NCBI GenBank assembly: GCA_037127955.1
Contig: JBAXXI010000001.1
Location: 73,217 to 137,216 of the forward strand
Source: Candidatus Berkelbacteria bacterium
GTDB taxonomy: Bacteria; Patescibacteriota; UBA1384; UBA12157
Length of the DNA stretch: 64,000 nucleotides
Reading direction: 5' to 3'
In this document: in pieces, positions 1 to 64,000 of the stretch
Numbering within the stretch: position 1 is the first letter of the stretch
Layout: each line of letters starts with the position of its first letter
Translations under genes and position numbers: made by a program
The notes under the pieces: model-generated
What the model was told of the DNA's origin: nothing
The model's database searches: none
What the model saw: only the letters and a program-made list of their open reading frames with translations

Positions 1-1443
1 ATTAACTAAATCTTCAACTTGCTTAATTTGCTCCTCAGTCATTTTCTCTTGATAGGAAAAATCAAAACGCATGCGTTCATCTGTAATATTTGAACCTTTT
101 TGATGCACCCCTTCACCCAAAACCTGTCGAAGTGAAGCAAGTAATAAATGTGTCGCGGTGTGATATTTCGTCGTTTGCTCTGATTCACCTACCAAACCAC
201 CCTTAAACATACCGGCTGAAGCCGTTCTAGATAATTCCTGATGCCCCTTAAAGAGTTCATTATACTCCGACACCGCTGTCGGCAAAACCTGAATTCTATG
301 ATTTTTGGCCTCTTCCAAACTAACTTCTAACGGTAGACCAAAAGATTGATAAAGATCAAACAAATCTTTTCCAGTTAAATTATTTTTACTTGTCAGAAGC
401 TTTAAACCACCAGCCAGAGTCACTCGAAAACGTGATTCTTCTTTTTCTAATTCAGATAGAACATTAGTTATACCAAATTCATAAACGCCACTATAGGTTG
501 AAAAAATTGTCTGGGCAATTTCTTTTAAAACATTCTCTTTTACACCTAAACTGTTTAATTTAACGATAGCGCGACGAATCAAACGCCGTACAATATAACC
601 TTGATCTTTATTATTTGGCACCACGCCTTCGTTAATTAAAAAAACCGCGGCTCGCATATGATCAGCCACAACTCTAAAATCAGCCCCATGAAACGGATGA
701 AAAGCACCTGCAATATTTTTAATTTTATCTATAATAGGTTTCAAAATATCGATTTCATAAACGTTATCAAAACCATTCAAACTCATCAGGAGTCGCTCGA
801 ATCCCATACCTGTATCAACACCTTTACTCTCGGCTGGTTCGTATTGTCCGGCTCGATAAATATATTCGTTAAAAACCAAATTCCAAACCTCAACTCTATC
901 AATATAAAATTCGACAGTTGGGCCACCAGGAGAATTTTCGGTTCCTAATGACCAAAAATTATCATCGAAACCTTGTGGTTTAATTTCTTTTAAGCCACTG
1001 ATTGATTTTAAAATCTCCAGAGACTCTGTATCAGTTGGAATATTTTTTTCACTAACAAAATAAGTCGCATGAATTCTATTTTTATTCACACCCAAAACTT
1101 CGGTCAAAAACTGCCAAGCAAACTTAATGGCCTCGGCCTTAAAATACGAACCTTCTTTAGACGGATAACCAAAACTAAAATTACCCAACATTTCAAAAAA
1201 AGTATTATGCGTGTCATCGCCAACTTCTTCAATATCACCAGTACGGATACATTTTTGATAAGTTGTAATACGGGCCGATGGCGCTTCGGTCGGATTGGTG
1301 TAAAACTTTTTAAATTGTTGCATCCCAGCGGTATTAAAAAGCACTGACTGATCACCTTCTGGCACAAGAGAAGCCGAAGGCATAACCAAATGATCATTGT
1401 CTTTAAAAAAATCTAAAAATTTTACCCTAAGTTCTTTACTTGT
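1..1443 (-). CDS. alaS: alanine--tRNA ligase, N-terminal portion (gene continues beyond window start)
   Basis: Reverse-complement from ATG at 1441-1443 translates MTSKELRVKFLDFFKDNDHLVMPSASLVPEGDQSVLFNTAGMQQFK...HNTFFEMLGNFSFG, the class-II AlaRS N-terminal signature. Absent from the ORF track because the window edge truncates it. Confidence 0.85.
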
Positions 1444-2072
1444 CATCTTTTTCCTGTAATTAAATCGCTAGCAAAATTTTGGAAATTACCTATCCCCTGA
1501 TAGAAAGCATTTGGCTTTTGCACTTCTGGATTAGCCCACCATTTGCCATAAATTTTATCGTACATTTCTTTAGTATTTTTAATCTTCTGGACAAAATAAA
1601 CAGTTTCGGTCGGCAAACCGCGACCACGATCACGCCAATCGTCGGCTCTGGCTCGACCAGCATTATAACCAGCCGCTACCATTGAAACATCTCCATTGTA
1701 CTGCTCGTACAAACCTTTGATATACCATGTGCCATAACGAATATTAGTATCAGGATCAAAAAGCTTACTTGATGAATAATTATTATCACCAATTTCCTGA
1801 GCAATTCCAGCTGCTGTTGCCGGCATGATCTGCATTAAACCACGCGCGCCGACACCAGAGGTCGAATCTTTATTAAAATGACTTTCGGTATAAATAAAAG
1901 CGCAAACTAGATTCGGATCAACATTATCTTCGAGTGCATATTTTTTAATCGAATCTTGATAATCAAGCGGATACAGTATTTCACCCCAAACATGAGGATA
2001 AAAATAATAAAATCCTAGAAAAAATCCCACCATGAGTACAGTTACAATTATAAATTGAACGGTCTTTTTCAT
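1443..2072 (-). CDS. lytic transglycosylase (SLT domain), membrane-anchored
   Basis: N-terminal TM helix. Motif ESHFNKDSTSGVGARGLMQIMPATA matches the SLT catalytic core (E-S...GLMQ). Stop TGA overlaps the alaS ATG (ATGA). Confidence 0.75.
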   Translation of the reverse strand: MKKTVQFIIVTVLMVGFFLGFYYFYPHVWGEILYPLDYQDSIKKYALEDNVDPNLVCAFIYTESHFNKDSTSGVGARGLMQIMPATAAGIAQEIGDNNYSSSKLFDPDTNIRYGTWYIKGLYEQYNGDVSMVAAGYNAGRARADDWRDRGRGLPTETVYFVQKIKNTKEMYDKIYGKWWANPEVQKPNAFYQGIGNFQNFASDLITGKR

Positions 2073-2107
2073 TTAACCCTCCCCATCCTTAATCAAAACC
2101 TTGAATG

Positions 2108-2191
2108 TGCCCGGAGCGAGAATCGAACTCGCACGAGATTTAACCTCAATGGATTTTAAGTCCATCGTGTCTACCGTTCCACCACCCGGGC
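2108..2191 (-). tRNA. tRNA-Leu (anticodon UAA), long variable arm, CCA not encoded
   Basis: Cloverleaf read on minus strand: acceptor GCCCGGG/CCGGGC, anticodon stem ATGGA/TCCAT, loop CTTAAAA. Confidence 0.8.
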
Positions 2192-2242
2192 GTAATAGTT
2201 TATAAATTAATATTTAGGATTAATTTAATTATACCTTAAAAC

Positions 2243-3226
2243 TTATTTTAATACAATCCTCCAAGAGTCATTAAGTATTTCTAAACGACCATCAATCGTA
2301 AAACCAGCCGCTTTTTTATGTCCACCGCCACCAAAAACCGCCGCAATTTTCGAAACATCCACGCGATCACTTTCAGTTCGGACTGATGCCTTAATTTTAT
2401 TATCGCTAGTTTCGTGAAAAAGAATAGCTGCTTTTGAGTCTGGCACAGTATTAATCAAATTAACCACTCCGGCCAAATCATCATCACAAGCGTTGCACAA
2501 AACCAAATCTTCCCTGGTAATAACTGATGAAACAATACCTAAATTATTATTTCGATGCATTCTTTTCAAAGCTAAACCCCAAAGCTTCATGGCCGGCACA
2601 GTTTTGTTTAAACTAATATTTTGTGTGATTAATTTAATTTTGCCACCGTTTTTCAAAAGTTCACCAGCGATTTCTAAAGTTTGCTTTGACGTATTCGAAT
2701 GCTTAAAACCACCCGTATCAGTATAAATTCCAGTCAAAAGCGCGGTCGCCATATTTTTATCAAATTCAACATTCATCCTCACACAAAGTTCGTAAACAAT
2801 TTCAGAAGTACTTGAAACAGATTGATCAACCACATTGATATTAGCGATTTTATGCAAATCATTTTTCGGATGATGATCAATATTAATCAAAGTTTTTTTC
2901 TGAGTTAAAGCAAACTTTTTTAATCTCTCGGCAAAACCAGTTCGCTTAATATCGCCACAATCAATCACGGTAATTACGTCGTAATCGCCGAAAAGTAAGT
3001 CATGCTTAATTTCATTAACTTCAGGTAAAAACAAAAACGGTTTCGGAATTTGATCTTTGCAAACCATGGCCGGTGATTTACCCATTTTTTTTAATATGGT
3101 ATAAATTACCGTAGCCGCAGCCAAAGTATCGCCATCCGGATTTTCATGTATAATCAATAGAATTTTATCAGCATTGATAAATCTAGCGATCGCTTTATTA
3201 ATTGGGATTTTATTTGTGTTCTGCAT
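2243..3226 (-). CDS. DHH/DHHA1 phosphoesterase (NrnA-like oligoribonuclease/pAp phosphatase)
   Basis: Motifs HENPDGDT, DHH (IDHHP) and GGGGH near the C-terminus. Start probably MQNTNKIP at 3226 rather than the ORF-track start at 3340, which would overlap the upstream ORF. Confidence 0.7.
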   Translation of the reverse strand: MQNTNKIPINKAIARFINADKILLIIHENPDGDTLAAATVIYTILKKMGKSPAMVCKDQIPKPFLFLPEVNEIKHDLLFGDYDVITVIDCGDIKRTGFAERLKKFALTQKKTLINIDHHPKNDLHKIANINVVDQSVSSTSEIVYELCVRMNVEFDKNMATALLTGIYTDTGGFKHSNTSKQTLEIAGELLKNGGKIKLITQNISLNKTVPAMKLWGLALKRMHRNNNLGIVSSVITREDLVLCNACDDDLAGVVNLINTVPDSKAAILFHETSDNKIKASVRTESDRVDVSKIAAVFGGGGHKKAAGFTIDGRLEILNDSWRIVLK

Positions 3227-3689
3227 TGAGGGTGACGATCCTTCGACCATCAACCGGAAGATCAGCTTTGGTAATTTTGAGATCAGCTTCAGCTTCGGTC
3301 GATCCCCCTTCCTCTTTAATAAATTCTTCGATATTTCCACTATACATCGGAATAATCACCGATGGATCAATTTGATTAATCACGGCTAAAGCGGTTTTGG
3401 TTTCGGTAAAATCACCACCACCAACACCAATTAACAGGATATCAATACCATTAAGTTTCTCTAATTCTTCGTCAGTAAAAACTTTGCCTTTTTGAATATG
3501 ACCAATATTTAAAGTTTCAAGATAGACTTGTTTGACTCCATCGATCCAATCGAGCTGGACGCCGCCAACTTCGTATTCCCCTGGCTCATCGATTTCTAAG
3601 TCACCAAGTTTGCATTTATCCGCCAAAACCACATTCATACCCTTGGTTTTAAGCGTAAAATCTTTTCCACCTTGCCAAGTAATAATCAT
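3210..3689 (-). CDS. hypothetical protein (159 aa)
   Basis: Intact ORF, MIITWQGGKDF..., with no recognisable catalytic motif. Confidence 0.4.
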   Translation of the reverse strand: MIITWQGGKDFTLKTKGMNVVLADKCKLGDLEIDEPGEYEVGGVQLDWIDGVKQVYLETLNIGHIQKGKVFTDEELEKLNGIDILLIGVGGGDFTETKTALAVINQIDPSVIIPMYSGNIEEFIKEEGGSTEAEADLKITKADLPVDGRRIVTLNAEHK

Positions 3690-3711
3690 TTTTCATCCTT
3701 CCTTATTAATT

Positions 3712-3739
3712 GTATCGGCTCATTGGGATGAGCCGATAC
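3712..3739 (-). terminator. perfect 11-bp stem hairpin (GTATCGGCTCA/TGAGCCGATAC) between rpsA stop and upstream gene; no clear U-tract
   Basis: Seen directly in sequence. Possible terminator or regulatory hairpin. Confidence 0.3.
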
Positions 3740-3757
3740 ATATTACTATCATTTTGG

Positions 3758-4921
3758 CTATTTTTTCTTGGCTTTAGCCTTGGTTTTAGTGGCCTTTTTT
3801 TCAGATTTTTCTTCTGATTCATTTTCGGCTTCAGCCACCACCGCTTTTTTCTCTGATTTTCCGTTAGGATTATTCATCGACAAATTTAATTTGTGTAATT
3901 CTGGCTCAATTGAAACGATATAAAAATCGTATTCTGAACCGACTTCAACCACTTTGGAAGCGTCTTTTTCACCCATTTCAGAAATATGAACTAAACCGTC
4001 TAAACCATCGAAACTAACAAAAGCACCAAACGGAGTGATACGGGTAATTTTACCCTTAACTTTGTCGCCGTTTTTATATTTGGTCACACTACCAACCCAA
4101 GGATCTTCAATCAAACGCTTAATTGAAAGTGACAAACGATTATTTTCAGTTGAAATAACCTGAACTTTAACCTTTTGACCAACCTTAAACATATCTCTTA
4201 AGTTTTCAACATGTTCCCAAGCGACTTCAGAAATATGGACCAAACCTTCAACTTCACCCATATTGATAAACAAACCAAAATCAACGATACCGGTAATTTC
4301 ACCGTCTAAAATATCGCCGATTTGATAATTTCGAATTTTTTCTTGTTGCACGACATCGCCAGCGGCTTTTTCTGAGAAAATCAATTTGCCAGCATTTGGC
4401 TCAAAAGAAATGATTTTAACCTGGAAAGTCTGATTGAGTAATTGGCGAAGTTTGCCCAAAATCTCTTCTTTATCACCTGAAGAAACTTTCGGGTAATGTG
4501 AAGAAGCCAATTGTGAAACTGGCAAAAAGCCTTCGTATTCACCAAAAGCACAGAGCAAACCACCGCGGTTAGCTTCGTGACACTTAACTGGCAAAACGCC
4601 ACCAGAAGTAAACTTTTCTTCCAAAATTTTGGTAACTCGTTCTTTATCGGCTCGTTTAAGCGACAAAATACAGTAACCATCAGCATTTTCTAAAACTAAA
4701 ACATAAGCCAGGATTTTATCACCAGGTTTCATCGAAGCCATTTCTGGCGACATTTCTTTTTCTGGAATATAACCCAAGCAAAAACCAGCCACGTCAACTA
4801 AAACGCGAGTTTTACTGATTTCCATTACTTTAACTTCGACTACGTCTCCTTGTTTAAACGGAACTAATTTGTTAGCGTAGTCAGCCACCAAATCTTTCAT
4901 TGATTGCGGTTCTTTTGACAT
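3758..4921 (-). CDS. rpsA: 30S ribosomal protein S1 (short form, four S1 domains, Lys-rich C-terminal tail)
   Basis: Repeated S1-domain pattern (GxV.G.V..I...G.FV) and a KKATKTKAKAKKK tail. Confidence 0.7.
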   Translation of the reverse strand: MSKEPQSMKDLVADYANKLVPFKQGDVVEVKVMEISKTRVLVDVAGFCLGYIPEKEMSPEMASMKPGDKILAYVLVLENADGYCILSLKRADKERVTKILEEKFTSGGVLPVKCHEANRGGLLCAFGEYEGFLPVSQLASSHYPKVSSGDKEEILGKLRQLLNQTFQVKIISFEPNAGKLIFSEKAAGDVVQQEKIRNYQIGDILDGEITGIVDFGLFINMGEVEGLVHISEVAWEHVENLRDMFKVGQKVKVQVISTENNRLSLSIKRLIEDPWVGSVTKYKNGDKVKGKITRITPFGAFVSFDGLDGLVHISEMGEKDASKVVEVGSEYDFYIVSIEPELHKLNLSMNNPNGKSEKKAVVAEAENESEEKSEKKATKTKAKAKKK

Positions 4922-4987
4922 ATAATTATGTCTTTCTAGATATCTTGCGCGGCAAGGACTTAAATATTTTTGCTTCTTAATGTTAAA

Positions 4988-5410
4988 TTATTTCTTTTTC
5001 GCCTTTGGCAAATATTTTTCAAATCTTTCTCTTTCCCGTTTCTTTTTGATTTCCATTGGCACAACTTTTAAGCGGTAAATTATGATATCAATTAACCAAT
5101 AAAGACTAAAAACAAACAGTAAATACAAACCAAAACGGCTACCTAAATAAGCCACATTCTGCCAGCGAAAAACAATCAAAATCAGACCAATCGAACAAAT
5201 AGTGTAAAGCAAATACATGATTTTTGCGTAGAATTTTCTGTATTCTTTCTGAATTAAATCGATAGTGAAGCTTAAAATCAAAGCCAAAATAAAACCAAAA
5301 CCGAATACAACTGCCAAATATAAATATTCACCCTGAGGATTAGGCTTAATTTCAAAAATCCAGTTTGTATCAACTAATTTTTTAAAATCGACAGGTGATA
5401 ATAAATTCAT
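4988..5410 (-). CDS. hypothetical membrane protein (about 4 TM helices)
   Basis: Hydrophobic segments and a basic C-terminus. Confidence 0.45.
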   Translation of the reverse strand: MNLLSPVDFKKLVDTNWIFEIKPNPQGEYLYLAVVFGFGFILALILSFTIDLIQKEYRKFYAKIMYLLYTICSIGLILIVFRWQNVAYLGSRFGLYLLFVFSLYWLIDIIIYRLKVVPMEIKKKRERERFEKYLPKAKKK

Positions 5411-5491
5411 GTTTTCCCACTATAAATTTTCACTATCGGCCTTGACCGTAGTGCTTTTTTGGCTGCGCCGACCGTAGCCTTGTGCGAAGGT

Positions 5492-5566
<75 letters not shown>

Positions 5567-5669
5567 TTAAAAAATTTGTCAGATGCTGTGCTCTAAAATA
5601 TTAACGAATATTTGGATATATGATGTTCCTAGCGAGGAACATCTGTCAAACCACTGAGCTAACCAGGCA
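5567..5669 (-). pseudogene. truncated tRNA-Phe-like 5' fragment carrying a roughly 54-nt D-loop insertion with a 9-bp hairpin, immediately 5' of the intact tRNA-Phe
   Basis: Minus strand GCCTGGTTAGCTCAGTGGT-[TTGACAGATGTTCCTCGCTAGGAACATC...]-AGAGCACAGCATCTGACAAA. It matches tRNA-Phe positions 1-19 and 20-38, then stops in the anticodon loop. No 3' half is present. Confidence 0.6.
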
Positions 5670-5702
5670 AAATTACCAATATCCACATTTAACCTTATAT
5701 TC

Positions 5703-5728
5703 AAACGCCTCAGTCCATTGAGGCGTTT
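5703..5728. terminator. hairpin AAACGCCTCAgtccatTGAGGCGTTT
   Basis: Inverted repeat between tRNA region and PAP2 gene stop. Confidence 0.4.
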
Positions 5729-5860
5729 ACCTAAATACCAGACAAACCAGTATTTCCAAGTAAACTTTTTACTATAATATAGGACTCAACATGAAACTTA
5801 AATTGTATTAGGAGACTGATATTTACTACACAATTATTATATCAGATCAGAAGCATTTAA

Positions 5861-6391
5861 TCAAGTAAATATTCGCTCAAATACAATAATGGCCAAATAC
5901 GCATAACCTAGACCAAAAAATACACCAGAAATCACATCTAAAAGATAATGCATACCGTTATGAAGCCTGGACAGACCTAGTAAAATCAAAAAAACGACTG
6001 AAATGGGCCAAGTTTGCGGGTAATAATAAAAGAGTACAATTAAAGCCGCGCTGATACTACTCATATGGCCAGAGGGAAAAGTCGAATCATTATGGCGCGC
6101 GCCAATAGTTTTAATTTTTTCGTTCACCACGAACGGTCGAGGTTTGAAAAAAACTTTTCGCAAAACTCGTTTAATCAAAAAATCATTAATTAAAAAATGG
6201 ATTATGACGGCCAAAACCATGGTTAAACAAATTGACCAACCAATGATCGGTTCGCGCATGATGATCAAAATATTAATTGTCAGAAAAATCGAAACCAAAA
6301 AAACACTTGAACTGATAATTAAAGATAATTTATCAATCCATGTATTTTGCCCAAACTTATTCATTTTTTCGACGAGTTCAATTTGCGACAA
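5861..6391 (-). CDS. PAP2-family phosphatase (undecaprenyl-diphosphatase / phosphatidate phosphatase type)
   Basis: Three PAP2 motifs: KxxLRKVFFKPRP, PSGH, SRLHNGMHYLLD. Multiple TM helices. Confidence 0.75.
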   Translation of the reverse strand: MSQIELVEKMNKFGQNTWIDKLSLIISSSVFLVSIFLTINILIIMREPIIGWSICLTMVLAVIIHFLINDFLIKRVLRKVFFKPRPFVVNEKIKTIGARHNDSTFPSGHMSSISAALIVLFYYYPQTWPISVVFLILLGLSRLHNGMHYLLDVISGVFFGLGYAYLAIIVFERIFT

Positions 6392-6395
6392 TTAT

Positions 6396-7529
6396 TTACT
6401 CCTGATTTCCTGCTTGCGCCGCCGCTTTTTCGGCTCTGATTTTTGACCATGGTAAATCCGCTTCTTCAGCCGCTTTTGCATCGGCTTCGGTGAATTCAAA
6501 TGACATATCTACCAAACAAATTGTCGTATTTGTTTTTACAACTTCTTCAGGATCAATATTAAACAATTTGTGAGCTCTGTCACAATATTTATTGAAATAC
6601 TCGTTATCTTCCCGAGTTGGAGCTAAGTTATCAATCTCCACAAAGCGAAATCTTGAATCTCCATTTTCAAATTGATTTACAAGATAAGCGATCCGTTGCG
6701 ACATAATAACAGACATTTGAACCATAGTTCGAACCATATCTCTAGATACTTTTTCTAGATTGCAGACTTCTGGAAATGTATTTTCTTTATTGATTAGAAC
6801 ACCGAATTGATCATGCTTTGAGTAATTTTGAATATCTGTAAATAAATCATAGGATTTCAAGACATCAATAAATCTATATTGAAGGGCATTAACCTGTCTG
6901 GTATTAGTACTTACAAATTTATATGCATTTCGTAATGACACCTCTTCGGATGCTGTCATCAGGGTTAGGTCATCCGCATTAGCTGGAACGTCCCCATTCC
7001 ATTGACTCTGGAGAATTAATTGGTCATATTCATTTGCATGGCAGCCTTGCGAAATAAGATCGGCACCAAAATGTGGATATTTCTTCGAGTAAAGCCTTGG
7101 TCGTCCAGCAATCTGTTTCCATTTTTTGCTACCCTGTTCAACCCAAGATCGTATTTCTTCAAAGTCATCAATAGTATCAATTTTACCTTGAACAGGTACA
7201 AAAGCGATTAGAGGATCAGTTTCATTCACTTTTCTATATTCATTAATTTCTTTTCGTATCGCATCAGCCAAGTCTCTGGCTAAAAGTAATAATTTCTGGT
7301 CATTTTCAATAGTAAACTCTGTTTCAGGATCAATGCCAATCTCTACCGCAAAATCACGAATTTGCTTGTCTATTTTCAGTGCTTCTTGTTCGATCGCATC
7401 CAGCTTTTCCTGATCTTCAGGTGAAAAAATGATTTCATTCTTTTTATCAATTTCTTCTGCGCCATCGTCAGCATTTGGTGCGTAATTGATACCTGTTTCA
7501 GCAAAATTTTCACCATTAAATTTGTTCAT
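6396..7529 (-). CDS. hypothetical acidic protein (377 aa)
   Basis: Long intact ORF, hydrophilic, with no recognisable domain. Confidence 0.5.
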   Translation of the reverse strand: MNKFNGENFAETGINYAPNADDGAEEIDKKNEIIFSPEDQEKLDAIEQEALKIDKQIRDFAVEIGIDPETEFTIENDQKLLLLARDLADAIRKEINEYRKVNETDPLIAFVPVQGKIDTIDDFEEIRSWVEQGSKKWKQIAGRPRLYSKKYPHFGADLISQGCHANEYDQLILQSQWNGDVPANADDLTLMTASEEVSLRNAYKFVSTNTRQVNALQYRFIDVLKSYDLFTDIQNYSKHDQFGVLINKENTFPEVCNLEKVSRDMVRTMVQMSVIMSQRIAYLVNQFENGDSRFRFVEIDNLAPTREDNEYFNKYCDRAHKLFNIDPEEVVKTNTTICLVDMSFEFTEADAKAAEEADLPWSKIRAEKAAAQAGNQE

Positions 7530-7582
7530 TTTTAGCCTTGGTTTTTTTAATTGATTACTTAAATAGTAACTGATTTATGACA

Positions 7583-7612
7583 AAATAAAAAGACTAGCAT
7601 GAAACTAATCTT
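7583..7612 (-). terminator. rho-independent terminator after the tRNA-Leu/tRNA-Val pair
   Basis: Minus strand AGATTAGtttcatgCTAGTCT followed by TTTTTATTTT. Confidence 0.55.
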
Positions 7613-7617
7613 TTTAT

Positions 7618-7692
7618 TGGTGGGCGGTAGAGGATTCGAACCTCTGACCCTCTCGATGTAAACGAGATGCTCTACCGCTGAGCCAACCGCCC
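7618..7692 (-). tRNA. tRNA-Val (UAC), CCA encoded
   Basis: Minus strand GGGCGGTTGGCTCAGCGGTAGAGCATCTCGTTTACATCGAGAGGGTCAGAGGTTCGAATCCTCTACCGCCCACCA. Confidence 0.85.
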
Positions 7693-7727
7693 AAAAAATA
7701 TTTAAACCAACCTTATTGAAAATAAAA

Positions 7728-7814
7728 TGGTGCCGGAAGCGGGACTCGAACCCGCAAGCTTTTAACGGCGCTACCACCTCAAGGTAGTGGGTTTACCAAT
7801 TTCCCCATCCCGGC
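7728..7814 (-). tRNA. tRNA-Leu (GAG), long variable arm, CCA encoded
   Basis: Anticodon stem CTACC/GGTAG with loop TTGAGGT. T-arm GGGTTCGAGTCCC. Confidence 0.85.
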
Positions 7815-8444
7815 TTGCTTTTTATTTTCTTCTTTTAAGGCTTTGTCAATTTTTTCTTTTTTTCGACTTAAGTGAATACAATTTTTATCTTGGTACATTT
7901 TTTCAATTATCACTTTGCTAGCAACTTTGGCAAATGTTAGCTTGTAGCAACCCTTAACTTGTCTAATTTTACCCTCACACCCAGTGAGTTTTAATATTCT
8001 ATCTTTAAGCCAGTCGATGTGTTTTATACTAGCCGACAGAAACTGCAAGTAAATCATAAAACTACTTTTCCAACGCGGATCCCAGTAAGAATAAGTCGAA
8101 CCGTCGCCGTCAAAATGGCCGCGTAAAAAATCAAAAAAGTATTTATCTGGCACTTTTATTTCGGCAATGATTTTTGTCTTATTTGGCATTAAACCGATTT
8201 CGATTAGCCATCTATAAAATTTGACATGACTAAATTGAAGTCTGGGAAATTTTTTACCATCGTAACCGCCAGTTTTCCAAGTAATTTTAATATTTGTATT
8301 CAAACACTTATTAAAATTTTCCAATTGATCAATATCGTTTGAGGTCAAATCCAAGTGACGAGCATCTTTCGACAAACTTCCATCTGTCACCATTAAACCG
8401 ACAGCATAAGCTAAATTTGGTGACCATTCAAACTCATTCATCAA
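7779..8444 (-). CDS. free-standing LAGLIDADG homing endonuclease (double-motif)
   Basis: Motif 1 LAYAVGLMVTDGSLS and motif 2 FDFLRGHFDGDGS. The 3' end of the ORF (last about 12 codons) overlaps the 5' end of tRNA-Leu(GAG). Confidence 0.8.
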   Translation of the reverse strand: MMNEFEWSPNLAYAVGLMVTDGSLSKDARHLDLTSNDIDQLENFNKCLNTNIKITWKTGGYDGKKFPRLQFSHVKFYRWLIEIGLMPNKTKIIAEIKVPDKYFFDFLRGHFDGDGSTYSYWDPRWKSSFMIYLQFLSASIKHIDWLKDRILKLTGCEGKIRQVKGCYKLTFAKVASKVIIEKMYQDKNCIHLSRKKEKIDKALKEENKKQAGMGKLVNPLP

Positions 8445-8570
8445 AACCTCAAAGTTAATGTGTATACCATTATTATATCACTATAAATCTCGATTGTTAA
8501 ATTTGCTACTCTCCTTGCATATTACTTATTTATCATACCTTAAAAAACCTTAATAATCAACAGGCTGAAT

Positions 8571-8599
8571 TTAAAAATCCCCCTGAAAATCAGAGGGAT
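8571..8599 (-). terminator. rho-independent terminator downstream of purF
   Basis: Minus strand ATCCCTCTGAttttCAGGGGGAT followed by a T-run. Confidence 0.55.
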
Positions 8600-8607
8600 A
8601 ATAGAAA

Positions 8608-10008
8608 CTATTTTTCCATTGAAAAAGGATAATTCTGATCAAAACAACCAGTACAAAAACCATAACCTGGCAATGGATCAATAGAATTTATCACGCCTTC
8701 GAGTGACAAATAACCAAGCGAATCAGCACCAATATACTGACAAATTTCTTCTTCAGTCATTCTTGATGCGATTAACTCGTGAATCCTCTGAGTATCTGTT
8801 CCTAAAAAACACGTATGTTTATAAGGTGGTGCCGTAATGCGTACATGAATCTCTTTTGCACCAACTTTTCGCAACGAAGGAACAAGTTTCCGCATCGAAT
8901 GACCTCGAACGACCGAATCGTCTATCAAAACTATTTTTTTACCATTCACTTCTCTTCGAAGCTTCATATGCTTCATATCCACCATCCTTGCGCGCAAATG
9001 TTCACTTGGTTGCATAAAAGTTCTGCCAACAAAATCATTTTTGATCAATCCGCGCCGATACTCAATACCTGATGCGGCAGCATAACCCAGCCCGGCCGGA
9101 ATACCAGTATTAGGTGTGGCACAAACAATCCATTCGTCAAGATTTTTGCAATCAACAGGATGTTCGTAAAAAAGTCTTTCTCCCATATGACGACGAGCAG
9201 TCTCGACCAAACGATCAAAAATAACAGTGCCGGGGAAAGTAAAATAAATCCATTCAAACATGCACATTTTTTCACATATTTTTGGTAATAATTGAATCTT
9301 CTTATAATCTCCATCATGATCAGCAATAATCATTTCGCCGGCGCCAAGATCACAGATCCATTCAATACCCAAACAATCAAAGGCGCTTGTTTCAGAGGCA
9401 AAAGCATAACCTTGATCATTAAACTGACCGAAAGATAATGGACGAATTCCCCACGGATCTCGAAGACCAATAAGTTTTGTCTTGGTCATAACAATCAATG
9501 AAAAAGAGCCTTTTAAACCAACTGTAGCCGCCCGAATTGCATCTTCAATACAATTAACTTCATCAAATCTTGAAAAATAAGCAATCGAACGAGCAATAAG
9601 TTCACTGTCAGATGTTCCGTCAGGTTCAAAACCTTTACAAACCAATAAATTATAAAGATCTGTAGTATTTGGCAAATTCCCGTTATGAGCCACAGCAATG
9701 TTTCCAAATTTTGTCGAAACAGTAAAAGGTTGAAAATTTGCCTTAGTATTTGAACCAGTATTAGTATATCTAACCTGACCAATTGCAGTTGAGGCTCGTT
9801 CTCCACTATCCAATACTAATCGACCCAAATTATCATCGTCGAAACGGTCAACACGACCTTCCCACGTTTCTTTAATAACCTGCTTCCCATCCGTCAGAGA
9901 AATACCGGCTGCTTCTTGTCCACGATTTTGTGACCACAAAAGCATAAAATACACCAAACCGATCAGATCTTCACCATTACGCTCAATAACTCCAACAATT
10001 CCGCACAT
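8608..10008 (-). CDS. purF: amidophosphoribosyltransferase
   Basis: N-terminal MCGIVG (class-II glutamine amidotransferase catalytic Cys). PRTase motif VLIDDSVVRGHSM. C-terminal Fe-S cysteines CTGCFDQNYP. Start taken at MCGIVG (10008), not the upstream M. Confidence 0.85.
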   Translation of the reverse strand: MCGIVGVIERNGEDLIGLVYFMLLWSQNRGQEAAGISLTDGKQVIKETWEGRVDRFDDDNLGRLVLDSGERASTAIGQVRYTNTGSNTKANFQPFTVSTKFGNIAVAHNGNLPNTTDLYNLLVCKGFEPDGTSDSELIARSIAYFSRFDEVNCIEDAIRAATVGLKGSFSLIVMTKTKLIGLRDPWGIRPLSFGQFNDQGYAFASETSAFDCLGIEWICDLGAGEMIIADHDGDYKKIQLLPKICEKMCMFEWIYFTFPGTVIFDRLVETARRHMGERLFYEHPVDCKNLDEWIVCATPNTGIPAGLGYAAASGIEYRRGLIKNDFVGRTFMQPSEHLRARMVDMKHMKLRREVNGKKIVLIDDSVVRGHSMRKLVPSLRKVGAKEIHVRITAPPYKHTCFLGTDTQRIHELIASRMTEEEICQYIGADSLGYLSLEGVINSIDPLPGYGFCTGCFDQNYPFSMEK

Positions 10009-10133
10009 AATAAATTCCCCCTTTTTAAAATTTTTAAAATACAATAGAAAATTCATTAAAAAAATATTTCATGAACTCCTCTGCTCAAGGTACCACTTTT
10101 AGTCTAATTTGTAAATGGTTAGAGCGTCAGGCC

Positions 10134-10162
10134 TCGACAAAACCTGTTTTTTGTGGTATACT
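10134..10162 (+). promoter_or_regulatory. sigma70-like promoter TCGACA-17-TGgTATACT (extended -10) for the flavoprotein gene
   Basis: Hexamers and spacing seen directly. Consensus established knowledge. Confidence 0.5.
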
Positions 10163-10217
10163 ACATGCGATATGAACAATAAATACATTTATGGAAATTC
10201 TATTTAATAAATAAAAT

Positions 10218-11462
10218 ATGGAAAATAATTTACCAAAAATTCATGATGTCGCCATTATCGGCGGTGGCGCTTCGGGTATGATGGCCGCCATTATCGCTGC
10301 CAGACAAAACAAGTCTGTTATTTTGATAGAAAAAAACGCTGAACTCGGCCGTAAAATTTTAGCCACCGGCAACGGTCGCTGTAATTTAACTAATAAATTT
10401 ATCGAATCTTCTCGTTACCACGGCGGCCACCCAAAATTTATCGAATCAGTTTTAGCACAATTTGATCAATTTGAAACCATGAATTTTTTTGAAAATTTAG
10501 GTTTAATCTTAAAAGAAGAAAACTTAGGCCGGATCTTCCCGCGCTCCGATCAAGCCTCCAGTGTAGTCAACGCGCTTATCCATGAGCTTGAAACAAATCA
10601 CGTGGAAATCATCTTGAATAATCAAGCCCGGAAGATTGAAAAATTAAGCAATATTTTCCATACAACTTTGGCTAATGGCCAAAAAATTATTTCTCATAAA
10701 TTAATTCTCTCAACTGGTGGCCAAGCCGCCGAACATCTCGGCACATCAGGAGATGCTTATTTTTGGTTAAAAAATTTTGGCCACAGCACAACCGATCTTT
10801 ACCCAGCCTTAGCGCCACTTGAGACCAAAGAAACATGGGTCAAAGAGGTTCAAGGATTAAAAATTGAAGCCAAAATCACTGCTACAGTTAATAATGAAAA
10901 AATCTATGAAAAAACCGGCGACGCCTTGTTCACCCATTTTGGAGTCTCTGGCCCAGCAGCCATGGCTCAGGCCGGCGCTATTGGACAATATTTATCTAAC
11001 CAGGAAGTCAAAATTCATTTAGATCTATTCCCCGAAGAACAATTACCAAACTTAAATATTAAATTTATCAAAATTATCGAAACCAGTGGCGCTAAACAGA
11101 TTAAAAATGTTTTAGCTGGCATAATTCCTTCGAATTTATCACCGTTAATATTAGATCAACTCGGCATTAATCCAGATAAAAAAGCCGCTGAAATCAGCAA
11201 AGATGATCGCAAAAAGATTGTTGAAAAAATTAAAAATATCGAATTGACGATTGTCAAAACTAGACCATTCAGAGAAGCCCAAGTCACCCATGGTGGTGCA
11301 ATTTTAGATCAAATTAATCCAAAAACTCTAGAATCAAAAATCGTACCAGGACTATATTTAACCGGCGAACTTTTAGATGTCGACGGCGACTCCGGCGGCT
11401 TTAATCTCCAATGGGCTTGGTCAAGCGGATATTTAGCCGGCCAATCTTGCTCTAAAATATAA
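10218..11462 (+). CDS. NAD(P)/FAD-dependent oxidoreductase, HI0933/BaiN-like flavoprotein family
   Basis: N-terminal GGGASGM Rossmann motif and the TGNGRCNLTN signature of HI0933-like proteins. Confidence 0.8.
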   Translation: MENNLPKIHDVAIIGGGASGMMAAIIAARQNKSVILIEKNAELGRKILATGNGRCNLTNKFIESSRYHGGHPKFIESVLAQFDQFETMNFFENLGLILKEENLGRIFPRSDQASSVVNALIHELETNHVEIILNNQARKIEKLSNIFHTTLANGQKIISHKLILSTGGQAAEHLGTSGDAYFWLKNFGHSTTDLYPALAPLETKETWVKEVQGLKIEAKITATVNNEKIYEKTGDALFTHFGVSGPAAMAQAGAIGQYLSNQEVKIHLDLFPEEQLPNLNIKFIKIIETSGAKQIKNVLAGIIPSNLSPLILDQLGINPDKKAAEISKDDRKKIVEKIKNIELTIVKTRPFREAQVTHGGAILDQINPKTLESKIVPGLYLTGELLDVDGDSGGFNLQWAWSSGYLAGQSCSKI

Positions 11463-11472
11463 ATTTATTAAC

Positions 11473-11502
11473 AAAAAAACTCATAATTATATGAGTTTTT
11501 TT
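11473..11502. terminator. bidirectional rho-independent terminator
   Basis: AAAAAAACTCATAattTATGAGTTTTTTT between convergent flavoprotein gene and tRNA-Leu(CAG). Confidence 0.7.
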
Positions 11503-11503
11503 G

Positions 11504-11589
11504 TGGTGCCCGAGAGAGGATTCGAACCTCCACGTCCTTGCGAACACTGACACCTGAAGCCAGCGCGTCTACCGTTCCGCCACTCGGGC
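11504..11589 (-). tRNA. tRNA-Leu (CAG), long variable arm, CCA encoded
   Basis: Minus strand GCCCGAGTGGCGGAACGGTAGACGCGCTGGCTTCAGGTGTCAG... Anticodon loop TTCAGGT. Confidence 0.8.
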
Positions 11590-11595
11590 AAGTCT

Positions 11596-13086
11596 TTAGA
11601 GTTTGACTCTTTTAGTTTTTATATACCACTGATTCACATTCAAAAATCTGTCTGTCTCAGAAAAACCAAAAATCTTGTCTAAACCTTTGACGTCACGGCT
11701 AACCACGTAATTAATTGTAGTCTGAGATAATTTAATAAAAGGTACATCGTCATCTAAAATTTTATTAAATTGATTATACTTATCTTCACGAACTTTAAAA
11801 TCAAAAGCCTGTCTAGCGTCTTCGAGTAAACGATCAGCATTTTTATTTGAATAATTAGAAAGATTCATCCCGGTCGCACTAATCTGCGACGTATGCCAAA
11901 ACGGATAAGGATCCGGGTCAGGACCATAATCTAAACCATACAATAAAAGATCGTAATTTCTTTTTGGGATAATATCTTTTTGCAAAGTCACATTATCGTA
12001 TTTTTGAATATTGATATTAATCTTAAGTGGCGCCCAATCAGCTTTTATTTTTTCGGCCATCTTGATATTGGTCGTGTTGTCAGAAGTCACCAAATTAAAC
12101 GTATATTGTTTATCAGCTACCTTGCCATCGCGCAAATTTTGACGCAAAATTTTATTCTTTAAATCATTATTTTTAACATTAAAGAAAAGTAAAAGTTGTC
12201 TTGGCAGTGTCATATTCAAAGTATTAGAGTCAACACTTTGCCATTCACCATTGTCAACTTTGAGGTAATTCATGATTTCGTAATTTTTAGCGGCTTTAAT
12301 CAAGTCGCTTTCGTTTGAATAAAATTTAACCACAATTTTGTCGATATAAGGTCTACCTTGCCAATAATCATCTCGAGCAACCAATGTAATTTGGTTTTTA
12401 TCCTCTTTAGAAACCTTATATGGACCAAAGCTAAAAATTGGCTCGGTCGATATGTAAAGGAACGGACTAAAAGGTTGTTTAAATTTAAAATCGATTAAAT
12501 TGTCTGAAGGGGTAGTGACTTCGATATTCGGCCAACTATTTTTAGCCTGAAGTTGAGAAGCTAAATCATAAGCATTGATACCATTTCGCAATTTGAATTC
12601 AAAAGTCTTATTACCATCCAAAACTTGCCAACTTTCGGCTAAATCCCCTTTAACCTCACCGGTCGGTTGCAATTTTGTTAAACCAGCATTAGTTAACCTT
12701 GTCAAATAACGATCTAGATCTTTAGGTTGACCAACAATACCTTCAGTTAAAACTCCGCCAGATACAGCTACAGCCTTGGTTGTTTTAATCCAATGATTTT
12801 GCCAAATAAAAAAAATCGACAAAATAATTACCCCTAATAGAACAAAAATAATAATATTATCGGTTTTTGATAAATATTTATGAACAGTCTTAAAACCAGA
12901 AAAAGTTTCTCGACTGAAAAACTTTTTAATTTCTTGAGCAGTAAATATTTTTTTAATTTTCTTAAAACTAACAACGAGTTCTTTAAGATAAGTGTAAATT
13001 TTAATAAAATTTGTTTTATTAAAAATCAAAACAAATTTACTTTTTAAAACTTTACCAAAATTAAGACAAGATTCGATTATCTTCAT
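11596..13086 (-). CDS. ABC transporter substrate-binding protein, family 5 (peptide/nickel type), N-terminal membrane anchor
   Basis: Overall SBP_bac_5-like pattern (DDYWQGRPYIDKIVVKFY...) and an N-terminal TM helix. Confidence 0.6.
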   Translation of the reverse strand: MKIIESCLNFGKVLKSKFVLIFNKTNFIKIYTYLKELVVSFKKIKKIFTAQEIKKFFSRETFSGFKTVHKYLSKTDNIIIFVLLGVIILSIFFIWQNHWIKTTKAVAVSGGVLTEGIVGQPKDLDRYLTRLTNAGLTKLQPTGEVKGDLAESWQVLDGNKTFEFKLRNGINAYDLASQLQAKNSWPNIEVTTPSDNLIDFKFKQPFSPFLYISTEPIFSFGPYKVSKEDKNQITLVARDDYWQGRPYIDKIVVKFYSNESDLIKAAKNYEIMNYLKVDNGEWQSVDSNTLNMTLPRQLLLFFNVKNNDLKNKILRQNLRDGKVADKQYTFNLVTSDNTTNIKMAEKIKADWAPLKININIQKYDNVTLQKDIIPKRNYDLLLYGLDYGPDPDPYPFWHTSQISATGMNLSNYSNKNADRLLEDARQAFDFKVREDKYNQFNKILDDDVPFIKLSQTTINYVVSRDVKGLDKIFGFSETDRFLNVNQWYIKTKRVKL

Positions 13087-13104
13087 GTCTATTAATCCTT
13101 TAAG

Positions 13105-13320
13105 TTAAAAGATGAGATGGCAAATAGCAACGGCCACAAAAATTACAGCGAGAACGATAGTTGAGTTAAATAAAAACTTTTCAGCACCACGACGACTTCT
13201 ATAGACATTGCCTTCACCACCAAAAGCTCCACCTAAAGACGTACCTTTATTTTGAAGTAAAATACTGGCAATCAATAAAACAGCTACGGCAATTTGTATA
13301 TAATCTAAGATATTTTGCAT
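13105..13320 (-). CDS. secG: preprotein translocase subunit SecG
   Basis: 71-aa two-TM protein with the LLQNKGTSLGGAFGG motif typical of SecG. Start at MQNILDY. Confidence 0.7.
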   Translation of the reverse strand: MQNILDYIQIAVAVLLIASILLQNKGTSLGGAFGGEGNVYRSRRGAEKFLFNSTIVLAVIFVAVAICHLIF

Positions 13321-13344
13321 ATTTTTTAAATCTTTGAAAAATAT

Positions 13345-13418
13345 TGGAGGTCTGGAGCAGATTCGCACTGCTGTACGAGGTTTTGCAGACCTCTGCCTAA
13401 CTCCTCGGCCACCAGACC
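13345..13418 (-). tRNA. tRNA-Cys (GCA), CCA encoded
   Basis: Minus strand GGTCTGGTGGCCGAGGAGTTAGGCAGAGGTCTGCAAAACCTCGTACAGCAGTGCGAATCTGCTCCAGACCTCCA. Confidence 0.8.
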
Positions 13419-13447
13419 ACAGTTACACTGCCCCAACCGTAAAAGAT

Positions 13448-13522
<75 letters not shown>

Positions 13523-13647
13523 AAACTCCATTTTTAACGCCTGTATGACTATCATACCAAATTATCACAAAAAATCAAGACTTATAACTGTTTACTCTTT
13601 GTAGCACATTTGCTATCATTAGATTAACTAACCAGATAGGAGAAAAA

Positions 13648-13941
13648 ATGGGCAAAAAGAACAAAGCAAAATTTAAAAAACAAAATTTGAACTATATCGC
13701 CAAAACTCAGTCAATTCAAGAAAACGATATTATAGATCAAACTAAAAGTACCACAATCGAAAAGAATTCGTCTTTAAATGAAATGCAAAATTTAGCTCAA
13801 ATAAAATCCGATTTAATCAAAACCGGTATTATCGTCACAATACTCGCTCTTTCGATCGTCGCGATCATCTTAATCGACCATAAACAAAATATTCTATTAA
13901 CCTTTGGTGATTGGATTTTTAAAACCCTACATATTAATTAG
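13648..13941 (+). CDS. small Lys-rich protein with C-terminal TM helix (hypothetical)
   Basis: Good SD (ATAGGAGAAAAAATG). Intact 97-aa ORF. Confidence 0.4.
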   Translation: MGKKNKAKFKKQNLNYIAKTQSIQENDIIDQTKSTTIEKNSSLNEMQNLAQIKSDLIKTGIIVTILALSIVAIILIDHKQNILLTFGDWIFKTLHIN

Positions 13942-15446
13942 TAAGTATTTTTTTCTTTAGTCCTATATTGCAACGCTTCCGCTAAGTGTTCTTTTGAGAT
14001 ATTTTGAGATCCGGCTAAATCAGCGATCGTTCGAGCCACTTTAAGAATTCTGGTATACTGGCGAGCCGATAAGTCATATTGAGCCATAGCTAATTTTAAT
14101 AAATTCTTGCTTTCTTCATCAAGTAAGCAGTATTTTTTGGTCTCTCGTGGGGACATTTCCGCATTAATTTTTTTAAATCTTGCATACTGTAAATCACGAG
14201 CTTTTTCCACCCGCTCTCTGACTTTTTCCGAGCTTTCCGCCACCGAATCGCTCGAAAGTTTTTCATAATCCACTCGCGGTACTTCAATATGAATATCGAT
14301 TCGATCTAAAAGTGGACCAGACACTCGTTTCTGGTAACGCATAATTTGCACCGGGGAACAAATACAATTCTTTTTGGTATCACCTAAATAACCGCACGGA
14401 CACGGGTTTTGCGCCGCCACCAAAATAAATTTGGCCGGGTACGCAATCGAGCCTTGCGCCCGACTGACCGTAATAATTCCATCTTCCAATGGTTGTCTGA
14501 GAGCCTCCAAAACTGAGCGTGGAAACTCGGCAAACTCATCCATAAACAAAACCCCGCGGTGCGAAAGAGTAATTTCGCCTGGCTTGGGGTAAGTGCCACC
14601 ACCAACCAAGGCCACAGAAGAAACAGTGTGGTGAGGCGCCCGAAACGGCCGTTCAAAAATAATTGGTTGATCAGTCGAAAGCAAACCCGCGACCGAATAA
14701 ATTTTTGTGACTTCTAAAATTTCGTCTTTATTAAGTTGAGGCAAAATCGAAGGAATTGTTCGCGCTAACAAAGTTTTTCCTGATCCGGGCGGCCCGTTAA
14801 ATAAAACATTGTGGCCGCCGGCGGCGGCAATTTCCAGCGCGCGTTTGGCTTGTTCCTGACCTTTAACATAGGCTAAATCATTTTCGTATTCAACATTATT
14901 TTTAATCTCAATTTTAACTTTGGCGTGTTCGATAATCTTTTCTTTTTTCAAATGAAAAATCAAATCTTTCAAACTCTCCACTGGCAAAATCTGAAAATCC
15001 TCAACAAGACTGGCCTCGTCGGTATTTATTTTTGGTAAAATTATTTCCGAAAACTTTTTATTTAAACTAATCACGATCGGTAAAATGCCGTTAATATGAC
15101 GCAGCTTTCCATTAAGCGCTAACTCGCCCACCAACAAAGCTTGTTCATCGATCACTGGCAATTGTTCATCGGCTACCAAAATTCCCACCGCAATCGCCAA
15201 GTCGTATGCCGGACCTTCTTTTTTAATATCAGCCGGCGCCAAATTTACCGTAATCCGCTTCATTGGAAAATTCGCGCCAGAGTTCTTAATAGCGGCGCGC
15301 ACTCGCTCTTTTGATTCCTCAATCGCCTTATCCGGCAGACCAACTATTTGAAAACTCGGTAGACCATTTGAAATATCAACTTCCACTTCAACCGGGTAAG
15401 CATCGAGTCCAACCACCGCTGCTGAGTTCACTTTAGCTAGCGACAT
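13938..15446 (-). CDS. comM: YifB/ComM family Mg-chelatase-like AAA+ ATPase
   Basis: N-terminal Lon-protease-like S5 domain fold pattern, Walker A GPPGSGKT, and ChlI-like C-terminus. Start at MSLAKV. Confidence 0.85.
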   Translation of the reverse strand: MSLAKVNSAAVVGLDAYPVEVEVDISNGLPSFQIVGLPDKAIEESKERVRAAIKNSGANFPMKRITVNLAPADIKKEGPAYDLAIAVGILVADEQLPVIDEQALLVGELALNGKLRHINGILPIVISLNKKFSEIILPKINTDEASLVEDFQILPVESLKDLIFHLKKEKIIEHAKVKIEIKNNVEYENDLAYVKGQEQAKRALEIAAAGGHNVLFNGPPGSGKTLLARTIPSILPQLNKDEILEVTKIYSVAGLLSTDQPIIFERPFRAPHHTVSSVALVGGGTYPKPGEITLSHRGVLFMDEFAEFPRSVLEALRQPLEDGIITVSRAQGSIAYPAKFILVAAQNPCPCGYLGDTKKNCICSPVQIMRYQKRVSGPLLDRIDIHIEVPRVDYEKLSSDSVAESSEKVRERVEKARDLQYARFKKINAEMSPRETKKYCLLDEESKNLLKLAMAQYDLSARQYTRILKVARTIADLAGSQNISKEHLAEALQYRTKEKNTY

Positions 15447-15468
15447 AATTCCCTCCTGATTTATAAAA

Positions 15469-16380
15469 CTACGCTGTAAATTTTTTAATGAGTTTTTCTG
15501 CCTCTTCAACCGTTTTCACCCATTTCACATCTTGATTGCGACGAAACCAGGTGTCCTGTTTTCGAATATAGGCGTGAGTATTAGTCTTAATTTTTTCTTT
15601 AGCCGAAATCAGATCGGTACGGCCATGCAAATAATCAATAATTTCCTTATAGCCAATCGTATTAAGAGCCGGCAAATCAGCCGGGTATTTTTTAATCAAA
15701 TTTCGAACTTCTTCCACCAAACCATCTTTAATCATTTTTTCCACTCGCGCGTCAACTTTGGCATAAAGTGTTTCACGCGGTACATCAATCCCAATAATTA
15801 AAGTTTTAAACTTTGGATTTTTCTTTTTTTGTTGAGCACTAAACGGTTTTTCATTTAGTAATGTATACTCTAAAGCACGAATCACGCGGCGCTTGTTGTG
15901 CGGATCAATTTTTTCTGCCGAGTCTGGATCAAGTTCTTGAAGTTTACTAAATAAAGCAGCGTCGGTTAACTGCTCCAATTCTTCACGGATTTTTAAACTT
16001 TCTTGCTTTAATTCTGGTATTTCGTAACCATAAACCACGGATTCCAAATAAAGTCCGGTGCCGCCCACCAGGATCGGCAAATTATTTAAATTCAAATATT
16101 TTAAGACCAATTCGGTGGCTAGTTTTTGATAGTCACTTAACGAAAAGTTTTGGGCTGGCTCAACCACATCAATCAAATCTTGGGGGAAACTTTTATCTTT
16201 AGCCGTGCCAATATCCATACCTTTATAAATCTGACGTGAATCAACCGAAATTAATTTTCCATCGAAAAGACTGGCCAAATGTTTAGCCCATTTAGTTTTG
16301 CCAGAACCCGTCGGACCGACAATGGCCACAACTTTTTTTAGATCTTTTTTAATTTTTGTCTGATTTTTTGGCTTTATCAT
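15469..16380 (-). CDS. miaA: tRNA dimethylallyltransferase
   Basis: P-loop AIVGPTGSGKT, DSRQIYKGMDIGTAK. Start chosen at MIKPKN (16380), about 20 aa before the P-loop, rather than the ORF-track M at 16485. Confidence 0.85.
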   Translation of the reverse strand: MIKPKNQTKIKKDLKKVVAIVGPTGSGKTKWAKHLASLFDGKLISVDSRQIYKGMDIGTAKDKSFPQDLIDVVEPAQNFSLSDYQKLATELVLKYLNLNNLPILVGGTGLYLESVVYGYEIPELKQESLKIREELEQLTDAALFSKLQELDPDSAEKIDPHNKRRVIRALEYTLLNEKPFSAQQKKKNPKFKTLIIGIDVPRETLYAKVDARVEKMIKDGLVEEVRNLIKKYPADLPALNTIGYKEIIDYLHGRTDLISAKEKIKTNTHAYIRKQDTWFRRNQDVKWVKTVEEAEKLIKKFTA

Positions 16381-16513
16381 TTTCTGCCTTTTCGACAATA
16401 ATTCGTTGGAGCTCAAAAACCGATCGACCAGAAACTTTGTGTCCGGTCTTATATTCATCAACTTCAAGCTTGAGTTCTTCTTCAATTTCTTCTAAATCAA
16501 TATCTTTATTCAT
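16349..16513 (-). CDS. possible small acidic protein (54 aa, MNKDIDLEEIEEELKLEVDEYKTGHKVSGRSVFELQRIIVEKAENDKAKKSDKN)
   Basis: ORF starts directly after the tRNA-Leu(UAG) 3' end and overlaps the miaA start by about 30 nt in another frame. Missing from the ORF track because it is under 60 aa. Confidence 0.25.
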   Translation of the reverse strand: MNKDIDLEEIEEELKLEVDEYKTGHKVSGRSVFELQRIIVEKAENDKAKKSDKN

Positions 16514-16521
16514 AGTGTGTT

Positions 16522-16607
16522 TGGTGCCCGGGAGAGGACTTGAACCTCCACGATCTTGCGACCACCAGCTCCTAAGGCTGGCGTGTATACCATTTCACCA
16601 CCCGGGC
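16522..16607 (-). tRNA. tRNA-Leu (UAG), long variable arm, CCA encoded
   Basis: Minus strand GCCCGGGTGGTGAAATGGTATACACGCCAGCCTTAGGAGCTGG... Confidence 0.85.
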
Positions 16608-16637
16608 AAATATAAAATTTATATTCTAATTATATTT

Positions 16638-16655
16638 CGGAATACTGAAATTCCG
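16638..16655 (-). promoter_or_regulatory. leader hairpin motif A (CGGAATTTCAGTATTCCG on the minus strand) between a GGTATAGT -10-like element (16673-16680) and tRNA-Leu(UAG)
   Basis: Identical 18-mer to 38356-38373 after reverse-complementing. Same position relative to a GGTATAnT box. Confidence 0.5.
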
Positions 16656-16697
16656 CGTTAATCTATAGATTAACTATACCTTATTTTCAACGATTAA

Positions 16698-17135
16698 TCA
16701 ATTCCCTATCGTGATTAAATCCTTAATTTTCTCAAAACTCACATCGCCGATGCCTTTGATATTTTTAATATCTTCAATCGTTTTAAAGCCGCTATTCTTT
16801 TCGCGATAGCTAATAATGTCGCCAGCGCGCACTGGACCAACGCCTGGCAGCTTATCGAGCTCAGCTAAACTCGCCGTATTAATATTGATTTTATCACCCT
16901 GATTTTGGGTCGATGACTGAACAACTTCCGAGCTTGCCTTGGCCGATAATTCTTGGCGGAGTTTTTCGTTTTCGGTTTTAAGGCCAGCCACCATTTTCTT
17001 GTCGCGCACTACTTCTTTTTGTATATAATCACCAAAAATCACTAGACCTGTGCCCGCTAAAATAATAAATACTAAAACCGCGCCAATATAATACCTGTAT
17101 TTAAAAATAAATTCATCAAAACTATTTTTCATCAT
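16698..17135 (-). CDS. comEA: competence protein ComEA (helix-hairpin-helix DNA-binding)
   Basis: N-terminal TM helix. C-terminal tandem HhH: ININTASLAELDKLPGVGPVRAGDIISYRE...IKGIGDVSFEKI. Confidence 0.8.
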   Translation of the reverse strand: MMKNSFDEFIFKYRYYIGAVLVFIILAGTGLVIFGDYIQKEVVRDKKMVAGLKTENEKLRQELSAKASSEVVQSSTQNQGDKININTASLAELDKLPGVGPVRAGDIISYREKNSGFKTIEDIKNIKGIGDVSFEKIKDLITIGN

Positions 17136-19153
17136 TCTAAGTGCCTTTCGACTTCGAATTCTTTTAATTTTTCCGCCAAAAGTGGATATTTTTCTAAACC
17201 TTGTTCGACTATTTCTTCGGCCACGCGACGCACATCGGCCAACATTACTGTATCAGTTAAACTCGCCATTTTCAAATCTTCTAAGCCAGATTGAGCCAAG
17301 CCAACAATTTCGCCAGCTCCGCGCAATTCTAAATCTTTTTGTGCCAGTTCGAATCCATCAAAACAATCGACCATCGCCTCCAATCTTTCTTTGGTTTTCG
17401 CGCTTTGCGAAGCGCTAAAGAGAAAACAATAGGCCTGATCTGCACCGCGACCAACTCGTCCACGAAACTGGTGAAGTTGGGCCAGACCAAAGCGGTCAGC
17501 GTCCTCAATCATCATGACAGTCGCATTAGATATATCAATCCCCACTTCAACCACGGCTGTTGAGACTAAAATATCGATTTCTTTATTCTTAAACTTTTCC
17601 ATCACTTCGGCTTTTTCGTTTGATTTTAATTTGCCGTGCATCAAACCGATTTTTAATTTTGGAAAAATTTGCTCTTGGAGTTTTTTAAATTCTTTGACCA
17701 CAGATTTTCTTTCAGATTCAAATACATCTTTTTCTATTTCTGACTCTTTTTCCTCGATTAAAGGACAAATCACAAAAGCTTGGCGACCTTTGGCGATTTC
17801 ATTTTCAATAAAATCGTAAGCTTTGTCACGGTCTTCCGGCTCAACAATCCGAGTTTCAATTTTTTGTCGACCCTCCGGCATCTGATTAATAATCGAAATG
17901 TCTAAATCGCCATAAAGTGCCAGTGCCAGTGTTCGCGGAATCGGCGTCGCCGTCATTGAAAGTAGATGCGGCACAATATCTGATTTTTGTTTTCTTAGAT
18001 GCGCTCGTTGGGCTACCCCAAATCTGTGTTGCTCGTCGATAATTATCAAGCCTAAATTTGGAATTTCCACATTTTTTTGAATTAAAGCATGAGTCCCAAT
18101 AATTAAATTATCATTGATTAAATCGGCTTTTTTATTAGCGCCAGTTAGCAATCCAATTCTAGTATTGTAAGGCGCCAATATTTTAGTCACATTTTGAAAA
18201 TGCTGGTTAGCCAAAATTTCGGTTGGTGCTAGCCACACCACTTGATAACCACTTTTAATGGCGACAATCGCGGCCATGGCCGCCACCACGGTTTTACCGG
18301 AACCCACATCACCTTCAAGCAAACGGTTCATCGGGATTGTACGAGTCAAATCCTTAATAATTTCCCAAGCAGTTTTTCTTTGAGCATCAGTTAGTTTAAA
18401 CGGTAATTTTCCAACAAAATCTTTGAGCAAATTCTCGTCAGTCGACATTTCGGGCGCCACATTTTGCTGGAGTTCTTTTTTAATAGTTAAAAATCTTAAG
18501 CTAATTAGAAATAGCTCATCAAAAGCCAAACGTTTTTTGGCATAACGCAAAGTTTCATTGTTTTTTGGAAAATGAATTTGACGCACCGCGTCGATAAGTC
18601 TTGCTAAATCTTCTTTTTTTAAAATTTCATCTGGCAAATAATCTTCAAGTAAATCATTTTGCATCAAAATCGGCCTAATGATTTTTCTGATAAATTTACT
18701 CGTCACCCCGGTAGTTTCGTGGTAAATAGGCACAATAATTGGTTCTTTTTCCATTTGTGTTGGCGTAAAAGTCTTGGCTTTAGCCTTAAAATCCCAACCA
18801 ACTTTGCCGAGCATAAGCCACTCGTCACCCACCTTTAAAACGTTTTTTAAAAATGTTTGGTTAAACCAAATAGCCTTAATCTCCATCTCGTGCTCGTCAA
18901 CCAAAATAGCCTCAATAATACTCATCCATTTTTTATGACTACGCTTTTCCTCGACAGATTTTATTTTGACTTTTAAAATTACTTCGTCATCAAGTCTTAA
19001 TCCCGCAATCGGCCGGTATTTACTAAAATCTTGCCAAGTTCGCGGCCAAAAATAAATAAGATTACGAACCGAATAGATTCCTAATTTCTCCATTTTTTCT
19101 TGGATTTTTGGCCCGACTCCATTTATATAAGAGATGCTTTTATCTAAATTCAT
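17132..19153 (-). CDS. recG: ATP-dependent DNA helicase RecG
   Basis: Wedge domain. Helicase motifs GDVGSGKT, DEQHRFGV, and the TRG motif region. Confidence 0.9.
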   Translation of the reverse strand: MNLDKSISYINGVGPKIQEKMEKLGIYSVRNLIYFWPRTWQDFSKYRPIAGLRLDDEVILKVKIKSVEEKRSHKKWMSIIEAILVDEHEMEIKAIWFNQTFLKNVLKVGDEWLMLGKVGWDFKAKAKTFTPTQMEKEPIIVPIYHETTGVTSKFIRKIIRPILMQNDLLEDYLPDEILKKEDLARLIDAVRQIHFPKNNETLRYAKKRLAFDELFLISLRFLTIKKELQQNVAPEMSTDENLLKDFVGKLPFKLTDAQRKTAWEIIKDLTRTIPMNRLLEGDVGSGKTVVAAMAAIVAIKSGYQVVWLAPTEILANQHFQNVTKILAPYNTRIGLLTGANKKADLINDNLIIGTHALIQKNVEIPNLGLIIIDEQHRFGVAQRAHLRKQKSDIVPHLLSMTATPIPRTLALALYGDLDISIINQMPEGRQKIETRIVEPEDRDKAYDFIENEIAKGRQAFVICPLIEEKESEIEKDVFESERKSVVKEFKKLQEQIFPKLKIGLMHGKLKSNEKAEVMEKFKNKEIDILVSTAVVEVGIDISNATVMMIEDADRFGLAQLHQFRGRVGRGADQAYCFLFSASQSAKTKERLEAMVDCFDGFELAQKDLELRGAGEIVGLAQSGLEDLKMASLTDTVMLADVRRVAEEIVEQGLEKYPLLAEKLKEFEVERHLE

Positions 19154-19155
19154 AT

Positions 19156-20109
19156 TTATTCTAAATTAGATTTTTCTAAATTATTTTTAAGCATTTTTAA
19201 AACAAAATCTAAATATCTTTTTTCGTTAACCTGACGATAAACTTCTAAAACTCTATAACAAGCCAAAACCGAATATAAAGCAAGTTTTTCTTGATCGTAT
19301 TCACCGTAAGCATCTAAAAAATATTTTTTAAGATCATCAAAATTTCTTGGGTCGCCATACATATTCATCATCACACCAAGCTGAGTCACAAAATGAGCTA
19401 AATCATATTCACGATCAGCCAAGCATGCCAAAGAAAAGTCGAGCACGTAAATTTTCTCTATATCAAAAATCAAATTGTCTGGCTGAAAATCTCCATGGCA
19501 AAAAACTGTTTTCTCTTGTGCTTTTAATTTTTCTTTTATTTTCAAAACTAGATCGACTATTTTCTCAGCATATTCACCATAAAACTCTGATAAATTGTCT
19601 GTATTTTTTGACTCAACATTAAAAACTAATTTTGTATACCAAAGATCAAAGTCTGGCTTAGCTAATGCATGGATTTTTTTAAGGACTAAGGCAGCTTTTT
19701 CGACCTTCGTCTTTAAAACATCAATTTCATCATCAATACCCTCTTTAAAGGTTTTACCGTTAGCATCTTCGTACATAAAAATATTCTGATCTTCAAGTAA
19801 TGCGATCGGTCGACTCACGACAATTTCTCCTTGAGAAAAACCGTGATTATAGAAATATTGTAAAATTTGATAATCTCTTTTTTTCTCAAAAATAGTCGAA
19901 GCAGACAGTCTTATTTTCATCTCTTTATGATCAACCAAAATTCTATACCATACATTCCAAGAGGTTTTATTGTAGGTTGTGTTTCTTTTTATTTCTAGAA
20001 TAGAAATATCAACATTTTTGCCAAAAATAATCCCGCAATTATCATTTAACAATTTTTCGGCTTCGATTTTATCAAGTAAAAAATCGTAATTAGTTATTTT
20101 CGTTATCAT
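19156..20109 (-). CDS. aminoglycoside-phosphotransferase-fold (APH/choline-kinase-like) kinase, possible anomeric sugar kinase
   Basis: Brenner motif FCHGDFQPDNLIF and a DFS (DFG-like) motif. Sits at the start of the glycosyltransferase cluster. Confidence 0.6.
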   Translation of the reverse strand: MITKITNYDFLLDKIEAEKLLNDNCGIIFGKNVDISILEIKRNTTYNKTSWNVWYRILVDHKEMKIRLSASTIFEKKRDYQILQYFYNHGFSQGEIVVSRPIALLEDQNIFMYEDANGKTFKEGIDDEIDVLKTKVEKAALVLKKIHALAKPDFDLWYTKLVFNVESKNTDNLSEFYGEYAEKIVDLVLKIKEKLKAQEKTVFCHGDFQPDNLIFDIEKIYVLDFSLACLADREYDLAHFVTQLGVMMNMYGDPRNFDDLKKYFLDAYGEYDQEKLALYSVLACYRVLEVYRQVNEKRYLDFVLKMLKNNLEKSNLE

Positions 20110-21556
20110 TTTTTAAAAATTCCCTTTGTTTTTTTATAGCTTTTTTGTACAACCAAATATATTTTTTTGCTGAATTTGTCCAAGAAAAATCTTTCTCCAT
20201 AGCCATAATCTGCATCTTTCGCCAATGATCCTTTTGATTATAATAAACATCAACTGCACGACGAATAGCCCACAAAAACGCATTCTTATCATAATCATTA
20301 AAAACAAAACCGGTATAACCATCGTGCACTGTATCCGCCAAACCACCTGTTCGTCTAACAATAGGAATAGTGCCAAAACGCATCGCGATAATCTGGGAAA
20401 GGCCACATGGCTCGAATCGACTTGGCATCAAAAGCATATCGGCACCAGCATAAATTGTTTGAGCCAAAGAAGCATCGAATTCCATTTCGGCCTCAATTGC
20501 TTTTGGATAATCTTTTTCAGCTTTAATAAAAACTTTTTCAATTTTTTCAGACCCAGAACCCAAAATAATAAATTGGGCACCCATATCCATCAAATCCTTC
20601 AGAACATCTTCAATCAAATCCAAGCCTTTTTGATTCGTCAAACGACTAATCACGCAAATAAGTGGCAAATCCGGCGACTGAATTAAACCAAATTTTTTCT
20701 GTAAAAACATTTTATTTTCGACTTTGCGATCCAAATCAGGAATCCAGTACTTAACCGGCGTGTCCTCATTATATCTTGGATCAAAACTTGAATAATCAAT
20801 GCCGTTAAGAATACCTGTATATTTATCCTTATGATGTGACAATAATTTATTAAGTCCGCAACCGTATTTTTTAGTCATGGTTTCTCTGGCATAATTTGGA
20901 CTAACTGTATTTACCATAGTAGCATTTTCAATACCTTCAGCCATCAAATTAATTTTTGTTTTGTCTAGTTTATACTTTTTCTGCCAAGCAAAATCTGATT
21001 TTTTTAAACTTAAACTCTTCGCTTCTTTAATTGGTAAACTATTTTGAAAAAGCAAATTATGAATAGTCAAAACAGTCGCAATCGATCTATAAAATGGATC
21101 GTTTTTATAAGTCGTTTTGAGCCATTTGATCGCCATGGCCATCATGGCATCGTGACACTGGATTACATCTGGCCGCCAATCGAGAGCTTTTAAAACTTCA
21201 AGTGCAACTTTAGCCAAACCACTAAAAGCTTTGACTATATTATGATCATAAATTTCTTTACCAGTAAAAAGTTCTTCAGACTCAACCAAATAAACAGGCA
21301 CAATTGAAAACGGAATTAAAGTTTTCCAAATATTTACTTTACCAAATTTTCCATCAGGAAATTCAACTTTTAACTCACGCATAATTAGTTCTGCTGGATA
21401 TTTATCCATATCAATCGATTTATATTTTGGTAAAAAAACTCGACTTTCTACCTCAAATTTTTCTGAAATTTCTTTTGGCAAAGACCCAACAATATCGCCT
21501 AATCCTCCAGCCTTAGCAATCGGGGTTAGCTCAGAAGCAATATGACAAATTCGCAT
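20090..21556 (-). CDS. glycogen/starch-synthase-like glycosyltransferase (GT5 N-terminal and GT1 C-terminal domains)
   Basis: Signature KAGGLGDIVGSLP near the N-terminus. Start at MRICHIASE. Confidence 0.75.
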   Translation of the reverse strand: MRICHIASELTPIAKAGGLGDIVGSLPKEISEKFEVESRVFLPKYKSIDMDKYPAELIMRELKVEFPDGKFGKVNIWKTLIPFSIVPVYLVESEELFTGKEIYDHNIVKAFSGLAKVALEVLKALDWRPDVIQCHDAMMAMAIKWLKTTYKNDPFYRSIATVLTIHNLLFQNSLPIKEAKSLSLKKSDFAWQKKYKLDKTKINLMAEGIENATMVNTVSPNYARETMTKKYGCGLNKLLSHHKDKYTGILNGIDYSSFDPRYNEDTPVKYWIPDLDRKVENKMFLQKKFGLIQSPDLPLICVISRLTNQKGLDLIEDVLKDLMDMGAQFIILGSGSEKIEKVFIKAEKDYPKAIEAEMEFDASLAQTIYAGADMLLMPSRFEPCGLSQIIAMRFGTIPIVRRTGGLADTVHDGYTGFVFNDYDKNAFLWAIRRAVDVYYNQKDHWRKMQIMAMEKDFSWTNSAKKYIWLYKKAIKKQREFLKNDNENN

Positions 21557-21575
21557 TTTCTCTTTATAAACTTTT

Positions 21576-22328
21576 TTAATCATTGAGACCTTCCTCCATT
21601 TTTTCAATTTGAACTAAAATATTTTCGTCAAATTCCGCCCAACCACGAGTCATTTTCACCAGTTTTAAATAAAGCGATACTAAGGGCAGATTTTTATTAC
21701 CAATTGAAATGTTATCTTCCGCTACCCTGTATTTTAATAATTTCTCTTTGCTCGAAGCAAATTTATAATTTTTAATTGCGAGTCTAGTAAATAAATCATA
21801 ATCTTCGGCAATTTTAAAAAACTGATTGTAAGGATTATCTAATAAAACTTGTTTGCGCATCGCTACAGTCGAATGAGGAATAAAATTTATTTCTTTAATT
21901 TTTTCAAAAGAATAATCATAAACAGGAAAATTACGATCTTTGATCTCACCGGTTTTTTCATACCAAATATGAAAATCGCTATAAAAAAAATCCAAGGTCG
22001 AATCACGATCAAAAAATTTCAATGTCTCGCTGACCCTATTTTTATAAGCCAAATCATCGGAATCCAGAATAGCTACTATTTCACTTTTTGCTTGCATACA
22101 AGCAAAATTTCGAGCACAACTAGCACCAGTCCCATGCACCTTAGATAAGTAGAAGTATCTTAATCTTGAATCATGAAAATTTTCCACAATCTCTCTGGTA
22201 TTATCAGAGCCGTTATCAACGATGATCGCTTCCCAACTTGAATCATCCTGAGCCAAAAGTGATTTGATAGTCTCGCCAATCTTATCAGCCCGGTTAAAAG
22301 TCGCAATTAAAAATGAAATCTTCGGCAT
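21576..22328 (-). CDS. family 2 glycosyltransferase
   Basis: N-terminal ISFLIATFNRADKI...VDNGS (DXD-type GT-A fold). Confidence 0.8.
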   Translation of the reverse strand: MPKISFLIATFNRADKIGETIKSLLAQDDSSWEAIIVDNGSDNTREIVENFHDSRLRYFYLSKVHGTGASCARNFACMQAKSEIVAILDSDDLAYKNRVSETLKFFDRDSTLDFFYSDFHIWYEKTGEIKDRNFPVYDYSFEKIKEINFIPHSTVAMRKQVLLDNPYNQFFKIAEDYDLFTRLAIKNYKFASSKEKLLKYRVAEDNISIGNKNLPLVSLYLKLVKMTRGWAEFDENILVQIEKMEEGLND

Positions 22329-22389
22329 ATTTCCTATCTCCTTAGTTCATTTTTATTATACAGTTTTAGTAACAAAAAGAATAATTTAA

Positions 22390-23136
22390 TTATTCTTGAT
22401 GGGAAATTTTTTCCAATATTGGTCTTTTATCGGCCTTGATCCACTTACGCTCAACCTTGATAAGTTTGCCAAAATTGCCAGGGATATCAGCCTTACTGAT
22501 ATTTGATTCATGAGAGATATAATGATAAATAATTTTGTTGCAAAAATAAAACTTTTTACCAGCTTTAGCCAAACGGGTAAAAAAATCATAATCCTCAGCA
22601 ATTTTAAAGAATGAGTTGTAAGGAAAATCATAAGCTAATTCGGTCTTGTAAGCGGTTGAACCATGAGCAATCGGATTATAATCTTTTATCAGATCAAGAC
22701 TAAAATTTTTAATCTGATATTTTCCGCTCTCGCGAGTAGTTATTTGACCAGATTCTTTGTTTAAGATTTCGATTTGACCATAAAAAACATCGCAATTATT
22801 TTTTTCAAATGCTTCGATAGTCAATCTTGCTCGTTCAGGTTTAGATAAATCGTCAGAATCAGCCACGGCTATAATAGGTGAATCGACCCATTGATTACCA
22901 AAATTCCTAGCTTCAGCAATGCCGCCGCTCCAATCCTCCGGCATTCTATAATATTTAATTCTATCATCTTGAAATTCGGTGACAATCTCTTCGGTTCGAT
23001 CAGAATCATCGCTATGATCATCAATGATAATTAATTCCCAATCTTCTTCGGTTTGATCAATAATTGACTGGATGGATTTTCCAATCAGATCGGCACGATT
23101 TTTTGTCGGCATAACAAAGCTAATCTTTGGCATCAA
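22390..23136 (-). CDS. family 2 glycosyltransferase (paralog of upstream gene)
   Basis: ISFVMPTKNRADLI...IIDDHSDDSD. Confidence 0.8.
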   Translation of the reverse strand: MMPKISFVMPTKNRADLIGKSIQSIIDQTEEDWELIIIDDHSDDSDRTEEIVTEFQDDRIKYYRMPEDWSGGIAEARNFGNQWVDSPIIAVADSDDLSKPERARLTIEAFEKNNCDVFYGQIEILNKESGQITTRESGKYQIKNFSLDLIKDYNPIAHGSTAYKTELAYDFPYNSFFKIAEDYDFFTRLAKAGKKFYFCNKIIYHYISHESNISKADIPGNFGKLIKVERKWIKADKRPILEKISHQE

Positions 23137-24217
23137 AATCTTCTTTCAAATTTTTATATAATTTTTCGTAACCGTCAACCATTTTTTCTACAGTAAAATT
23201 TTCTTCGGCATATTTTCGAGTTGATTTTCTTAATTCTTGATACGCTTCATCGGTCATTTGATTTAGTTCTTTTATCTTGTCACAGAAAGCTTCAGGATCA
23301 CCACTTTCCACTAAAAAACCATTTACTCCATCCTTAATAATCTCGCGCATACCTTCACTATCAAAAGCAATTACCGGAGTACCACAAGCATTAGCTTCGG
23401 CCACCACTAAACCCGCAACGCCGCCAGTTGGCTTCATTATTCGTGGATTAATAAAAAATTTTGACCTACCAATAAGCTCATTTTTTTGAGCTAAATCTTG
23501 TGGACCTAAAAAAATTAAATTTTGATTATTTTCTATTTCTGATTTCAGGTTTTCCTGATAGAACTTTGATTCTTCACCGCCGCCACCAAACTTAATTTTC
23601 TTCTGAGTTAATTTTTGAATTTCTGGAAAAAACTCCAAACCTTTATTTGCGACCAATCTGCCGACCCACGACAAATAATCTTCTGCATTTTCTTGATACT
23701 TATAGTCACGAACATCAATACCATGACCAGCCACAAAACTATTTTTAATTTTCGGAAAACTATTAATTTGTGAATTTTGCGCGAAAACTATATTTGTTTC
23801 TGGATATTTTTTAAATAAATATTCAACTTCTTCGTCTGATATTTCTTTATTATGAAGTGTGATACAATGAGGAATTTTTAAAAATTTAATCATAGGCAAA
23901 AATAACCACCATTCTGCCACACTAATATGAACGAAATCAAACTCTGTCTGTCTATCCAAAAAATCCGTAAATTGCACTAAATGCATTGTCATTGCTCTGC
24001 GGACTAAAGAATATGGTTTTGGCGCAAAACAAAAGAAATTGCTCTCAAAATCACCTTCGATCGAACAATTAACTTGACTGTCTTTAGTCGCAAATAAGGT
24101 TACATCATGTCCGCGAACCGATAGTTCATTCACTAAGTTTGCCGTAAAAACTTCTGTCCCACCCAGCGCATTAGTTGAAATTTTTTGCGCTAAAACGCCG
24201 ATCACTGCTATTTTCAT
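23120..24217 (-). CDS. family 4 (GT-B) glycosyltransferase
   Basis: C-terminal E-x7-E-like region: AEANACGTPVIAFDSEGMREIIKDGVNGFLVE. Confidence 0.8.
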   Translation of the reverse strand: MKIAVIGVLAQKISTNALGGTEVFTANLVNELSVRGHDVTLFATKDSQVNCSIEGDFESNFFCFAPKPYSLVRRAMTMHLVQFTDFLDRQTEFDFVHISVAEWWLFLPMIKFLKIPHCITLHNKEISDEEVEYLFKKYPETNIVFAQNSQINSFPKIKNSFVAGHGIDVRDYKYQENAEDYLSWVGRLVANKGLEFFPEIQKLTQKKIKFGGGGEESKFYQENLKSEIENNQNLIFLGPQDLAQKNELIGRSKFFINPRIMKPTGGVAGLVVAEANACGTPVIAFDSEGMREIIKDGVNGFLVESGDPEAFCDKIKELNQMTDEAYQELRKSTRKYAEENFTVEKMVDGYEKLYKNLKEDFDAKD

Positions 24218-25416
24218 ATTAATTCCTCGTAAATTTTAGCAATTTTACCCATACTATTTTCAATTGAAAAATTCTTAGCTTGAATTTTTGCATTTTCACC
24301 GATCTTATTTCTTTCCAACGAATTATTAATTAATTTCTCTAAAATATCGGCCAACGCACTTGCATCAAACGGATCAACCAAAAAACCGCTTTCGTTATTG
24401 TTTATAAATTCCTGTGGACCACCAGTAGTCGAAGCAATCGCAACCTTCCCACTAGCCATTGCTTCTAAATAAACTAAACCGAAAGTTTCATCGATTGACG
24501 GTACGCAAACGATATCAACTGCACTAAAAAATGACGGCATTTTTTGTGGAAGAATATTTGGCAGAAACTCAATATAATTTCTTAAATTTAATTTTTCAAT
24601 TATACGATTTACTTCATCAATACCTTTCGTATTACTATCATTAGTTAAGGCCGTATTCATTACTGCAACAATTTTAAAATTTAATATGTTTCTTTCAACT
24701 AAAATTTCGGCCGCACGCAAGAGTAAAATAAAATTTTTCTGTTTACTTATTTCGCCTAAAATCATACTAATTACTCTGGCTGGAAAAAATATTAAAATAT
24801 TATTGCCCTTAGAGCAAAGCAATTGTTTATCTGGTTCAATATTAGAAAAATTCTCTAATTTTATACCATTATGAACAACTGAATATGATTCTGACTTAAA
24901 GCCAAGCTTTAACCACGCTTTTTCAACAAAATGACTCACAAAAAAAATATGGTCCCAACCAAGATTTCTCAAAACTTCTGTTTGATCAGGACGATTAAGT
25001 TGAGCATTATGAGAATGTTCAATAATTCTAATATTTCTTTCTTTAGCAATTTTCATCATTAATAAAATGTTATTTGCACCATTAATTTTATCAACCGCAG
25101 CCGAAGGATAAGAGAAATTATGACAATGAATAATACTAGGAGAAACTCGATCTAAAATTTCTGGAAATTCTGCGGCAATCGCCCTAGTAGTATCGCTTCG
25201 AGAATCAATAAAATCTCTTCTTATAATACTAATGCCTTCGAAAATTTCTTCAGGCTTAAGTCCATCTTGCAACGAAGTGAGTACTGTCACACTAAAACCC
25301 GCTTTAACAAAAAACCGGGCTTGTTCAAGCATTAAACTTTCGGCTCCACCGAGTTTCGGATAAAAGAACCAGCCAATCATTAATAATTTTTTTGAGTTCA
25401 CAATCCTCCTATTCAA
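24214..25416 (-). CDS. family 4 (GT-B) glycosyltransferase
   Basis: FGLVYLEAMASGKVAIASTTGGPQEFINNNESGFLV. Confidence 0.8.
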   Translation of the reverse strand: MNRRIVNSKKLLMIGWFFYPKLGGAESLMLEQARFFVKAGFSVTVLTSLQDGLKPEEIFEGISIIRRDFIDSRSDTTRAIAAEFPEILDRVSPSIIHCHNFSYPSAAVDKINGANNILLMMKIAKERNIRIIEHSHNAQLNRPDQTEVLRNLGWDHIFFVSHFVEKAWLKLGFKSESYSVVHNGIKLENFSNIEPDKQLLCSKGNNILIFFPARVISMILGEISKQKNFILLLRAAEILVERNILNFKIVAVMNTALTNDSNTKGIDEVNRIIEKLNLRNYIEFLPNILPQKMPSFFSAVDIVCVPSIDETFGLVYLEAMASGKVAIASTTGGPQEFINNNESGFLVDPFDASALADILEKLINNSLERNKIGENAKIQAKNFSIENSMGKIAKIYEELI

Positions 25417-26740
25417 TAATTGCTAAAATCTCGGCATGATAAGAAATAACCTTGTCAACTTTCGCCTTTAGTTCTTTGCTTTTTGGCCGAAAAGCAATAC
25501 TTAATCCGGCTTTTTCACAAATTGGTAAATATTTTTCATTATGAGCCACCACGATCGTCTCGATTGGTTTAATTTTGGTTTTTCTTAAAGTAGCTCTAAA
25601 TGCTCGTCTAGACGAAGTTTCATACTGATCGGTCAACCAAATTTTCCTCGAAGCAGAAGTCAACTCACCAGTCAAAATACCATTTTTATTTTCCAAATAA
25701 ATACAACGAACTAAATCAACACCCAAATGCTTGGCAATCGGCGCTACCATTGGTGAAAAATTGGCACTAATAATAGCTACTTTATATTTTCTCTTTTTCA
25801 AAGCATTAATTACTTCTTGCGAATAGTGTGCTAAAGGAATTTTGGCGGCAATCTTTTCAACTTCAACCAAATTCATACCTTTATAAAGCATTGCGTTTCG
25901 TTTAAAATATTCTTCTTGATCAATTTTACCGCCGTCCAGCAATCTATTATTTTCTTTAATACCGTCGACAATACCTAATTTCTTAAAAAACCAAGTAAAC
26001 CCCTCTTTACCAATAATTGTATTATCAAGCGCAAATAAAACTAATTTATATTTATGCTGAATTAAACCAGCTTTTTTAATCATAGTCTCGAGCACTTGTC
26101 TGGCCATTTCTTTAACTGTTTCAATATCGCTATCTTTTGTTTTTAATTTTCCAATATCAACTTCGACAATTCTTTGATTCATTTCCATGGCGTCAAAAAG
26201 CAATCCAATATCGACACCATAACGATTTTCAAAATCAACTTTTTTTAAAAAGGTTTTCTTAGCACAAATTTGACCAGTGATCGGATCTTCTAAGTCCATA
26301 TCAGGAAACAAAATTTTAAGCATTGGCTTAACAGCGAAATCTGTCACACGACGAGTTCTAGCACTAAAAGCACCGCGAGAAACATCGACTTCATCATGCA
26401 AAACTGGTAAAAATATTTTTCTAATCTTGTGCTCGGTCATATTTTTTAAGTCAGCATCCAAGAACAAGATAACTTCTTCCTTTGCTTTTATAAGACCTGT
26501 TTTTAAGGCTAAACCCTTGCCTTTATTTTGCTTGTGTTTTAAATAAACAAATTTTTTATTCTTTTCAAACTCTTTAAGAACTTTTTCTTCGGTACGATCT
26601 GTACTACCGTCATTAACAACAATAACCTCTGTAACCTCAATAGGTTTTAAAGCCTCTCGAATGACATGACAAATAATCGCCTCTTCATTAAAAGCGGGAA
26701 TAACAACTGATAGTTTTTGAGCGATTTGATTTTTGGTCAT
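25409..26740 (-). CDS. bifunctional GT2 glycosyltransferase / HAD-superfamily phosphatase fusion
   Basis: N-terminal LSVVIPAFNEE...VVNDGSTDRT (GT-A). C-terminal KLVLFALDNTII... (HAD motif I DxT) with PSP-like HAD-IB features. Confidence 0.65.
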   Translation of the reverse strand: MTKNQIAQKLSVVIPAFNEEAIICHVIREALKPIEVTEVIVVNDGSTDRTEEKVLKEFEKNKKFVYLKHKQNKGKGLALKTGLIKAKEEVILFLDADLKNMTEHKIRKIFLPVLHDEVDVSRGAFSARTRRVTDFAVKPMLKILFPDMDLEDPITGQICAKKTFLKKVDFENRYGVDIGLLFDAMEMNQRIVEVDIGKLKTKDSDIETVKEMARQVLETMIKKAGLIQHKYKLVLFALDNTIIGKEGFTWFFKKLGIVDGIKENNRLLDGGKIDQEEYFKRNAMLYKGMNLVEVEKIAAKIPLAHYSQEVINALKKRKYKVAIISANFSPMVAPIAKHLGVDLVRCIYLENKNGILTGELTSASRKIWLTDQYETSSRRAFRATLRKTKIKPIETIVVAHNEKYLPICEKAGLSIAFRPKSKELKAKVDKVISYHAEILAIIE

Positions 26741-26834
26741 AAATATTCAATATCCAATTAAACAACTTTAGATTATACCAAAAAACTCAGCATAAATCAA
26801 TACTAAAACGGCTTTTTTCGGTTTTACAATTATT

Positions 26835-27806
26835 TTAGGCCTTTTTCAAAAATCCAGCGGCAGCTTCCGGTGCGACCACGTCAATGACTACACCAGAACC
26901 CAACTCATAACCACCAAATTTACTCACTCGTGGCGCAATTTCAATATGCCAGTGGTAGGACTCGTGATTATTTTCACTATGGTGCGGCAAAGTATGCAAC
27001 CAATAATTAAATGGTGGAAAATTTAAAGCTTTATTGAGTTTGCCAATTGCTTCGTGAAGCGCCTGGGCCAACTGTTTTTGAGTTTCCGCGGAAATTTTTT
27101 CAAAATTTGACGCGTGCTTTTTCGGCAACACCCACATTTCAAACGGAAAACGCGAAGCAAAAAAAGTAAAAACTAAAAATTCATCATTTTCATAAACCAC
27201 GCGGTGACCATTTTCCTTTTCCATTTTGACCATTTCGCAAAAAACACATTTTTGATTCAAGTCAAAATAAGTTTTAGCTCCATCAAGTTCTTTTTGAACA
27301 TAACTAGGCATGATGGCTGAAGTAAATAACTGCGAGTGAGGATGGTCAATCGAAGCGCCGGCTTCCGGACCATTATTGTGAATAATCATGGTATATTCAT
27401 TCACTGGATCTTCATCGTAGTGCAAATATCTTTGCTTGTAAACCCCTAAAAGTTCATCCATAATCGCCACGCCATCACCGTAAATTTCCTGATCATGACC
27501 CTTAATAATTATGACTTCATGGGCGCCAATACTTTTTGTATCTTGATAAAAACCGTCGCCTTCAGAAATCACACTATCTTCTTTAACAAAAGCGGGGTAT
27601 TTATTGGTAATAGTGTAAGTATTTTCGGTTTCGGCGTCTTTGATTGATGTCTCATAAGCCTGTTTATTTTCCACACAAAACGGACATTCCGAAGGCAAAC
27701 CGCGTTTTGGGGAGGCCGCTGTGACGTAATCTTCTGGTCTTTTTGATCGCTCCGGCGAAATGACAACCCAATCACCCGTAATAATATTTTGTCTAAGTTT
27801 AGGCAA
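26835..27806 (-). CDS. galT: galactose-1-phosphate uridylyltransferase-type (GalT/HIT family) nucleotidyltransferase, TTG start
   Basis: Zinc-site CPFCVENKQ and active-site HPHSQ motif. RBS GGAGGTG, then TTG at 27806. Confidence 0.75.
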   Translation of the reverse strand: MPKLRQNIITGDWVVISPERSKRPEDYVTAASPKRGLPSECPFCVENKQAYETSIKDAETENTYTITNKYPAFVKEDSVISEGDGFYQDTKSIGAHEVIIIKGHDQEIYGDGVAIMDELLGVYKQRYLHYDEDPVNEYTMIIHNNGPEAGASIDHPHSQLFTSAIMPSYVQKELDGAKTYFDLNQKCVFCEMVKMEKENGHRVVYENDEFLVFTFFASRFPFEMWVLPKKHASNFEKISAETQKQLAQALHEAIGKLNKALNFPPFNYWLHTLPHHSENNHESYHWHIEIAPRVSKFGGYELGSGVVIDVVAPEAAAGFLKKA

Positions 27807-27882
27807 AGTGCACCTCCATAATTTTTATACAAAATTCCGCGACAAGCGGAAGCTTGGCTATATTTTGACGTAATTTAGGCAT
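27799..27882 (-). CDS. leader mini-ORF (27 aa, MPKLRQNIAKLPLVAEFCIKIMEVHFA) whose N-terminus mimics the downstream galT-like protein and whose stop overlaps its TTG start
   Basis: SD AGGAGGG then ATG. First 8 codons encode MPKLRQNI, as in the downstream gene, using different synonymous codons. Contains palindromic motif B (GCCAAGCTTCCGCTTGTCGCGGAATTT). Confidence 0.4.
   Translation of the reverse strand: MPKLRQNIAKLPLVAEFCIKIMEVHFA
27832..27864 (-). promoter_or_regulatory. palindromic motif B copy 1 (minus strand GCCAAGCTTCCGCTTGTCGCGGAATTT) in the galT leader
   Basis: Inverted repeat TTCCGC/GCGGAA with a 5-nt spacer. Near-identical copies at 46215-46244 and 46325-46354. Confidence 0.6.
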
Positions 27883-27909
27883 ATGCCCTCCTATAAAATA
27901 TAAATAAAT

Positions 27910-28425
27910 TTACTCTTGGATTTCTTCCGAAACATACTTATGAAAATGAGCCATGGCTACTGCCAGAGCATCGGCCGCATCATCAAAACCATCTTTCTTG
28001 CCACCACTGACCGAGGCTTCCGGAAAAGCTTTTTTCACTTCTTCCACTACCTGTTTTTTATCTGATCGGCCATAACCCGTCACCGCCATCTTCACCTGCA
28101 TCGGCGTATATTCATAAGTCTGGTGCATCATGCCATTTTGACCACAGGCCAAAAGGATAACCCCGCGAGCTTCGGAAATTTTCATGACTGTTTTTTGATT
28201 ATTAAACATAAATAAAAGTTCAAGCGAAACCTGGTCTGGCTTATAATCTACAATCAAATTACTCACATTTCGAAAAACCGTCATCAACCGTTCCTGAGTA
28301 TTAGTCAACTTGTCGCTTTCAATACAGCCATGGGCAACATAGGCCACTTTACCATCTTTTTTATCTACATCAATCACACCCCAACCGCAACGTGTCGTTC
28401 CTGGATCAATTCCTAAAATTCGCAA
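27910..28425 (-). CDS. ruvC: crossover junction endodeoxyribonuclease RuvC
   Basis: MRILGIDPGTTRCGWGVI and a conserved acidic catalytic residue pattern. Confidence 0.9.
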   Translation of the reverse strand: MRILGIDPGTTRCGWGVIDVDKKDGKVAYVAHGCIESDKLTNTQERLMTVFRNVSNLIVDYKPDQVSLELLFMFNNQKTVMKISEARGVILLACGQNGMMHQTYEYTPMQVKMAVTGYGRSDKKQVVEEVKKAFPEASVSGGKKDGFDDAADALAVAMAHFHKYVSEEIQE

Positions 28426-28574
28426 AGTCCCTCCGCTCTACCTTAATTAAATTAAAATGTTGAGCGCCCTCCGTAGCTCATAGAGCGAAGGATGGGCTAG
28501 TCATGAATGAATAACGAATAATCTAAATCACTAATCACGAATAAAAAAATATTAGTCATTCGTCATTTAGCTAA

Positions 28575-29327
28575 TTAGTTATCCATTTTTGTTATCAAAT
28601 CTTCCGGTATATCAAAGTTAACATAAATCCCTGTCACATCATCAAGAGAGTCCAGCAGGTCCATCAGGTTCAATAGTTTTTCAGCTACAGCCTTATCTTC
28701 TAGTTTAATAATATCTTTAGCTTCCCAAGAAAAACTAACTTCTTCAGCTTTTATGCCTTGGGCTTCTAGGGCTTTGTGAACTTGGTCGAGCTCAGTCGGT
28801 TTAGTAAAAATAGCCAAACTATCACCTTCTTCGGCGAAATTTTCGCTCCCTGCATCAATCGCAGCTAGCTCTATATCTTCAATGTTTTTATCAACTAGTG
28901 AAACGAGTATTTTTCCAAATTTACCAAACTGGTAACTCACGGCCCCGGCAGAGGCAAATTTGACCCCAAACTTATTTAAAGTATTTTTTACATCTGGTGT
29001 TGTTCGGTTTTTATTATCGGTCGCGGCTTCAATTAAAAGACCTGTACCGTTTGGCCCAATGGCCTCGTACATCACTTCTTCAATCACGGCACCAGCAATT
29101 TCACCCGTACCACGCTTGATGGCGCGCTCAATATTGTCTTTCGGCATCAATCCAGCTTTAGCTTTTTCAATCGCCATTTTCAAAGTAAAATTTGAATCAG
29201 GATTACCGCCACCGTTTTTAGCCGCCACAATAACTGCGTTAGCGAGTCTCGAAAAAGAAGCGCTACGCTTTACATCGCTGGCACCTTTGGCTCGTTTAAT
29301 TTTGGACCATTTTGAATGACCACTCAT
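28575..29327 (-). CDS. yebC: YebC/PmpR family probable transcriptional regulator
   Basis: MSGHSKWSKIKRAKGASDVKRSASFSRL. The conserved yebC-ruvC gene order is present. Confidence 0.9.
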   Translation of the reverse strand: MSGHSKWSKIKRAKGASDVKRSASFSRLANAVIVAAKNGGGNPDSNFTLKMAIEKAKAGLMPKDNIERAIKRGTGEIAGAVIEEVMYEAIGPNGTGLLIEAATDNKNRTTPDVKNTLNKFGVKFASAGAVSYQFGKFGKILVSLVDKNIEDIELAAIDAGSENFAEEGDSLAIFTKPTELDQVHKALEAQGIKAEEVSFSWEAKDIIKLEDKAVAEKLLNLMDLLDSLDDVTGIYVNFDIPEDLITKMDN

Positions 29328-29383
29328 ATTTTAATCTCATAATATTATTTATTACCTACTCGAATTGTACCAGATAGCGTGAA

Positions 29384-29414
29384 TAAAAAAAAGACCCTGT
29401 TTAAAACAGGGTCT
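29384..29414 (-). terminator. rho-independent terminator after the small Cys-rich gene
   Basis: AGACCCTGTTtaaAACAGGGTCT with a T-run on the minus strand. Confidence 0.6.
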
Positions 29415-29423
29415 GAAGCAAAA

Positions 29424-29690
29424 TTATTTGCTCCGTAGACGGCGACGCTCAGCCTTACGGTAATCGTGCATTTCGACATGGTCCATAGGCTTAGGACTTT
29501 TGGTCGAATAACTAAAAACGCCCGGCATTCGAACAGTATATGTTGTTTTGCATATACAACAATCATATTCGTAAACTACTGTACCACCATCACCCAATGA
29601 TTCTTTGATACGCAATACATCTGGATAATAATGGCCGCAGTGACAAGGCTCCTGACCTCTAAAATAAGGCCCGCCAATTTCTTCACTCAT
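29424..29690 (-). CDS. small Cys-rich protein (CHC ... CCIC), possible zinc-binding, hypothetical
   Basis: Intact 88-aa ORF. Basic C-terminus RKAERRRLRSK. Confidence 0.45.
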   Translation of the reverse strand: MSEEIGGPYFRGQEPCHCGHYYPDVLRIKESLGDGGTVVYEYDCCICKTTYTVRMPGVFSYSTKSPKPMDHVEMHDYRKAERRRLRSK

Positions 29691-29705
29691 GGTTGCCCCC
29701 CAAAT

Positions 29706-29984
29706 TTAAGGTACTAATACATCCGTAACAAATGGAGTAATAGTGTAAAAACCCTGGCGAATCCCACGCAAATCAATTGCTAATGATTTATCATGAGGCG
29801 TAAGGTCTTCGACTTTAACCGCAGGAGTTCCTTCGCTGGTATGTTTGTTGATACCGTTTACCACAGCTAATTCAACTGTTGTAAATATACCAATTTCTTC
29901 AAAAACTAATCCTGCATCTCTGGTATGGTAGCCATACCTTAAAAGGTAAGAATACATTGCTTTACCTCCTTTACTGGTTTTCAA
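29706..29984 (-). CDS. hypothetical protein (83-92 aa)
   Basis: Intact ORF, co-oriented and adjacent to the Cys-rich ORF. Confidence 0.4.
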   Translation of the reverse strand: MKTSKGGKAMYSYLLRYGYHTRDAGLVFEEIGIFTTVELAVVNGINKHTSEGTPAVKVEDLTPHDKSLAIDLRGIRQGFYTITPFVTDVLVP

Positions 29985-30170
29985 TGTAAACCGATTTTAA
30001 CAGATTTTTAACCAAATGTCAATACAATACAAAACAAATTAATCAAAAAAAGATCATTCTTAAGTATTGACAAGACTTGTTTTATGAAATCTTAAGATGT
30101 ATATTTTAAATGTGTTAACTAATATAAAAAATAATGCCCAGAGAAAAAGTTAGGGCAAAAAGGAGGCAAG

Positions 30171-30476
30171 ATGTCAGAGTTAGAACAAGAAAATAAAGAT
30201 ATGGGACCAGGCGTAGGCCCAGACGGAAATTTTGAAAACAAAACAGCCGCAACAACCCCAGTTTCTGTATTTGCAGCAGAAAGAGCAAAATACGGTCCAG
30301 AAGATGGATTTAACAAATTGACTGACGAAGAAAACGCCAAATATTATGCAGAGGCACTTGATCTACCAGTCAGCGATAAATACAATGAAGACATAGCAAA
30401 AGCACAAGCTGAATATGCAGAAATGTCACCTGCCGCTCAAGAAATGGTTAATAAATATCGCAATCAAAAACAATAA
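30171..30476 (+). CDS. hypothetical acidic protein (101 aa)
   Basis: Strong SD AAAAGGAGG then ATG. Confidence 0.5.
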   Translation: MSELEQENKDMGPGVGPDGNFENKTAATTPVSVFAAERAKYGPEDGFNKLTDEENAKYYAEALDLPVSDKYNEDIAKAQAEYAEMSPAAQEMVNKYRNQKQ

Positions 30477-30477
30477 T

Positions 30478-31341
30478 TTATAATCCGGTTTTTACCCAAT
30501 AATTAAGACCATCTGAATTTATTTCGATGGTCTTATTTTGATCAGTGCGGTAAATTTGGGCGGCTATAGACTTAAGATAATCGATGGTAATTTGATGCGG
30601 GTGGCCATAAGTATTTTTAGCACCAACCTCGATTACCGCGATATTTGGGCGCGCAATTTTATACAAATCTTCATTGAGCGCATTTTGCGACCCATGATGA
30701 CCAACTTTAACCACATTGGTTGGTTTAATTTGATTTAGAATTTGAGTTTGAGAATTTTTTTCCAAATCAGCCAGAAAAAGGGAACTGAAACCTCGGTAAT
30801 CTAGTTGGGTCACGACCGACGCATTATTAACATTGTCCATTTTTGTATTTTTTAAATCCAGTAGGGGAGAGAGAACCGAAATTTTGACCTCGCCGAAACT
30901 GCGCGTTTTTCCGACTTTCACGAACTCGTCTTTGATTTTTTCTTGACTGATAATTTGCGCAAATGCGGTATAGGCCGCCGACGGATAGTCTACCCCACTC
31001 TCCCAGATTTCCTGAACCTTATACCTCCTTAAAACGCTGACTAGTCCATTCAAATGATCGGCATGCGGATGAGTTAAAACCACTAAACTAATCTCGCGGT
31101 CGCCAAAATCCATGACTTTCCCCAACTCGGTCAGAACCGAATCATCTGGCCCACCGTCGATTAGGATATCGTTGCCATCAGGCGTTTTTATATACTGGCT
31201 ATCCCCTTGTCCCACATCTAAAAAATAAACTTTTAAATTCTTCTCGCTAGTATCGGCTTTGTAATTTGAAAATACCCCGGCCCAAACTAGTACGGCGACG
31301 ACGATAAGTGAGGCGAATAAAAGTTGTAATTTATGCTTCAT
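30478..31341 (-). CDS. ComEC-associated metallo-beta-lactamase domain protein with N-terminal signal/TM
   Basis: MBL motif VLTHPHADHLNGL. Start ATG overlaps the stop of the upstream ComEC membrane ORF (ATGAAGCATAA). Confidence 0.7.
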   Translation of the reverse strand: MKHKLQLLFASLIVVAVLVWAGVFSNYKADTSEKNLKVYFLDVGQGDSQYIKTPDGNDILIDGGPDDSVLTELGKVMDFGDREISLVVLTHPHADHLNGLVSVLRRYKVQEIWESGVDYPSAAYTAFAQIISQEKIKDEFVKVGKTRSFGEVKISVLSPLLDLKNTKMDNVNNASVVTQLDYRGFSSLFLADLEKNSQTQILNQIKPTNVVKVGHHGSQNALNEDLYKIARPNIAVIEVGAKNTYGHPHQITIDYLKSIAAQIYRTDQNKTIEINSDGLNYWVKTGL

Positions 31342-32815
31342 TTATAATTTTCTTCTTATTATTAACCATAATAATTATTAGTATGTAGTATATTGGTATC
31401 CACCACCACTCGACGGTTTTGTAAGCTAAGGCCGCCCACGGGATGTTCGAGAAAGTTTCCACCACTACTATTATATACTTAAGTAGAATCCAGGCGAGGG
31501 CGGCCAGCCATTTCCCCAGTTCCAACCAAATTAAACCGCCAATACCAGCCACAAATCCAAGTAACATCGAAAGCGGCACAAATGGTAAAACCAAGATATT
31601 CACGAGCGGCGCTACTACCGATATAATGCCGAAATTGTAAATAATAATTGGTAAAACCGCGATTTGCGCGCCCATAGTTTCGGTAAATATAGCGCCAATA
31701 AACTTTGGGAGCTTTATAAATTTCAACCAACTTTCAAGTACAGGCGAGATATACATCAGCCCCGCAAAAGCCAAAAACGAAAGTTGAAACGACACATCGC
31801 CTAAAAGCTGGTGCGGATTAAAAAGCAACATGACTGACGCCGTAAATAGTATCAAAATTAAGTGATTAGCGCGGCGTCCTTCCAACCTTCCCCAAGCCAC
31901 TAACCCACCTAAAAGTCCAGCGCGTACCACCGAGGCTGACCCGCCGGTCATTATGACAAATATAAAAATGCAGGCCAAACTAGCCCAAAAAGAAACTTTG
32001 CGACCAAAACCCACAAAAGCCAAAGCGAGAATGGATATGATAATAGTCACATTGTACCCACTAACCGCCACAATGTGCGTTGTCCCAGTTCGGTTAAATG
32101 CGCTAGTTAATGAATCAGGAATTTGCGTCGTTCTGTTACCCAATAAAAGTCCAGCCTGAAACGACGCGTACGGCTCCGGCAAAATCTTCGCTAGTATCTC
32201 TTGAAAACTTCCGCCAATACTATAAACAATTTTGATAATTTTCTTATCCAGATGCTCCCACCTCTTGCACCTTGGAGGTGCAAGAGCGATGACATTTTCT
32301 GGATTTTTGACTATACCCAAGATGTTTTTGTCGAGTAGATACCGACCATAATCAAAATTATCGATCATTTTGATTTTTAAAGGATCTTCGATTTTTCCGC
32401 GAAAGCGCAAAACCTGACCATAGCTGTATTCTGGATAGCGCGGTAAATCCACTTGAATTTTGCTCCGCCCACCGGCGGATTCGTATTTTAATACAACTTG
32501 TATTTTAGTCGGGGCGATTTTCGGTTGACCCACAATTTCGCCTGTTATAACCATTTCCTTATCATAAATCGGCTTATTTTGAATTTGGTTTTGTATGTAA
32601 AAATTTGTGTAAAACAAACCCAGAATTAAACCCAAACTACAAAAAAGCGCTAAACGCACCCAGATTCGAGACCAAAAAATGTATATTGATATCGCGATAA
32701 TTAATATTAGTAAACCAGTAATCCATAAGTTTAAAGTCAGCCACTCGGCCACAAAAATCCCGACTAAAAAACCCGCCAAAGTCCCAATCGTGAATTTTGA
32801 GCGACCAACTTGCAT
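31331..32815 (-). CDS. comEC: ComEC/Rec2 competence membrane channel protein (membrane portion, about 10 TM helices)
   Basis: Polytopic membrane protein with a DUF4131-like N-terminus and the competence domain pattern. Followed by a separate MBL-domain ORF. Confidence 0.7.
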   Translation of the reverse strand: MQVGRSKFTIGTLAGFLVGIFVAEWLTLNLWITGLLILIIAISIYIFWSRIWVRLALFCSLGLILGLFYTNFYIQNQIQNKPIYDKEMVITGEIVGQPKIAPTKIQVVLKYESAGGRSKIQVDLPRYPEYSYGQVLRFRGKIEDPLKIKMIDNFDYGRYLLDKNILGIVKNPENVIALAPPRCKRWEHLDKKIIKIVYSIGGSFQEILAKILPEPYASFQAGLLLGNRTTQIPDSLTSAFNRTGTTHIVAVSGYNVTIIISILALAFVGFGRKVSFWASLACIFIFVIMTGGSASVVRAGLLGGLVAWGRLEGRRANHLILILFTASVMLLFNPHQLLGDVSFQLSFLAFAGLMYISPVLESWLKFIKLPKFIGAIFTETMGAQIAVLPIIIYNFGIISVVAPLVNILVLPFVPLSMLLGFVAGIGGLIWLELGKWLAALAWILLKYIIVVVETFSNIPWAALAYKTVEWWWIPIYYILIIIMVNNKKKIINEA

Positions 32816-32849
32816 AGTTCTATTTTAACACAATTCAGGGGCTCTGCTC

Positions 32850-32878
32850 TTGACTTTTGCCTCGTTTTATGGTATACT
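32850..32878 (+). promoter_or_regulatory. sigma70-like promoter TTGACT-17-TGgTATACT, followed by the perfect 17-bp palindrome TTCTGAATAATTCAGAA (32885-32901)
   Basis: Hexamers and spacing seen directly. The palindrome lies in the operator or leader position. Confidence 0.55.
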
Positions 32879-32936
32879 GGTTAGTTCTGAATAATTCAGA
32901 ATAAATATAGATCCATTTTTATAAGGGGAATAAAAA

Positions 32937-33194
32937 ATGAATTCGTTATTTCAAAGCTTATGCGTGTTAAACATGATGATGCTCAGTTTTATTGTTGGTG
33001 TATTTATTACCCAACAAAACGACATCAAATGTCTTCCAAGCCTACCAACTATCGAGAGTTGGCCATGGTACTGGAATGTACCAGATTTCTATTGGTTTTT
33101 GGCCATGGGAATATTCCTGTTAGCTGGAATAATATTCCGACTCGCAGCGATAAATACCCAGCCCAAAAAACTTTCTGATGGTCCGGTCAAATAA
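32937..33194 (+). CDS. small two-TM membrane protein (hypothetical)
   Basis: Promoter upstream, terminator downstream, hydrophobic segments. Confidence 0.45.
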   Translation: MNSLFQSLCVLNMMMLSFIVGVFITQQNDIKCLPSLPTIESWPWYWNVPDFYWFLAMGIFLLAGIIFRLAAINTQPKKLSDGPVK

Positions 33195-33221
33195 GACCGA
33201 CTATCAAAAACTAAATATAAC

Positions 33222-33251
33222 AGCCCCGCGTTTTCGCGGGGTTTGTTTTTT
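33222..33251 (+). terminator. rho-independent terminator
   Basis: CCCCGCGttttCGCGGGG followed by TTTGTTTTTT. Confidence 0.7.
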
Positions 33252-33255
33252 ATTA

Positions 33256-33273
33256 TGTAATGTCTACTTTACA
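33256..33273. promoter_or_regulatory. 18-bp inverted repeat TGTAATGTCTACTTTACA upstream of grpE (candidate heat-shock operator)
   Basis: Differs at one position from the reverse complement of the dnaK-upstream element at 35155-35172. Confidence 0.5.
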
Positions 33274-33328
33274 CAAAGCCCAAATTGTTATATATTTGGC
33301 TTATATAAATATTATATTAAGGAAAAAT

Positions 33329-33823
33329 ATGTCCAAGAAAAAAATAGTTGAAGAACAAATAGAAAATCCTAATACAGAAAATGATAAAGTTGCCGAGCTT
33401 GAAGAGGCCTTAAAACGCTCTTTGGCCGATTTTGATAATTACCGCCGCCGCACGGAAGCACAGAAACTGGAAATGATTAATTTTGCTAAAGCCGATTTTG
33501 TCGCCAAAATCACCCCGGTTTTAGATAATTTTAGTCGCGCTTTTACTCATGTCGACATGAACGACCCGGCCATTTCTGGTCTTAAACAAATCGAAAAACA
33601 ACTCGAAGATATATTAGCCCAAGAAGGACTCAAAAGAATTAGTGTTTTAGGCGAATTCAACCCAAATCTGCACGAAGCCATTAGTTACGAAAACAATGCA
33701 GATATCGAAACCGATCATATTATCAGTGAGGCCGAAAGTGGTTGGGAGTTTAACCCCAAAGGGGCCCCAGGGGGCGGCAAAGTCATCAAACCGGCTAAAG
33801 TCAGAGTAAGTAAGGGAAAATAA
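33329..33823 (+). CDS. grpE: nucleotide exchange factor GrpE
   Basis: LADFDNYRRRTEAQKLEMINFAKADF and VLDNFSRAF. Start at MSKKKIV with SD AAGGAAAAAT. Confidence 0.85.
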   Translation: MSKKKIVEEQIENPNTENDKVAELEEALKRSLADFDNYRRRTEAQKLEMINFAKADFVAKITPVLDNFSRAFTHVDMNDPAISGLKQIEKQLEDILAQEGLKRISVLGEFNPNLHEAISYENNADIETDHIISEAESGWEFNPKGAPGGGKVIKPAKVRVSKGK

Positions 33824-33833
33824 GGAGTGTAAA

Positions 33834-34520
33834 ATGAATCGACCAGAAACAACTTTATTTATGCTTGTATCTGTAGACGGTAAAATCTCCACTGGTGACA
33901 ACGATACAATGGATGTTGATAAAGATTATCCAAAAATTGAAGGCGTCAGAGCTGGCTTGCAACAATATTACGATATCGAGCAAACAACTGATTTATATTC
34001 TCTTAACTCAGGACGAGTAATGGCGAAAATGGGTGTTAATGACAAAGAAGATGAACCGAAAAAATCACCAGTTAGCTTTATTGTAATTGACGATTCCCAT
34101 TTGACAGAAAAAGGAGTTCTGTATTTAACAAAAAAATGCCAAAAATTATTTTTGGTAACTGCAAACAAAAATCACCCTGCATTTAATACAGAAGTCGACA
34201 ACTTGGAAATGATTAATTATGAAGATAAAATTGATTTTATTAACTTATTTGAAAAATTAAAAACAAATTATGGCATAGAAAAAATAACTATCCAAACCGG
34301 TGGCACACTTAATTCAATTTTATTAAGAGAGGGCTTAATTGATCATTTGTCGATAGTTATGGCCCCGTGTTTAATAGGTGGGAAGAATACGTCAACCTTA
34401 ATTGATGGTGAATCTTTACACTCGGAAAATGATTTATTAAAAATCAAACCTTTGAAATTAATCGATTGTGAAAAACTTAAAGATTCGTATCTACACTTAA
34501 AATATGATGTTCTAAACTAA
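33834..34520 (+). CDS. RibD C-terminal-domain / DHFR-like reductase family protein
   Basis: LFMLVSVDGKISTGDN and TGGTLNSILLREGLIDHLSIVMAPCLIGG. Confidence 0.65.
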   Translation: MNRPETTLFMLVSVDGKISTGDNDTMDVDKDYPKIEGVRAGLQQYYDIEQTTDLYSLNSGRVMAKMGVNDKEDEPKKSPVSFIVIDDSHLTEKGVLYLTKKCQKLFLVTANKNHPAFNTEVDNLEMINYEDKIDFINLFEKLKTNYGIEKITIQTGGTLNSILLREGLIDHLSIVMAPCLIGGKNTSTLIDGESLHSENDLLKIKPLKLIDCEKLKDSYLHLKYDVLN

Positions 34521-34536
34521 AAATTTCATTTCAAAT

Positions 34537-35076
34537 TTATAATATTTTACTCCAAACAGGTGCATCAGCACCTTGTCCGTAATAATTTTCGGCAATGCCT
34601 ATTCGTTCATAATTTGGGAGCTTGTCATAGAATCCCCAGCCTGTTTCCTTGAATCGTGGGCCACTATTTAGAATAATTTCTGTAAAACCTTGCTTAATAG
34701 CTTCGTTCTCCAGTAAATCAACCAGTGCTCGTCCAATTCCACGTCCGCCTCTTTCGTCAATCCGTACATAAGCATTTATAAGTTCGGCTGGGTTTGAAGT
34801 GCGAGCGAAAGCAATCATTTTTTGGTCAGGATTTTTAAATCCAATCACCCCGACAACTAAACCACCTTCTTCGGCAACAAGATATACACGACTATTACTT
34901 TTATCAATACTCGCTCGCATATTTTGTAGCGTCTCTTCAACCTCGTCCAATAAAGGACTGCTAGTAATTCGATCTTTTATCCATGTTTCAAGAATAGATT
35001 TTATATCAATTAAATCACTCTTTGTTAAAAATCGAATTATTCCGGCGAACTTTTTTGGATTAACTTGAGTAGTCAT
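34537..35076 (-). CDS. GNAT family N-acetyltransferase
   Basis: Acetyl-CoA binding motif RGGRGIGRALV. Confidence 0.75.
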   Translation of the reverse strand: MTTQVNPKKFAGIIRFLTKSDLIDIKSILETWIKDRITSSPLLDEVEETLQNMRASIDKSNSRVYLVAEEGGLVVGVIGFKNPDQKMIAFARTSNPAELINAYVRIDERGGRGIGRALVDLLENEAIKQGFTEIILNSGPRFKETGWGFYDKLPNYERIGIAENYYGQGADAPVWSKIL

Positions 35077-35145
35077 TACTGGCCTCCTTTTACTTATTGA
35101 ATACTTGTATTATATTCCTTGTGTTTTGGATTATCAATTAACTAC

Positions 35146-35174
35146 TTGACAAAATGTAAAGTAGACTTTACATT
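35146..35174 (+). promoter_or_regulatory. dnaK promoter TTGACA-17-TACATT with the 18-bp inverted repeat TGTAAAGTAGACTTTACA (35155-35172) in the spacer/-10 region
   Basis: Seen directly. A repressor-operator-like placement. Confidence 0.5.
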
Positions 35175-35351
35175 ATATTTAGAATGATGTATGATAAAAA
35201 TGTTCAAGTATCAATATTCAATTATCAATTAAATTATAAAATATCAAGTTATAAATATTAAATACTTAAAAAATTACTTACTTGACCATTGATCATTGAT
35301 ATTTGATCATTAAATAATAATATTTCCCCACATGGGGCTAGAGGAGTCTAT

Positions 35352-37235
35352 ATGAGTAAAGTTATTGGTATCGATTTAGGTACTACCAACTCGGTCGTCA
35401 CCGTCGTTGAAGGCGGCAAGGCCAAAGTTATCCCAACTGCCGAGGGCGGCAACATTTGTCCATCAATCGTGGCCACCAGCAAAAATGGTGAAAGATTAGT
35501 TGGTCAATTGGCCAAACGCCAAGGCGTGACCAACCCAGAAAACACGATTTATTCGGTTAAGCGTTTAATCGGCCGTCATTTTGACGATGCCGAAGTTCAA
35601 AAAGACATCAAACTCATGCCTTACAAAATCGTCAAAGCTGGCGAAGGCGTCAAAGTTGTGATGCAAGGTAAAGAGTACACTCCACAGGAAATTTCAGCTT
35701 TCATTTTGGAAAAACTTAAAAAAGATGCTGAAGCTTACTTGGGTGAGAAAGTAACCAAAGCGGTTATTACCGTGCCGGCTTACTTTAACGATTCTCAACG
35801 CCAGGCAACCAAAGACGCTGGTCAAATTGCCGGACTTGAAGTCGAGCGAATTATCAATGAACCAACCGCTTCGGCCTTGGCTTACGGTTTAGATAAAGAA
35901 AAAGAAGGTAAAGTCGCGGTTTACGATTTCGGTGGCGGCACTTTCGATATTACCATTTTGGATATTGGCGACGGCGTGTTTGAAGTTCTTTCAACCGGCG
36001 GCGACACTCACCTTGGTGGTGATGATTTAGATCAAAAATTAATGGACTGGATTGTCGATGATTTCAAAGCCGAAGAAGGTGTTGATATCAAAAAAGATCC
36101 AATGGCCCTTCAGCGCGTTAAAGAAGCGGCTGAAAAAGCTAAAATTGAACTTTCAACTAATATGGAAAGTGAAATCAATTTACCGTTTATTACCGCCGAC
36201 GCTAACGGACCAAAACATTTGGTTAAAAAATTAACTCGCGCCAAACTTGAACAATTGACCGGCGAATTAATTGAAAAAACCGAAGGCATTTGTAAAAAAG
36301 TGGTTGATGAAGCCAAAATCAAAATGACCGATATTAAAGAAGTTATTTTGGTTGGTGGTCAAACTCGCATGCCTTTAATTCAAGAAACTGTCAAAAAGAT
36401 TTTTGGCAAAGCCCCAAGTCAAGAAGTTCACCCAGATGAATGCGTCGCGCTCGGTGCCGGCATTCAAGGTGGAGTTTTAACTGGTGAAGTCAAAGATTTG
36501 TTACTTTTGGATGTCACTCCGCTTAACTTAGGTTTAGAAACTCTAGGCTCAGTCATGACTCCGCTCATTGAGAAAAATACCACTATCCCCGCTTCCAAAT
36601 CTCAAGTTTTCTCAACTGCGGCCGACAACCAAACCTCTGTTGAAATCCATGTTTTACAAGGTGAACGAAGTATGGCTGCCGATAACCGCACCTTGGGTCG
36701 CTTTATTCTTGACGGTATCCCACCAGCGCCTCGCGGTATCCCACAAGTTGAAGTCACTTTTGACATTGATGCTAACGGTATCTTAAACGTTAAAGCGGTT
36801 GATAAAGCTTCTGGTAAAGAACAGAAGATTACTATCACTTCCAGCTCAGGTTTAAGCAAGGAAGAAATTGCCAAAATGCAAGCCGATGCTGAAGCTCACC
36901 GCGAAGAAGATGAAAAGAAAAAAGAAGTGATTGAAGTTAAAAATATTGCTGAAAATCTTTGCTACACCAGTGAAAAAACCTTAAAAGATGCTGGCGATAA
37001 AGTCAAAGAAGAAGATAAAAAATTAGTGGAAGAAAAAATTGCTGCCACTAAAGAAACCTTAAAAGGCGACGATATTGAAGCGATTAAAAAAGCCACTGAA
37101 GAATTGAGTACCGAAATTCAAAAAGTTGGCGCCGCCATGTACGAAGCCACTTCTAAAGAAGAAGCCGATAAAAAACCCGAAGAAGGTGCAGCTTCCGAAG
37201 AACCAAAAACTGAAGAAAAACCAGAAGAGAAATAA
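35352..37235 (+). CDS. dnaK: molecular chaperone DnaK (Hsp70)
   Basis: [20 protein letters not shown], and an Ala/Glu/Lys-rich C-terminal lid. Confidence 0.95.
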
Positions 37236-37327
37236 ATCTTCACAAAGAAATTCCCCCTTGGCTAGTTGTGTCCAGGGGGAATTTCTGGTAAAATACAAAA
37301 GTTACAGTAAATAATTAACTAAAAAAA

Positions 37328-37936
37328 ATGAATAAAGATTACTACAAAATTTTAGGCGTTTCTAAGTCCGCTTCCGCGGACGAAATTAAACGCGCTTACC
37401 GAAAACTAGCTCATCAACACCACCCCGATAAAAACGGTGGTAAAGATGAGAAGTTTAAAGAACTCAACGAAGCCTACCAGGTTTTATCTGACGAGAAAAA
37501 ACGAGCCCAGTACGATCAATTTGGCACGACTGATTTTAGCGGTGCAGGTTTCGGTGGCGGCAATCCATTTGGCGGCCAGTACGGTAATGCTCAGGATTTC
37601 GATTTTTCTGGCTTTGGTTTTGGGGGCGGGATTGGCGATATATTTGAAAGCATGTTTAGCCAAGCCATGAGCCATGTCCAAGCCGAAGTTGAAATTTCCC
37701 TAACTCAGGCCATGCTCGGTGATAAGATTCAACTTAAAACTACCAACAACGATACCATCACTTTAGATATTCCTTCCGGCACGCCTGACGGCGCTTCCTT
37801 CCGCTTCCGCGGTAAAGGCAATCAAACCAAGCATGGCCGCGGCGACCTAACTATCAGCGTCAGAATCCGCATGCCACACCGCCTCACTCGCGAACAACGC
37901 GAACTCTTCGAGCAATTGAAACGTACCGGACTCTAA
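37328..37936 (+). CDS. dnaJ: J-domain co-chaperone (DnaJ-like; J domain and Gly/Phe-rich region, no Cys-rich zinc-finger domain)
   Basis: [32 protein letters not shown] (HPD motif) and [10 protein letters not shown]. Only 202 aa. Confidence 0.8.
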
Positions 37937-37946
37937 AATACAAAAA

Positions 37947-37975
37947 ATACCAGGCCAAAACCTGGTATTTTTTTA
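37947..37975 (+). terminator. rho-independent terminator after dnaJ
   Basis: ATACCAGGccaaaaCCTGGTAT followed by TTTTTTTATTTT. Confidence 0.7.
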
Positions 37976-37995
37976 TTTTGAAACTCAAATTTAAT

Positions 37996-38202
37996 TTAAT
38001 CAACCCACTCAACATTAGCAAAATTATGCTTTGTTGCAATCAAAATCACATCGATTAACCACCAAATACCAAAACCTCCACCGGTTACTAATTTTAAAAT
38101 TCCAGTTCCGATTTTACCCATCATAAATCGATCAACACCTAATGTCCCAAAAACAATCGACATTACAAGTGTAACAGTCCAGTTAAGTTTCTTTGGTTGC
38201 AT
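37996..38202 (-). CDS. TM2-domain membrane protein
   Basis: GVDRFMMGKIGTGILKLVTGGGFGIWWLIDVI, matching the TM2 family pattern. Confidence 0.65.
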   Translation of the reverse strand: MQPKKLNWTVTLVMSIVFGTLGVDRFMMGKIGTGILKLVTGGGFGIWWLIDVILIATKHNFANVEWVD

Positions 38203-38307
38203 GGCTCTCCTTTATTCTTTAATAAGAATAAAATTAAATATTAATTTACATTTAAAGTATACACCGAATAAACTCATGCTTCAATTATTGCGAGTCAATA
38301 TATTTTT

Positions 38308-38337
38308 TTGTATAATATATACAAATCGTGGTATACT
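38308..38337 (+). promoter_or_regulatory. promoter with extended -10 TGgTATACT. A second possible upstream promoter is TTGCGA-17-TATAAT at 38288-38316
   Basis: Seen directly. Confidence 0.45.
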
Positions 38338-38355
38338 AGATTTAATAAGTCTATA

Positions 38356-38373
38356 CGGAATTTCAGTATTCCG
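38356..38373 (+). promoter_or_regulatory. leader hairpin motif A CGGAATTTCAGTATTCCG, about 18 nt downstream of the -10
   Basis: Perfect 6-bp inverted repeat. Identical to the minus-strand copy at 16638-16655. Confidence 0.55.
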
Positions 38374-38419
38374 AAATACACTGGATTAGTAAACAAAAAC
38401 AAAAGTCGGAGGGGAAATT

Positions 38420-38935
38420 ATGCCAGCACCGTCATGGGACTTGGCAATATCGGTGATTTTTCTAGTCGGAATTGCTTTCGGCTGGATTTTACAAAAAGAT
38501 AAAATTATCGGAACTCTTTTAGGTGTTTACGTCGGTTTAATTATGACGCAGGCTTTTTCAGGAAATATTCAAAAATTCTTTCAAGGCGATACTACCCTAT
38601 TTAACCAAATCTGGATTCGAGCCGACGCCAGCCCGTTCACGGTCAATGTTATTATTTTTGCCTTATGTATCATGATTGTTTCAACCCGTGCCAATGTTTC
38701 AAGCAGTAAATCAAAAGGTCTTTTATCACCACTTGAAATTGTTGTTTATTCAGTTTTGACAACCGGATTGATTCTTGGCTCATTAGCCTACTTTATGCCA
38801 GCAGATGCCCGCACCCCATTTATAATGACTTCACGTATGGCAAAATTTATTATTGAAAATTACACATTTTGGCTCGCTGCCCCGGTCGTCTTTATGGTTG
38901 TATCTGGCTTTATCAATAAAGATAAAAACGACTAA
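38420..38935 (+). CDS. hypothetical membrane protein (about 5 TM helices)
   Basis: SD GGAGGGGAAATTATG. Hydrophobic profile. Confidence 0.5.
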   Translation: MPAPSWDLAISVIFLVGIAFGWILQKDKIIGTLLGVYVGLIMTQAFSGNIQKFFQGDTTLFNQIWIRADASPFTVNVIIFALCIMIVSTRANVSSSKSKGLLSPLEIVVYSVLTTGLILGSLAYFMPADARTPFIMTSRMAKFIIENYTFWLAAPVVFMVVSGFINKDKND

Positions 38936-38972
38936 AATAAACCAAAATACTAAGTTCTCAATTCAAAACTCT

Positions 38973-39000
38973 TGAAAAATAAATCTAAATATGATATAAT
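38973..39000 (+). promoter_or_regulatory. promoter TTGAAA-16-TGaTATAAT upstream of tRNA-Lys
   Basis: Hexamers seen directly. Confidence 0.55.
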
Positions 39001-39024
39001 TTTTTTGAAATAAAAAAACTTTAT

Positions 39025-39099
39025 GGGCCAGTAGCTCAGTGGTAGAGCAATTGCCTTTTAAGCAATGTGTCGTGGGTTCGATCCCCACCTGGCCCTCCA
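39025..39099 (+). tRNA. tRNA-Lys (UUU), CCA encoded
   Basis: GGGCCAGTAGCTCAGTGGTAGAGCAATTGCCTTTTAAGCAATGTGTCGTGGGTTCGATCCCCACCTGGCCCTCCA. Confidence 0.9.
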
Positions 39100-39104
39100 T
39101 AAAG

Positions 39105-39127
39105 ATACACCGAAAGGTGTTTTTTTG
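39105..39127 (+). terminator. rho-independent terminator after tRNA-Lys
   Basis: ACACCgaaaGGTGT followed by TTTTTTT. Confidence 0.65.
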
Positions 39128-39251
39128 TTATACAAAAAACATACTAAATAAACCAACGACTAATAATGCAAAATAATCTCAATCTTTAAAAATACGATAA
39201 TTAAACTTTGACAAACAAACCTTAAAGTGTTATATTTTTTCTAACTACACC

Positions 39252-39773
39252 ATGCGAGGTAAAAATATGAATATCACGAAAAAAGTTTCTCTGACCTTAA
39301 CAAAAAATTGGTGGCACGAAATTAACAACAACGAAAATATCACCAACTTATCTAAAAGCAAATTAATAAGCGCGATCAATTCGTTTACATCTTACAACGA
39401 ACCACCAACACTAACTGCCGAACTAAAAAAAGACGAATTTGAAAAAATTATGTCAGAAATTTCAGATGTCACTTTTAGTGGAAAACCACTTTTTATTGTT
39501 TGCGAAAATCATGAAAATGTTTCGCGCATTCGCATTACTGATGAAAAAAGTCCAAATTGGGACGAATCAATCTGGATTCCAGGCAATGATTGCAACGAAG
39601 GCTTGCCCAAACCATCAGAAAAATCTATTTATTTGATCAGAACAAGGCATAACAACATTTATTATGCAAAAGTTCGCAAAACAAATGATAAAAAAGAGGA
39701 TGATAAATGGATTACTCTTGAAGGAAAAGTGATCAACCCAAAAATCGTAACTGGATGGTTCCACCTTTGTTAA
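39252..39773 (+). CDS. hypothetical protein (about 170 aa)
   Basis: Intact ORF with a terminator downstream. Confidence 0.45.
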   Translation: MRGKNMNITKKVSLTLTKNWWHEINNNENITNLSKSKLISAINSFTSYNEPPTLTAELKKDEFEKIMSEISDVTFSGKPLFIVCENHENVSRIRITDEKSPNWDESIWIPGNDCNEGLPKPSEKSIYLIRTRHNNIYYAKVRKTNDKKEDDKWITLEGKVINPKIVTGWFHLC

Positions 39774-39777
39774 CTTT

Positions 39778-39801
39778 CAACCCGCTTTAGAGCGGGTTTT
39801 T
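39778..39801 (+). terminator. rho-independent terminator
   Basis: AACCCGCTttagAGCGGGTTTTT. Confidence 0.7.
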
Positions 39802-39886
39802 ATTTACGCTTGAATTAATCCTATATTTCTGCTACCATACAAATACCTGTTTTCTCAAACTTTGAATCAGGAAAGGAGCGTACCTT

Positions 39887-40240
39887 ATGAAAAAACTGTC
39901 CCTCTCGGCGATACTTATTATCGTCGCAATCGTTGTAATTGGGTTAATCGGTTGTAGCAATAAGACCAAACCGACAATATCAACTCCGCTTCAATTTTCA
40001 GTTCAATTGACTATTGAAGATGCAAAACTGAAAACCGTCACTGTCACCGCAGACGATACAGCTTTGTCGGCTATCCAAAAAGCCTACACTTATACTCGCG
40101 ACGCCGACGGCACTACTATCGATGGTACCAAACATTTTTGGAGTTATACCGTTGATGGTATCGAACCTAAAGTTTATATTGGCGATTATAAAATCACCAA
40201 AAATTGCAAAATCAATTTGAAACCCTTAACTCTGCCTTGA
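39887..40240 (+). CDS. putative lipoprotein (signal peptide with lipobox LIGC)
   Basis: N-terminal signal with Cys, followed by a beta-rich domain. Confidence 0.5.
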   Translation: MKKLSLSAILIIVAIVVIGLIGCSNKTKPTISTPLQFSVQLTIEDAKLKTVTVTADDTALSAIQKAYTYTRDADGTTIDGTKHFWSYTVDGIEPKVYIGDYKITKNCKINLKPLTLP

Positions 40241-40246
40241 CTACTC

Positions 40247-40269
40247 AACCCGCCTACCGGCGGGTTTTT
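40247..40269 (+). terminator. rho-independent terminator
   Basis: AACCCGCCtaccGGCGGGTTTTT. Confidence 0.7.
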
Positions 40270-40301
40270 AAAATAAAAAATAAATAATCAAATATTCATC
40301 A

Positions 40302-40330
40302 TTGCCTCTTTGACATTTTATTGGTATAAT
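40302..40330 (+). promoter_or_regulatory. eno promoter with extended -10 TGgTATAAT (-35 uncertain, TTGCCT at 17-nt spacing)
   Basis: Seen directly. Confidence 0.45.
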
Positions 40331-40344
40331 AGAATAAATTCTAT

Positions 40345-40367
40345 GCGGAATTTCAGCATGCGGAAAT
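40345..40367 (+). promoter_or_regulatory. motif A variant GCGGAATTTCAGCATGCGGAAAT in the eno leader. A further CGCGGAATTTTTCAAAG copy sits at 40413-40434 next to the palindrome TTTTCAAAgTTTTGAAAA
   Basis: Shares the CGGAATTTCAG core with the copies at 16638 and 38356. Confidence 0.45.
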
Positions 40368-40394
40368 ATGGCCAACAATATTACATTATATTAA

Positions 40395-41756
<1,362 letters not shown>

Positions 41757-41773
41757 AAACAATACAAACCTTT

Positions 41774-43297
41774 ATGAATAAATTTACCGAACAAGTAGTC
41801 TTAATTGTGTTAGATGGTTGGGGCTACACCGAAACAACAGAACATAACGGAATTTTCGAAGCACAAACTCCTTACTTTGATTATTTGTGGCAAAATTTTC
41901 CCCACTCTTTACTCGAAGCTAGCGGCGAAGCCGTTGGTTTACCAAACGGTCAAATGGGCAATAGTGAAGTTGGTCACACTATTATTGGTGCCGGTAAAAT
42001 TGTAAATACTGATTTAGTCAAAATTTCAAAATCTATTGAAAGAAATGAATTCAATCAAAACTCAGCTTTTTTAGAATTATTTAACCATATCAAAAAACAC
42101 AATTCGACTTTACATGTTCAAGGTTTGATCGGTCATGGCGGTGTTCACAGTCACAGCCAACATTTATTTGCATTTTTAAAAGCAGCCAAAGAAAGCGGCA
42201 TTGAAAAAATTGCAATCCACATTTTTACTGACGGTCGCGACAGCGCACCTCAAAGTGCCGGCGAGTATATTAAAGAGTTAGAAAATATATTAAAAGAAAT
42301 TGGCATTGGTTTTATTGCCACTGCCTCTGGACGGTTTTACGCCATGGACCGTGACAATAACTGGGACAGATTAACTAAAACCGAGCAAGCCATTTTTCAT
42401 GGCACAGCCAAATCCATTCAAACCAATAATCCATCTCAAATCATTGAGGAACTTTATAAAGATGGTATTGTCGACGAACATATTGAACCAATTATTTTCC
42501 TAGACGAAAACGGTAAAAATTATACTATTTCCGACAACGACGGTATTTTATTTTTTAATTTCCGCAAAGACCGTTCTCGTATGCTTAGTCAAAAAATCTT
42601 AGATCAGAAAAAAAATAAAAATCTTTGCTTTGTCACTATGACCGAATATGATAAAAATTTTGACTGCTTAGTGGCTTTTCCGCCAGAAGAAATTAACACA
42701 ACACTGGCCAAAGAAATTTCTGAAGCTGGCCTTGATCAGGCCCATATTGCTGAAACTGAAAAATTTGCTCATGTCACCTATTATTTTAATGGTGGCAGGC
42801 AAACACCTTACAAAAACGAGAAGCAAATTCTAATCGATAGTCGCAAAGACATCCAGACTCATGATCAAGCTCCACAAATGAAAGCTCGGGAAATCGCTGA
42901 AAAATCTACAGAAGAAATCAAAAATCATACCAATTTCATATTAATTAACTTTGCCAATCCAGATATGATTGGCCACACGGCTAACAAAAAAGCCTTACTC
43001 GAATCTCTAAGTTTTATGGACAAACAATTAGAAAAAGTGGTCAAAGAAGCAATTAATCATAATTATAAAATTATCGTTACGGCCGACCATGGTAATGCTG
43101 AAATTTATTTTGATTCTAATTCAAACGAAAAACATACGGCCCACACTACCAATAAAGTACCTTTTATAATTATTGATCAAGATAAAAAATCTGTTCGTGA
43201 CGGCGGCCTAGCCGATATCGCTCCAACCATACTCGAATTACTTAATATAAAAAAACCAGAAGAAATGACCGGTCAATCTATATTTGTGTTAAAATAG
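41774..43297 (+). CDS. gpmI: 2,3-bisphosphoglycerate-independent phosphoglycerate mutase
   Basis: GNSEVGHTIIGAGKIV and ADHGNAE motifs. Follows eno. Confidence 0.9.
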   Translation: MNKFTEQVVLIVLDGWGYTETTEHNGIFEAQTPYFDYLWQNFPHSLLEASGEAVGLPNGQMGNSEVGHTIIGAGKIVNTDLVKISKSIERNEFNQNSAFLELFNHIKKHNSTLHVQGLIGHGGVHSHSQHLFAFLKAAKESGIEKIAIHIFTDGRDSAPQSAGEYIKELENILKEIGIGFIATASGRFYAMDRDNNWDRLTKTEQAIFHGTAKSIQTNNPSQIIEELYKDGIVDEHIEPIIFLDENGKNYTISDNDGILFFNFRKDRSRMLSQKILDQKKNKNLCFVTMTEYDKNFDCLVAFPPEEINTTLAKEISEAGLDQAHIAETEKFAHVTYYFNGGRQTPYKNEKQILIDSRKDIQTHDQAPQMKAREIAEKSTEEIKNHTNFILINFANPDMIGHTANKKALLESLSFMDKQLEKVVKEAINHNYKIIVTADHGNAEIYFDSNSNEKHTAHTTNKVPFIIIDQDKKSVRDGGLADIAPTILELLNIKKPEEMTGQSIFVLK

Positions 43298-43327
43298 TAA
43301 TAGATAACTATTTAACGAAAGGTAATT

Positions 43328-43900
43328 TTGACTGGAAAAACTCACCAAATTTTTGGTATCGGTGTTGGCCTGGCTATATTTTTAAATCTAGCCGAACCAA
43401 CCTACTCACCTGCCACCTTGGCCGCGGTTTTAGTATTTTCATCTTTAGGTTCACTTTTACCAGATCTAGATAAAGCCTCAGCTGAATTTTGGCATAGTTT
43501 TCCCGTTGTCGGTCACAGTGCTGGCAAAATTGTTGATCCATTTATTTCTCACCGAAATATTACTCATTCTGTTATCGGCACTGCCTTGGCCGCCGCTTTA
43601 TTTTACTTTATACTCGAATCTTTCCCAGATTATTGGGGTGTCAATACCACTGTTGTCTTTATCGTATCTGTTGCCAGCTATTTAAGCCATTTATTAGCCG
43701 ACAGTTTTACAGTCGAAGGCATCCCACTTTTTTGGCCAGCCAAATGGAAATTCGGCATTCCTCCCAAACCGTTCGATGGCTTAAGAATTGTAACAGGAAA
43801 GTGGTTTGAAAATTTAATCATTTTCCCAATTATTAATATTACCCTGCTCTTACTAGTTATAAATTCCTGGCCGACTATCAAAATTATTTTGTTCAAATAA
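43328..43900 (+). CDS. membrane-bound metal-dependent hydrolase, YdjM/DUF457-like
   Basis: Polytopic membrane protein with a conserved His pattern. TTG start. Confidence 0.45.
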   Translation: MTGKTHQIFGIGVGLAIFLNLAEPTYSPATLAAVLVFSSLGSLLPDLDKASAEFWHSFPVVGHSAGKIVDPFISHRNITHSVIGTALAAALFYFILESFPDYWGVNTTVVFIVSVASYLSHLLADSFTVEGIPLFWPAKWKFGIPPKPFDGLRIVTGKWFENLIIFPIINITLLLLVINSWPTIKIILFK

Positions 43901-43945
43901 TAATAAGTATATAATAAAAACAAGCAATAAATATTAGGAGGTCAC

Positions 43946-44305
43946 ATGATTATTGGAATTATCGTTCGTTGGGTTTTAAACGCCTTGGTCTTATTCGGCA
44001 TCTCTTATATCGTTCCTGGTGTATATTTTGCTAATTTTTACGCCGCACTTATTTTAGTCGTAGTTTTAGGTATAATTAATGCAATCATTAAACCGATTTT
44101 GGTTTTCTTTACTTTGCCAATAAATATTCTAACTCTCGGGCTTTTTACTTTAGTTATTAACGGCTTACTCTTCTTATTAGCTTCAACTATTGTCAAAGGC
44201 TTTGTGGTTACTGGTTTCTGGCCAGCCTTCTTTGCCTCATTAGTATTTTCTTTGGTTTCAACCTTACTTTCCTGGCTCGATCAAAGTTTACAAAAAGAAG
44301 TTTAA
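43946..44305 (+). CDS. DUF360 / phage-holin-family-4-like membrane protein
   Basis: Four TM helices. SD AGGAGGTCACATG. Confidence 0.5.
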   Translation: MIIGIIVRWVLNALVLFGISYIVPGVYFANFYAALILVVVLGIINAIIKPILVFFTLPINILTLGLFTLVINGLLFLLASTIVKGFVVTGFWPAFFASLVFSLVSTLLSWLDQSLQKEV

Positions 44306-44323
44306 ATTTATTTGTAGGAATAT

Positions 44324-44352
44324 AAAAATACCGCATAACGCGGTATTTTTTT
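44324..44352. terminator. bidirectional rho-independent terminator
   Basis: AAAAATACCGCataaGCGGTATTTTTTT. Confidence 0.7.
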
Positions 44353-44353
44353 A

Positions 44354-44488
44354 TACTAATATTATTGTTTAAGAATCTCCATATTTCCAAATACTGAAAT
44401 TCCGCGAGATTTTAAAACTATTGTTTCAAGATCTCCATACTGCTTCGCGACTCGAGATATTAAAGCTATTGTTTTAATATCTCCATAA
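44354..44488 (-). repeat. three tandem diverged copies (about 45-57 nt) of the lepA 3' end (TATGGAGATATTAAAACAATAG and variants), with a degenerate motif A copy (44387-44408) between copies
   Basis: Minus strand: lepA ends ...TTTATGGAGATATTAAAACAATAG, then ...GTATGGAGATCTTGAAACAATAG... and ...ATATGGAGATTCTTAAACAATAA downstream. Confidence 0.7.
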
Positions 44489-46202
44489 AAACGGAATCAG
44501 GGATTTCAAGACGACCCAACTGCTTCATTTTCTTTTTACCAGCCGCCTGCTTTTTCAAAAGTTTATTTTTACGAGTAATATCTCCGCCATAAAGTTTGGC
44601 AATAACATCTTTTTTCATGGCTGAAATATCTTCACGCGCCAAAATTTTACCAGGCTTACCATCAGTGCTATTCATAGCAATTTGAATCATGACCTCAAAC
44701 ATTTGTTTTGGAATCAAATCTTTAAGTTTTAAGGCCAAGGCTTTAGCCTGCGTTTGTACCTGAAAAGCGGGGACAATCTTATTAAATTCATCAATTTGCT
44801 GACTAGCCACAAAAACATCAAGTTTAACTAAATCACCAACTTTCCAGCCAATCAATTCGTAATTTTGCGACGCATACCCTTGAGTAGCCGATTTTAGTTT
44901 ATCGTAAAAATCAATGATAATTTCGGCTAACGGAGCCTCATACTTAATCACCGCCCGATCGCCAAAAAAGTTAGTTGTCTCGTAAACACCTCTTTTCATT
45001 TGAGCGAGTTCCATCACCTGGCCCAAGTATTCTTTTGGCGTAATGATTTCCATTTTAACCCAAGGTTCTTCGTAACGAGGCCTGCCTTCATCATGATTAA
45101 TTCGATATTCAACCGAAGGTTGGGTGACAATTAAATCTAAATTATTCTCGCGCTCCAAACGCTCTTTTACGATCTCTAAATGCAACAATCCCAAGAATCC
45201 ACAACGAAAACCATGACCAAAACTCTGTGAATTTTCAGGTTCATAAATCAAACTTGAATCATTTAATTTTAATTTTTCAAGCGCCGAACGAAGGTGATTA
45301 GGTTCTCCTCCCTGAAGAAAAAATGACGCATAGACCATTGGTTGCGGTTTTTTGTAACCCTCGATAGGGGAGACACCAATAGGGGAATTAAGAGTGACTG
45401 TGTCACCAACTTGAACATCAGCCAAATTTTTAGCGCCCGTCACAATATAGCCGATCTCCCCTGCCTCCAACGAAACTTTCGGCGCATATTTAAGCTTAAA
45501 CTCGCCTACTTCAACGGCCTCGGCGTTTTTATTAGCGGCCATAAATTTAATGCCCACGCCCTTACCCACTTTGCCATCCATCACTCTAATATAAGCAATG
45601 ACCCCACGGTAAGCATCATAAATCGAGTCAAAAATCATAGCCCGAAGCGGAGCCTCTATATCGCCTTTCGGTGCGGGAACTTGTTCAATCACTTTATCTA
45701 AAATTTCCAAAACCCCCTGGCCAGTTTTAGCCGAAACTCTTAAAATATCTTCGTCAAAAACACCGAGTAAATCTTGAATTTCCTCGCTCACCTCTTCGAT
45801 CATAGCATTTGGTAAATCAATTTTATTAATCACTGGTACAATTTTTAGGCCAGCTTTTTGGGCGTGCTCTAAATTAGCCAAAGTTTGGGCTTGAATGCCT
45901 TTCGTCGCATCCACCACCAAAATTGCCCCTTCAACAGCGGCCAAAGATCTTGAAACTTCATAGGCAAAATCAACATGTCCTGGCGTATCGATCAAGTTCA
46001 AGCTGTAACCTTTATAATCCATACGCACTGGCTGAAGTTTGATCGTAATACCGCGCTCACGCTCCAAATCCATGGTGTCGAGCATCTGCGGCTTACTATC
46101 GCGCACTTCAACCGTATGAGTTAACTCCAGCATACGATCAGCTAAAGTTGATTTACCGTGATCAATATGGGCTATAATTACAAAGTTCCTTATTTTATCC
46201 AT
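44466..46202 (-). CDS. lepA: elongation factor 4 (LepA)
   Basis: MDKIRNFVIIAHIDHGKSTLADR (G1 motif) and a LepA C-terminal domain. Start at 46202, preceded by AAAGGAG. Confidence 0.9.
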   Translation of the reverse strand: MDKIRNFVIIAHIDHGKSTLADRMLELTHTVEVRDSKPQMLDTMDLERERGITIKLQPVRMDYKGYSLNLIDTPGHVDFAYEVSRSLAAVEGAILVVDATKGIQAQTLANLEHAQKAGLKIVPVINKIDLPNAMIEEVSEEIQDLLGVFDEDILRVSAKTGQGVLEILDKVIEQVPAPKGDIEAPLRAMIFDSIYDAYRGVIAYIRVMDGKVGKGVGIKFMAANKNAEAVEVGEFKLKYAPKVSLEAGEIGYIVTGAKNLADVQVGDTVTLNSPIGVSPIEGYKKPQPMVYASFFLQGGEPNHLRSALEKLKLNDSSLIYEPENSQSFGHGFRCGFLGLLHLEIVKERLERENNLDLIVTQPSVEYRINHDEGRPRYEEPWVKMEIITPKEYLGQVMELAQMKRGVYETTNFFGDRAVIKYEAPLAEIIIDFYDKLKSATQGYASQNYELIGWKVGDLVKLDVFVASQQIDEFNKIVPAFQVQTQAKALALKLKDLIPKQMFEVMIQIAMNSTDGKPGKILAREDISAMKKDVIAKLYGGDITRKNKLLKKQAAGKKKMKQLGRLEIPDSVFMEILKQ

Positions 46203-46281
46203 GTATCTCCTTTGTAATTTCCGCGACAAACGGAAGTTTGGCCATAATTACGAAATTACGAATATTTGTTTGATTATCCAT
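46195..46281 (-). CDS. leader mini-ORF U2 (28 aa, MDNQTNIRNFVIMAKLPFVAEITKEIHG) mimicking the lepA N-terminus. Its stop overlaps the lepA ATG (CATGGATAA)
   Basis: The N-terminus MD..IRNFVI(M/I)A parallels lepA MDKIRNFVIIA with synonymous codon differences (CGT/AGG, AAT/AAC, TTC/TTT). Contains motif B (GCCAAACTTCCGTTTGTCGCGGAAATT). Confidence 0.4.
   Translation of the reverse strand: MDNQTNIRNFVIMAKLPFVAEITKEIHG
46215..46244 (-). promoter_or_regulatory. palindromic motif B copy 2
   Basis: Minus strand GGCCAAACTTCCGTTTGTCGCGGAAATT. Confidence 0.6.
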
Positions 46282-46354
46282 GTTGTTCCCCTGTTTCTAT
46301 GAAAACAAATTGATGTAATTTCGTAATTTCCGCGCAAATCCGAAGATTTGCCAT
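46274..46354 (-). CDS. leader mini-ORF U3 (26 aa, MANLRICAEITKLHQFVFIETGEQHG) containing the motif B variant. Its stop overlaps the U2 ATG
   Basis: ATGGCAAATCTTCGGATTTGCGCGGAAATTAC parallels the internal ATGGCCAAACTTCCGTTTGTCGCGGAAATTAC of U2. Confidence 0.3.
   Translation of the reverse strand: MANLRICAEITKLHQFVFIETGEQHG
46325..46354 (-). promoter_or_regulatory. palindromic motif B copy 3 (variant)
   Basis: Minus strand GGCAAATCTTCGGATTTGCGCGGAAATT. Confidence 0.5.
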
Positions 46355-46380
46355 TATTACAAAATTCATTGAGTTATTCA

Positions 46381-47775
46381 TTAGCGATGTTTCTCCATTT
46401 CTTTCAAAGCATCTTCTCTTGTATTAATTTTTCCATCCAGATAAGCTTGCTCTAAATAACTTTTAATTTGACCAACTTCTGGCCCTGCTTCAATCTTAAG
46501 TATTTTCATAATATCTTCGCCAGTGACCAAATCGAATTTTTTTACTTGATTTTTTTCTTCTTCACTGGTCTCGGCCTCAAATTTGGCGCGCAGCGCCAAT
46601 GCGTCTTGGTACATTTTCATATCTGGCTCATGATTCGGTCGAAGACTAGCCGACAAATCCGCTTTGGTCAAATCTAGAAGCAACTCAATATTTGGATCTA
46701 CAAAAAGCTTTTTTTGTTTGCGCTCACTCATACCAGTAAAAGCATGAACAATCCGCATGTGTTGACGGATCGCCCAACAAACTCTACTGATAAAATGACG
46801 CGAAAATTTAAAACGTTCCAGGATTTCTTCAGCTTGTTTAGCTGACTGAATATCATGATCAAAAAAAGTAATACTAGTTTTATTTTTTTCGGCCCTAAAA
46901 CCAATCGTTTCTGGTTTGGCAATATCATGAAGTAAAACTGTCCATACTAACTCCTCTGAGAGAGTTTCACCAATATTAATTAAAGCCAAAAGCACATGCG
47001 TCCAGACATCACCTTCAGCGTGAAATTCTTTTGGTTGTGGTACATTTTTCATTTTTGCCAGTTCTGGCGAAATTTCATCTAGCAAACCCAACTCATCAAG
47101 CATCTCAATAGCCAAATGTCTATTTTTTAATAATAACATTTTGCTAAATTCTTCACGAATTCTTTCAATAGAAATTTGCCCAATATTACTCGCTAATCGT
47201 TTGATCGCGATTTTAGATTCTTTTTCAAACATAAAACCGAAACGAATCGCAAATCTAACCGCTCTAAGCATACGCAAATAATCTTCGTTAATGCGATCAT
47301 CGGCATTTCCGATAAATCGAATATATTTTCTTTTAATATCTGTCAGTCCGTCAATATAGTCAATAATCTCAGATTTAATTGGATTGTAAAACATACCATT
47401 GATTGTAAAATCACGGCGTTGAGCATCTTTTAAGCTCGATGAAAACTTTACAGACTCAGGATGACGATGGTCACCCACTCCAACATCTTCACGAAAAGTC
47501 GCTACTTCAAATTCATGATTATCGATCTTAACCGCCACCACTCCAAATGATTTGCCGCGATCCTCAGCCATAGGAAAAATCTTTTTGATTTCTTCTGGAT
47601 GAGCAGCAGTGGCAATATCAATATCATGGGTCTCAACTCCTAAAATCATATCTCGAACAGCACCACCAGCAATATATGTTTCAAACCCCGCTTCTTGCAA
47701 GGTTTTCACCACATCAAAAGCCGCCGATTCTTCATCGGTCAAAGGACGTTCAATTTTAAAATTTATCTTTTCCAC
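46381..47775 (-). CDS. cca: CCA-adding tRNA nucleotidyltransferase / poly(A) polymerase family protein with HD domain
   Basis: Pol-beta-like head GGAVRDMILGVETHDIDIAT and a C-terminal HD domain pattern (HD...H). Confidence 0.8.
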   Translation of the reverse strand: MEKINFKIERPLTDEESAAFDVVKTLQEAGFETYIAGGAVRDMILGVETHDIDIATAAHPEEIKKIFPMAEDRGKSFGVVAVKIDNHEFEVATFREDVGVGDHRHPESVKFSSSLKDAQRRDFTINGMFYNPIKSEIIDYIDGLTDIKRKYIRFIGNADDRINEDYLRMLRAVRFAIRFGFMFEKESKIAIKRLASNIGQISIERIREEFSKMLLLKNRHLAIEMLDELGLLDEISPELAKMKNVPQPKEFHAEGDVWTHVLLALINIGETLSEELVWTVLLHDIAKPETIGFRAEKNKTSITFFDHDIQSAKQAEEILERFKFSRHFISRVCWAIRQHMRIVHAFTGMSERKQKKLFVDPNIELLLDLTKADLSASLRPNHEPDMKMYQDALALRAKFEAETSEEEKNQVKKFDLVTGEDIMKILKIEAGPEVGQIKSYLEQAYLDGKINTREDALKEMEKHR

Positions 47776-47813
47776 AGATACATTATACCAGATTTTATGG
47801 TTTAGGTCGAGAG

Positions 47814-48212
47814 CTACAAAAGATTTTTATACAAATCATCTAAAAATGCGATTTTTTTTAAATTTTTCATTTCGCTAATTGTGACCCAAAGAAATTCATC
47901 GTGAGATTCAACTTCTAATTCGATCTCTCCGGATAAATATTTACATTCATAAGTCAGTTGAAATTGATGACGATCTTCACCAGATTGGTAGCCATAAGCA
48001 CTCAAGATTTTTCCGATTTCAACTTCTAAACCAGTCTCCTCTTTGATTTCTCGAGCTAAAGCCATTTTTATATCTTCGCCAAATTCAATTGTCCCGCCAG
48101 GAATATCCCAAAAACCAGCCATATAACCATCGGTTTTAGCCCGGTGAAGCACTAAAAATTTACCATCTTTTTCAATTAACCCATGCGCCGCCACAACAGT
48201 ATATTTATTCAT
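47814..48212 (-). CDS. NUDIX hydrolase
   Basis: Nudix box GGTIEFGEDIKMALAREIKEETGL. Confidence 0.75.
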   Translation of the reverse strand: MNKYTVVAAHGLIEKDGKFLVLHRAKTDGYMAGFWDIPGGTIEFGEDIKMALAREIKEETGLEVEIGKILSAYGYQSGEDRHQFQLTYECKYLSGEIELEVESHDEFLWVTISEMKNLKKIAFLDDLYKNLL

Positions 48213-49140
48213 TTGAAAGATAATCCTTAATTTTGGCCATTATTTCTTTTCTCATAATAATATAGTCTGTCTTAGCTAGCTTATCGACGAAATTTAAATT
48301 TAAAATTTTACTTAGTATTTTTTCTGTATCACTGTCTGCGGCTAAAATATAATTTTTAGCCTCAAGTGTATCAATAATATTTAAAAAACAATAATCTAAT
48401 TTTTGACCCTTAATCACGTCTTGAATAATGCTTTTTATTTCATCTAGTCGGTTAGCGATCAAATCATCCGTGCCAACTATTTCCATCTGAAAAACCGTCA
48501 TATTTCTTCCTAAAATACTATGTTCTGCGAAATCATTGTGAATATAACGACTTAAATTTTCACCATCAATATTTGTTCTAGCTCTAAACATTTTTTCTGC
48601 AAAATCACTATCAATTTCAATTTTATCAATTAAATATTTTGCTGCATCCAAATCTCTTTGAACCGTAACTTTATTTTTAAAATTTATCGTATTCGAAACA
48701 ATAGCACCGTAAAGCAAGTAGGCTGACTCGCGACTTGGTTCAACGCCGGCTTCCTGAAACTTTTCGGTAATCAATGTTGCGCAAGAACCGACTAATTCAA
48801 TTTGAATTTTTGCCCATGGATAATCAGATGAATCGTTAACAGTTCTATGATCAATTATTTCAATTAAATTTTTCGGGTCGACTGACAAATTTAAAAATCT
48901 CAAATTACTCGTATCGACTAAAATTAGTTTTTCAATTTTAATATTTTCATCAACTTCATAAATCGGTTTTTGCTTGATCATATCTAAAATGAACATTGTT
49001 TCATCGTCGACTCGCCCAGTTAAAATATGCTCCGATATTTTACCAATTTTATTCAAAAGTTCAGCATAACCAAACGCACAAGCGTAACCATCTAGATCAG
49101 GATTTTTATTACTTGCCACATAAATTTTATTTTCCATCAA
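48205..49140 (-). CDS. DHH-family phosphoesterase, family-II inorganic pyrophosphatase-like (PpaC-like)
   Basis: N-terminal SNKNPDLDGYACAFGYAEL resembles the PpaC motif I. Length about 310 aa. The DHH motif appears as DHR. Confidence 0.5.
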   Translation of the reverse strand: MMENKIYVASNKNPDLDGYACAFGYAELLNKIGKISEHILTGRVDDETMFILDMIKQKPIYEVDENIKIEKLILVDTSNLRFLNLSVDPKNLIEIIDHRTVNDSSDYPWAKIQIELVGSCATLITEKFQEAGVEPSRESAYLLYGAIVSNTINFKNKVTVQRDLDAAKYLIDKIEIDSDFAEKMFRARTNIDGENLSRYIHNDFAEHSILGRNMTVFQMEIVGTDDLIANRLDEIKSIIQDVIKGQKLDYCFLNIIDTLEAKNYILAADSDTEKILSKILNLNFVDKLAKTDYIIMRKEIMAKIKDYLSNE

Positions 49141-49660
49141 TTATTTCCTCCAAAACTTTCATATCCATCATATTTAGATGTGTGCCGCCAGGCACGACCT
49201 TAATCGCCGCATTTAATTTTTCTGAAATTGTCTGACCATGAGCTAAAGGTACCAATGGGTCATCTGATTCATAAATCAAATTAACCTTTAATACATTACT
49301 CTTAATTTTAGACCAATTAAAATCTCTGAAAAAGAAATTTTCAATTTGGCCAAAACTCATCGCTTCGATTGGCGTAGCTACTAAAATAATTTGTCCTACC
49401 GGAACTTCAGTTTCTTCCAAAAAACGCAAAATTGTCACCCCGCCCAAAGAATGACCAATTAAAATATCGTTTTGAGTTGGAGCAAAATCTTTCACAACTT
49501 TTACCCAATCTTCATATTTAGGAAAATAATCACCAGGCAAACTTGGCACAATTACTTCAAAACCTTTTGGCTCAAATATATCTTTAACGCGCAAAAACCA
49601 ACTTTCTTCAGGAGTCGCGTTCCAGCCATGTAAAACTAAAATTCTTTTTTTAGTGTTCAT
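49127..49660 (-). CDS. alpha/beta hydrolase, RBBP9/YdeN-like serine hydrolase
   Basis: ILVLHGW...GHSLGG nucleophile elbow. About 177 aa. Confidence 0.7.
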   Translation of the reverse strand: MNTKKRILVLHGWNATPEESWFLRVKDIFEPKGFEVIVPSLPGDYFPKYEDWVKVVKDFAPTQNDILIGHSLGGVTILRFLEETEVPVGQIILVATPIEAMSFGQIENFFFRDFNWSKIKSNVLKVNLIYESDDPLVPLAHGQTISEKLNAAIKVVPGGTHLNMMDMKVLEEIIDGK

Positions 49661-50313
49661 TTAATCCTTCCAGAAACAATAAGCTGATGATTCTCTAATT
49701 TAATTTCTTCAACTGACATTTTTTGATTAATTATATCTAGTCTAGCGTTGATTGAACTATCAAAACCTTTATCAATTTGATCTAAAACTATTTTTGAAAT
49801 TTTTAACTGTCCGGCATTTATACTTTTTGTTTTTAAAACAATCTTTCCATTATCAACTATCGGCTCCACTCCTACAACAATTTTTGAGCTTAGCGGCTTA
49901 ACCAAGGTCGCATAAACAATAATTTCGTCTGGAGAAATACCAATTTGAACTTCACGCAAAACGAAACTTTGAAAGTTTAGACCACCACTTACTAATGTCG
50001 ACAAGTCATCTTCTGTCAAAATCGTTTCTACGCGACCATCAGTTAATATTTTTGGGCTTGCCAAGCTACTTTCTAAATTTTTTGACGAATAATTCACAGA
50101 CCTTTTTATAGAAAAATCTTTTTTCGAGGTTATCATTTTGTATAAATAAAAAACCGAAAAAATTAAAACTATAAAAATTACTATAAAAAATCCTGCCATT
50201 GTTTGACAAGTACAACAACTTGAATGCGATTTTTTCTCATCTAAATCATTATAAAAATGTTCGACTTCTGCTCTGTCTGAGGTTTCAAATTTTTTATCGT
50301 TATTCACTTGCAC
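49657..50313 (-). CDS. hypothetical membrane-anchored protein
   Basis: One TM helix after a Cys-rich CCTCQT segment. Confidence 0.4.
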   Translation of the reverse strand: MQVNNDKKFETSDRAEVEHFYNDLDEKKSHSSCCTCQTMAGFFIVIFIVLIFSVFYLYKMITSKKDFSIKRSVNYSSKNLESSLASPKILTDGRVETILTEDDLSTLVSGGLNFQSFVLREVQIGISPDEIIVYATLVKPLSSKIVVGVEPIVDNGKIVLKTKSINAGQLKISKIVLDQIDKGFDSSINARLDIINQKMSVEEIKLENHQLIVSGRIK

Positions 50314-51889
50314 CTCGGCGAGTAAATTTCTGCCAGATAATTGTTACTGCTTCAATTTCTTTAAATTTGAATATTTTTGTAAACATTAAATAAACTATCA
50401 ACCCAACTCCAGCCGACAATATTAACTGAACAGCTATACCCCAAAAACGATGCATATCGACTAATCCACCAGTTAATGTTTTAACCAGTTGAATGACCAA
50501 CCCCATCACCACTGAAGCGACCACAACTTTGAGCACAAAAATAAACAAACCTTTTTCTTCAGGCCAAGCCGAGTGCTTTTTGAGCATAATATAAAGAAAA
50601 ATTGTTCCAATCATTGAACCAATTGTATAACCTAAAGCTAAACCTTCAACACCCAATTTTAACGATAAAATCTTACCCAAAATAATACTGGCCACTACCC
50701 CCACCATTGTCCCAATCATTGGAACTTTTGTATTATGCAAAGCATAAAATGCTCGTGAAAATAATGGTTGAAGTCCAGTAAAAGCTAATGACAAAGCTAA
50801 ATACGCCGTTGTGTTGGCCGTCGCCATTGTTTGATCCCAACCAAAATGGCCAGAACCAAAAATTAATCTAATAATCTGAATTCGAAGTAAAACGATCATT
50901 ACAATAATCGGAATCATAAAGAATAATATAATTCGGGTATATTTGATGATTTGCGCAATAAATTCATCGTAACGGTCACGCGAAACCGCCTCTGATAAAG
51001 TCGGGAAAATGGCCGTAGCAAAACTTGTACCAAAAACCACCATTGGCATAGTCTGAATATTATCAGCTAAATTATAAACTGCGATTGAGTATCCTCCTAA
51101 ACTCGAGGCGATACCAGTAAAAATCAGTAACATAATTTGATTAGCGCCTAGAGCAATTGATCGAGGAATCATAAGTAAACCAATTCGTTTAACACCCCAA
51201 TGATCCCAAGCAATTTTAGCATTAAACCTAAAACCAAGCTTAATTGCTACCGGCAATTGTATTAAAAAATGTAAAAAAGCACCGACGACTACCGAAACAG
51301 CCACACCGTAAACACTAAAATGATCGGCAAAAAATAAGGTACCTAAAATAATCGTAATATTGTAAACCAATGGCGCCAAAGAATAAACCATAAATCGCTT
51401 GAATGAATTTAAAATTCCACCAAAAATATAGGAAAGACCAAAAAATATTGGTGAAAGCAACATAATTCGCGCTAAATTTGTGACAATTTCCTGACGAGAA
51501 CTATCAAAGCCTGGCACCACTAAAGGTGTAATTATCGGCATAATCAAGACGAGAACAATCGAAAAACAAACCAAAAAAACAAAAGCAATATTCACAACCG
51601 AGCTAGCCACCAACCAAGCTTCGTCTTCCTTTTCCTTAGCCACTAAATTAGTAAAAATCGGAATAAAAGCAGATGTAATGGCACCTAAAATTAAAATATT
51701 AAAAATTAAATCCGGAATACGAAAAGCCGCGTAATAAGCGGAAAGAAGTTCAGTAGGAATTTTTTGAGTTAAAAAATGATCCCGAATCAAACCTAAGACA
51801 TTGCTAAGCGTCAAAGTAATCATCAAAATAACGCTAGCCGCGGTCAGCGAGTTCTTCCTGTGCAAAATTGCTGCAACTTTTTTAACCAT
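50300..51889 (-). CDS. murJ: lipid II flippase MurJ (MviN)
   Basis: 14-TM MOP-family pattern. N-terminal ...LSNVLGLIRD...AFRIPDLIFNIL. Confidence 0.8.
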   Translation of the reverse strand: MVKKVAAILHRKNSLTAASVILMITLTLSNVLGLIRDHFLTQKIPTELLSAYYAAFRIPDLIFNILILGAITSAFIPIFTNLVAKEKEDEAWLVASSVVNIAFVFLVCFSIVLVLIMPIITPLVVPGFDSSRQEIVTNLARIMLLSPIFFGLSYIFGGILNSFKRFMVYSLAPLVYNITIILGTLFFADHFSVYGVAVSVVVGAFLHFLIQLPVAIKLGFRFNAKIAWDHWGVKRIGLLMIPRSIALGANQIMLLIFTGIASSLGGYSIAVYNLADNIQTMPMVVFGTSFATAIFPTLSEAVSRDRYDEFIAQIIKYTRIILFFMIPIIVMIVLLRIQIIRLIFGSGHFGWDQTMATANTTAYLALSLAFTGLQPLFSRAFYALHNTKVPMIGTMVGVVASIILGKILSLKLGVEGLALGYTIGSMIGTIFLYIMLKKHSAWPEEKGLFIFVLKVVVASVVMGLVIQLVKTLTGGLVDMHRFWGIAVQLILSAGVGLIVYLMFTKIFKFKEIEAVTIIWQKFTRRGASE

Positions 51890-51961
51890 AGTCCAACCAC
51901 CTTTTAATTAACAATTTGAGGAATATGACCAAATATTAGATCGTCCCCTCTTTATAAAAAA

Positions 51962-53749
51962 CTATTTAAAGAATTTTTCAAATTCAACACTTTCGATAGT
52001 TTCTTTTTTAATCAAAACTTCAGTTATTTTTTTCAATAAAGATTTATTCTTAACCAAAACTTGCTCGGCTTTTTTTTGAGCATCTTTAATAATTCTCATG
52101 ACCTCTTCGTCAATCTGAAAAGCTTTAGCATCAGAAAAAGTTTTATGTCCACCAAGTTCACGACCCAAGAAAACTGCTTCTTCACGTTCGCCTAAAACAA
52201 CTGGACCGATTTTCTCTGACATCCCGTAAACCATAACCATATCACGCGCAATCTTGGTTGCTCGCTGCAAATCATTTGAAGCACCAGTAGTCACTTGACC
52301 AAAAATCAATTTTTCCGCAACCCAACCACCCAAAAGTTGGGCGATTTCGTCTTCAAATTTAGCTTGAGAATACAACCTTCTATCTTCCTCTGGCAAACTC
52401 CAAGTATAACCAAGAGCATTACCACGAGAAATCACCGAAATTTTATGAATCGGGTCGCAATCAACCAAAACTTTTCCGACAATAGCGTGACCAACTTCAT
52501 GATAACCAGAAATCTCTTTTTCGCTAACCGATAAGACTCTGGATTTTCGTTCAGGCCCAATAATAACTTTTTCGATTGCCGCACCAATTTGAGCTTGATG
52601 AATTTTTTTCAAATTTTCACGAGCTGCAAAAATAGCAGCTTCGTTCATCACGTTTTTCAAGTCAGCCCCAGAAAGTCCAGCAGTCTGACGAGCAATTTTT
52701 TCAAAATCAACCGAAGCGTCCATCGGCTTGTTGCGAGCATGAATTTTTAATATTTCAGTTCGTTCAGCGATATCAGGTAAATCAATGATCACTCTTCGGT
52801 CAAAACGCCCTGGTCTAAGTAAAGCTGGGTCCAAAACATCAGGTCTATTAGTGGCAGCCATCACGATCACACGAGTTTCATTTTCAAAACCATCCATTTC
52901 TACCAAAATTTGGTTTAAAGTTTGCTCACGTTCATCATGCGAACCACCCAAACCGGTACCACGTTGGCGACCAATTGCATCAAGTTCATCAATAAATAAA
53001 ATAGCTGGTGAATTTCGCTTGGCCTTGGCGAACAAATCGCGCACTCTGGCCGCACCCACGCCGACAAACATTTCCACAAATTCAGATGCAGAGATCGAAA
53101 AAAATGGTACTCCAGCTTCACCGGCCACGGCCCGCGCCAATAAAGTTTTACCGGTTCCCGGAGGACCAATCAGCAAAACGCCTTTTGGAATTTCCGCGCC
53201 TAAATTCTTAAACTTAGCCGGGCTTTTTAAAAATTCAACCACTTCATAAAGTTCCTGCTTAGATTCAGCCATCCCGGCTACGTCAGCAAAAGTGGTTTTC
53301 TTACCGCCAGGATTAAATAATTTAGCCTTAGATTGACCAAAACTCATGGCTTTATTATTGCCGCCCTGAGCCTGTCGAAGCATAAAGAATAAAAATCCAC
53401 CAATTAATAAAAATGGCAGTAAAATACTTAAAATCGTCGACCAATTCGAACTACTACTTGGGTTTTGCACCGTGATACTAACTTTATCCGGCGTAATCCC
53501 ATAATCATTTAACGAAGAACTAGACTCTTTGTAAGCCTGCAATTTTTGATTATCCTTAAGGGTTGCCGTCACCTGATTATCAGAAATAGAAATCTGGGCT
53601 ACATTGCCAGATTTGACTTGATCAACAATTTGAGAGATCGTAGTTGATTTTGGTTTACTGATTGGATTTGAAGAAAAAAGGCTCCAGCCGACGAGAGCAA
53701 TGATTATAAATACAATTATATAGAAAGCATTTTTTGATGTTTTATTCAT
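51962..53749 (-). CDS. ftsH: ATP-dependent zinc metalloprotease FtsH
   Basis: Walker [12 protein letters not shown] motif and HEVGHA zinc site. N-terminal TM pair. Confidence 0.95.
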
Positions 53750-53873
53750 AATTACAATCGAGAATATTTTGTTTAATTATTATTGCAGCTTGGTTGGTGG
53801 CTCTGGTTGGACGCTTGCCTAAAGGCGGACCAACGACGGCCTTTTTTCGGGCTCAGCCCGAAATTTAATAATT

Positions 53874-53948
53874 TGGTGGCTGAGGCGGGATTCGGACCTG
53901 CGACCTCGGCCTTATGAAGACCTCGCTCTACCACTGAGCTACTCAGCC
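53874..53948 (-). tRNA. tRNA-Met (CAU, elongator-type; could alternatively be Ile2/lysidine type), CCA encoded. One A-C mismatch in the T-stem
   Basis: Minus strand GGCTGAGTAGCTCAGTGGTAGAGCGAGGTCTTCATAAGGCCGAGGTCGCAGGTCCGAATCCCGCCTCAGCCACCA. Confidence 0.7.
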
Positions 53949-53957
53949 AAATTATTA

Positions 53958-54022
53958 ATGCTGAAGACCTCGCTCTATGATATTTCATCAAAATGTCTGT
54001 AATACCACTGAGCTACAGAGCC
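53958..54022 (-). pseudogene. truncated tRNA-Met-like 5' fragment with a roughly 26-nt D-loop insertion, immediately 5' of the intact tRNA-Met
   Basis: Minus strand GGCTCTGTAGCTCAGTGGTA-[TTACAGACATTTTGATGAAATATCAT]-AGAGCGAGGTCTTCAGCA. It stops in the anticodon loop. Same architecture as the Phe fragment at 5567-5669. Confidence 0.6.
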
Positions 54023-54058
54023 TCGTACTCAAAAAATACCAGAGTAAATAATTTAATT

Positions 54059-54133
54059 TGGTAGCGGGGAGTGGACTTGCACCACTGATCTCCGGGTTAT
54101 GAGCCCGACGGGATACTACTTCCCTACCCCGCG
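54059..54133 (-). tRNA. initiator tRNA-fMet (CAU), CCA encoded
   Basis: Minus strand starts CGCGGGG and ends CCCCGCTACCA (unpaired 1:72). Anticodon arm TCGGGCTCATAACCCGA with three G-C pairs. Confidence 0.85.
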
Positions 54134-54202
54134 ATAATTCGCGACGCGTCTCAATTAGACGCTTATTAGTACTTTAACAGATATTGGACCTAAAAACAAG
54201 TC

Positions 54203-54916
54203 TTATTTGGCAAGTTTACTTAATTTTAGCGGTTTAATCGTAAAATAAACCAACATTAATAAACAACCAATTAACCAGAATATAAGGTACATCAAAATTT
54301 TTTGATCAACTATTGGTTGAAATTCTTTAATCACTGAACTATTTTCAATTTTCGCATTGATTTGGCTATTAACACCTAAAACTGCCGGCTTAGCCAAATC
54401 TTCTTTGGCGCCAAACATTTCAACCACAATAGTAGTTTTCACATTATCGATTTTACCATCAACAACGGCTAAACCAATTTCATTAAAATTTGGGCTTAAA
54501 ATATTCTCTTTATGAGTGGCCGAATTCATCCAGGCCTCTTGTAATTCAGAATCATCCGAATAGCCCATGGCTAAATTTTCACCAGCATAAGCATATTGAT
54601 AACCAGCTTGTTCGATAAAATTCCAAGGCTTTTTACCACTTGGCGAAATGTGGGCAAAATAATTTTCTTTAAACATATCTTGAGCTTTTGCCTGAGCCGC
54701 ATTAGTTAATTCTTGGTTGAAGTTCAAAACAGGCAAATTATTCTTAACTCTAGCCTGGTTAGTTAATTCAATCAATCGATCAGACGAAGCAGCTAAGACT
54801 GTGGTACTCAAACTGAGAACACAAAAAACACCAAACAACAGGCTTAAAAAGATTTTGGTTAAATTGTATTTAGCGTGAGTCATTTCCCCTCCCAGAGAAC
54901 TGTCTTTACTAGACAT
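54203..54916 (-). CDS. CAP/SCP (PR-1-like, YkwD-type) domain secreted protein with C-terminal TM anchor
   Basis: Signal peptide, CAP domain motifs (HFTQVVW-like YFAHISPSG and GENLAMGY), and a C-terminal hydrophobic helix. Confidence 0.65.
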   Translation of the reverse strand: MSSKDSSLGGEMTHAKYNLTKIFLSLLFGVFCVLSLSTTVLAASSDRLIELTNQARVKNNLPVLNFNQELTNAAQAKAQDMFKENYFAHISPSGKKPWNFIEQAGYQYAYAGENLAMGYSDDSELQEAWMNSATHKENILSPNFNEIGLAVVDGKIDNVKTTIVVEMFGAKEDLAKPAVLGVNSQINAKIENSSVIKEFQPIVDQKILMYLIFWLIGCLLMLVYFTIKPLKLSKLAK

Positions 54917-54990
54917 TAAACCATTATATCACAAAAACGGCCTTATGTCAAGCCATTATACCTTTTATTGAGACCTTTTCTCCTTAAAAT

Positions 54991-55443
54991 TTAATCAAAA
55001 ATATAGGACCACCAGGCTTGGGCGTTACTGATCTTTTTTTGATTTTTAGGTGTAATAATTTGCTCTTCAGATATTTTCGAAGTATCAATTTTTCTGACTG
55101 GTATTAAAACTACCTGCTCATCTGGCTTTTTGAGTGCCAATTTGTCGCGAGCTTCCAGTTCCTGAAAACTGTATGATTGATAATATATGATTAGATTTTC
55201 GAAATTTTTGTTCTTTTGTTCTAATTCAATATTAGATTTTTTCAAAGTATCGATTTGCTTTTTTAATAAAAAATTTTCGTAAATCGCCCGGCCAAGGATA
55301 AAAAATATGTACAATACCAAAAAATAAGCAATCATTTGCTTGCTTAGGCCAAAAAATTTGCTTTCCGGTTTACTAAAACTACTCTCATTCATGATAACTC
55401 TATTATACCAGAACTTAGACACAAAAAAATCACCCGCCATCAA
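54991..55443 (-). CDS. FtsB/DivIC-like septum formation initiator (single TM with coiled coil)
   Basis: TM helix, then a leucine-zipper-like coiled coil LLKKQIDTLKKSNIELEQKNKNFENL. Confidence 0.5.
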   Translation of the reverse strand: MMAGDFFVSKFWYNRVIMNESSFSKPESKFFGLSKQMIAYFLVLYIFFILGRAIYENFLLKKQIDTLKKSNIELEQKNKNFENLIIYYQSYSFQELEARDKLALKKPDEQVVLIPVRKIDTSKISEEQIITPKNQKKISNAQAWWSYIFD

Positions 55444-55471
55444 TCATGATTTTGGGTGATTATTTTTCAGA

Positions 55472-56410
55472 TTACCAACGACTACTACTGTTGGTTTTCT
55501 TTTCTTTTGGCTTAACTTGGGCTGCTTTTTTCTTCATCCACCATTCGTAAAAATAGTATGAAGCAATTGCTGCGCCAGCGGCCACAAACAAAATGTACAA
55601 AGCAGTCAATAAACGACTCCAGTTTCTGGCAGGTTTAACCGGGGCTTTATCCGATGTTTTAACCGGATTTTCCGAGACAACATTTTCTTTTTTAGAAGCA
55701 GTTTCAATTTTCTGCTTCTTTAAATCAGAAATGGTTGAAGCACCATCGATAATCGATGTTTTCGCCACAGCTTGATCTGTCTGTGATGATACCTTAATAA
55801 CCACGTTGGTTAATATCTTTTTTGACTTTAATCCAGCCTGATCAACTGCAATAATTTGATAGAAATAATGTTGACCAATTTTGACATCTCGATCAACAAA
55901 TTTATTCGTCACCGAACTACCGATTAAACGATAAGTTCCATTTGAATATCTATAAATATTATATTTAACTTGATCTTTTTCTGCTACCCAAGTAATTTCG
56001 GCTTGACCATCAACAGAAACTGATTTAACACTTTCAATTTTTGGCTTGGCATAATCAACTTTGATAGTTTTGGACTGAACCGGTTCTTTAATTCCGTTAA
56101 TACCAACTGAGTAAAAATACAGGGTGTTTTCACCACGCCAGGCCCGAAAAGGCTGATTATATGTCTGCCATTTGCCATCGGTTTTGTTCCATTGGAAATA
56201 AATCTGTTTTGATTTTGCCGAATGAAATTCAACCATGGTGGCCGAAGTGTACCAATTATCTTGACCTTGAGGTAGTCTTGGTGTAGTTTCCATTTTACTG
56301 ACAGATGCTTTTTTGCTTGCAGCTGAAACAGTTACTGGATTTACCATTAAGCCTAAAGGTAAAGAAATTGCGATCAAAAAACCCAATAATAGTTTTACCA
56401 TTTTTTGCAT
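55472..56410 (-). CDS. secreted protein with fibronectin-III-like domain and C-terminal TM anchor (hypothetical)
   Basis: Signal peptide and beta-rich repeats. C-terminal LTALYILFVAAGAAIASYYFY with a basic tail. Confidence 0.45.
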   Translation of the reverse strand: MQKMVKLLLGFLIAISLPLGLMVNPVTVSAASKKASVSKMETTPRLPQGQDNWYTSATMVEFHSAKSKQIYFQWNKTDGKWQTYNQPFRAWRGENTLYFYSVGINGIKEPVQSKTIKVDYAKPKIESVKSVSVDGQAEITWVAEKDQVKYNIYRYSNGTYRLIGSSVTNKFVDRDVKIGQHYFYQIIAVDQAGLKSKKILTNVVIKVSSQTDQAVAKTSIIDGASTISDLKKQKIETASKKENVVSENPVKTSDKAPVKPARNWSRLLTALYILFVAAGAAIASYYFYEWWMKKKAAQVKPKEKKTNSSSRW

Positions 56411-56722
56411 AATTTCTCCTTAATTGTTAATTTACTTTCTCGTTTTTTGCGAACCAAAAAAGGGTTCCCACCCTCCTAAATATTAAATCCCTAACCCCCG
56501 AAATGGGCCTAAGGCGCTAATCCGAAATACGGTAATATGACTTTAAAATAACAGAATCTAGCAGAGAGCGCAAATCGTGTCAAGAGATTAAAACAAGAAT
56601 ATTTATCGATATTAGTGTTCACAAGGTTGATTTTCGACTACTATATTGTTAAAATATATCTAAAGAGGGCAAATTGATTCCACTGGTCAATAATTTTACT
56701 GTCAATCTGAACACAAAACTAC

Positions 56723-56797
56723 GGGCAAATAGCTCAGTGGTAGAGCAAGCGTCTTATACACGCTCGGTCGTAGGTTCGAATCCTACTTTGCCCACCA
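56723..56797 (+). tRNA. tRNA with anticodon UAU (Ile, AUA-reading type), CCA encoded
   Basis: GGGCAAATAGCTCAGTGGTAGAGCAAGCGTCTTATACACGCTCGGTCGTAGGTTCGAATCCTACTTTGCCCACCA. Perfect anticodon stem AGCGT/ACGCT with loop CTTATAC. Confidence 0.65.
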
Positions 56798-56815
56798 AAA
56801 ATAAAATAATCAAAT

Positions 56816-56874
56816 ACACGCTCGGTCGTAGGCTCTCCTTCGGAGACTTCGACCGAATCATGCTTTGCCCACCA
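56816..56874 (+). pseudogene. partial 3'-half copy of the tRNA-Ile(UAU) gene with a hairpin insertion replacing the T-arm, 18 nt downstream of the intact tRNA
   Basis: ACACGCTCGGTCGTAGG-[CTCTCCTTCGGAGAC]-TTCGACCGAATCATGCTTTGCCCACCA parallels tRNA positions 38-76. Confidence 0.6.
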
Positions 56875-56926
56875 AAAAAATCGTTATGATAACAATCAAA
56901 CGATTTTTTTATTTTGAAAAAATACA

Positions 56927-57964
56927 ATGAATAGTCTCAAACAAAAATCTTTAAAGTTTGCCCTAGAAATCTTTATTTTGATTCTTACACTTGGAATACT
57001 AACCATGTGGTTTTTGAATTTTTTCAAAATTTATGAAGATAAGTTTTTCCCACGTGTTACTATTAGCGGTCTACCAGTTGGCGGACAAACTCTTGAACAA
57101 GCCAAACAAAACATTAATCAATATGGTCAAGAGATCAATTCAAAAAGCGTTGAACTCACCTTCGGCGAAAGCAATTTCACACCACGATTAGCCGATTTAG
57201 GCGTCAAATTTGATACTGAAAAAACAGTCGATGAGGCCTTTAGTTATGGTCGACGCGGCACTCTTATCAATAAAATTAAAGAAAATTTTAATCTCGCCTT
57301 TTTTGGTTACAATACCGCTTTAGTCGCTCAAATCGATAAGAAAATCTTAAATGACTATATCGATTCTTTGGCTAAAAAAATAGACATCCCAAAAATTGAC
57401 CAAAAAGTTCTCGATACAGACGGAAAAATTATTGAAGAAGGCCAGGACGGCCAAATACTAGATCAAGATCAATTGGCCAGTGATATTCAAAATCAAATTG
57501 CCTCCGGCCAAACTGTTTTCTCAATTGAACTGGCCACAATTGTTGTGCCAAAAGAAGAAAAACAGGTTAAAACCGCCTTTACTCCTGGTGACTATTATGG
57601 TCGCTATATTGACGTCAATTTATCAACTCAAAAAATGCAATTATTCGATAATAATCAGTTGGTTCAAGAATACACTGTTTCTAGCGGCAAAGCCTCCACT
57701 CCAACACCAATCGGTACTCGCTATATTCAAAATAAAAGTCCTCGAGCCTGGTCGCCTGACCATGGTCTCTGGATGCCATGGTGGAACGGCTTAGGCGGCG
57801 GTTACGGCATTCACGAATTACCTGAATGGCCAAATGGCTATAAAGAAGGAGCGGCTCACTTAGGCACACCTGTCTCCCATGGTTGCGTCAGACTAGGCGT
57901 CGGTCCAGCAAAATTCGTCTATGATTGGGCGCCAATCGGTTCTCCAGTCTATATTCATCGATAA
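56927..57964 (+). CDS. L,D-transpeptidase (YkuD domain) with N-terminal TM anchor
   Basis: C-terminal catalytic motif HGTPVSHGCVRL. Confidence 0.8.
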   Translation: MNSLKQKSLKFALEIFILILTLGILTMWFLNFFKIYEDKFFPRVTISGLPVGGQTLEQAKQNINQYGQEINSKSVELTFGESNFTPRLADLGVKFDTEKTVDEAFSYGRRGTLINKIKENFNLAFFGYNTALVAQIDKKILNDYIDSLAKKIDIPKIDQKVLDTDGKIIEEGQDGQILDQDQLASDIQNQIASGQTVFSIELATIVVPKEEKQVKTAFTPGDYYGRYIDVNLSTQKMQLFDNNQLVQEYTVSSGKASTPTPIGTRYIQNKSPRAWSPDHGLWMPWWNGLGGGYGIHELPEWPNGYKEGAAHLGTPVSHGCVRLGVGPAKFVYDWAPIGSPVYIHR

Positions 57965-58037
57965 TTCAATTATTAATCAACAAAAAGACTTGCCTATCCC
58001 CTCTGGCAAGTCTTTTTTAATTATTTTGACTATAAAA

Positions 58038-61000
58038 TTAATTTATCTTTTTCATCTTGATATTGACTGAAACCAAGGTCTTTTCCTTCTCAAGATACAT
58101 AATATGAGACTTGAAATCAGTATATTCTGGTTTGGTGGCAGTCAAGTAATAAATACCAGGATTAACCAAGAACTTAAACCGACCATCGATATCAGTTACA
58201 TCTGTTTCGACTAATCTATTTGTACGTTTTTCGTAAATTCTCACGATCGTAGTCTCAAGTGGTCGACCAAAAATATCAGTAACAACACCATATGGTCTGG
58301 CTCGTTTGGTTCTTAAATATTCCCAAATCGCAATCAAAATATAAAATATTAAGGAGAAAATATAGAAAATATTAATCGAAATAATCATCAAAACAATGGC
58401 AAACATTATACCTAGAACCAACAAGACGATTCTAACAGTATTTAAAATTCGGTTAAGCTTGATGGTAAAGACTAACAATTTATAACTAAAAGATAATTTA
58501 GTTTGAGCATCCATTGGCACATTAATAGTGACCGTTTTATCCTTACTATCAATCTCTAAGACTTCACCAGTATAAACCGAATCGAAGAAACCACTAACTT
58601 TCATAACTGACGGGAAAGTATAACCATTTTTTTGAACTGTTAAATAGTATTTGCCTGTTCTGACCAAGAAGCCAAATCTACCTTCACCATCGGAAACCGC
58701 AGTTTCAAGTAAACGATTATATTCTTTATCAAAAATCTTAATCAAAGCATAAGGAATGGCTTGACCGGTTTGTGAATTAAAGACCGTACCCCATGGCTTT
58801 CGTCGTTTACGAATGCCCAAAAATTGGAACAAATGACTCAAAAGATAAAGAAGTTGTGGCCAAATATTGGCAGTCGCTAAAACAGCGTTTAGAACAATTG
58901 GTGCGGCCAATAAAGAACTGGTTGTAACAATAACAGCGTTGGAAACACTCTTAGCTTCTGGAGTTAAACCTTCGGTACTAATATTAGCAAACAAACTATT
59001 AATCTGATCTTGGGTTTTTTGCAAAGTACTAGTAACACCATTGCCAATAACTTTGATCTGTACATTTTGTTGAATCTGCCCGTCAGTCACAGTTAGCTTC
59101 TGGTCACCCACAGTATTTAGAGTAAAATCTGAGCCGTCGAACGAGTGTGTACCAGTATCAGACGCACTAAAGGTGTACTTATGATCACTATTCCAAATTA
59201 ATTCGGCTTTTTTATCAGAAGATGTAAAGTAAATTTCGCCTAGATAAGATTGAATTCTGGCGCCACCATTGTCAACCGCGCTCACTTTAACCTTATCGTT
59301 AAAAGTCTGACCAGCATTAATTTTATCTGGAGTATTATCAAGTACAAGATAAGCTTGAACCGCTAAGGCATCGCCTTTTTTGGTTGAAACATTCAAAATA
59401 CTAGATTTCAAAGAAGTATTACCGGCTGCGTCATAAGCTTTAATATAGAAATTATAAACAGTTTCTGGAGTCAATTGAGTCAAATCAAAATCAGTATTTG
59501 AAGTTGTACCGATCATGACATCAGTATCGGCATTGAATATTTTATAACCGGTTACACCGACATTATCGGTCGAAGCATCCCAGGCCAAACTAATCTCAGT
59601 CGATTTGATAACGGTAGCTCGAAGATTGGTCGGCGCAGTTGGCCCTTCATTATCCGTAACGTTCGTCGGCGTCAAAGCTAATTGTTCGGTTCCACTGGAG
59701 ATATGACCAAGTGAATCAATCGCTTTTAAGGTATAATAATAAGTCACGCCATTGGTCAAATTGGAATCAGTATAAGATGTTCCGGTTTGACCCGTAGCTA
59801 ATTTTACCCCTTGAACTGTTTTTTCAAGTGAACGATAAATGTCGATCGATTTGAAATATGTTGACGAAGGATTGGTCCAAGTCAATTCGACCTGACCATT
59901 ACCAGCTACTCCAGAAAAGTTAATCGGATTATCAATTGAGGCTGGGTAAGTTCCAAATGTCACTTCAATAGTGTGATTGGCCGTAATTGAGCTAAAGGTA
60001 TAAGTTTCAAGATCATATTTTGAAACGCCATCAACCTGAACATTCCTAATAAAGTAACCAGAATTGGCACTAATCGTAAAGGTTTTATTTGAAAGCGCAT
60101 CCACTATTATCGAACCACTTGGTGTAATACTACCTCCGTTACCTGACGAAGCAGTAATAGTATAAGTCGTAACAGCAATGGTCGCAGCGATCGTGTGATC
60201 AGTAGTGACATTGCTAAAAGTATAAGTAGCCAAAGCCCCAACCGAGACACCATCAATCTTCAAGTCTTCAATATAATAACCGGCATCAGGAGTGATAGTG
60301 TAGATCTGGCTCGAACCATCATCAACCAAAGTCGAACCAGATGGCGAGACTGTACCGTGGGCATTAATCGTGGCCGTAATGGTATGGCTTGTTCCAGTAG
60401 GAGTAACCGGATTTGCGCTAAAACTAGCCGAAATTGTATGATTCGTGGTTACAGTGGTAAAGGTATAATTACTGACCGAACCAACTGAAACACTATCAAC
60501 CAAAACATCTTCAATATGATAACCAGATGAAGGCAAAATCGTATAAGCCTGGTTTGAACCATAATTAACTGTTGTCGCACCGTCCGGATCAATCGAACCA
60601 TGCGAACCAGCTAAAGCCGTTATTGTTTTTGTATCAACTATAAATGTTGCTGAAATAGTATGAGAAGTAGTAACGTTGTTAAAAGTATAAGTTGTCACAG
60701 AACCGACCGAGACACCGTCAACTAATACATCCAAAACGTGGAAATTATCATTGGCCGTAATAGTGTAGGCTCGATTTGAACCATAATTAATCGCCGTAAC
60801 ACCGGTTGGTGAAATCGAACCATTAGTGCCAGCCGAAGCTGTAATATTATTAGTATCGATGGCGAAAGTCGCAGACACTGTTAAATTAGAGGTAATATTT
60901 GAATCGGTACGAGCTTCCGTTAAAACTCCATCAGACCAAGAAACAAAATGATAATGAGCACTTGGCACGGCCGTAACCTGAGAACCGTTACCTCCATAAT

Positions 61001-64000
61001 TAACGGTTTGTGGGGTGGTACCCGTGATCGAACCGTTTGAACCAGCATTATAGGTCAGAGTGTAAGTATTGATCGCAAAAGTCGCCGTTACAGTGATATT
61101 ATCTGTTACATTAAGGTCTGTTCTGGCTGCCGTCATCACATTATCCGACCATTTAACAAAATGATAATTGGCTGCCGGTACAGCTGTCACTTGAGCACCA
61201 TTTGAACCATAACCAACGGTTTGAGAGGTTGTACCAGTGATTGAGCCGTTTGAACCAGCATTATAGGTCAGGGTGTAAGTGTTGATGGCAAAATCAGCAG
61301 TGACGGTGATATCGGTAGTAATATTTAAATCGGTTCGAGCGGCTGTCATCACGTTGTCAGACCACTTAACGAAGTGATAATTCGTATCAGGTATAGCTAC
61401 AACTTGCGTACCATCCCCACCAACATAAACTGTCTGGGAAGCATTGCCAGAAATAGTACCATGTGAACCAGCTGTATAAGATAAAGTGTATTGATTTTCG
61501 GCAGCAAAATTAGCCGTGACTGTAATATTACCTGTCACATTTAGATCAGTTCTGGCCGCCGTCAAAACACCATCAGACCAAGTAGTAAAATGATAATTCA
61601 AATTTGGTACAGCTGTAACTTGTGTGCCGTTTGCACCATAATTGACGGTTTGTGGGGTAATACCTGTAATCGAACCATTCGCACCAGCTGAGTAAGTTAA
61701 GGTATAAGTATTAACAGCAAAAGTGGCGGTCACAGTTATGTCAGCTGTAATATCTAAATCAGTACGAGCGGCGGTCATGACATCGTCTGACCATTTAACA
61801 AAATGATAATTTGTATTTGGCGTAGCAATAACTTCACTACCGTTTGCACCATAACCAACAGTTTGAGGAGTTATGCCGACAATCGTACCGTTAGAATCAT
61901 GATTGTAAGTTAAGGTGTAAGTATTAATAGCGAAGGTCGCGGTGACTGTAATATCATTTGACACACTAGAATCAGTACGAGCCGCCGTCATCACATTATC
62001 TGACCACTTAACAAAATGGTAATTAGAATCTGGAACAGCCGTAACCTGAGAACCACTACCTCCGTAATTGACAGTCTGAGGAGTAGTACCAGTAATTGAA
62101 CCATGCGAACCAGCCGAGTAAGTTAAGGTATAAGAATTTATAGCAAATGTAGCACTAACTGTTAAATCAGAAGTAATGTTTTGATCAATACGGGCCGCGG
62201 TCATCACGTCGTCTGACCATTTAACAAAATGATAGTTGTCATCAGGAACAGCCAGGACTTGGCCACCGTTAGCACCATAATTGACGGTTTGAGGTGTTAC
62301 ACCAGACACAGAACCATGAGAACCAGCATTGTAAGTTAGAGTGTAAGTATCAATGGCAAAGGTCGCCGTTACGGTTACATCAGCCGTGATATTCGAATCA
62401 GTACGAGCAGCCGTTAAAACGCCATCAGACCAAGAAACAAAATGATAGTGAGCACTTGGCACGGCCGTAACCTGAGAACCGTTACCTCCATAATTGACGG
62501 TTTGTGGGGTAATACCTGTAATCGAACCATTCGCACCAGCAGAATAAGTCAAAGTATAAGTATCAATGGCAAAAGTGGCGGTGACCGAAATATTAGCTGT
62601 GATGTTTGAATCTGTTCTAGCCGCCGTCATGACATCGTCCGACCATTTAACAAAATGGTAATTGGCCGCCGGAACCGCTGTTACCTGCGTACCGCTAGCA
62701 CCATAATTGACAGTTTGTGGGGTAGTACCAGTGATCGAACCGTTTGCACCAGCAGAGTAAGTCAAAGTGTAAGTATCGATGGCAAAGGTTGCAGTGACTG
62801 TAATATTATCCGTCACATTCAAATCAGTACGAGCTGCCGTCATGATGTCGTCTGACCATTTGACAAAATGATAATGAGCGCTCGGTACGGCTGTAACTTG
62901 AGTACCATTTGCGCCATAATTAATGGTTTGAGGATTGGTACCAGTAACCGAGCCATTGCCATCGTTGTTATAAGTCAAAGTATAAGTATTAATCGCGAAA
63001 GTCGCCGTTACCGTAATATTAGCTGTAACGTTAAGATCAGTACGAGCCGCCGTTAAGACATTATCAGACCAAGAAACAAAATGATAATGAGCCGACGGAA
63101 CCGCTGTCACCTGTGTACCATTTGCGCCATAATTAATGGTTTGAGGATTGGTACCAGTAACCGAGCCATTGCCATCGTTGTTATAAGTCAAAGTATAAGT
63201 ATTAATCGCGAAAGTCGCCGTTACCGTAATATTAGCTGTAACGTTAAGATCAGTACGAGCCGCCGTTAAGACATTATCAGACCAAGAAACAAAATGATAA
63301 TGAGCCGACGGAACCGCTGTCACCTGTGTACTATTTGCGCCATAATTAATTGTTTGCGGCGTAGTGCCCGTAATTGAACCATTTGAACCGGCATTATAGG
63401 TTAAAGTGTATGTATCGATGGCAAATGTCGCCGTTACCGTAATATCAGCTGTAATATTTGAATCGGTACGAGCGGCTGTCAGTACGCCATCAGACCAGGA
63501 AACAAAATGATAATGAGAGTTTGGCACGGCGGTTACTTGAGTACCGTTTGTACCATAATCAACAGTCTGAGGGGTGGTACCAGTAATTGAACCATTTAAG
63601 CTAGCATTATAAGTCAAAGTGTAGGTATTAATCGCAAAGGTCGCAGTGACAGTCAAATTAGCTGTGATATTTTGATCAATACGGGCCGCCGTCATCACGT
63701 CGTCTGACCACTTAACAAAGTGGTAATTGGCGTCTGGCACAGCTAAAACTTGGCCACCATTAGCACCATAATTGACGGTTTGAGGTGTTACACCAGAGAC
63801 CGAACCATGAGAACCAGCATTGTAAGTTAGAGTATAAGTGTCGATCGCAAAAGTAGCCGTTACCGTAATATTGGCCGTAACATTAAGATCAGTACGAGCG
63901 GCAGTCATGACATCGTCTGACCATTTAACAAAATGGTAATGAGAGTTTGGTACGGCGGTGACTTGCGTACCGTTTGCGCCATAATCAACAGTCTGAGGGG
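58038..64000 (-). CDS. giant cell-surface protein (over 1956 aa; 5' end beyond window). At least 14 tandem 71-aa Listeria/Bacteroides-type repeats (TYTLTY...YHFVSWSD...), then divergent Ig-like repeats, two FN3 domains, two carboxypeptidase-regulatory-like domains and C-terminal TM segments
   Basis: Repeat consensus TYTLTYNAGSNGSITGTTPQTVNYGANGTQVTAVPSAHYHFVSWSDGVLTAARTDLNVTANITVTATFAIN. The FN3 hallmark is LTWTNP...YYYTLKAID. The reading frame continues open to the window end. Confidence 0.8.
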   Translation of the reverse strand, partial: PQTVDYGANGTQVTAVPNSHYHFVKWSDDVMTAARTDLNVTANITVTATFAIDTYTLTYNAGSHGSVSGVTPQTVNYGANGGQVLAVPDANYHFVKWSDDVMTAARIDQNITANLTVTATFAINTYTLTYNASLNGSITGTTPQTVDYGTNGTQVTAVPNSHYHFVSWSDGVLTAARTDSNITADITVTATFAIDTYTLTYNAGSNGSITGTTPQTINYGANSTQVTAVPSAHYHFVSWSDNVLTAARTDLNVTANITVTATFAINTYTLTYNNDGNGSVTGTNPQTINYGANGTQVTAVPSAHYHFVSWSDNVLTAARTDLNVTANITVTATFAINTYTLTYNNDGNGSVTGTNPQTINYGANGTQVTAVPSAHYHFVKWSDDIMTAARTDLNVTDNITVTATFAIDTYTLTYSAGANGSITGTTPQTVNYGASGTQVTAVPAANYHFVKWSDDVMTAARTDSNITANISVTATFAIDTYTLTYSAGANGSITGITPQTVNYGGNGSQVTAVPSAHYHFVSWSDGVLTAARTDSNITADVTVTATFAIDTYTLTYNAGSHGSVSGVTPQTVNYGANGGQVLAVPDDNYHFVKWSDDVMTAARIDQNITSDLTVSATFAINSYTLTYSAGSHGSITGTTPQTVNYGGSGSQVTAVPDSNYHFVKWSDNVMTAARTDSSVSNDITVTATFAINTYTLTYNHDSNGTIVGITPQTVGYGANGSEVIATPNTNYHFVKWSDDVMTAARTDLDITADITVTATFAVNTYTLTYSAGANGSITGITPQTVNYGANGTQVTAVPNLNYHFTTWSDGVLTAARTDLNVTGNITVTANFAAENQYTLSYTAGSHGTISGNASQTVYVGGDGTQVVAIPDTNYHFVKWSDNVMTAARTDLNITTDITVTADFAINTYTLTYNAGSNGSITGTTSQTVGYGSNGAQVTAVPAANYHFVKWSDNVMTAARTDLNVTDNITVTATFAINTYTLTYNAGSNGSITGTTPQTVNYGGNGSQVTAVPSAHYHFVSWSDGVLTEARTDSNITSNLTVSATFAIDTNNITASAGTNGSISPTGVTAINYGSNRAYTITANDNFHVLDVLVDGVSVGSVTTYTFNNVTTSHTISATFIVDTKTITALAGSHGSIDPDGATTVNYGSNQAYTILPSSGYHIEDVLVDSVSVGSVSNYTFTTVTTNHTISASFSANPVTPTGTSHTITATINAHGTVSPSGSTLVDDGSSQIYTITPDAGYYIEDLKIDGVSVGALATYTFSNVTTDHTIAATIAVTTYTITASSGNGGSITPSGSIIVDALSNKTFTISANSGYFIRNVQVDGVSKYDLETYTFSSITANHTIEVTFGTYPASIDNPINFSGVAGNGQVELTWTNPSSTYFKSIDIYRSLEKTVQGVKLATGQTGTSYTDSNLTNGVTYYYTLKAIDSLGHISSGTEQLALTPTNVTDNEGPTAPTNLRATVIKSTEISLAWDASTDNVGVTGYKIFNADTDVMIGTTSNTDFDLTQLTPETVYNFYIKAYDAAGNTSLKSSILNVSTKKGDALAVQAYLVLDNTPDKINAGQTFNDKVKVSAVDNGGARIQSYLGEIYFTSSDKKAELIWNSDHKYTFSASDTGTHSFDGSDFTLNTVGDQKLTVTDGQIQQNVQIKVIGNGVTSTLQKTQDQINSLFANISTEGLTPEAKSVSNAVIVTTSSLLAAPIVLNAVLATANIWPQLLYLLSHLFQFLGIRKRRKPWGTVFNSQTGQAIPYALIKIFDKEYNRLLETAVSDGEGRFGFLVRTGKYYLTVQKNGYTFPSVMKVSGFFDSVYTGEVLEIDSKDKTVTINVPMDAQTKLSFSYKLLVFTIKLNRILNTVRIVLLVLGIMFAIVLMIISINIFYIFSLIFYILIAIWEYLRTKRARPYGVVTDIFGRPLETTIVRIYEKRTNRLVETDVTDIDGRFKFLVNPGIYYLTATKPEYTDFKSHIMYLEKEKTLVSVNIKMKKIN
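60650..64000 (-). repeat. tandem 213-bp coding repeats inside the giant surface protein gene (some adjacent units identical, e.g. about 62940-63366)
   Basis: Identical translated mini-ORFs in the six-frame track at 62868 and 63081 (offset 213 bp), and a visibly periodic DNA sequence. Confidence 0.8.

What the first reader, a model, noticed from the sequence alone, without database searches (positions are those of the whole stretch)
38356..38373. Conserved leader hairpin CGGAATTTCAGTATTCCG immediately downstream of TGGTATAMT promoters
The identical 18-mer, a 6-bp inverted repeat CGGAAT/ATTCCG, occurs 12-20 nt downstream of an extended -10 box at two sites. One is upstream of the membrane-protein gene at 38420 (plus strand). 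The other is upstream of tRNA-Leu(UAG) at 16638-16655 (minus strand). A variant, GCGGAATTTCAGCATGCGGAAAT, together with a CGCGGAATTTTTCAAAG copy, follows the eno promoter at 40345-40434. A degenerate copy lies downstream of lepA at 44387-44408. The core CGCGGAAWTT is shared with the motif B palindrome found in the lepA and galT leaders. This looks like a family of transcript-5'-end hairpins, or alternatively operator sites for one DNA-binding protein with a TTCCG/CGGAA half-site.
Basis: seen in the sequence. Interest (0 to 1): 0.55.

Follow-up and report, generated by a model that had tools for sequence, protein, structure and literature searches.

The report
Dispersed two-hairpin intergenic repeat in Berkelbacteria
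The 18-base "leader hairpin" is real, but it is only the commonest core of a 45-75 base repeat element (two stem-loops joined by a conserved GCGGAA linker). The element is scattered, always in the direction of transcription, through the gene spacers of one group of uncultured Berkelbacteria, much like the REP and MIRU repeats of better-known bacteria.

Summary
The exact 18-mer lies at 38356-38373(+) and 16638-16655(-), with variants at 40346(+) and 44404(-); chance predicts 0.03 matches.

The 18-mer is the core of a larger element: AUR, variable hairpin P1, GCGGA, second hairpin P2' (AUUU...AAAU base), AUR.
- P1 covaries strongly: 7 of 7 pairs change on both sides, 94% of cells are paired, and 0 of 500 shuffles reach the score.
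The alternative P2' stem is intact in 54 of 56 distinct copies.

The window holds 8 copies, all intergenic and all in sense. A metagenome scan gave 43 further loci from lake and sediment Berkelbacteria-like contigs, some with tandem arrays. There were no related hits in GTDB representative genomes, viral contigs or Rfam.

Copies follow the upstream gene's strand (42 against 8) and often start at its stop codon. One orthologous copy is far better conserved than synonymous sites. Close relatives show empty and filled sites.

Best reading: a REP/MIRU-like dispersed RNA-level element of operon spacers. It probably marks or protects mRNA ends. That function is inferred, not shown.

The parts
38330..38385 (+). 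Layout: 5' flank GGTATAC; P1 TAGATTT-aat-AAGTCTA (38337-38353); linker ta-CGGA (38354-38359); P2' ATTTC-agtattcc-GAAAT (38360-38377); tail AC. It lies in the 5' UTR of the 171-aa membrane-protein gene (38420).
   Evidence: Covariance models R1 and R3 score it 38.3 bits. The MFE fold gives two hairpins. It is absent from the orthologous spacer of relative L106, which implies a 45-nt insertion next to ATAC.
16626..16680 (-). Copy B. Layout: GGTATA-G; P1 GTTAATC-tata-GATTAAC (16674-16657); G; CGGA; P2' ATTTC...GAAAT; tail AT. It lies between a ComEA-like HHH gene (16698-17135) and tRNA-Leu(UAG) (16522-16607).
   Evidence: R1 scores it 69.3 bits and R2 42.8 bits. Fold z-score is -2.5.
40323..40375 (+). 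Copy C1 in the eno leader. Layout: P1 ATAGAA-taaa-TTCTAT; GCGGA; P2' ATTTC-agcatgcg-GAAAT; tail ATGG.
   Evidence: R1 scores it 56.9 bits and R3 57.9 bits. A promoter-like site TTGCCT-17-TATAAT at 40302-40330 overlaps its 5' flank.
40366..40443 (+). Copy C2, in tandem with C1. Layout: P1 GCCAACA (40371-40377) ... TGTTGGC (40404-40410) with a 26-nt loop; GCGGA (40411-40415); P2' ATTTTTCAAA-gt-TTTGAAAAAT (40416-40437); tail AT. The true eno start is ATG 40467.
   Evidence: Found by the hairpin scan and by R2 and R3. The same P2' occurs at an unrelated locus, L065 12294-12344.
44375..44441 (-). Copy D, just after the lepA stop codon. The P1 5' arm is a copy of the last lepA codons (GGAGATCTTGAAAC) and the 3' arm is GTTTTAAAATCTC. 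Then G-CGGA; P2' ATTTC-agtatttg-GAAAT; tail ATGG. A bidirectional terminator follows.
   Evidence: R1 scores it 40.4 bits and R3 42.0 bits. Fold is -19.5 kcal/mol, z-score -3.75. It is absent after lepA in relatives L107-L110.
44380..44489 (-). Triplication of the last 21 nt of lepA (three copies encoding MEILKQ-stop). The copies are separated by an inverted copy of the gene end plus a degenerate core (first unit) or copy D (second unit).
   Evidence: Read directly from the sequence. Relatives carry a single copy.
27812..27864 (-). galT-leader copy, between ruvC and galT. Layout: AATATA-G; P1 CCAAGC-ttcc-GCTTGT; C-GCGGA; P2' ATTTT-gtata-AAAAT; tail TATGGAGG, which is the SD.
   Evidence: R2 scores it 40.0 bits and R3 25.6 bits. 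The ruvC-galT spacer of L062 has no copy.
46200..46250 (-). lepA-leader copy, proximal. Layout: ATTATG-G; P1 CCAAAC-ttcc-GTTTG; TC-GCGGAAATTAC. The SD AAGGAG and the lepA ATG (46202) follow directly. It has no second hairpin.
   Evidence: R2 scores it 35.7 bits.
46300..46357 (-). lepA-leader copy, distal. Layout: ATAATG-G; P1 CAAATC-ttcg-GATTTG; C-GCGGAAATTAC...
   Evidence: R2 scores it 34.3 bits. Orthologous copies are present in L107 (one) and L110 (two).

Best explanation
The 18-mer is the commonest core variant of a dispersed repeat element of about 45-75 nt. Its layout is 5'-AUR / hairpin P1 (variable sequence, closing G-C) / single-stranded GCGGA / hairpin P2' (base A-U, W-W, U-A, U-A, variable interior) / AUR-3'. 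It belongs to one clade of Candidatus Berkelbacteria (CPR).

Shown here:
- The family exists.
- Both stems covary.
- Copies lie in gene spacers in the transcribed orientation, from the stop codon of one gene to the ribosome-binding site, tRNA or terminator that follows.
- The element is gained, lost and tandemly amplified between close relatives.
- At least one orthologous copy is under strong purifying selection.

Inferred:
- It spreads by insertion or templated duplication at ATA-rich sites. These include stop-codon contexts and -10 boxes, which would explain why it looked promoter-linked.
- It is kept because it works in the RNA as an operon punctuation element. P1 would cap the 3' end of the upstream message. 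The conserved GCGGAA linker would be the site for an endonuclease or RNA-binding protein. P2' would cap the 5' end of the downstream message next to its SD.

I put the identity as a REP/MIRU-like transcribed repeat at about 0.85. I put the specific end-protection and processing mechanism at about 0.3.
For: Family and structure:
- 49 copies in 43 metagenome loci share the ATAG + variable hairpin + CG + core layout.
- P1 covaries: 7 of 7 pairs change on both sides, 94-95% of cells are paired, covariation 0.914 against 0.232 in shuffles (0 of 500 reach it), and slid controls fall to 0.13 or less.
- There are 33 distinct P1 stems and 12 distinct P2' stems. Pair 2 swaps U-A for A-U; pair 5 is C-G, U-A or A-U.
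- P2' is paired in 100% of cells across 58 distinct rows.

RNA-level reading:
- The upstream gene is on the same strand in 42 copies and opposite in 8. The downstream gene is on the same strand in 36 and opposite in 14.
- An earlier count gave 35 against 5, binomial p about 7e-7.
- All 8 window copies follow the local gene strand, even though the strand blocks switch three times across the region holding the copies (about 16-47 kb).

Position:
- In 15 of 42 copies the upstream ORF ends at or inside P1. In 9 of them the stop is the conserved UAG.
- The SD follows within 0-5 nt in several copies.

Selection:
- In the nusG-rplK spacer of L068 and L095 the element is 50/52 identical, and the 2 changes are in the loop. 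Third codon positions and the rest of the spacer are heavily diverged.
- L065 and L071 differ by a compensatory A-U to G-C change in P1, where the 5' change is a synonymous Lys codon change.

Turnover:
- An empty site in L106 matches filled site A.
- Copies D, C1 and C2 occur only in the window.
- L107 has a copy between ydjM and the holin-like gene where the window has none.
- The lepA-leader copies are shared by the window, L107 and L110 but not by L108 or L109.
- Tandem arrays occur.

No known family matches: Rfam gave nothing at gathering thresholds or at E<=10.
Against: - No transcript data are available, so the cleavage or protein-binding step is pure inference.
- The stems are almost all Watson-Crick (P1: 252 WC, 4 G-U, 2 A-C). 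There is therefore no G-U strand asymmetry to prove an RNA fold rather than a DNA fold. Templated correction of quasi-palindromes could mimic compensatory change.
- The hairpins are only modestly stable (z-scores -0.1 to -3.75).
- High turnover and lineage-specific expansion are what a selfish element would show.
- In copies B and C1 a plausible promoter would start transcription inside P1, so P1 could not form in that transcript.
- Tandem arrays of up to 4 copies are not obviously useful for end protection.
- The metagenome set was collected with a pattern that fixes 20 of 23 core bases. Core conservation in that set is therefore partly built in.
Confidence: 0.55

Rival explanations
1. A purely selfish, non-autonomous mobile DNA element (MITE, REP or PATE-like). 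Its hairpins would be recognised as single-stranded DNA by a transposase or HUH enzyme. It would have no function for the host, and its sense bias would come from target choice (TATA-like stop-codon and -10 contexts) plus purging of harmful antisense insertions.
For: - An empty and a filled site exist, with a short direct repeat ATAC.
- Copy number differs strongly among relatives: 8 per 64 kb in the window against 0-2 per 9-22 kb in L106-L110.
- Core sequences at unrelated loci are near-identical.
- Tandem arrays occur, and long duplications of flanking gene ends are seen in L081, the lepA trailer and the lepA leader.
- The stems are almost perfectly Watson-Crick.
Against: - The orthologous nusG-rplK copy is far better conserved than synonymous sites.
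- The lepA-leader copies are retained across species with 81-88% LepA identity.
- Orientation tracks local transcription, not a single replication direction.
- P1 differs between copies, whereas a transposase-recognised hairpin should be constant.
- No transposase gene is seen next to any copy in the Pfam notes of the fetched loci. An IS3-family gene is present in L108 but is not adjacent to any strong copy.
Confidence: 0.25
2. One reading: a hairpin at the 5' end of transcripts, placed 12-20 nt after an extended -10 box, acting as a 5' stabiliser or leader signal.
For: - Copies A, B and C1 do follow -10-like boxes.
- A few metagenome copies have TGnTATAAT directly before P1 (L066/L105, L090).
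- If transcription starts inside P1, the second hairpin would sit near the 5' end.
Against: - Most copies abut an upstream ORF's stop codon or lie at the 3' end of convergent genes.
- The box before site A predates the element.
- For site A a better promoter lies further upstream, at 38288-38316.
- The named stem is not conserved in divergent copies.
Confidence: 0.1
3. Operator sites on duplex DNA for one regulator with CGGAA/TTCCG half-sites.
For: The palindrome is perfect in the commonest subfamily. GCGGAA is the most conserved block in all copies.
Against: - The second half-site is missing or displaced in 17 of 21 non-canonical copies.
- The spacing between inverted arms ranges from 2 to 8 or more nt.
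- A duplex-DNA site would not need two covarying stems.
- Orientation bias is strong.
- The flanking genes are functionally unrelated: r-proteins, aaRS, eno, galT, lepA and a tRNA.
Confidence: 0.04
4. A ligand-sensing riboswitch or a small self-cleaving ribozyme. The conserved junction nucleotides (AUR, GCGGA, AU-rich helix base, AUR) would form the active core, and the two stems would be free to covary.
For: - The pattern of variable stems with about 13-15 conserved junction nucleotides is typical of small ribozymes.
- Tandem arrays and diverse gene contexts are also typical of ribozymes.
Against: - The gene context is too diverse for a riboswitch.
- No Rfam family matches.
- The lepA proximal copy lacks P2 altogether.
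- No tertiary or pseudoknot covariation was found.
- The hammerhead core (CUGANGA...GAAA) is absent on inspection.
Confidence: 0.04
5. Coding sequence for short leader peptides. In one frame CGG AAT TTC AGT reads RNFS.
For: - The eno leader holds an ATG-initiated 29-codon ORF across C1 and C2.
- uORFs in the lepA leader run through the elements and end overlapping the next start.
Against: - P1 length varies (15-40 nt, not in multiples of 3), so the frame across the core differs between copies.
- Most copies have no start codon.
- In L110 the frame over the linker is shifted relative to the window.
Confidence: 0.02

Closest known systems
MIRU (mycobacterial interspersed repetitive units)
   Same: - Size of 40-100 bp.
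- Located in spacers inside operons and co-transcribed.
- One orientation relative to the flanking genes.
- Tandem arrays with variable copy number.
- Empty and filled sites with short direct repeats.
- ORFs through the unit that overlap the neighbouring start codon, so that insertion does not cut expression (PMC3184786; PMC12548453). The lepA-leader copies here behave in the same way.
   Different: - No sequence relationship, and a different phylum.
- Here the defining feature is two covarying hairpins around a conserved linker.
- Coupling ORFs are seen only at lepA, not in general.
REP / BIME elements, including the SMAG (GTAG-REP) elements of Stenotrophomonas
   Same: - Small extragenic stem-loops.
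- Present in many copies, singly or in clusters.
- Often just 3' of genes and co-transcribed.
- A conserved tetranucleotide (GTAG there, ATAG or ATGG here) directly 5' of the stem.
- Known to alter the stability of the upstream transcript (PMC3184786).
   Different: - REPs are single G+C-rich palindromes with a conserved sequence.
- REPs occur in both orientations, often as inverted pairs.
- REPs are linked to RAYT transposases.
- Here the stems are A+U-rich and variable, there are two stems plus a linker, orientation is single, and no RAYT was seen.
Neisseria REP2 repeats
   Same: No terminal inverted repeats, two internal stem-loops predicted at the RNA level, and usually a position just upstream of ORFs (PMC3184786).
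   Different: REP2 is 120-150 bp and carries its own promoter, RBS and ATG. The present element is 45-75 nt, usually has none of these, and is as often 3' of a gene as 5'.
Intercistronic processing and stability hairpins. From my own knowledge: B. subtilis cggR-gapA with RNase Y, and PPR-protein sites in chloroplast operons.
   Same: The proposed mode of action is the same: a stem at the new 3' end, a single-stranded recognition site, and a stem at the new 5' end next to the SD.
   Different: Those are single-locus features, not a dispersed repeat family. Nothing about cleavage has been shown here.

Membership tests
REP/BIME (incl. SMAG) | A single imperfect palindrome of about 35 nt whose sequence is conserved within a genome | tested here: not met
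   There are two hairpins. 33 distinct P1 stems and 12 distinct P2' stems were found.
REP/BIME (incl. SMAG) | A conserved GTAG tetranucleotide directly 5' of the stem | tested here: inconclusive
   An analogous but different tetranucleotide, (A/U)AUA-G or AUG-G, precedes P1 in most copies.
REP/BIME (incl. SMAG) | Both orientations, with clusters of alternating orientation | tested here: not met
   Arrays are head-to-tail. 42 of 50 copies share the strand of the upstream gene.
REP/BIME (incl. SMAG) | A cognate RAYT (IS200/IS605-like) transposase in the genome | not testable with these tools
   Only flanks of up to 22 kb are held. No Y1 transposase appears in the Pfam notes. The whole MAGs could not be scanned.
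MIRU-like intercistronic repeats | Intergenic position within operons, in the same orientation as the genes | tested here: met
MIRU-like intercistronic repeats | Tandem arrays with variable copy number | tested here: met
   L082/L087/L097, L086, L100/L104, L103 and L063 carry arrays. The lepA leader has 1 copy in L107 and 2 in the window and L110.
MIRU-like intercistronic repeats | An internal ORF overlapping the stop and start of the flanking genes (translational coupling) | tested here: inconclusive
   True for the lepA-leader copies in the window, L107 and L110. No start codon or fixed frame is seen in most other copies.
MIRU-like intercistronic repeats | Empty and filled sites with short flanking direct repeats | tested here: met
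   Site A against L106: a 45-nt insertion flanked by ATAC. This is a single clean case.
Neisseria REP2-type promoter cassette | The unit carries its own promoter, RBS and ATG | tested here: not met
   Only 3-5 copies have a good -10 at the 5' flank. The conserved unit contains no RBS or ATG.
Any Rfam 15 family | A covariance-model match | tested here: not met
   At gathering thresholds the window yields only tRNAs. At E<=10, six element-rich loci give nothing at the element positions.
Palindromic transcription-factor operator | Two half-sites at fixed spacing, conserved in all sites | tested here: not met
Arm spacing is variable.
Intrinsic terminator | A G+C-rich stem directly followed by a U tract | tested here: not met
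   P1 is followed by GCGGAA and P2' by AUAUAA. The terminator scan does not call the elements, and ordinary terminators exist nearby.
CRISPR array | Repeats separated by unique spacers of about 30 nt | tested here: not met
   The spacers within arrays are short hairpins of 12-24 nt and are identical within an array.

The most novel reading that the evidence does not exclude
The element is the cis-acting half of a clade-specific RNA punctuation system. Either a dedicated endonuclease or RNA-binding protein recognises GCGGAA presented between two stems, or the element cleaves itself as a new small ribozyme class. Either way it would cut polycistronic transcripts into end-protected monocistronic units. 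Because it is mobile, it could rewire operon expression quickly in a minimal CPR genome.
Probability: 0.12. Interest if true: 0.8.

Novelty: new variant of a known kind. Interest (0 to 1): 0.55.

Why it matters
CPR bacteria have tiny, densely packed genomes, and little is known about how they control gene expression. I found no description of a dispersed repeat family in them: Rfam gave no match, and literature searches gave nothing relevant.

This element fills whole gene spacers. It sits next to highly expressed genes (ribosomal proteins, aminoacyl-tRNA synthetases, enolase, a tRNA). It is both conserved at some orthologous sites and rapidly gained or lost at others.

If it shapes mRNA ends or translation coupling, it would be a simple, portable regulatory module in organisms that lack most classical regulators. 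In any case it is a useful marker for strain typing and for spotting mis-called gene starts. One example is the false eno start at 40398.

Tried and rejected
1. The GTDB representative-genome scan with CGGAATTTCAGYATNNNGAAAT gave 55 single hits in unrelated phyla. All lie in one or two conserved coding contexts, so they are noise. The source species is not among the representatives.
2. The viral contig scan gave 0 hits.
3. Rfam, at gathering thresholds and at relaxed thresholds, gave nothing.
4. The G-U against A-C asymmetry test, meant to tell which strand folds, had too few non-Watson-Crick pairs to decide.
5. A P0 helix between the 5' AUA and the 3' UAU cannot be tested, because UAUA is self-complementary and is also a direct repeat.
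6. Hammerhead, pistol and preQ1-like readings were rejected on inspection because the core motifs are absent.
7. A CodY-box-like operator (AATTTTCWGAAAATT) was rejected because the central spacing varies.
8. A DNA uptake sequence was rejected because of the strict orientation and the attached covarying stems.
9. A promoter reading of the core itself was rejected because no -35/-10 geometry fits.
10. Several closest relatives (P0002, P0013, P0018) had no DNA on file.
11. A Pfam scan of 20 window proteins found no RNase or transposase that could be a partner.

Full report
**Observation**

The exact 18-mer CGGAATTTCAGTATTCCG is at 38356-38373(+) and 16638-16655(-). A 3-mismatch copy is at 40346(+) and a 2-mismatch copy at 44387-44404(-). 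Dinucleotide shuffles predict 0.03 such matches, and none of 100 shuffles reached 4. The four sites share a longer block, CGGAATTTCAGYATnnnGAAATAY. The loose core CGCGGAAWTT alone is not enriched (20 found, 15.3 expected).

**Source organism**

The 171-aa protein downstream of site A is identical to an NCBI MAG protein of Candidatus Berkelbacteria. LepA gives the same answer. The window has 37% G+C.

**Searches elsewhere**

- A scan of one genome per GTDB species gave only 55 scattered single hits in unrelated phyla, all in coding contexts.
- Viral contigs gave none.
- JGI metagenomes gave 43 loci with 49 copies, from lake and sediment samples, with 35-43% G+C and many different neighbours. 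At least one of these loci belongs to a named Berkelbacteria MAG.
- Rfam has no match, at gathering thresholds or at E<=10.

**Anatomy**

Lining up the copies shows that the 18-mer is only part of a unit.

- Directly 5' of the core lies a hairpin. Its sequence differs from copy to copy but its position is fixed. It is preceded by (A/U)AUA or AUG, closed by G-C, and followed by one G.
- On 17 and then 28 sequences, all 7 pairs of this P1 stem show changes on both sides. 94-95% of cells are paired. The covariation score is 0.45 to 0.91 against 0.15 to 0.23 in shuffles (0 of 500 reach it). The score collapses when the partner columns are slid.
- Covariance models then found divergent copies that the text pattern had missed.
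A different stem that starts four bases later is always there: AUUUCGG-uaaa-CCGAAAU, AUUUCUCC-aaa-GGAGAAAU, AUUUAUUGA-aaaa-UCAAUAAAU, AAUUCC-ugac-GGAAUU, AUUUUUCAAA-gu-UUUGAAAAAU and others.
- In the common subfamily the two pairings exclude each other.
Among the 21 non-canonical copies the figures are 19 and 4.

The family consensus is AUR / P1 / GCGGA / P2' (AWUU...AAWU base) / AUR. The invariant letters are C-GGAA-UU.

**Copies in the window**

The window has eight copies:

| Copy | Position | Strand |
|---|---|---|
| A | 38330-38385 | + |
| B | 16626-16680 | - |
| C1 and C2, tandem, eno leader | 40323-40443 | + |
| D, after lepA | 44375-44441 | - |
| galT leader | 27812-27864 | - |
| lepA leader, proximal | 46200-46250 | - |
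| lepA leader, distal | 46300-46357 | - |

The only other model hit of note, at 53188-53229, lies inside ftsH coding sequence and is taken as chance.

**Position and orientation**

- All eight window copies are intergenic and point the same way as the local genes. The gene strand switches three times across the region holding the copies (about 16-47 kb).
- Over all loci the upstream gene is on the same strand in 42 copies and opposite in 8. The downstream gene is on the same strand in 36 and opposite in 14. An earlier count gave 35 against 5, binomial p about 7e-7.
- In 15 of 42 cases the upstream ORF ends at or inside P1. In nine of these the conserved UAG is the stop codon itself.
- Eight or more copies sit at the 3' end of convergent gene pairs, ahead of an ordinary terminator.
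- In many others the SD of the next gene follows the tail within a few bases.
- Neighbouring genes include rplK, rplC, rplL, rplI, L25, gyrA, alaS, gltX, eno, lepA, galT and a tRNA.

This is not a promoter-leader pattern. The promoter scan does find TTGCCT-17-TATAAT overlapping the 5' flank of C1 and TTGATT-17-TATAGT overlapping that of B. For A the better site lies further upstream, at 38288-38316. If the B and C1 boxes fire, transcription would begin inside P1.

**Turnover**

- A relative with 72% identity in the membrane protein and the same dnaJ-TM2-gene order (L106) reads ...TGATATAC|TGG... at the point where the window has ...GTATAC[45 nt: P1, linker, core...ATACAC]TGG.... The element is therefore an insertion (or a clean deletion) next to ATAC, and the TGnTATACT box is older than the element.
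- Four relatives have LepA 81-88% identical. None has copy D or the eno-leader copies.
- L107 has a canonical copy between ydjM and the holin-like gene, where the window has a 45-nt empty spacer.
- The lepA-leader copies are shared by the window (2), L107 (1) and L110 (2), but not by L108 or L109.
- More distant relatives (57-60% identity) lack the copies at the membrane-gene and galT sites.

**Constraint**

- The nusG-rplK spacer of two species (L068, L095) keeps the element 50/52 identical, with both changes in the P1 loop. Meanwhile about a quarter of flanking coding positions (mostly third positions) and most of the remaining spacer differ.
- L065 and L071 differ by GCCAAA...UUUGGC against GCCAAG...CUUGGC. 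The 5' change is a synonymous Lys codon change in the upstream gene.

**Side effects on genes**

- The last 21 nt of lepA are present three times, all encoding MEILKQ-stop and differing only at synonymous positions. Inverted copies of the gene end form P1.
- The lepA leader is a tandem series of [copy of the lepA N-terminus up to ...AATTTTGTAATTAT | element | SD-ATG]. This gives a chain of uORFs that each stop overlapping the next start.
- L081 carries a 30-nt duplication of a gene end around the element.
- These features, and the arrays, fit insertion or template switching with variable flanking duplication, followed by unequal exchange. The mechanism is inferred.

**What it is like**

The closest known kinds are:
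- MIRUs: intercistronic, one orientation, arrays, short direct repeats at filled sites, coupling ORFs (PMC3184786; PMC12548453).
- REP/SMAG elements: a tetranucleotide plus a stem just 3' of genes, with effects on upstream mRNA stability (PMC3184786).
- Neisseria REP2: two RNA stem-loops upstream of ORFs (PMC3184786).

The element fails defining tests for REP, because it has variable stems, a single orientation and no RAYT seen. It fails for REP2, because it has no built-in promoter, RBS or ATG. It shares behaviour but not sequence with MIRUs. I therefore file it as a new variant of the dispersed-intergenic-repeat kind, not as a member of any named family.

**Mechanism**

- Shown: structure, orientation, position, turnover, and constraint at one site.
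- Inferred: the two stems flanking a conserved single-stranded GCGGAA act in the transcript. P1 would protect the 3' end of the upstream message, the linker would be cut or bound, and P2' would protect the 5' end of the downstream message beside its SD.
- This accounts for the sense bias, the structure-only constraint on the stems, the sequence constraint on the linker, and the positions (after stop codons, before SDs, before a tRNA, before terminators).
- Weak points: there are no transcript data, the stems are almost purely Watson-Crick, stabilities are modest, arrays are unexplained, and the copy turnover looks selfish.
- A purely selfish element is the main rival (0.25).

**Verdict**

The promoter link and the particular stem are incidental. 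The feature is ordinary in kind (a small dispersed repeat) but appears undescribed for CPR bacteria, and its structure is unusually well supported. Interest 0.55.

Noticed in passing
window 44380-44489 (-): The last 21 nt of lepA occur three times in tandem (ATGGAGATATTAAAACAATAG, ...ATCTTG...TAG, ...ATTCTT...TAA). All three encode MEILKQ-stop and every difference is synonymous. Relatives have one copy.
   Followed up: partly
window 46200-46400 (-); L107 2475-2572; L110 3582-3707: The lepA leader is a chain of short ORFs. Each starts with a copy of the LepA N-terminus (..IRNFVI), runs through an element copy, and stops overlapping the next ATG. This is MIRU-like translational coupling.
   Followed up: partly
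window 40343-40470: The mechanical ORF start for eno (40398) lies inside element copy C2. The true start is ATG 40467. A 29-codon ORF ([29 protein letters not shown]) spans C1 and C2.
   Followed up: partly
window 56723-56797 (+): ARAGORN calls a tRNA-Ile with anticodon UAU, which is unusual for bacteria. Two tRNA-Met(CAU) genes lie at 53874-54133.
   Followed up: no
L082 1486-1600, L087, L097; L100 199-430; L104 1153-1238; L086 1217-1350; L103; L063: Head-to-tail arrays of 2-4 units with periods of 32-50 nt. One lies between an S10-like gene end and rplC, and others upstream of gltX in two species. Within an array P1 and P2' differ by compensatory changes.
   Followed up: partly
L081 200-290; L098 6949-7060: The P1 5' arm is the coding end of the upstream gene (..TMGPSVKVQK-stop). 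In L081 the 30-nt gene end is repeated after the element. At the same site in L098 the second stem is a 10-bp variant (ATTTCGGTAT/ATACCGAAAT).
   Followed up: partly
window 27812-27864 (-), 46200-46250 (-): In the galT and proximal lepA copies the P1 loop UUCC(G) is complementary to the conserved linker (C)GGAA. The MFE fold of the galT copy prefers this alternative hairpin, which hides the linker. It may be a switch or may be chance.
   Followed up: no
L004-L058 (GTDB hits): The motif pattern hits a conserved coding stretch (..CATGGTRCGGAATTTCAGTATnnTGAAATG..) in many unrelated phyla. It is unrelated to the element, and the protein was not identified.
   Followed up: no
window 37942-37973 and 44327-44350: Perfect bidirectional terminators (stem with A-run and T-run on either side) lie between convergent genes. 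This shows that the genome uses ordinary intrinsic terminators alongside the element.
   Followed up: no
L108 9132-10269: An IS3-family transposase pair (HTH_Tnp_1 + rve) sits next to eno in a close relative, at the place where the window has the two eno-leader element copies.
   Followed up: no

Follow-up and report, generated by a model that had tools for sequence, protein, structure and literature searches.

Why do the closing codons of lepA, an essential translation-factor gene, recur behind its stop codon? For the window, the 64-kb stretch of Berkelbacteria DNA analysed here, the first-pass annotation had reported that the last 22 or so nucleotides of lepA are found twice more after the stop, and a direct count bears this out. 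The sequence ATGGAGATNYTNAAACAATAR has exactly three matches on the minus strand, against 0.01 expected by chance (dinucleotide-preserving shuffle). The copies start 48 and 56 nt apart, 27–35 nt separate the stop of one from the next ATG, and each repeat unit of about 50 nt is made of a copy, then an inverted arm, then a spacer (Table 1). All three encode Met-Glu-Ile-Leu-Lys-Gln-stop and differ only synonymously. We favor, at a probability of roughly 0.45, the reading that former 3′ ends of lepA are stacked here, in an arrangement that varies from strain to strain; the gene terminus would have been renewed serially by insertion of a palindromic module and by recombination between strains.

Table 1. 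Features at the lepA locus and near-identical modules elsewhere (positions counted from the first nucleotide of the window).
Feature	Position	Strand	Remarks
5′ unit 2, outermost	46274–46381	minus	uORF MNNSMNFVI + MANLRICAEIT...stop, predicted as an ORF of 35 aa; ancestral lepA start position
5′ unit 1	46195–46281	minus	uORF MDNQTNIRNFVI + MAKLPFVAEITKEIHG-stop; former lepA start, then E-type module (ATGGCCAAAC-TTCC-GTTTGTC-GCGGAAATTAC)
lepA (EF4) CDS	44466–46202	minus	Reads MDKIRNFVIIAHIDHGKS ... PDSVFMEILKQ-stop; basis: translation, Pfam GTP_EFTU/EFG_C/LepA_C, homologues named elongation factor 4
Unit 1 copy, true lepA end	44466–44486	minus	ATG GAG ATA TTA AAA CAA TAG = MEILKQ-stop; 5′ arm and loop of hairpin 1
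Unit 1 inverted arm	44454–44465	minus	CTTTAATATCTC; pairs with GAGATATTAAA over 11 bp, stop codon in loop
Spacer S_a	44439–44453	minus	GAGTCGCGAAGCAGT; also present in the L043 and L046 arrays
Unit 2 copy	44418–44438	minus	ATG GAG ATC TTG AAA CAA TAG = MEILKQ-stop; displaced from the gene
Unit 2 inverted arm	44406–44417	minus	TTTTAAAATCTC; hairpin with one C-A mismatch and one G-U pair
Spacer S_b	44383–44405	minus	GCGGAATTTCAGTATTTGGAAAT; CGCGGAAWTT palindromic module, forms hairpin 2 immediately 5′ of the next ATG
CGCGGAATTTCAGTATTTGG element	44387–44406	minus	Between copies 2 and 3
Unit 3 copy, outermost	44362–44382	minus	ATG GAG ATT CTT AAA CAA TAA = MEILKQ-stop; no inverted arm; on ancestral tail and terminator
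Terminator-like hairpin	44320–44354	n/a	GC stem then T run; 15-nt arms, 93% complementary; common to the lepA side and the convergent gene
Holin-family gene	43946–44305	plus	Convergent to lepA; shares the terminator-like hairpin
S_b-like module	~16630–16657		Upstream of tRNA-Leu
S_b-like module	~40345–40370		Enolase leader

The inverted arm that follows each of copies 1 and 2 folds with it into a hairpin whose loop contains or adjoins the stop codon, and in copy 1 the pairing is perfect. Compared across units, the stem is a 13-bp helix with 94% of cells paired and with four base pairs in which both partners have changed, in every case at a third codon position; none of 500 shuffles did as well. 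The arms co-vary with their copies. The folding z-score is −5.0 for the window and −10.6 for the related locus L030. The hairpins may plausibly serve as stable stem-loops at the ends of lepA messages. Their loops show only CAR/TAR variation, which hairpin constraint alone does not explain and which counts against our main reading. Farther out, the bidirectional terminator that had been proposed corresponds to a terminator-like hairpin and T run shared with the convergent gene, although a simple consensus scan does not list it; that scan, for sigma-70 promoters and terminators, gave no more sites than in shuffled sequence. The 3′ array is not reported by TRF. The unit 2 copy is in frame with lepA by coincidence. 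The first-pass annotation had passed over the MEILKQ-stop of every copy, the hairpin arms and the module family to which the spacers belong.

Preservation of the encoded peptide extends to other loci. Ten extra copies (from the window, L030, L043, L016, and L024) lie 2–8 nt from the real end of their own gene, and all keep MEILK[Q/R]-stop; the probability that a given copy would retain peptide and stop by chance ranges from 1.6e-2 to below 5e-5. The copies of L016 and L024 have a terminal Arg, as does their own LepA. A simple slippage tandem repeat is rejected because the differences are exclusively synonymous or compensated. Displaced copies do show relaxed ORF constraint: the outer copy of L046 has lost ATG and Glu and retained the hairpin, the copy of L021 is truncated, and the outer uORF of the window carries non-synonymous changes. 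The displaced 3′ copies are probably not translated.

We compared about 25 related loci, all picked via lepA, and alignment with these relatives revealed related arrays of variable copy number. An ENA contig (L011) is identical to the window over 7.7 kb, array included, and a Logan assembly from another run (L040, SRR7053536) has the same array; related arrays occur in further samples (L030, L043, L046, L016, and L024). The suggestion that the repeats are an assembly artefact is contradicted by these independent assemblies and samples. Within the 90% LepA cluster, the number of extra 3′ copies is zero in L041 and L042, two in the window and L043, and four in L030, and close strains have 0, 1, or 2 of the 5′ units. 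This gain and loss agrees with part of an earlier proposal, repeated insertion and excision of an element that duplicates its target; the plain, drifted target duplication that the proposal implied does not fit. More distant relatives (LepA 61–78% identical to that of the window) have copies of their own that match their own C-termini. In most relatives, close and distant, the array is wholly missing and lepA is intact. Replacement of a whole cassette with paired 5′ and 3′ scars does not fit L043, with only 3′ copies, or L044 and L013, with only 5′ units.

The units are mosaic among strains. The true end of the window resembles L030 unit 3. Window unit 2 is chimeric between units 1 and 2 of L030, its arm and following spacer matching L030 unit 2 at 33/35 nt, and window unit 3 is identical to L030 unit 4 (21/21 nt). 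Every unit type is the real lepA end in some strain. In L030 and the window, the sequence beyond the outermost copy matches what follows the only lepA end of the array-less L042; the outermost copy sits on the ancestral flank. The outer copy and arm of L046 resemble the real end of L016 (29/32 nt). The window has an L044-like leader on a gene body that belongs to the L043 cluster. Downstream of lepA, extra genes are present in L041, L043, and L045, in islands that lack a second, distal copy of the lepA end. This mosaicism points to recombination as the probable engine of change. Units differ between strains at 0/21, 2/35, 5/48, and 3/32 positions, against a lepA third-position divergence of 39–55%. 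Conservation so far above that of lepA synonymous sites needs purifying selection, and so a function, or recent horizontal spread; plain relics would not be so well conserved, which counts against our main reading.

The 5′ end of lepA and a galT-like gene show the mirror image of the 3′ pattern. The claim that copies of the gene's own termini, with CGGAA-type palindromes among them, lie on both sides of lepA is supported, and the 5′ mimic units are real. The geometry by which a uORF stop overlaps the start after it is fixed; the stop of unit 1 overlaps the lepA ATG (ATGGATAA), and unit 2 abuts the stop of the CCA-adding-enzyme gene. The real lepA start of L044 is the start of the inner uORF of the window, and in L041, L042, and L043 lepA starts exactly at the position of 5′ unit 2, with MNNIRNFVIIAH. 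The real lepA start carries AAAGGAG. In the 5′ units, GCGG is followed by 10–14 nt exactly complementary to codons 7–11 of the start that comes next, and this stretch changes together with those codons (ACGAAA/TTTCGT, ACAAAA/TTTTGT, ACAAAG/CTTTGT). The galT-like gene is preceded by a copy of its first eight codons followed by the same E module, and all differences are synonymous. It had been suggested to look for duplicated termini at other genes. A peptide-level scan of the 61 ORFs of the window, whose controls gave three chance 6-of-7 matches, found terminus mimics only at lepA (both ends) and at the 5′ end of the galT-like gene.

The duplicated length is 21 nt at the 3′ end and 23–26 nt at the 5′ ends of lepA and the galT-like gene; in L034 it reaches about 42 nt, in L024 about 90 nt. 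Lengths so unequal (21–26, ~42, and ~90 nt) make a single staggered-cut transposition mechanism unlikely. In L013 the duplication is fresh: the 17 nt repeated around a palindromic module are identical. Everywhere else the copies are non-identical. A fixed-length target-site duplication, whether derived from a MITE or an IS, was rejected on these two grounds. The 29-codon copy of L024 reads QAKGKKKMKQLGKVEIPDKVFMEILKR-stop and differs from the real end by many synonymous changes but only a few conservative amino acid changes; the 16-codon 5′ copy of L034 is of the NFCIVSH type, as in other clades. Copies are separated by switches between codon families (Ser TCT/AGC, Arg CGN/AGR).

The spacers of the 3′ array are members of a CGCGGAAWTT palindromic family. 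This motif has eight sites in the window, against 0.6 expected, and six of them are in leaders or trailers; with the shorter core CGCGGAAWT and one mismatch allowed there is no enrichment (37 versus 35.5 expected), which rules out a DNA-uptake sequence. The conserved parts of the module are ATGG and CGCGGAAWTT, and the palindromes themselves vary. Near-identical modules of the S_b type occur at two further places in the window (Table 1) and in L030 and L044, and S_b is identical (28/28) at unrelated loci in two genomes. A scan of viral contigs gave no match to it. The 3′ spacers have no inverted repeats at their boundaries. In the 5′ units, a 10–14 nt inverted repeat connects the end of the module with codons of the start that follows; it co-varies with the target gene and is not element-specific. 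Between copies 2 and 3, where a degenerate copy of the promoter-leader hairpin had been reported, there is indeed an element, which we assign instead to the S type (CGCGGAAWTT and palindrome); the promoter label is unsupported by the sigma-70 scan, and a role of CGCGGAAWTT as a general promoter is ruled out since most intergenic regions lack it. A CsrA sponge was also rejected, as the 5′ modules have AUGGCC and not GGA. Two further matches were set aside: GCGGAA at about 11570, a chance occurrence inside tRNA-Leu(CAG), and a TRF repeat at 23735–23797, which resembles GTAATTTTCGG and lies, unrelated, inside a glycosyltransferase ORF.

In our main reading, a unit consists of a 21-nt copy of the last six codons and stop, an inverted arm that makes an 11–13 bp hairpin, and a CGCGGAAWTT-family spacer. 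A palindromic GCGGAA module would have lodged in the terminal codons of lepA and those codons would have been duplicated, leaving LepA intact; we infer this origin of the units by insertion plus duplication, and the first event may instead have been illegitimate recombination at the palindromes. New units would join on the gene-body side, so that the oldest end is outermost, beside the terminator. Out-of-register recombination within and between diverged, co-occurring strains would then have expanded, contracted, and reshuffled the array and exchanged which unit served as the real end. The peptide would be kept because each copy took shape while it was the actual lepA end, when coding and hairpin pairing both constrained it, and decay after displacement would be slow because the hairpin remains under constraint or because templating repairs it. 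A bolder reading, which we hold tentatively and consider somewhat doubtful, is that these CPR bacteria (Berkelbacteria) carry undescribed, tiny, non-autonomous modules of the form ATGG-hairpin-CGCGGAAWTT-palindrome that lodge in first or last codons and regenerate the interrupted terminus. On the 5′ side such a module would bring a new SD-ATG and duplicated codons, and on the 3′ side duplicated codons and stop with a templated inverted arm as a cap. Essential genes such as lepA would survive the insertion, and repeated events with strain exchange would build nested stacks that record the history of the terminus. The hairpin caps could be co-opted as message-end structures.

The conservation of the units gives some weight to the idea that the array is mainly a selected, structured RNA or DNA device, with tandem hairpins at the 3′ end and uORF-hairpin modules at the 5′ end, and not mainly a relic. 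Such a device could stabilize message ends, couple translation, or bind protein, with copy number tuning the effect. Units and spacers that are 90–100% identical, perfectly compensated stems with the strong folding score of L030, the 28/28 identity of S_b at unrelated loci, the co-varying complement of codons 7–11, and the fixed uORF stop/start overlap all agree with it. We nevertheless think it unlikely, since most relatives do without the array, copy number and unit order are unstable, selection on structure alone does not explain synonymous-only stem variation, and the array has no Rfam family (at a permissive E-value over 43900–46700 nothing came near the gathering threshold; the best hit had 22.6 bits versus a threshold of 50) and no known trans factor. 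Alternatively, no mobile element is involved and gene ends are replaced by homology-facilitated illegitimate recombination: an incoming, diverged lepA would anchor in the gene body and join illegitimately near the terminus, leaving behind the last or first codons of the resident, and the palindromes would be donor flank or break-prone sites. The displaced copies that resemble true termini of other lineages (the 29-codon copy of L024, the 16-codon copy of L034), the Ser and Arg codon-family switches, the varied remnant length, and the mixed affinities of the window leader and gene body are what this process would leave. It does not predict a copy-matched inverted arm, and several findings oppose it: one short module, its left end unchanged (ATGGCCAARC...GCGGAAWTT), marks the junction in two unrelated genes and in lepA across lineages (LepA 71–100% identical to that of the window), 3′ junctions always fall at the ATG of MEILKQ, and L013 has an in situ duplication with identical repeats. 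We regard it as quite unlikely.

Very unlikely, in our view, is that the copies are accreted att sites left by serial integration and decay, CIME-like, of an integrase element that targets the 3′ end of lepA and carries its terminal codons. Synonymously differing gene-end copies do look like element-borne att sites, the hairpins have a lox/dif-like layout (11–13 bp inverted arms around a 4–8 bp center), and the gene content downstream varies. However, only 27–35 nt lie between a stop and the next ATG, with no cargo or integrase, no second copy of the lepA end bounds the islands of L041, L043, and L045, the arms co-vary where recombinase half-sites should be conserved, and gene 5′ ends show the pattern too, with a regenerated SD-ATG. 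The stop-to-ATG distance would also fit reinitiation after the lepA stop on mini-genes that repeat the hexapeptide fMet-Glu-Ile-Leu-Lys-Gln, the peptide or the act of translation being the function, and most copies retain ATG, frame, stop, and an identical peptide. This is highly improbable given that the copies, unlike the real lepA start, have no Shine-Dalgarno sequence in front of them, that their ATG adjoins a 13-bp hairpin over codons 2–6, that L046 lost ATG and Glu but kept the hairpin while the L021 copy is truncated, and that most relatives lack the copies. Hairpin-stimulated slippage, offered earlier as an alternative, or a drifted neutral target-site duplication would account for tandem copies with a period of about 50 nt, palindromes, and polymorphic copy number. 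Either is scarcely plausible, because the copies are neither identical nor randomly diverged, their differences are synonymous only, the arms co-vary and are compensated, and unit types are common to several strains; the related idea of an assembly artefact fails on the identical arrays in independent assemblies.

To our knowledge, almost nothing is known of mobile DNA and gene regulation in CPR bacteria. The strain-variable copy number suggests that small repeats remodel gene ends, and leave the gene intact, in a manner not yet described. If our main reading is correct, small repeats can insert into coding termini in a self-healing way, and an essential translation-factor gene in CPR bacteria undergoes fast, recombination-driven structural variation. 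Short ORFs and uORFs arise from the stacks and are picked up by gene callers, as with the 35-aa ORF upstream of lepA, and the stacks can mislead the prediction of starts and stops. They could be used as strain-resolving markers, and the compensated hairpins of the terminal codons make a hypothesis of mRNA-end structure in CPR bacteria directly testable.

REP/BIME sequences and MITEs, among them Correia elements and Rickettsia palindromic elements, are short non-coding palindromes that are dispersed, located at gene boundaries, sometimes tandem, and variable between strains; Rickettsia palindromic elements are found even inside coding regions. The lepA modules are similarly short, palindromic, multi-copy, strain-variable, and located at gene boundaries. 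Unlike both classes, they come with a regenerated terminus (SD-ATG and codons at the 5′ end; codons, stop, and inverted arm at the 3′ end), and their hairpin sequence is locus-specific, with only the linkers ATGG and CGCGGAAWTT conserved. They have no GTAG box and their palindromes vary in sequence, unlike REP/BIME, and they show no clear terminal inverted repeats and no short fixed target duplication of the MITE kind. A CRISPR array is ruled out because the “repeats” are not identical and the “spacers” are mutually related, and on reading, the units show no RYYYAAC ... GTTRRRY boxes of an integron attC. A literature search on Berkelbacteria yielded nothing relevant to repeats or gene termini.

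Other known systems share parts of the layout. As in att accretion at tRNA, tmRNA, and fda ends, including CIMEs, there are direct repeats of a conserved gene 3′ end with silent differences, stacked in tandem, the displaced native end being distal; the lepA array differs in its units of about 50 nt, in having no integrase or cargo, in its presence also at 5′ ends, and in arms that co-vary with the copy. A stop in a hairpin, gaps near 50 nt, and short ORFs that run into the start after them recall uORF or leader-peptide coupling and the T4 gene 60 bypass. Unlike gene 60, each lepA copy ends in a stop and no ORF resumes after the “landing” site, and unlike leader peptides, the 3′ copies come after the gene, with nothing to regulate before the terminator. 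Tandem inversion duplications are young, identical, and unstable, whereas the lepA copies are silently diverged, shared across strains, and joined by a constant GCGGAA linker. With these duplications and with quasipalindrome template switching, as seen in Salmonella and E. coli, the lepA array has in common a direct-inverted-direct layout, perfect palindromes, and remodelling by deletion.

The copies of the lepA end form a polymorphic, polar stack of compensated hairpins with dispersed palindromic modules as spacers, and 5′ ends, as well as a second gene, show this architecture in mirror image. A search for ATGGAGATNYTNAAACAATAR gave three exact matches in the 64 kb, whereas shuffled sequence gave 0.01. 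This confirms the recurrence of the lepA 3′ end claimed in the first-pass annotation, and the element that it placed between copies 2 and 3 is present there as CGCGGAATTT. A repeat search returned the same three copies in register, at spacings of 48 and 56 nt. All encode Met-Glu-Ile-Leu-Lys-Gln-stop, with synonymous variants only (ATA/ATC/ATT, TTA/TTG/CTT, and TAG/TAG/TAA in copies 1/2/3). An inverted arm directly follows copy 1 and copy 2 and pairs with it (GAGATATTAAA with TTTAATATCTC; GAGATCTTGAAA with TTTTAAAATCTC), so a hairpin arises in which the terminal codons supply the 5′ arm and the stop codon lies within or next to the loop; the folding z of the array is -5.0. The spacer after the arm is GAGTCGCGAAGCAGT (S_a) or GCGGAATTTCAGTATTTGGAAAT (S_b), the latter a small palindrome in its own right that ends right at the next ATG. 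Copy, arm, and spacer in succession thus make a repeat unit of ~50 nt. The terminator-like hairpin beyond the array was not among the sites of a simple consensus scan for terminators. S_a with the start of copy 2 is 78% identical to lepA codons ~40 nt upstream; S_a might be what is left of a longer, displaced lepA end, or chance may account for the match.

Positions of the features in the window and, where a locus handle is given, in related lepA loci
Feature	Position	Strand	Content
lepA	46202-44466	minus	ends ...GATTCCGTTTTT ATG GAG ATA TTA AAA CAA TAG
Copy 1 (true end)	44486-44466	minus	
Copy 2	44438-44418	minus	
Copy 3	44382-44362	minus	
S_a with start of copy 2	44439-44453		GAAGCAGTATGGAGATCTTGAAA
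lepA codons resembling it	44504-44526		GAAGCAGTTGGGTCGTCTTGAAA
Terminator-like hairpin	44320-44354		GC stem, then T run
Nested uORFs 5′ of lepA	46195-46381	minus	
galT-like (HIT/GalP_UDP_transf) gene, 5′ structure	27807-27880	minus	uORF MPKLRQNI, module GCCAAGCTTCCGCTTGTCGCGGAATTT, real TTG start PKLRQNIITG
Enolase leader	40340-40440	plus	
tRNA-Leu(UAG), upstream	16608-16700	minus	palindrome TTAATCTATAGATTAA, then CGCGGAATTTCAGTATTCCGAAATATAAT (S_b module)
1956-aa ORF	58038-63908	minus	
213-nt repeats	60892-64000		
L024, terminus region with GC-rich element	3816-3970		
L034, terminus region with GC-rich element	~1860-1990		
L002, Cys-rich gene start	4723-4760		ATGGAAATTATAAAACTT

All relatives (loci with L numbers) were located via LepA, with sampling biased to the lepA locus. 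L030, in which the C-terminal 200 residues of LepA are 97% identical to those of the window, carries the true end and four more MEILKQ-stop copies, with perfect 13-bp hairpins in three units, a different CGCGGAAWTT palindrome after each, and an array folding z of -10.6. Within the 90% LepA cluster of the window, L043 has two extra copies, and L042 and L041 have none. L016 (LepA 71% identical to the window's, ending in MEILKR) has a single copy, ATGGAGATCCTGAAGCGTTAA, which also encodes MEILKR-stop and has its own arm. The copy in L024 (LepA 61% identical) spans 29 codons and ends in KKMKQLGKVEIPDKVFMEILKR and a stop; in its last six codons and stop, all except ATG differ from the real end and every difference is silent. 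In L046 (78%), S_a comes after the real end and leads to an outer copy, ATAAAAATTTTAAAGCGATAG, which no longer has the ATG and Glu but retains the hairpin, and the copy in L021 is truncated. No copies were found at about fifteen other related loci examined.

The interval from lepA to the convergent holin-family gene differs in gene content among close strains, with two to three extra genes (function unknown, or aminotransferase) in L041, L043, and L045, which makes the 3′ flank of lepA a hotspot of structural variation. In L002 (CP011213, the complete genome of Berkelbacteria GW2011_GWE1_39_12), a small Cys-rich gene directly after lepA starts (MEIIKL..) much like the lepA end, ATGGAAATATTAAAGCAA (MEILKQ-stop); this likeness may be fortuitous or may mark a co-opted copy.

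When the observed differences of each extra copy (2-8) were placed randomly on its own real end, the P value for chance preservation of peptide and stop ranged from 1.6e-2 to below 5e-5 per copy, in three independent lineages. The nine distinct MEILKQ-stop 21-mers vary only at codon third positions and the first position of Leu. In an alignment of eight units, pairing in the 13-bp helix reaches 94%, and four helix pairs have both-sided changes (GC/AU; UA/AU/CG; AU/GC; AU/GC), each of which involves a third codon position. The helix score was equaled in 0 of 500 shuffles, every slid register collapses, and the unit loops are invariant. Variation that is both synonymous only and compensated is thus the imprint of coding and hairpin constraints acting simultaneously.

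Beyond the last copy, the tails of L030 (TAATATCAAGATACAAAAAAATGCC...) and the window (TATTAGTATAAAAAAATACC...) are like the tail of the single, array-less end of L042 (TAATATCAATACATAAAAAAAATCC...), and the outer copy and arm of L046 match the real end of L016 at 29 of 32 nt. Because the outer parts match array-less or other real ends, the outermost copy is the ancestral end, with additions on the gene side. Strains have unit types in common, arranged in differing order. The window real end resembles L030 unit 3; window unit 2 joins the 5′ arm of the L030 real end to an arm and spacer that match those of L030 unit 2 (33/35 nt); window unit 3 equals L030 unit 4 (21/21 nt), and L043 unit 3 equals L030 unit 2 (21/21 nt). 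Each unit type serves as the real lepA end in some strain. Third-codon-position divergence of lepA is 39% for window-L030, 32% for window-L043, 52% for window-L046, and 55% for L046-L016, and orthologous array units differ at 0/21, 2/35, 4/33, 5/48, and 3/32 nt. Given this low divergence relative to third positions, the units are either constrained or recently spread, not freely drifting debris.

Two nested uORFs (short ORFs 5′ of the start) reproduce former LepA N-termini. The outer, MNNSMNFVI..., starts at the exact lepA start of L041, L042, and L043 (MNNIRNFVIIAH), immediately next to the stop codon of the gene for the CCA-adding enzyme; the inner one (MDNQTNIRNFVI...) is where L044 and L012 begin LepA itself. 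After ...NFVI each copy enters a module, ATGGCCAAAC-TTCC-GTTTGTC-GCGGAAATTAC... (layout ATGGCCAAxC-hairpin-GCGGAAATTAC), then a Shine-Dalgarno sequence and the next ATG, and the uORF ends 4 nt past that ATG, its stop overlapping the start (ATGGATAA). The module tail after GCGG is an exact 10-14 nt complement of codons ~7-11 of the start that comes next, and tail and codons co-vary between strains. Displaced and real lepA starts have silent differences (ATT/ATA, CGT/AGG, AAT/AAC, TTC/TTT), codon families switch in L031 (Ser TCT/AGC, Arg CGC/AGA), and the outer uORF of the window also carries non-synonymous changes (I-R to S-M).

When 61 ORFs of the 64-kb window were scanned at the peptide level, terminus mimicry was confined to lepA (both ends) and the galT-like gene. 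There, the copy (ATG CCT AAA TTA CGT CAA AAT ATA) and the real start (TTG CCT AAA CTT AGA CAA AAT ATT) have only silent differences (TTA/CTT, CGT/AGA, ATA/ATT), and the junction module is the same as at the lepA 5′ end. Repeats flanking such a module in L013 are still identical over 17 nt, the mark of a fresh event. In L024 (29-codon 3′ copy) and L034 (16-codon 5′ copy), whose LepA is 61-64% identical to that of the window, the real and the displaced terminus are separated by a different palindromic element, rich in GC (..GCAGTGCGTC[AG]TATGCGGG..); the association of palindromes with terminus copies thus extends beyond the GCGGAA family.

CGCGGAAWTT has 8 sites in the window versus 0.6 expected. 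Six of the 8 belong to leaders or trailers (5′ of tRNA-Leu(UAG), the enolase and galT-like leaders, the lepA 3′ array, and the lepA 5′ region twice), and the motif is not present in most intergenic regions. S_b upstream of the window tRNA-Leu is identical (28/28) to that upstream of the L044 holin-family gene. An Rfam search gave no match for the array and module region, and promoter-consensus sites were no commoner than in shuffles. The enolase leader contains three serial GCGGAA modules (S_b-like, a GCCAACA...TGTTGGC hairpin, and the S_c palindrome AATTTTTCAAAGTTTTGAAAAAT) downstream of an extended -10-like TGGTATAAT, and a mini-ORF, MANNITLY. Upstream of tRNA-Leu(UAG), TAGTTAATC is a weak repeat of the sequence around the preceding gene's stop (TGATTAATC). 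In the 1956-aa ORF a 213-nt (71-aa) repeat is present in >14 tandem copies (72-73% identity), and the product is probably a large repetitive surface protein.

The best reading, to which we give a probability of about 45%, has four steps. A module would have lodged in the terminal codons along with a duplication, leaving LepA intact. Out-of-register recombination, within and between diverged strains, would then expand, contract, and reshuffle the stack and change which unit is the real end. Units would gain their silent, arm-compensated variation while acting as true ends and, once displaced, remain as hairpins. Four points suggest that the copies do not persist as ORFs: the lost ATG and Glu of the L046 outer copy, the truncated L021 copy, the non-synonymous changes in the outer uORF of the window, and a copy ATG that abuts the 13-bp stem with no Shine-Dalgarno sequence. 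That the hairpins are instead kept for a function of their own is a lesser possibility, kept alive by the strong cross-strain conservation of units.

Replacement of gene ends purely by illegitimate recombination is somewhat less probable still, and accretion of att sites is unlikely. Translation of the copies as mini-genes is very doubtful. Slippage or artefact is the least probable; the array is no assembly artefact, as it recurs in an ENA contig with 7.7 kb of identical sequence and in a Logan assembly built from a different run.

The window genome belongs to the Berkelbacteria (CPR/Patescibacteria), and a literature search confined to Berkelbacteria turned up no account of nested stacks of gene termini like that of lepA, which is not proof of absence. 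REP, MITE, and RPE-type palindromic repeats and the att-site duplications of integrative elements at gene 3′ ends are somewhat alike in action, and tandem inversion duplications have the direct-inverted-direct layout in common with the array. However, the array is without the GTAG box of REP, the fixed target duplication and clear terminal inverted repeats of MITEs, and the cargo and integrase of att-site elements, and its copies are not identical, unlike those of tandem inversion duplications.

Follow-up and report, generated by a model that had tools for sequence, protein, structure and literature searches.

A small palindromic repeat flanked by duplicated gene ends at lepA and other genes of a Candidatus Berkelbacteria genome

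Two overlapping mini-ORFs lie between cca and lepA in the window analysed here (one stretch of 64 kb from a Candidatus Berkelbacteria genome, CPR), and both recall the N-terminus of LepA. An earlier note on this DNA took them for leader ORFs, carrying a palindrome that encodes a conserved peptide and kept by long-term selection on that peptide. The locus thus raises the question of whether such mini-ORFs form a dedicated leader-peptide device or have another origin. Our analysis suggests that they are probably former lepA starts, orphaned by duplication, and no device of that kind.

Mini-ORFs upstream of lepA and galT

Read along the minus strand, cca (46381-47775) is followed by U3, U2 and lepA (ATG at 46202, stop at 44466).

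46274..46381, minus strand: mini-ORF U3, probably the older orphaned lepA start, 35 aa, MNNSMNFVIMANLRICAEITKLHQFVFIETGEQHG
46195..46281, minus strand: mini-ORF U2, probably the younger orphaned lepA start, 28 aa; its N-terminus is the real LepA N-terminus of the closest relatives
44466..46202, minus strand: lepA (EF4), 578 aa

U2 reads exactly as first described (46281-46195, minus strand, MDNQTNIRNFVIMAKLPFVAEITKEIHG), and both mini-ORFs terminate in CAT GGA TAA, overlapping the start of the next ORF at ATGGATAA. U3 also exists as a mini-ORF but does not start at 46354, since its open frame begins with the ATG at 46381. This ATG overlaps the cca stop as TAATG, and the U3 stop TAA sits on the U2 start. 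The NFVIMA block is present in the 35-aa U3 as well, and an orthologue of the U3 ORF (P0241, MNNIRNFVIMAKLPLVAEITKLHQFVFIDARGYNG) is found in the relative L021. A 27-mer of the mini-ORF repeat has two occurrences against 0 expected; searches for the mini-ORFs gave 7 in the profile search and 5 in the exhaustive search of representatives.

The galT-like gene has the same architecture, as had been claimed. Its mini-ORF (27882-27799, minus strand, MPKLRQNIAKLPLVAEFCIKIMEVHFA) precedes the TTG at 27806 and shares its first 8 residues with GalT, all nucleotide differences being synonymous.

27799..27882, minus strand: probable orphaned galT start, 27 aa, with its own GGAGG and ATG; the stop TAA lies on the real TTG start
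27825..27867, minus strand: galT repeat unit, CAAAAT-ATAG-[CCAAGC TTCC GCTTG]-TCGCGGAATTTTG; 55.3 bits with covariance model R1
26835..27806, minus strand: galT-like gene, TTG start, 323 aa

The mini-ORFs do copy the N-terminus of the downstream protein, that of LepA in U2 and that of GalT in the galT mini-ORF. Each of U3, U2 and the galT mini-ORF has a Shine-Dalgarno (SD)-like site and an ATG, which makes them candidate uORFs as judged from sequence, and at the loci examined every orphan stop falls within -14 to +8 nt of the next start. By gene spacing, the P0123 locus represents an empty site, the ruvC-galT spacer there being only 12 nt.

Relatives provide a clue to the origin of U2. The nearest LepA orthologues (P0002 and P0003) begin with MDNQTNIRNFVIIA, which is the U2 peptide itself (DNA identity 37/38), and in the window the functional lepA begins with MDKIRNFVIIA, a copy of the start that has been shortened and recoded. 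Because the closest orthologues start with exactly the U2 peptide, U2-type mini-ORFs are best taken as orphaned gene starts; the idea of a convergent or purpose-built mimic does not survive this comparison. Elsewhere, one unit of the repeat described below is found at lepA in L021, L034 and L035 and two in L026 and L033, a LepA-like orphan start preceding the unit in all five. L023 and L024 have no unit, and their lepA overlaps the upstream gene by 4 nt. The bipA start of another CPR genome (L029) is arranged in the same manner as lepA. Some duplications are very young, with 31/33 identical positions in L033 and 24/25 in L029, whose 25-nt bipA repeat includes the SD.

Two schemes for the copies were rejected. 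Nested whole-gene replacement (two orphans per lepA end) fails with relatives that have one or two 5' units without any 3' duplication. Simple tandem duplication of the unit plus the start fits bipA and U2 of the window, but not L021, L034, L033 and galT, where no unit precedes the orphan.

The repeat unit, its hairpins and its inverted arms

Each lepA unit is located after one copy of the lepA start and before an SD site and another copy. Units are built as (T)ATGG or ATAG – hairpin a – (C)GCGGAAWTT – hairpin b – AAWTAT. Besides the galT unit and those at the lepA stop (below), the window contains the following.

46318..46360, minus strand: repeat unit 1, GTAATA-ATGG-[GCAAATC TTCG GATTTGC]-GCGGAAATTAC; R1 56.4 bits, alignment A5
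46209..46251, minus strand: repeat unit 2, GTAATT-ATGG-[CCAAAC TTCC GTTTG]-TCGCGGAAATTAC; R1 61.6 bits
16641..16683, minus strand: unit near tRNA-Leu(tag), ~35 nt upstream, TATAG-[GTTAATCTA TAGATTAAC]-GCGGAATTTCAGTATTCCGAAATAT; non-coding context
40364..40419, plus strand: unit in the enolase 5' UTR, ATGG-[CCAACAT..ATGTTGG]-CGCGGAATTT; R1 24 bits, E 0.004

The enolase unit was left out of the training of R1, and a partial unit (40338-40363) lies just upstream of it. In total there are ~7 units at 5 loci in the 64-kb window, those at 16641-16683, 40364-40419 and 44383-44438 being new with respect to the first description. The GCGGAAWTT motif occurs 12 times against 3.2 expected, a count reached in 0/100 shuffles. 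Units lie beside gene starts, but also at a tRNA, in a 5' UTR, after stops and in other frames.

Outside the window, a tandem pair of units follows the galT stop in L027, and units follow tRNAs in a Saccharibacteria genome (L005). In all, ~20 units from ~9 loci and 8 genomes were examined, lying in the transcribed sense at 9/9 loci; scans of public data gave very few copies. The core-motif scan of genome representatives returned one real match, the Saccharibacteria locus; that of metagenomes returned the same locus plus unrelated GC-rich repeats, and that of viral contigs 4 chance matches in GC-rich DNA. An AT-rich partial match (L006/L008) went unrecognised by the covariance model and was treated as chance. 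No Rfam family matches: a permissive search of the leader and a search of the whole window at the gathering threshold yielded only tRNAs and spurious hits. Members of this repeat family are scattered over gene boundaries of the present Berkelbacteria lineage, and some other CPR genomes have them too.

Hairpin cells are paired in 86.9% of cases against 71.5% in shuffles (observed value reached in 0/500), 7 pairs are changed on both sides, and slid registers pair only 30-49%. In unit 2, for example, the stem CAAAC/GTTTG is a double change relative to CAAGC/GCTTG. The conserved hairpin is not the TTCCGY/GCGGAA palindrome originally proposed; it lies between ATGG and GCGGAA and consists of CAAGC/GCTTG and its covarying versions. 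Neither does a palindrome encode a conserved peptide, for the stem covaries, frames differ and units occur in non-coding contexts too. The unit is read in a different frame in L026-u1 and, as called, in L029-e2, and the element-encoded peptides vary (AKLPLVAEIT, ANLRICAEIT, ANQFDLRGNY, GKLKHKNIMRLAAEIT, VSLKADAEIT). Because the hairpin covaries and the reading frames differ, the conserved property of the unit is, on the alignment, its predicted structure and not a peptide. Folding energies of single leaders are significant for U3 (MFE z-score -3.2) and L026 (-4.0) and unremarkable for U2 (-0.4) and galT (+0.1). A K-turn was rejected for the conserved internal loop, since in alignment A5 the non-bulged strand reads without GA. 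GCGGAA as a -35 box fits the tRNA-Leu copy only, and a pattern scan gives no support for it; scanned for sigma-70 patterns, the lepA leader yielded no promoter. The galT unit is the only one to show a terminator-like hairpin with a T run; the lepA leader has none.

In addition, neighbouring codons recur within the unit as a short inverted copy, giving predicted stems around the next SD and start, or around the stop.

46303..46328, minus strand: long tail, 26-nt inverted copy of U2 codons 4-12 (I1, 85% complementary), 5' arm of a stem
46246..46271, minus strand: 3' arm of the long-tail stem, U2 codons CAA ACA AAT ATT CGT AAT TTC GTA ATT
46210..46219, minus strand: short tail AATTACAAAG, perfect 10-nt complement of lepA codons AA(C TTT GTA ATT) (I4, 100%)

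The 31-nt loop of the long-tail stem contains the U2 SD (GGGGA) and ATG; in L021 the real lepA start is enclosed by the same stem, in which G/A paired with C/T is a compensatory change. The short-tail stem (-9.7 kcal/mol, 0/300 shuffles) has a 24-nt loop with the SD AGGAG and the lepA ATG, and its L033 equivalent, in which AATTACAAAA pairs with TTTTGTAATT, is again a compensatory change. These two changes support the enclosing stems. Both the upstream and the downstream copy are possible pairing partners of the tail. At galT, the unit tail ATTTTGT complements ACAAAAT in the real galT codons (I3). The order direct – inverted – direct, with the turn at the palindrome, recurs in the window (I1, I4 and I5), in L021 (I1) and at galT (I3). 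The inverted arms copy local gene sequence, differing among lepA, galT, bipA and the lepA 3' end, and the flanking direct repeats are of variable length (19-45 nt) with 35-80 nt between copies.

The lepA stop region mirrors the start: MEILKQ-stop is triplicated, with repeat units in between.

44466..44486, minus strand: lepA 3' end, copy 1, functional, ATG GAG ATA TTA AAA CAA TAG
44439..44465, minus strand: spacer A, starting with TTTAATATCTC, followed by degenerate CGCGAA..CAGT
44418..44438, minus strand: lepA 3' end, copy 2, probable orphan, ATG GAG ATC TTG AAA CAA TAG
44383..44417, minus strand: right half of a full repeat unit, TTTTAAAATCTC-GCGGAATTTCAGTATTTGGAAAT
44362..44382, minus strand: lepA 3' end, copy 3, probable orphan, beside the native terminator, ATG GAG ATT CTT AAA CAA TAA
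44322..44346, minus strand: likely native lepA terminator, ATACCGC GTTAT GCGGTAT and then a T run, read from the sequence and unlisted by the pattern scan

The TTTAATATCTC of spacer A is a perfect 11-nt inverted copy of GAGATATTAAA (I5), which leaves the stop codon in an 8-nt loop. The first 12 nt of 44383..44417 exactly complement GAGATTTTAAAA, codons used by relatives. The relatives themselves are without the MEILKQ-stop triplication.

Origin of the copies and the synonymous bias

The strong synonymous bias between orphan and functional copies was confirmed. By Nei-Gojobori-type (NG) counting, Sd is 31 on 42 sites and Nd is 18 on 195 (P 1.6e-12), and the IRNFVI block has 17 synonymous codon differences for 1 replacement. 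However, long-term selection on the peptide does not follow, as the three MEILKQ-stop copies at the lepA stop also differ only synonymously and a leader function is inapplicable there. By their bias, the copies are not simply recent identical target-site duplicates in random decay; very young, near-identical duplications do exist in L033 and L029. U3, the oldest orphan, has replacements within the conserved block. Between genomes 4-fold sites differ by 47%, yet the orphans look "frozen"; the leader between units is far more conserved than neutral DNA and the tail is 37/38 identical, which, at the level of sequence, points to function and not just to a scar. Had the copies simply been duplicated in situ and then decayed neutrally, a synonymous-only pattern would not be expected. 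The bias needs recent events, diverged donors, alternating states or real selection. A diversity-generating retroelement was rejected, since the copy differences are not restricted to adenines.

The reading that we consider probable is a repeat-associated, direct-plus-inverted duplication of gene ends, with orphan ORFs relaying ribosomes. A unit within the first codons comes with a direct copy of the initiation region (from the SD or start codon to the insertion point), which regenerates an intact gene 3' of the unit. Direct and inverted copies may both derive from one replication or recombination accident at the palindrome, whether by fold-back and a template switch or by illegitimate joining where the AWTAT|GG microhomology recurs. 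This could happen in situ or involve the DNA of a diverged relative, and the survivors would be only those events that rebuilt the reading frame. The orphan ORFs would remain open and terminate on the next start codon, so that ribosomes from cca would be relayed through the hairpins, melt the stem around the next SD and AUG and re-initiate. Such a relay would keep the ancestral translational coupling of cca and lepA.

In an alternative scenario, horizontally moving cassettes, [unit + tail + SD + start + first codons] or [last codons + stop + unit], replace gene ends, the orphan being the recipient's own former gene end and the donor a diverged relative, or the spread being homing-like. Joining would be illegitimate at AWTAT|GG and homologous inside the gene (homology-facilitated illegitimate recombination, HFIR, after DNA uptake). 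This possibility, which we consider fairly unlikely, would not need selection on the orphans to account for their "frozen" look and for differences that are only synonymous. The tail complements the downstream and not the upstream copy in U2 of the window, L035 and galT; tail and new start would therefore travel together. Similarly, the recoded start ATAAGGAAYTTTGTAATTAT is near-identical downstream of units in the window, L026, L033 and L035, while its orphan versions vary at third positions, and ATTATGGCC, at the unit's left end, matches lepA ATTATAGCC in 8/9 positions. ComEC-type competence genes are present in these genomes, and HFIR is documented in transformable bacteria. Nevertheless, the first 150 nt of lepA give no significant mosaic signal (7 vs 6 informative sites, 35% gene-wide), tail-to-start loops differ greatly among lineages, unlike in a recently spread cassette, and in-situ duplication is the simpler explanation for the near-identical repeats of L033 and L029. 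Furthermore, no donor was identified and no homing nuclease is linked to the sites. A LAGLIDADG-like ORF does occur at 7779-8444, in a position unrelated to the unit sites.

A selected cis-regulatory leader is a less favoured and rather unlikely explanation. Orphan ORFs and alternative pairings, the tail pairing with either copy, would here form a translational attenuator or relay tuning lepA, bipA and galT. Purifying selection would act on the mimic peptide itself, which might serve, for instance, as a nascent-chain or LepA-interacting signal. The synonymous bias between mimic and real start is in line with this, as are the stems conserved through compensatory changes, the 37/38 conservation of the leader against 47% difference at 4-fold sites, and an architecture kept in at least 6 lepA lineages with orphan stops at the next start. 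Additionally, the L034 and L035 mimics retain the clade consensus MNQENIRNFVI though their codons no longer pair with the tail. On the other hand, the region behind the lepA stop follows the same duplication logic, and the units at a tRNA and in a UTR have no orphan ORF beside them. The peptide encoded by the element shows no conservation, and the U3 replacements fall in the conserved block. L021 seems to have lost one unit harmlessly, and L023 and L024 do without any leader. A literature search found no known lepA leader system.

Far less credible is that the upstream start is the true one and that ribosomes bypass, or frameshift over, the unit to make one LepA, as in T4 gene 60 or mitochondrial byp elements. 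A hairpin directly follows a potential take-off codon, a matching codon lies downstream (ATT...ATT), an SD-like sequence precedes the landing region, and deleting the part between repeats would give the ancestral protein. However, the downstream copy has its own SD, start codon and full N-terminus, no stop immediately follows the take-off codon, the same units are found at tRNA and 3' sites, and gene callers and orthologue lengths agree with the downstream start. Chance similarity or an assembly artefact, favoured by nothing but the short matches common in an AT-rich background, is practically negligible given the identical lepA arrangement in the independent assemblies L019 (Logan) and L020 (ENA), orthologous arrangements in 5 other lineages and motif statistics far above chance.

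A more far-reaching reading appears rather unlikely: the unit as a "self-healing" element, with hairpins built from the host's terminal codons, the gene end copied both ways and the orphans selected as relay ORFs. Such an element could sit inside the essential lepA, bipA and galT without killing them, and the orphan starts might even be functional β1-strand mimics of the GTPase.

Relation to known repeats and significance

Small repeats directly upstream of genes and in sense orientation have been described as REP2 in Neisseria and IR-A/IR-B in Borrelia, many of them being taken for small hypothetical ORFs or fused to the ORFs next to them (Delihas 2011, PMC3184786). The likeness to REP2 is one of design only: window-type units are sense-oriented, with hairpins a and b, an ATG(G) start and, in the lepA-type tail, an SD (AAGGAG). 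The present units are shorter, however (~45-60 nt), and REP2 is not reported with direct-plus-inverted duplication of the first or last codons of the host gene. As in REP/BIME/REPIN, BOX, RUP, ERIC, Correia and Rickettsia RPE repeats, we find short GC-rich hairpins in an AT-rich genome, co-transcribed at gene boundaries, with stems kept by compensatory change and some copies fused to gene ends or in frame within genes. The short imperfect palindrome with dispersed extragenic copies is a trait shared with REP/REPIN, but the flanks conserved here are ATGG/ATAG and GCGGAAWTT, with no GTAG or CGTC tag. No enzyme able to move the repeat, and no RAYT or Y1 transposase, was found among the 10 window ORFs scanned. 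Unlike in MITEs, the inverted arms outside the core are gene-specific and not constant TIRs, and the duplications of MITEs and Correia elements measure 2-9 nt, against the variable 19-45 nt seen here. Rickettsia RPEs are read in frame as part of the protein; in the present case the gene starts anew.

Integrating elements such as e14 in icd and prophages in tRNA 3' ends replace the end of the gene they interrupt. They likewise leave an intact gene and a displaced end copy differing mainly synonymously; but they are kilobases long, with an integrase and an att core, while here 35-80 nt separate the copies and no recombinase is evident. Translationally coupled uORFs also have a short ORF with an SD ending at the next start, and an arm of the stem enclosing SD and AUG inside the short ORF. 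Here, in contrast, the uORF duplicates the gene's own start and the same repeat occurs where nothing is translated. We identified no ligand-sensing or stalling-responsive feature, and the units are not confined to leaders as those of a leader-peptide attenuator would be, for they lie by tRNA-Leu, after the lepA stop, at the L027 galT stop and at the L005 tRNAs. Tandem inversion duplication in Salmonella is a related case of inverted duplication. Inverted triplications formed by ODIRA (PMC4689423, PMC10766183) and template-switch mutations at quasi-palindromes (PMC3820800, PMC8604942) share the order direct – inverted – direct, the turn at a short palindrome and arms perfected by copying the opposite arm. 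Those cases are kilobase amplifications or single events, whereas the present ones are recurrent and micro-scale, involve one repeat family and are found at gene termini.

The units are best read as a new variant among small palindromic repeats, and a repeat with duplicated gene ends on its flanks is an unusual architecture, apparently undescribed so far. If it holds, it shows how compact CPR genomes, with overlapping genes and no intergenic space, tolerate such repeats: the gene end is rebuilt along with the insertion, and short ORFs that overlap in a chain preserve translational coupling. Candidate causes of the coding-type substitution pattern in displaced gene ends are selection, repeated recombination with diverged relatives, and switching between the orphan and the functional state. 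If the units were indeed self-healing and the relay ORFs selected, they would constitute a conserved translational relay in CPR bacteria. For annotation, "hypothetical proteins" of 27-50 aa and wrong starts at lepA, bipA, galT and eno would be repeat scars, and covarying stems that enclose SD and AUG offer a comparative handle on RNA-level control in unculturable organisms.

Mini-ORFs preceding lepA and galT

By its LepA and GalT, the source organism is Candidatus Berkelbacteria, within the CPR (Patescibacteria), and two independent assemblies of it (L019 from Logan, L020 from ENA) show the identical arrangement. The earlier note had described tandem leader mini-ORFs mimicking the LepA N-terminus, with a similar setup at a galT-like gene, and both observations hold. 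The order at lepA is:

46381-47775, minus strand: cca
46381-46274, minus strand: U3, a 35-aa ORF whose start ATG overlaps the cca stop (TAATG)
46281-46195, minus strand: U2, a 28-aa ORF
ATG 46202, stop 44466, minus strand: lepA

U2 is exactly as first read, the stop TAA of U3 and of U2 falls within the ATGGATAA at the following start, and the 27-mer motif is found twice where 0 copies are expected. The NFVIMA peptide is also present in U3. The galT-like gene is preceded by a 27-aa ORF, and MPKLRQNI forms the first 8 residues of both; every nucleotide difference between this orphan (a gene start or end copy cut off beside a repeat unit) and the real galT start is synonymous. The functional galT copy starts with TTG (27806, minus strand) and the orphan retains an ATG and a GGAGG site, nearly all galT orthologues being called with an M start.

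The closest LepA orthologues, P0002 and P0003 (88% identical), start with MDNQTNIRNFVIIAHIDHGK, the U2 peptide, and U2 is identical at 37/38 nt to the real lepA start in the related loci L021 and L022. Therefore, U2 is a former or allelic lepA start severed from its gene. Among relatives, in L021 a single repeat unit precedes lepA and is orthologous to U3, L033 has two, L034 and L035 have one each, and in L026 one 41-aa ORF holds two units; the LepA-like orphan start comes first in all five alike. The lepA of L023 and L024 has no unit and shares 4 nt with the gene before it. Similarly, L027 is without a unit upstream of galT, and the ruvC-galT spacer of one relative is an empty site of only 12 nt. 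In L035 (1800-1880), a hairpin, AACACCTCA..TGAGGTGTT, and a promoter-like TTGCCT-17-TATAAT end 7 nt before the orphan ORF ATG; judging from this sequence, translation of the orphan may in that lineage start on an mRNA with no leader or a very short one.

A dispersed and structured repeat

The 13 repeat copies in our alignment align cleanly. Conserved ATGG (or ATAG) to the left and conserved GCGGAAWTT to the right flank a hairpin of variable sequence (CAAGC/GCTTG, CAAAC/GTTTG, GGTAAGC/GCTTACC, GCCAAGCT/AGCTTGGC, GCAAATC/GATTTGC and GTTAATC/GATTAAC), and pairing also links 6 bases on each side of the unit. Paired cells amount to 86.9% versus 71.5% in shuffles (0/500 as high), both helices being supported, with double-sided changes in 7 pairs of the repeat helices, and slid registers pair only 30-49%. 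Written out in full, a unit reads (T)ATGG – hairpin a – (C)GCGGAAWTT – hairpin b – AAWTAT, which can be followed by another ATGG; the full-unit pattern may also be written ATGG–hairpin–CGCGGAAWTTCAGTMTTCCGAAWTAT. The stem proposed earlier (TTCCGY/GCGGAA) is present only in the commonest variant. Nor does the palindrome encode a conserved peptide, as had been suggested: the peptide varies, and the frame through the unit differs in L026-u1 and, as called, in L029-e2.

A covariance model of the repeat recovers all four training copies in the window and finds an untrained one in the enolase 5' UTR (40364-40419). Another unit lies ~35 nt upstream of tRNA-Leu (16641-16683), and further units are found 3' of the lepA stop. 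Outside the window, L021 has a unit upstream of a holin-family gene, and in a Saccharibacteria MAG a copy following two tRNAs shares 28 identical nt with the galT copy. The unit is in the transcribed sense orientation at 9/9 loci, and Rfam holds nothing resembling it. The repeat is a dispersed and structured element, not a coding motif.

In the window (40398-40467, plus strand), an ATG in the repeat hairpin loop shares the reading frame of enolase, and ORF finders therefore lengthen enolase by 23 residues; the true start is likely the ATG near 40467. A glycosyltransferase ORF contains, within its 3' end, GCGGAATTTGACGAAAATATT (21630-21650, minus strand), read as ..GWAEFDENI... This sequence resembles the repeat right half (GCGGAATTTTCCCGCGAAAATATT in L026) and may represent a remnant of it kept in frame. 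In the Saccharibacteria MAG (CAYZMA010000021; L005 1728-2802), two adjoining ORFs with the reverse-transcriptase motifs FFDSVDH and YCDDFII lie just upstream of the two tRNA genes and the repeat copy (2994-3036). Elsewhere in the window, a 221-aa ORF (7779-8444, minus strand) that weakly matches LAGLIDADG_3 (E 2.6e-4, just under the Pfam cut-off) overlaps tRNA-Leu(gag) (7728-7814) at its 3' end. A 1956-aa ORF (58038-63908, minus strand), probably coding for a large repetitive surface protein, contains 14 tandem 213-nt (71-aa) units, 62-83% identical, at about 60.7-63.9 kb.

Direct and inverted copies of gene ends

Every gene end with a unit inside it occurs in two or three copies. Duplications at the 5' end affect lepA (in the window and five relatives), galT (in the window) and bipA/typA in L029, where there are three units and the repeat GGAGTTAAATGCAAYTAAGAAATAT, 24/25 identical, contains the SD. 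At the 3' end of lepA, the last six codons and the stop occur three times in the window (ATGGAGATATTAAAACAATAG, ATGGAGATCTTGAAACAATAG, ATGGAGATTCTTAAACAATAA), separated by spacers of 27 and 35 nt, the second of which corresponds to the right half of one full unit; this triplication is absent from relatives. No gene-end duplication is seen at the intergenic units (tRNA-Leu, eno, L005 and L027), the last being a case in which the galT stop is directly followed by two tandem full-length units (1080-1165; ATTAATTAAT-CGCGGAAATTCAGTCTTCCGAATTAT and GG-ATCGATAAATCGAT-CGCGGAAATTCAGTATTCCGAATTAT). We infer that insertions within genes are seen only where the rebuilt end leaves the gene intact.

Each unit at a duplicated gene end also has an inverted copy of the adjoining codons. 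The 26-nt tail following unit 1, in U3 (46328-46303), and U2 codons 4-12 (46271-46246) show 85% complementarity, with the U2 SD and ATG in the 31-nt loop. L021 has the matching stem around its real lepA start, and the sole difference is compensatory (tail G/A with C/T in a Phe codon). After unit 2, in U2, AATTACAAAG is perfectly complementary to CTTTGTAATT from the codons of lepA proper, and AGGAG and the lepA ATG lie in the 24-nt loop; in L033, AATTACAAAA pairs with TTTTGTAATT, a second compensatory change. In the window U2, L035 and galT, tail pairing is significant with the downstream copy, not with the upstream copy. At the lepA 3' end, GAGATATTAAA pairs 11/11 with TTTAATATCTC around a loop that holds the stop codon, and the arm of the second 3' unit is complementary without mismatch to GAGATTTTAAAA, the codon choice of relatives. 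Thus, hairpin a can arise from local gene sequence and its inverted copy. Between the window and L021, the tail region is identical at 37/38 positions despite a 47% difference at lepA 4-fold sites; the stems are therefore constrained.

In design, the units are closest to the Neisseria REP2 and Borrelia IR repeats, which lie upstream of genes and comprise two stem-loops, an RBS and an ATG (PMC3184786). The gene-end-fusing repeats REP, MITE, BOX, RUP and RPE come next; no class among them has gene-specific inverted arms or 19-45-nt host-terminus duplications as a defining feature. The units have neither the REP tag nor the MITE TIR/TSD features. Integrative elements with a replacement gene end likewise displace ends with synonymous differences, but here just 35-80 nt lie between the copies.

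Substitution pattern and origin of the copies

Orphan and functional copies differ by 31 synonymous and 18 nonsynonymous changes on 42 and 195 sites (NG counts; pN/pS ~0.13, P 1.6e-12), and the IRNFVI block of six lepA loci shows 17 synonymous codon differences versus 1 replacement. This strong bias agrees with the initial claim that the copies are not a fresh duplication in random decay. Leader-peptide selection is nevertheless disfavoured as its general cause, because the three MEILKQ-stop copies 3' of the lepA stop show synonymous bias too, U3, the oldest orphan, has replacements in the conserved block (pN/pS 0.31 vs its L021 orthologue), the duplications in L033 and L029 are very young, with near-identical copies, and the orphans keep the clade consensus, the derived version being the functional copy downstream of the unit. 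The pattern in these sequences is what would be expected if every copy had evolved as a genuine gene end. Such a history could result from recombination with diverged relatives, or from alternation between orphan and functional state through deletion between repeats; L021 resembles the window arrangement minus unit 2. Real selection is a further candidate. A mosaic test of lepA gave no significant signal.

The anatomy itself is seen in the sequences; as to its cause, we consider it fairly probable that an accident at a palindrome produced direct and inverted copies of gene ends, that products with an intact gene survived, and that the orphans relay ribosomes. A replication or recombination accident would generate the direct – inverted – direct layout, either by fold-back and template switching or by illegitimate joining at the recurrent junction AWTAT|GG. 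At its left end the unit has ATTATGGCC, which is similar to ATTATAGCC of lepA, and the re-entry point is ATGG in every case (ATGGAT, ATGGAG, ATGGAGG). On a larger scale, template switching has been documented to yield inverted triplications (PMC4689423, PMC10766183); quasi-palindrome switches that perfect hairpin arms are documented too (PMC3820800, PMC8604942). Selection would then retain only the products whose gene is intact. The orphan ORFs are open in all loci and end -14 to +8 nt from the next start. Ribosomes arriving from cca through the stop/start overlap would be relayed through the hairpins, opening the stem at the next SD and AUG and re-initiating there, and this relay would substitute for the 4-nt overlap coupling of relatives without the unit.

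A self-healing element combined with a selected translational relay or mimic peptide seems to us unlikely. The mini-ORFs and their synonymous bias are real; a conserved leader-peptide or mimic system is supported only in part. Two findings count against leader-peptide attenuation: the peptide that the element encodes varies, and copies of the repeat also occur outside leaders. No lepA leader system turned up in a search of the literature. We rate the finding as real and wider than the earlier note said; it groups with small palindromic repeats and has an interesting evolutionary signature.
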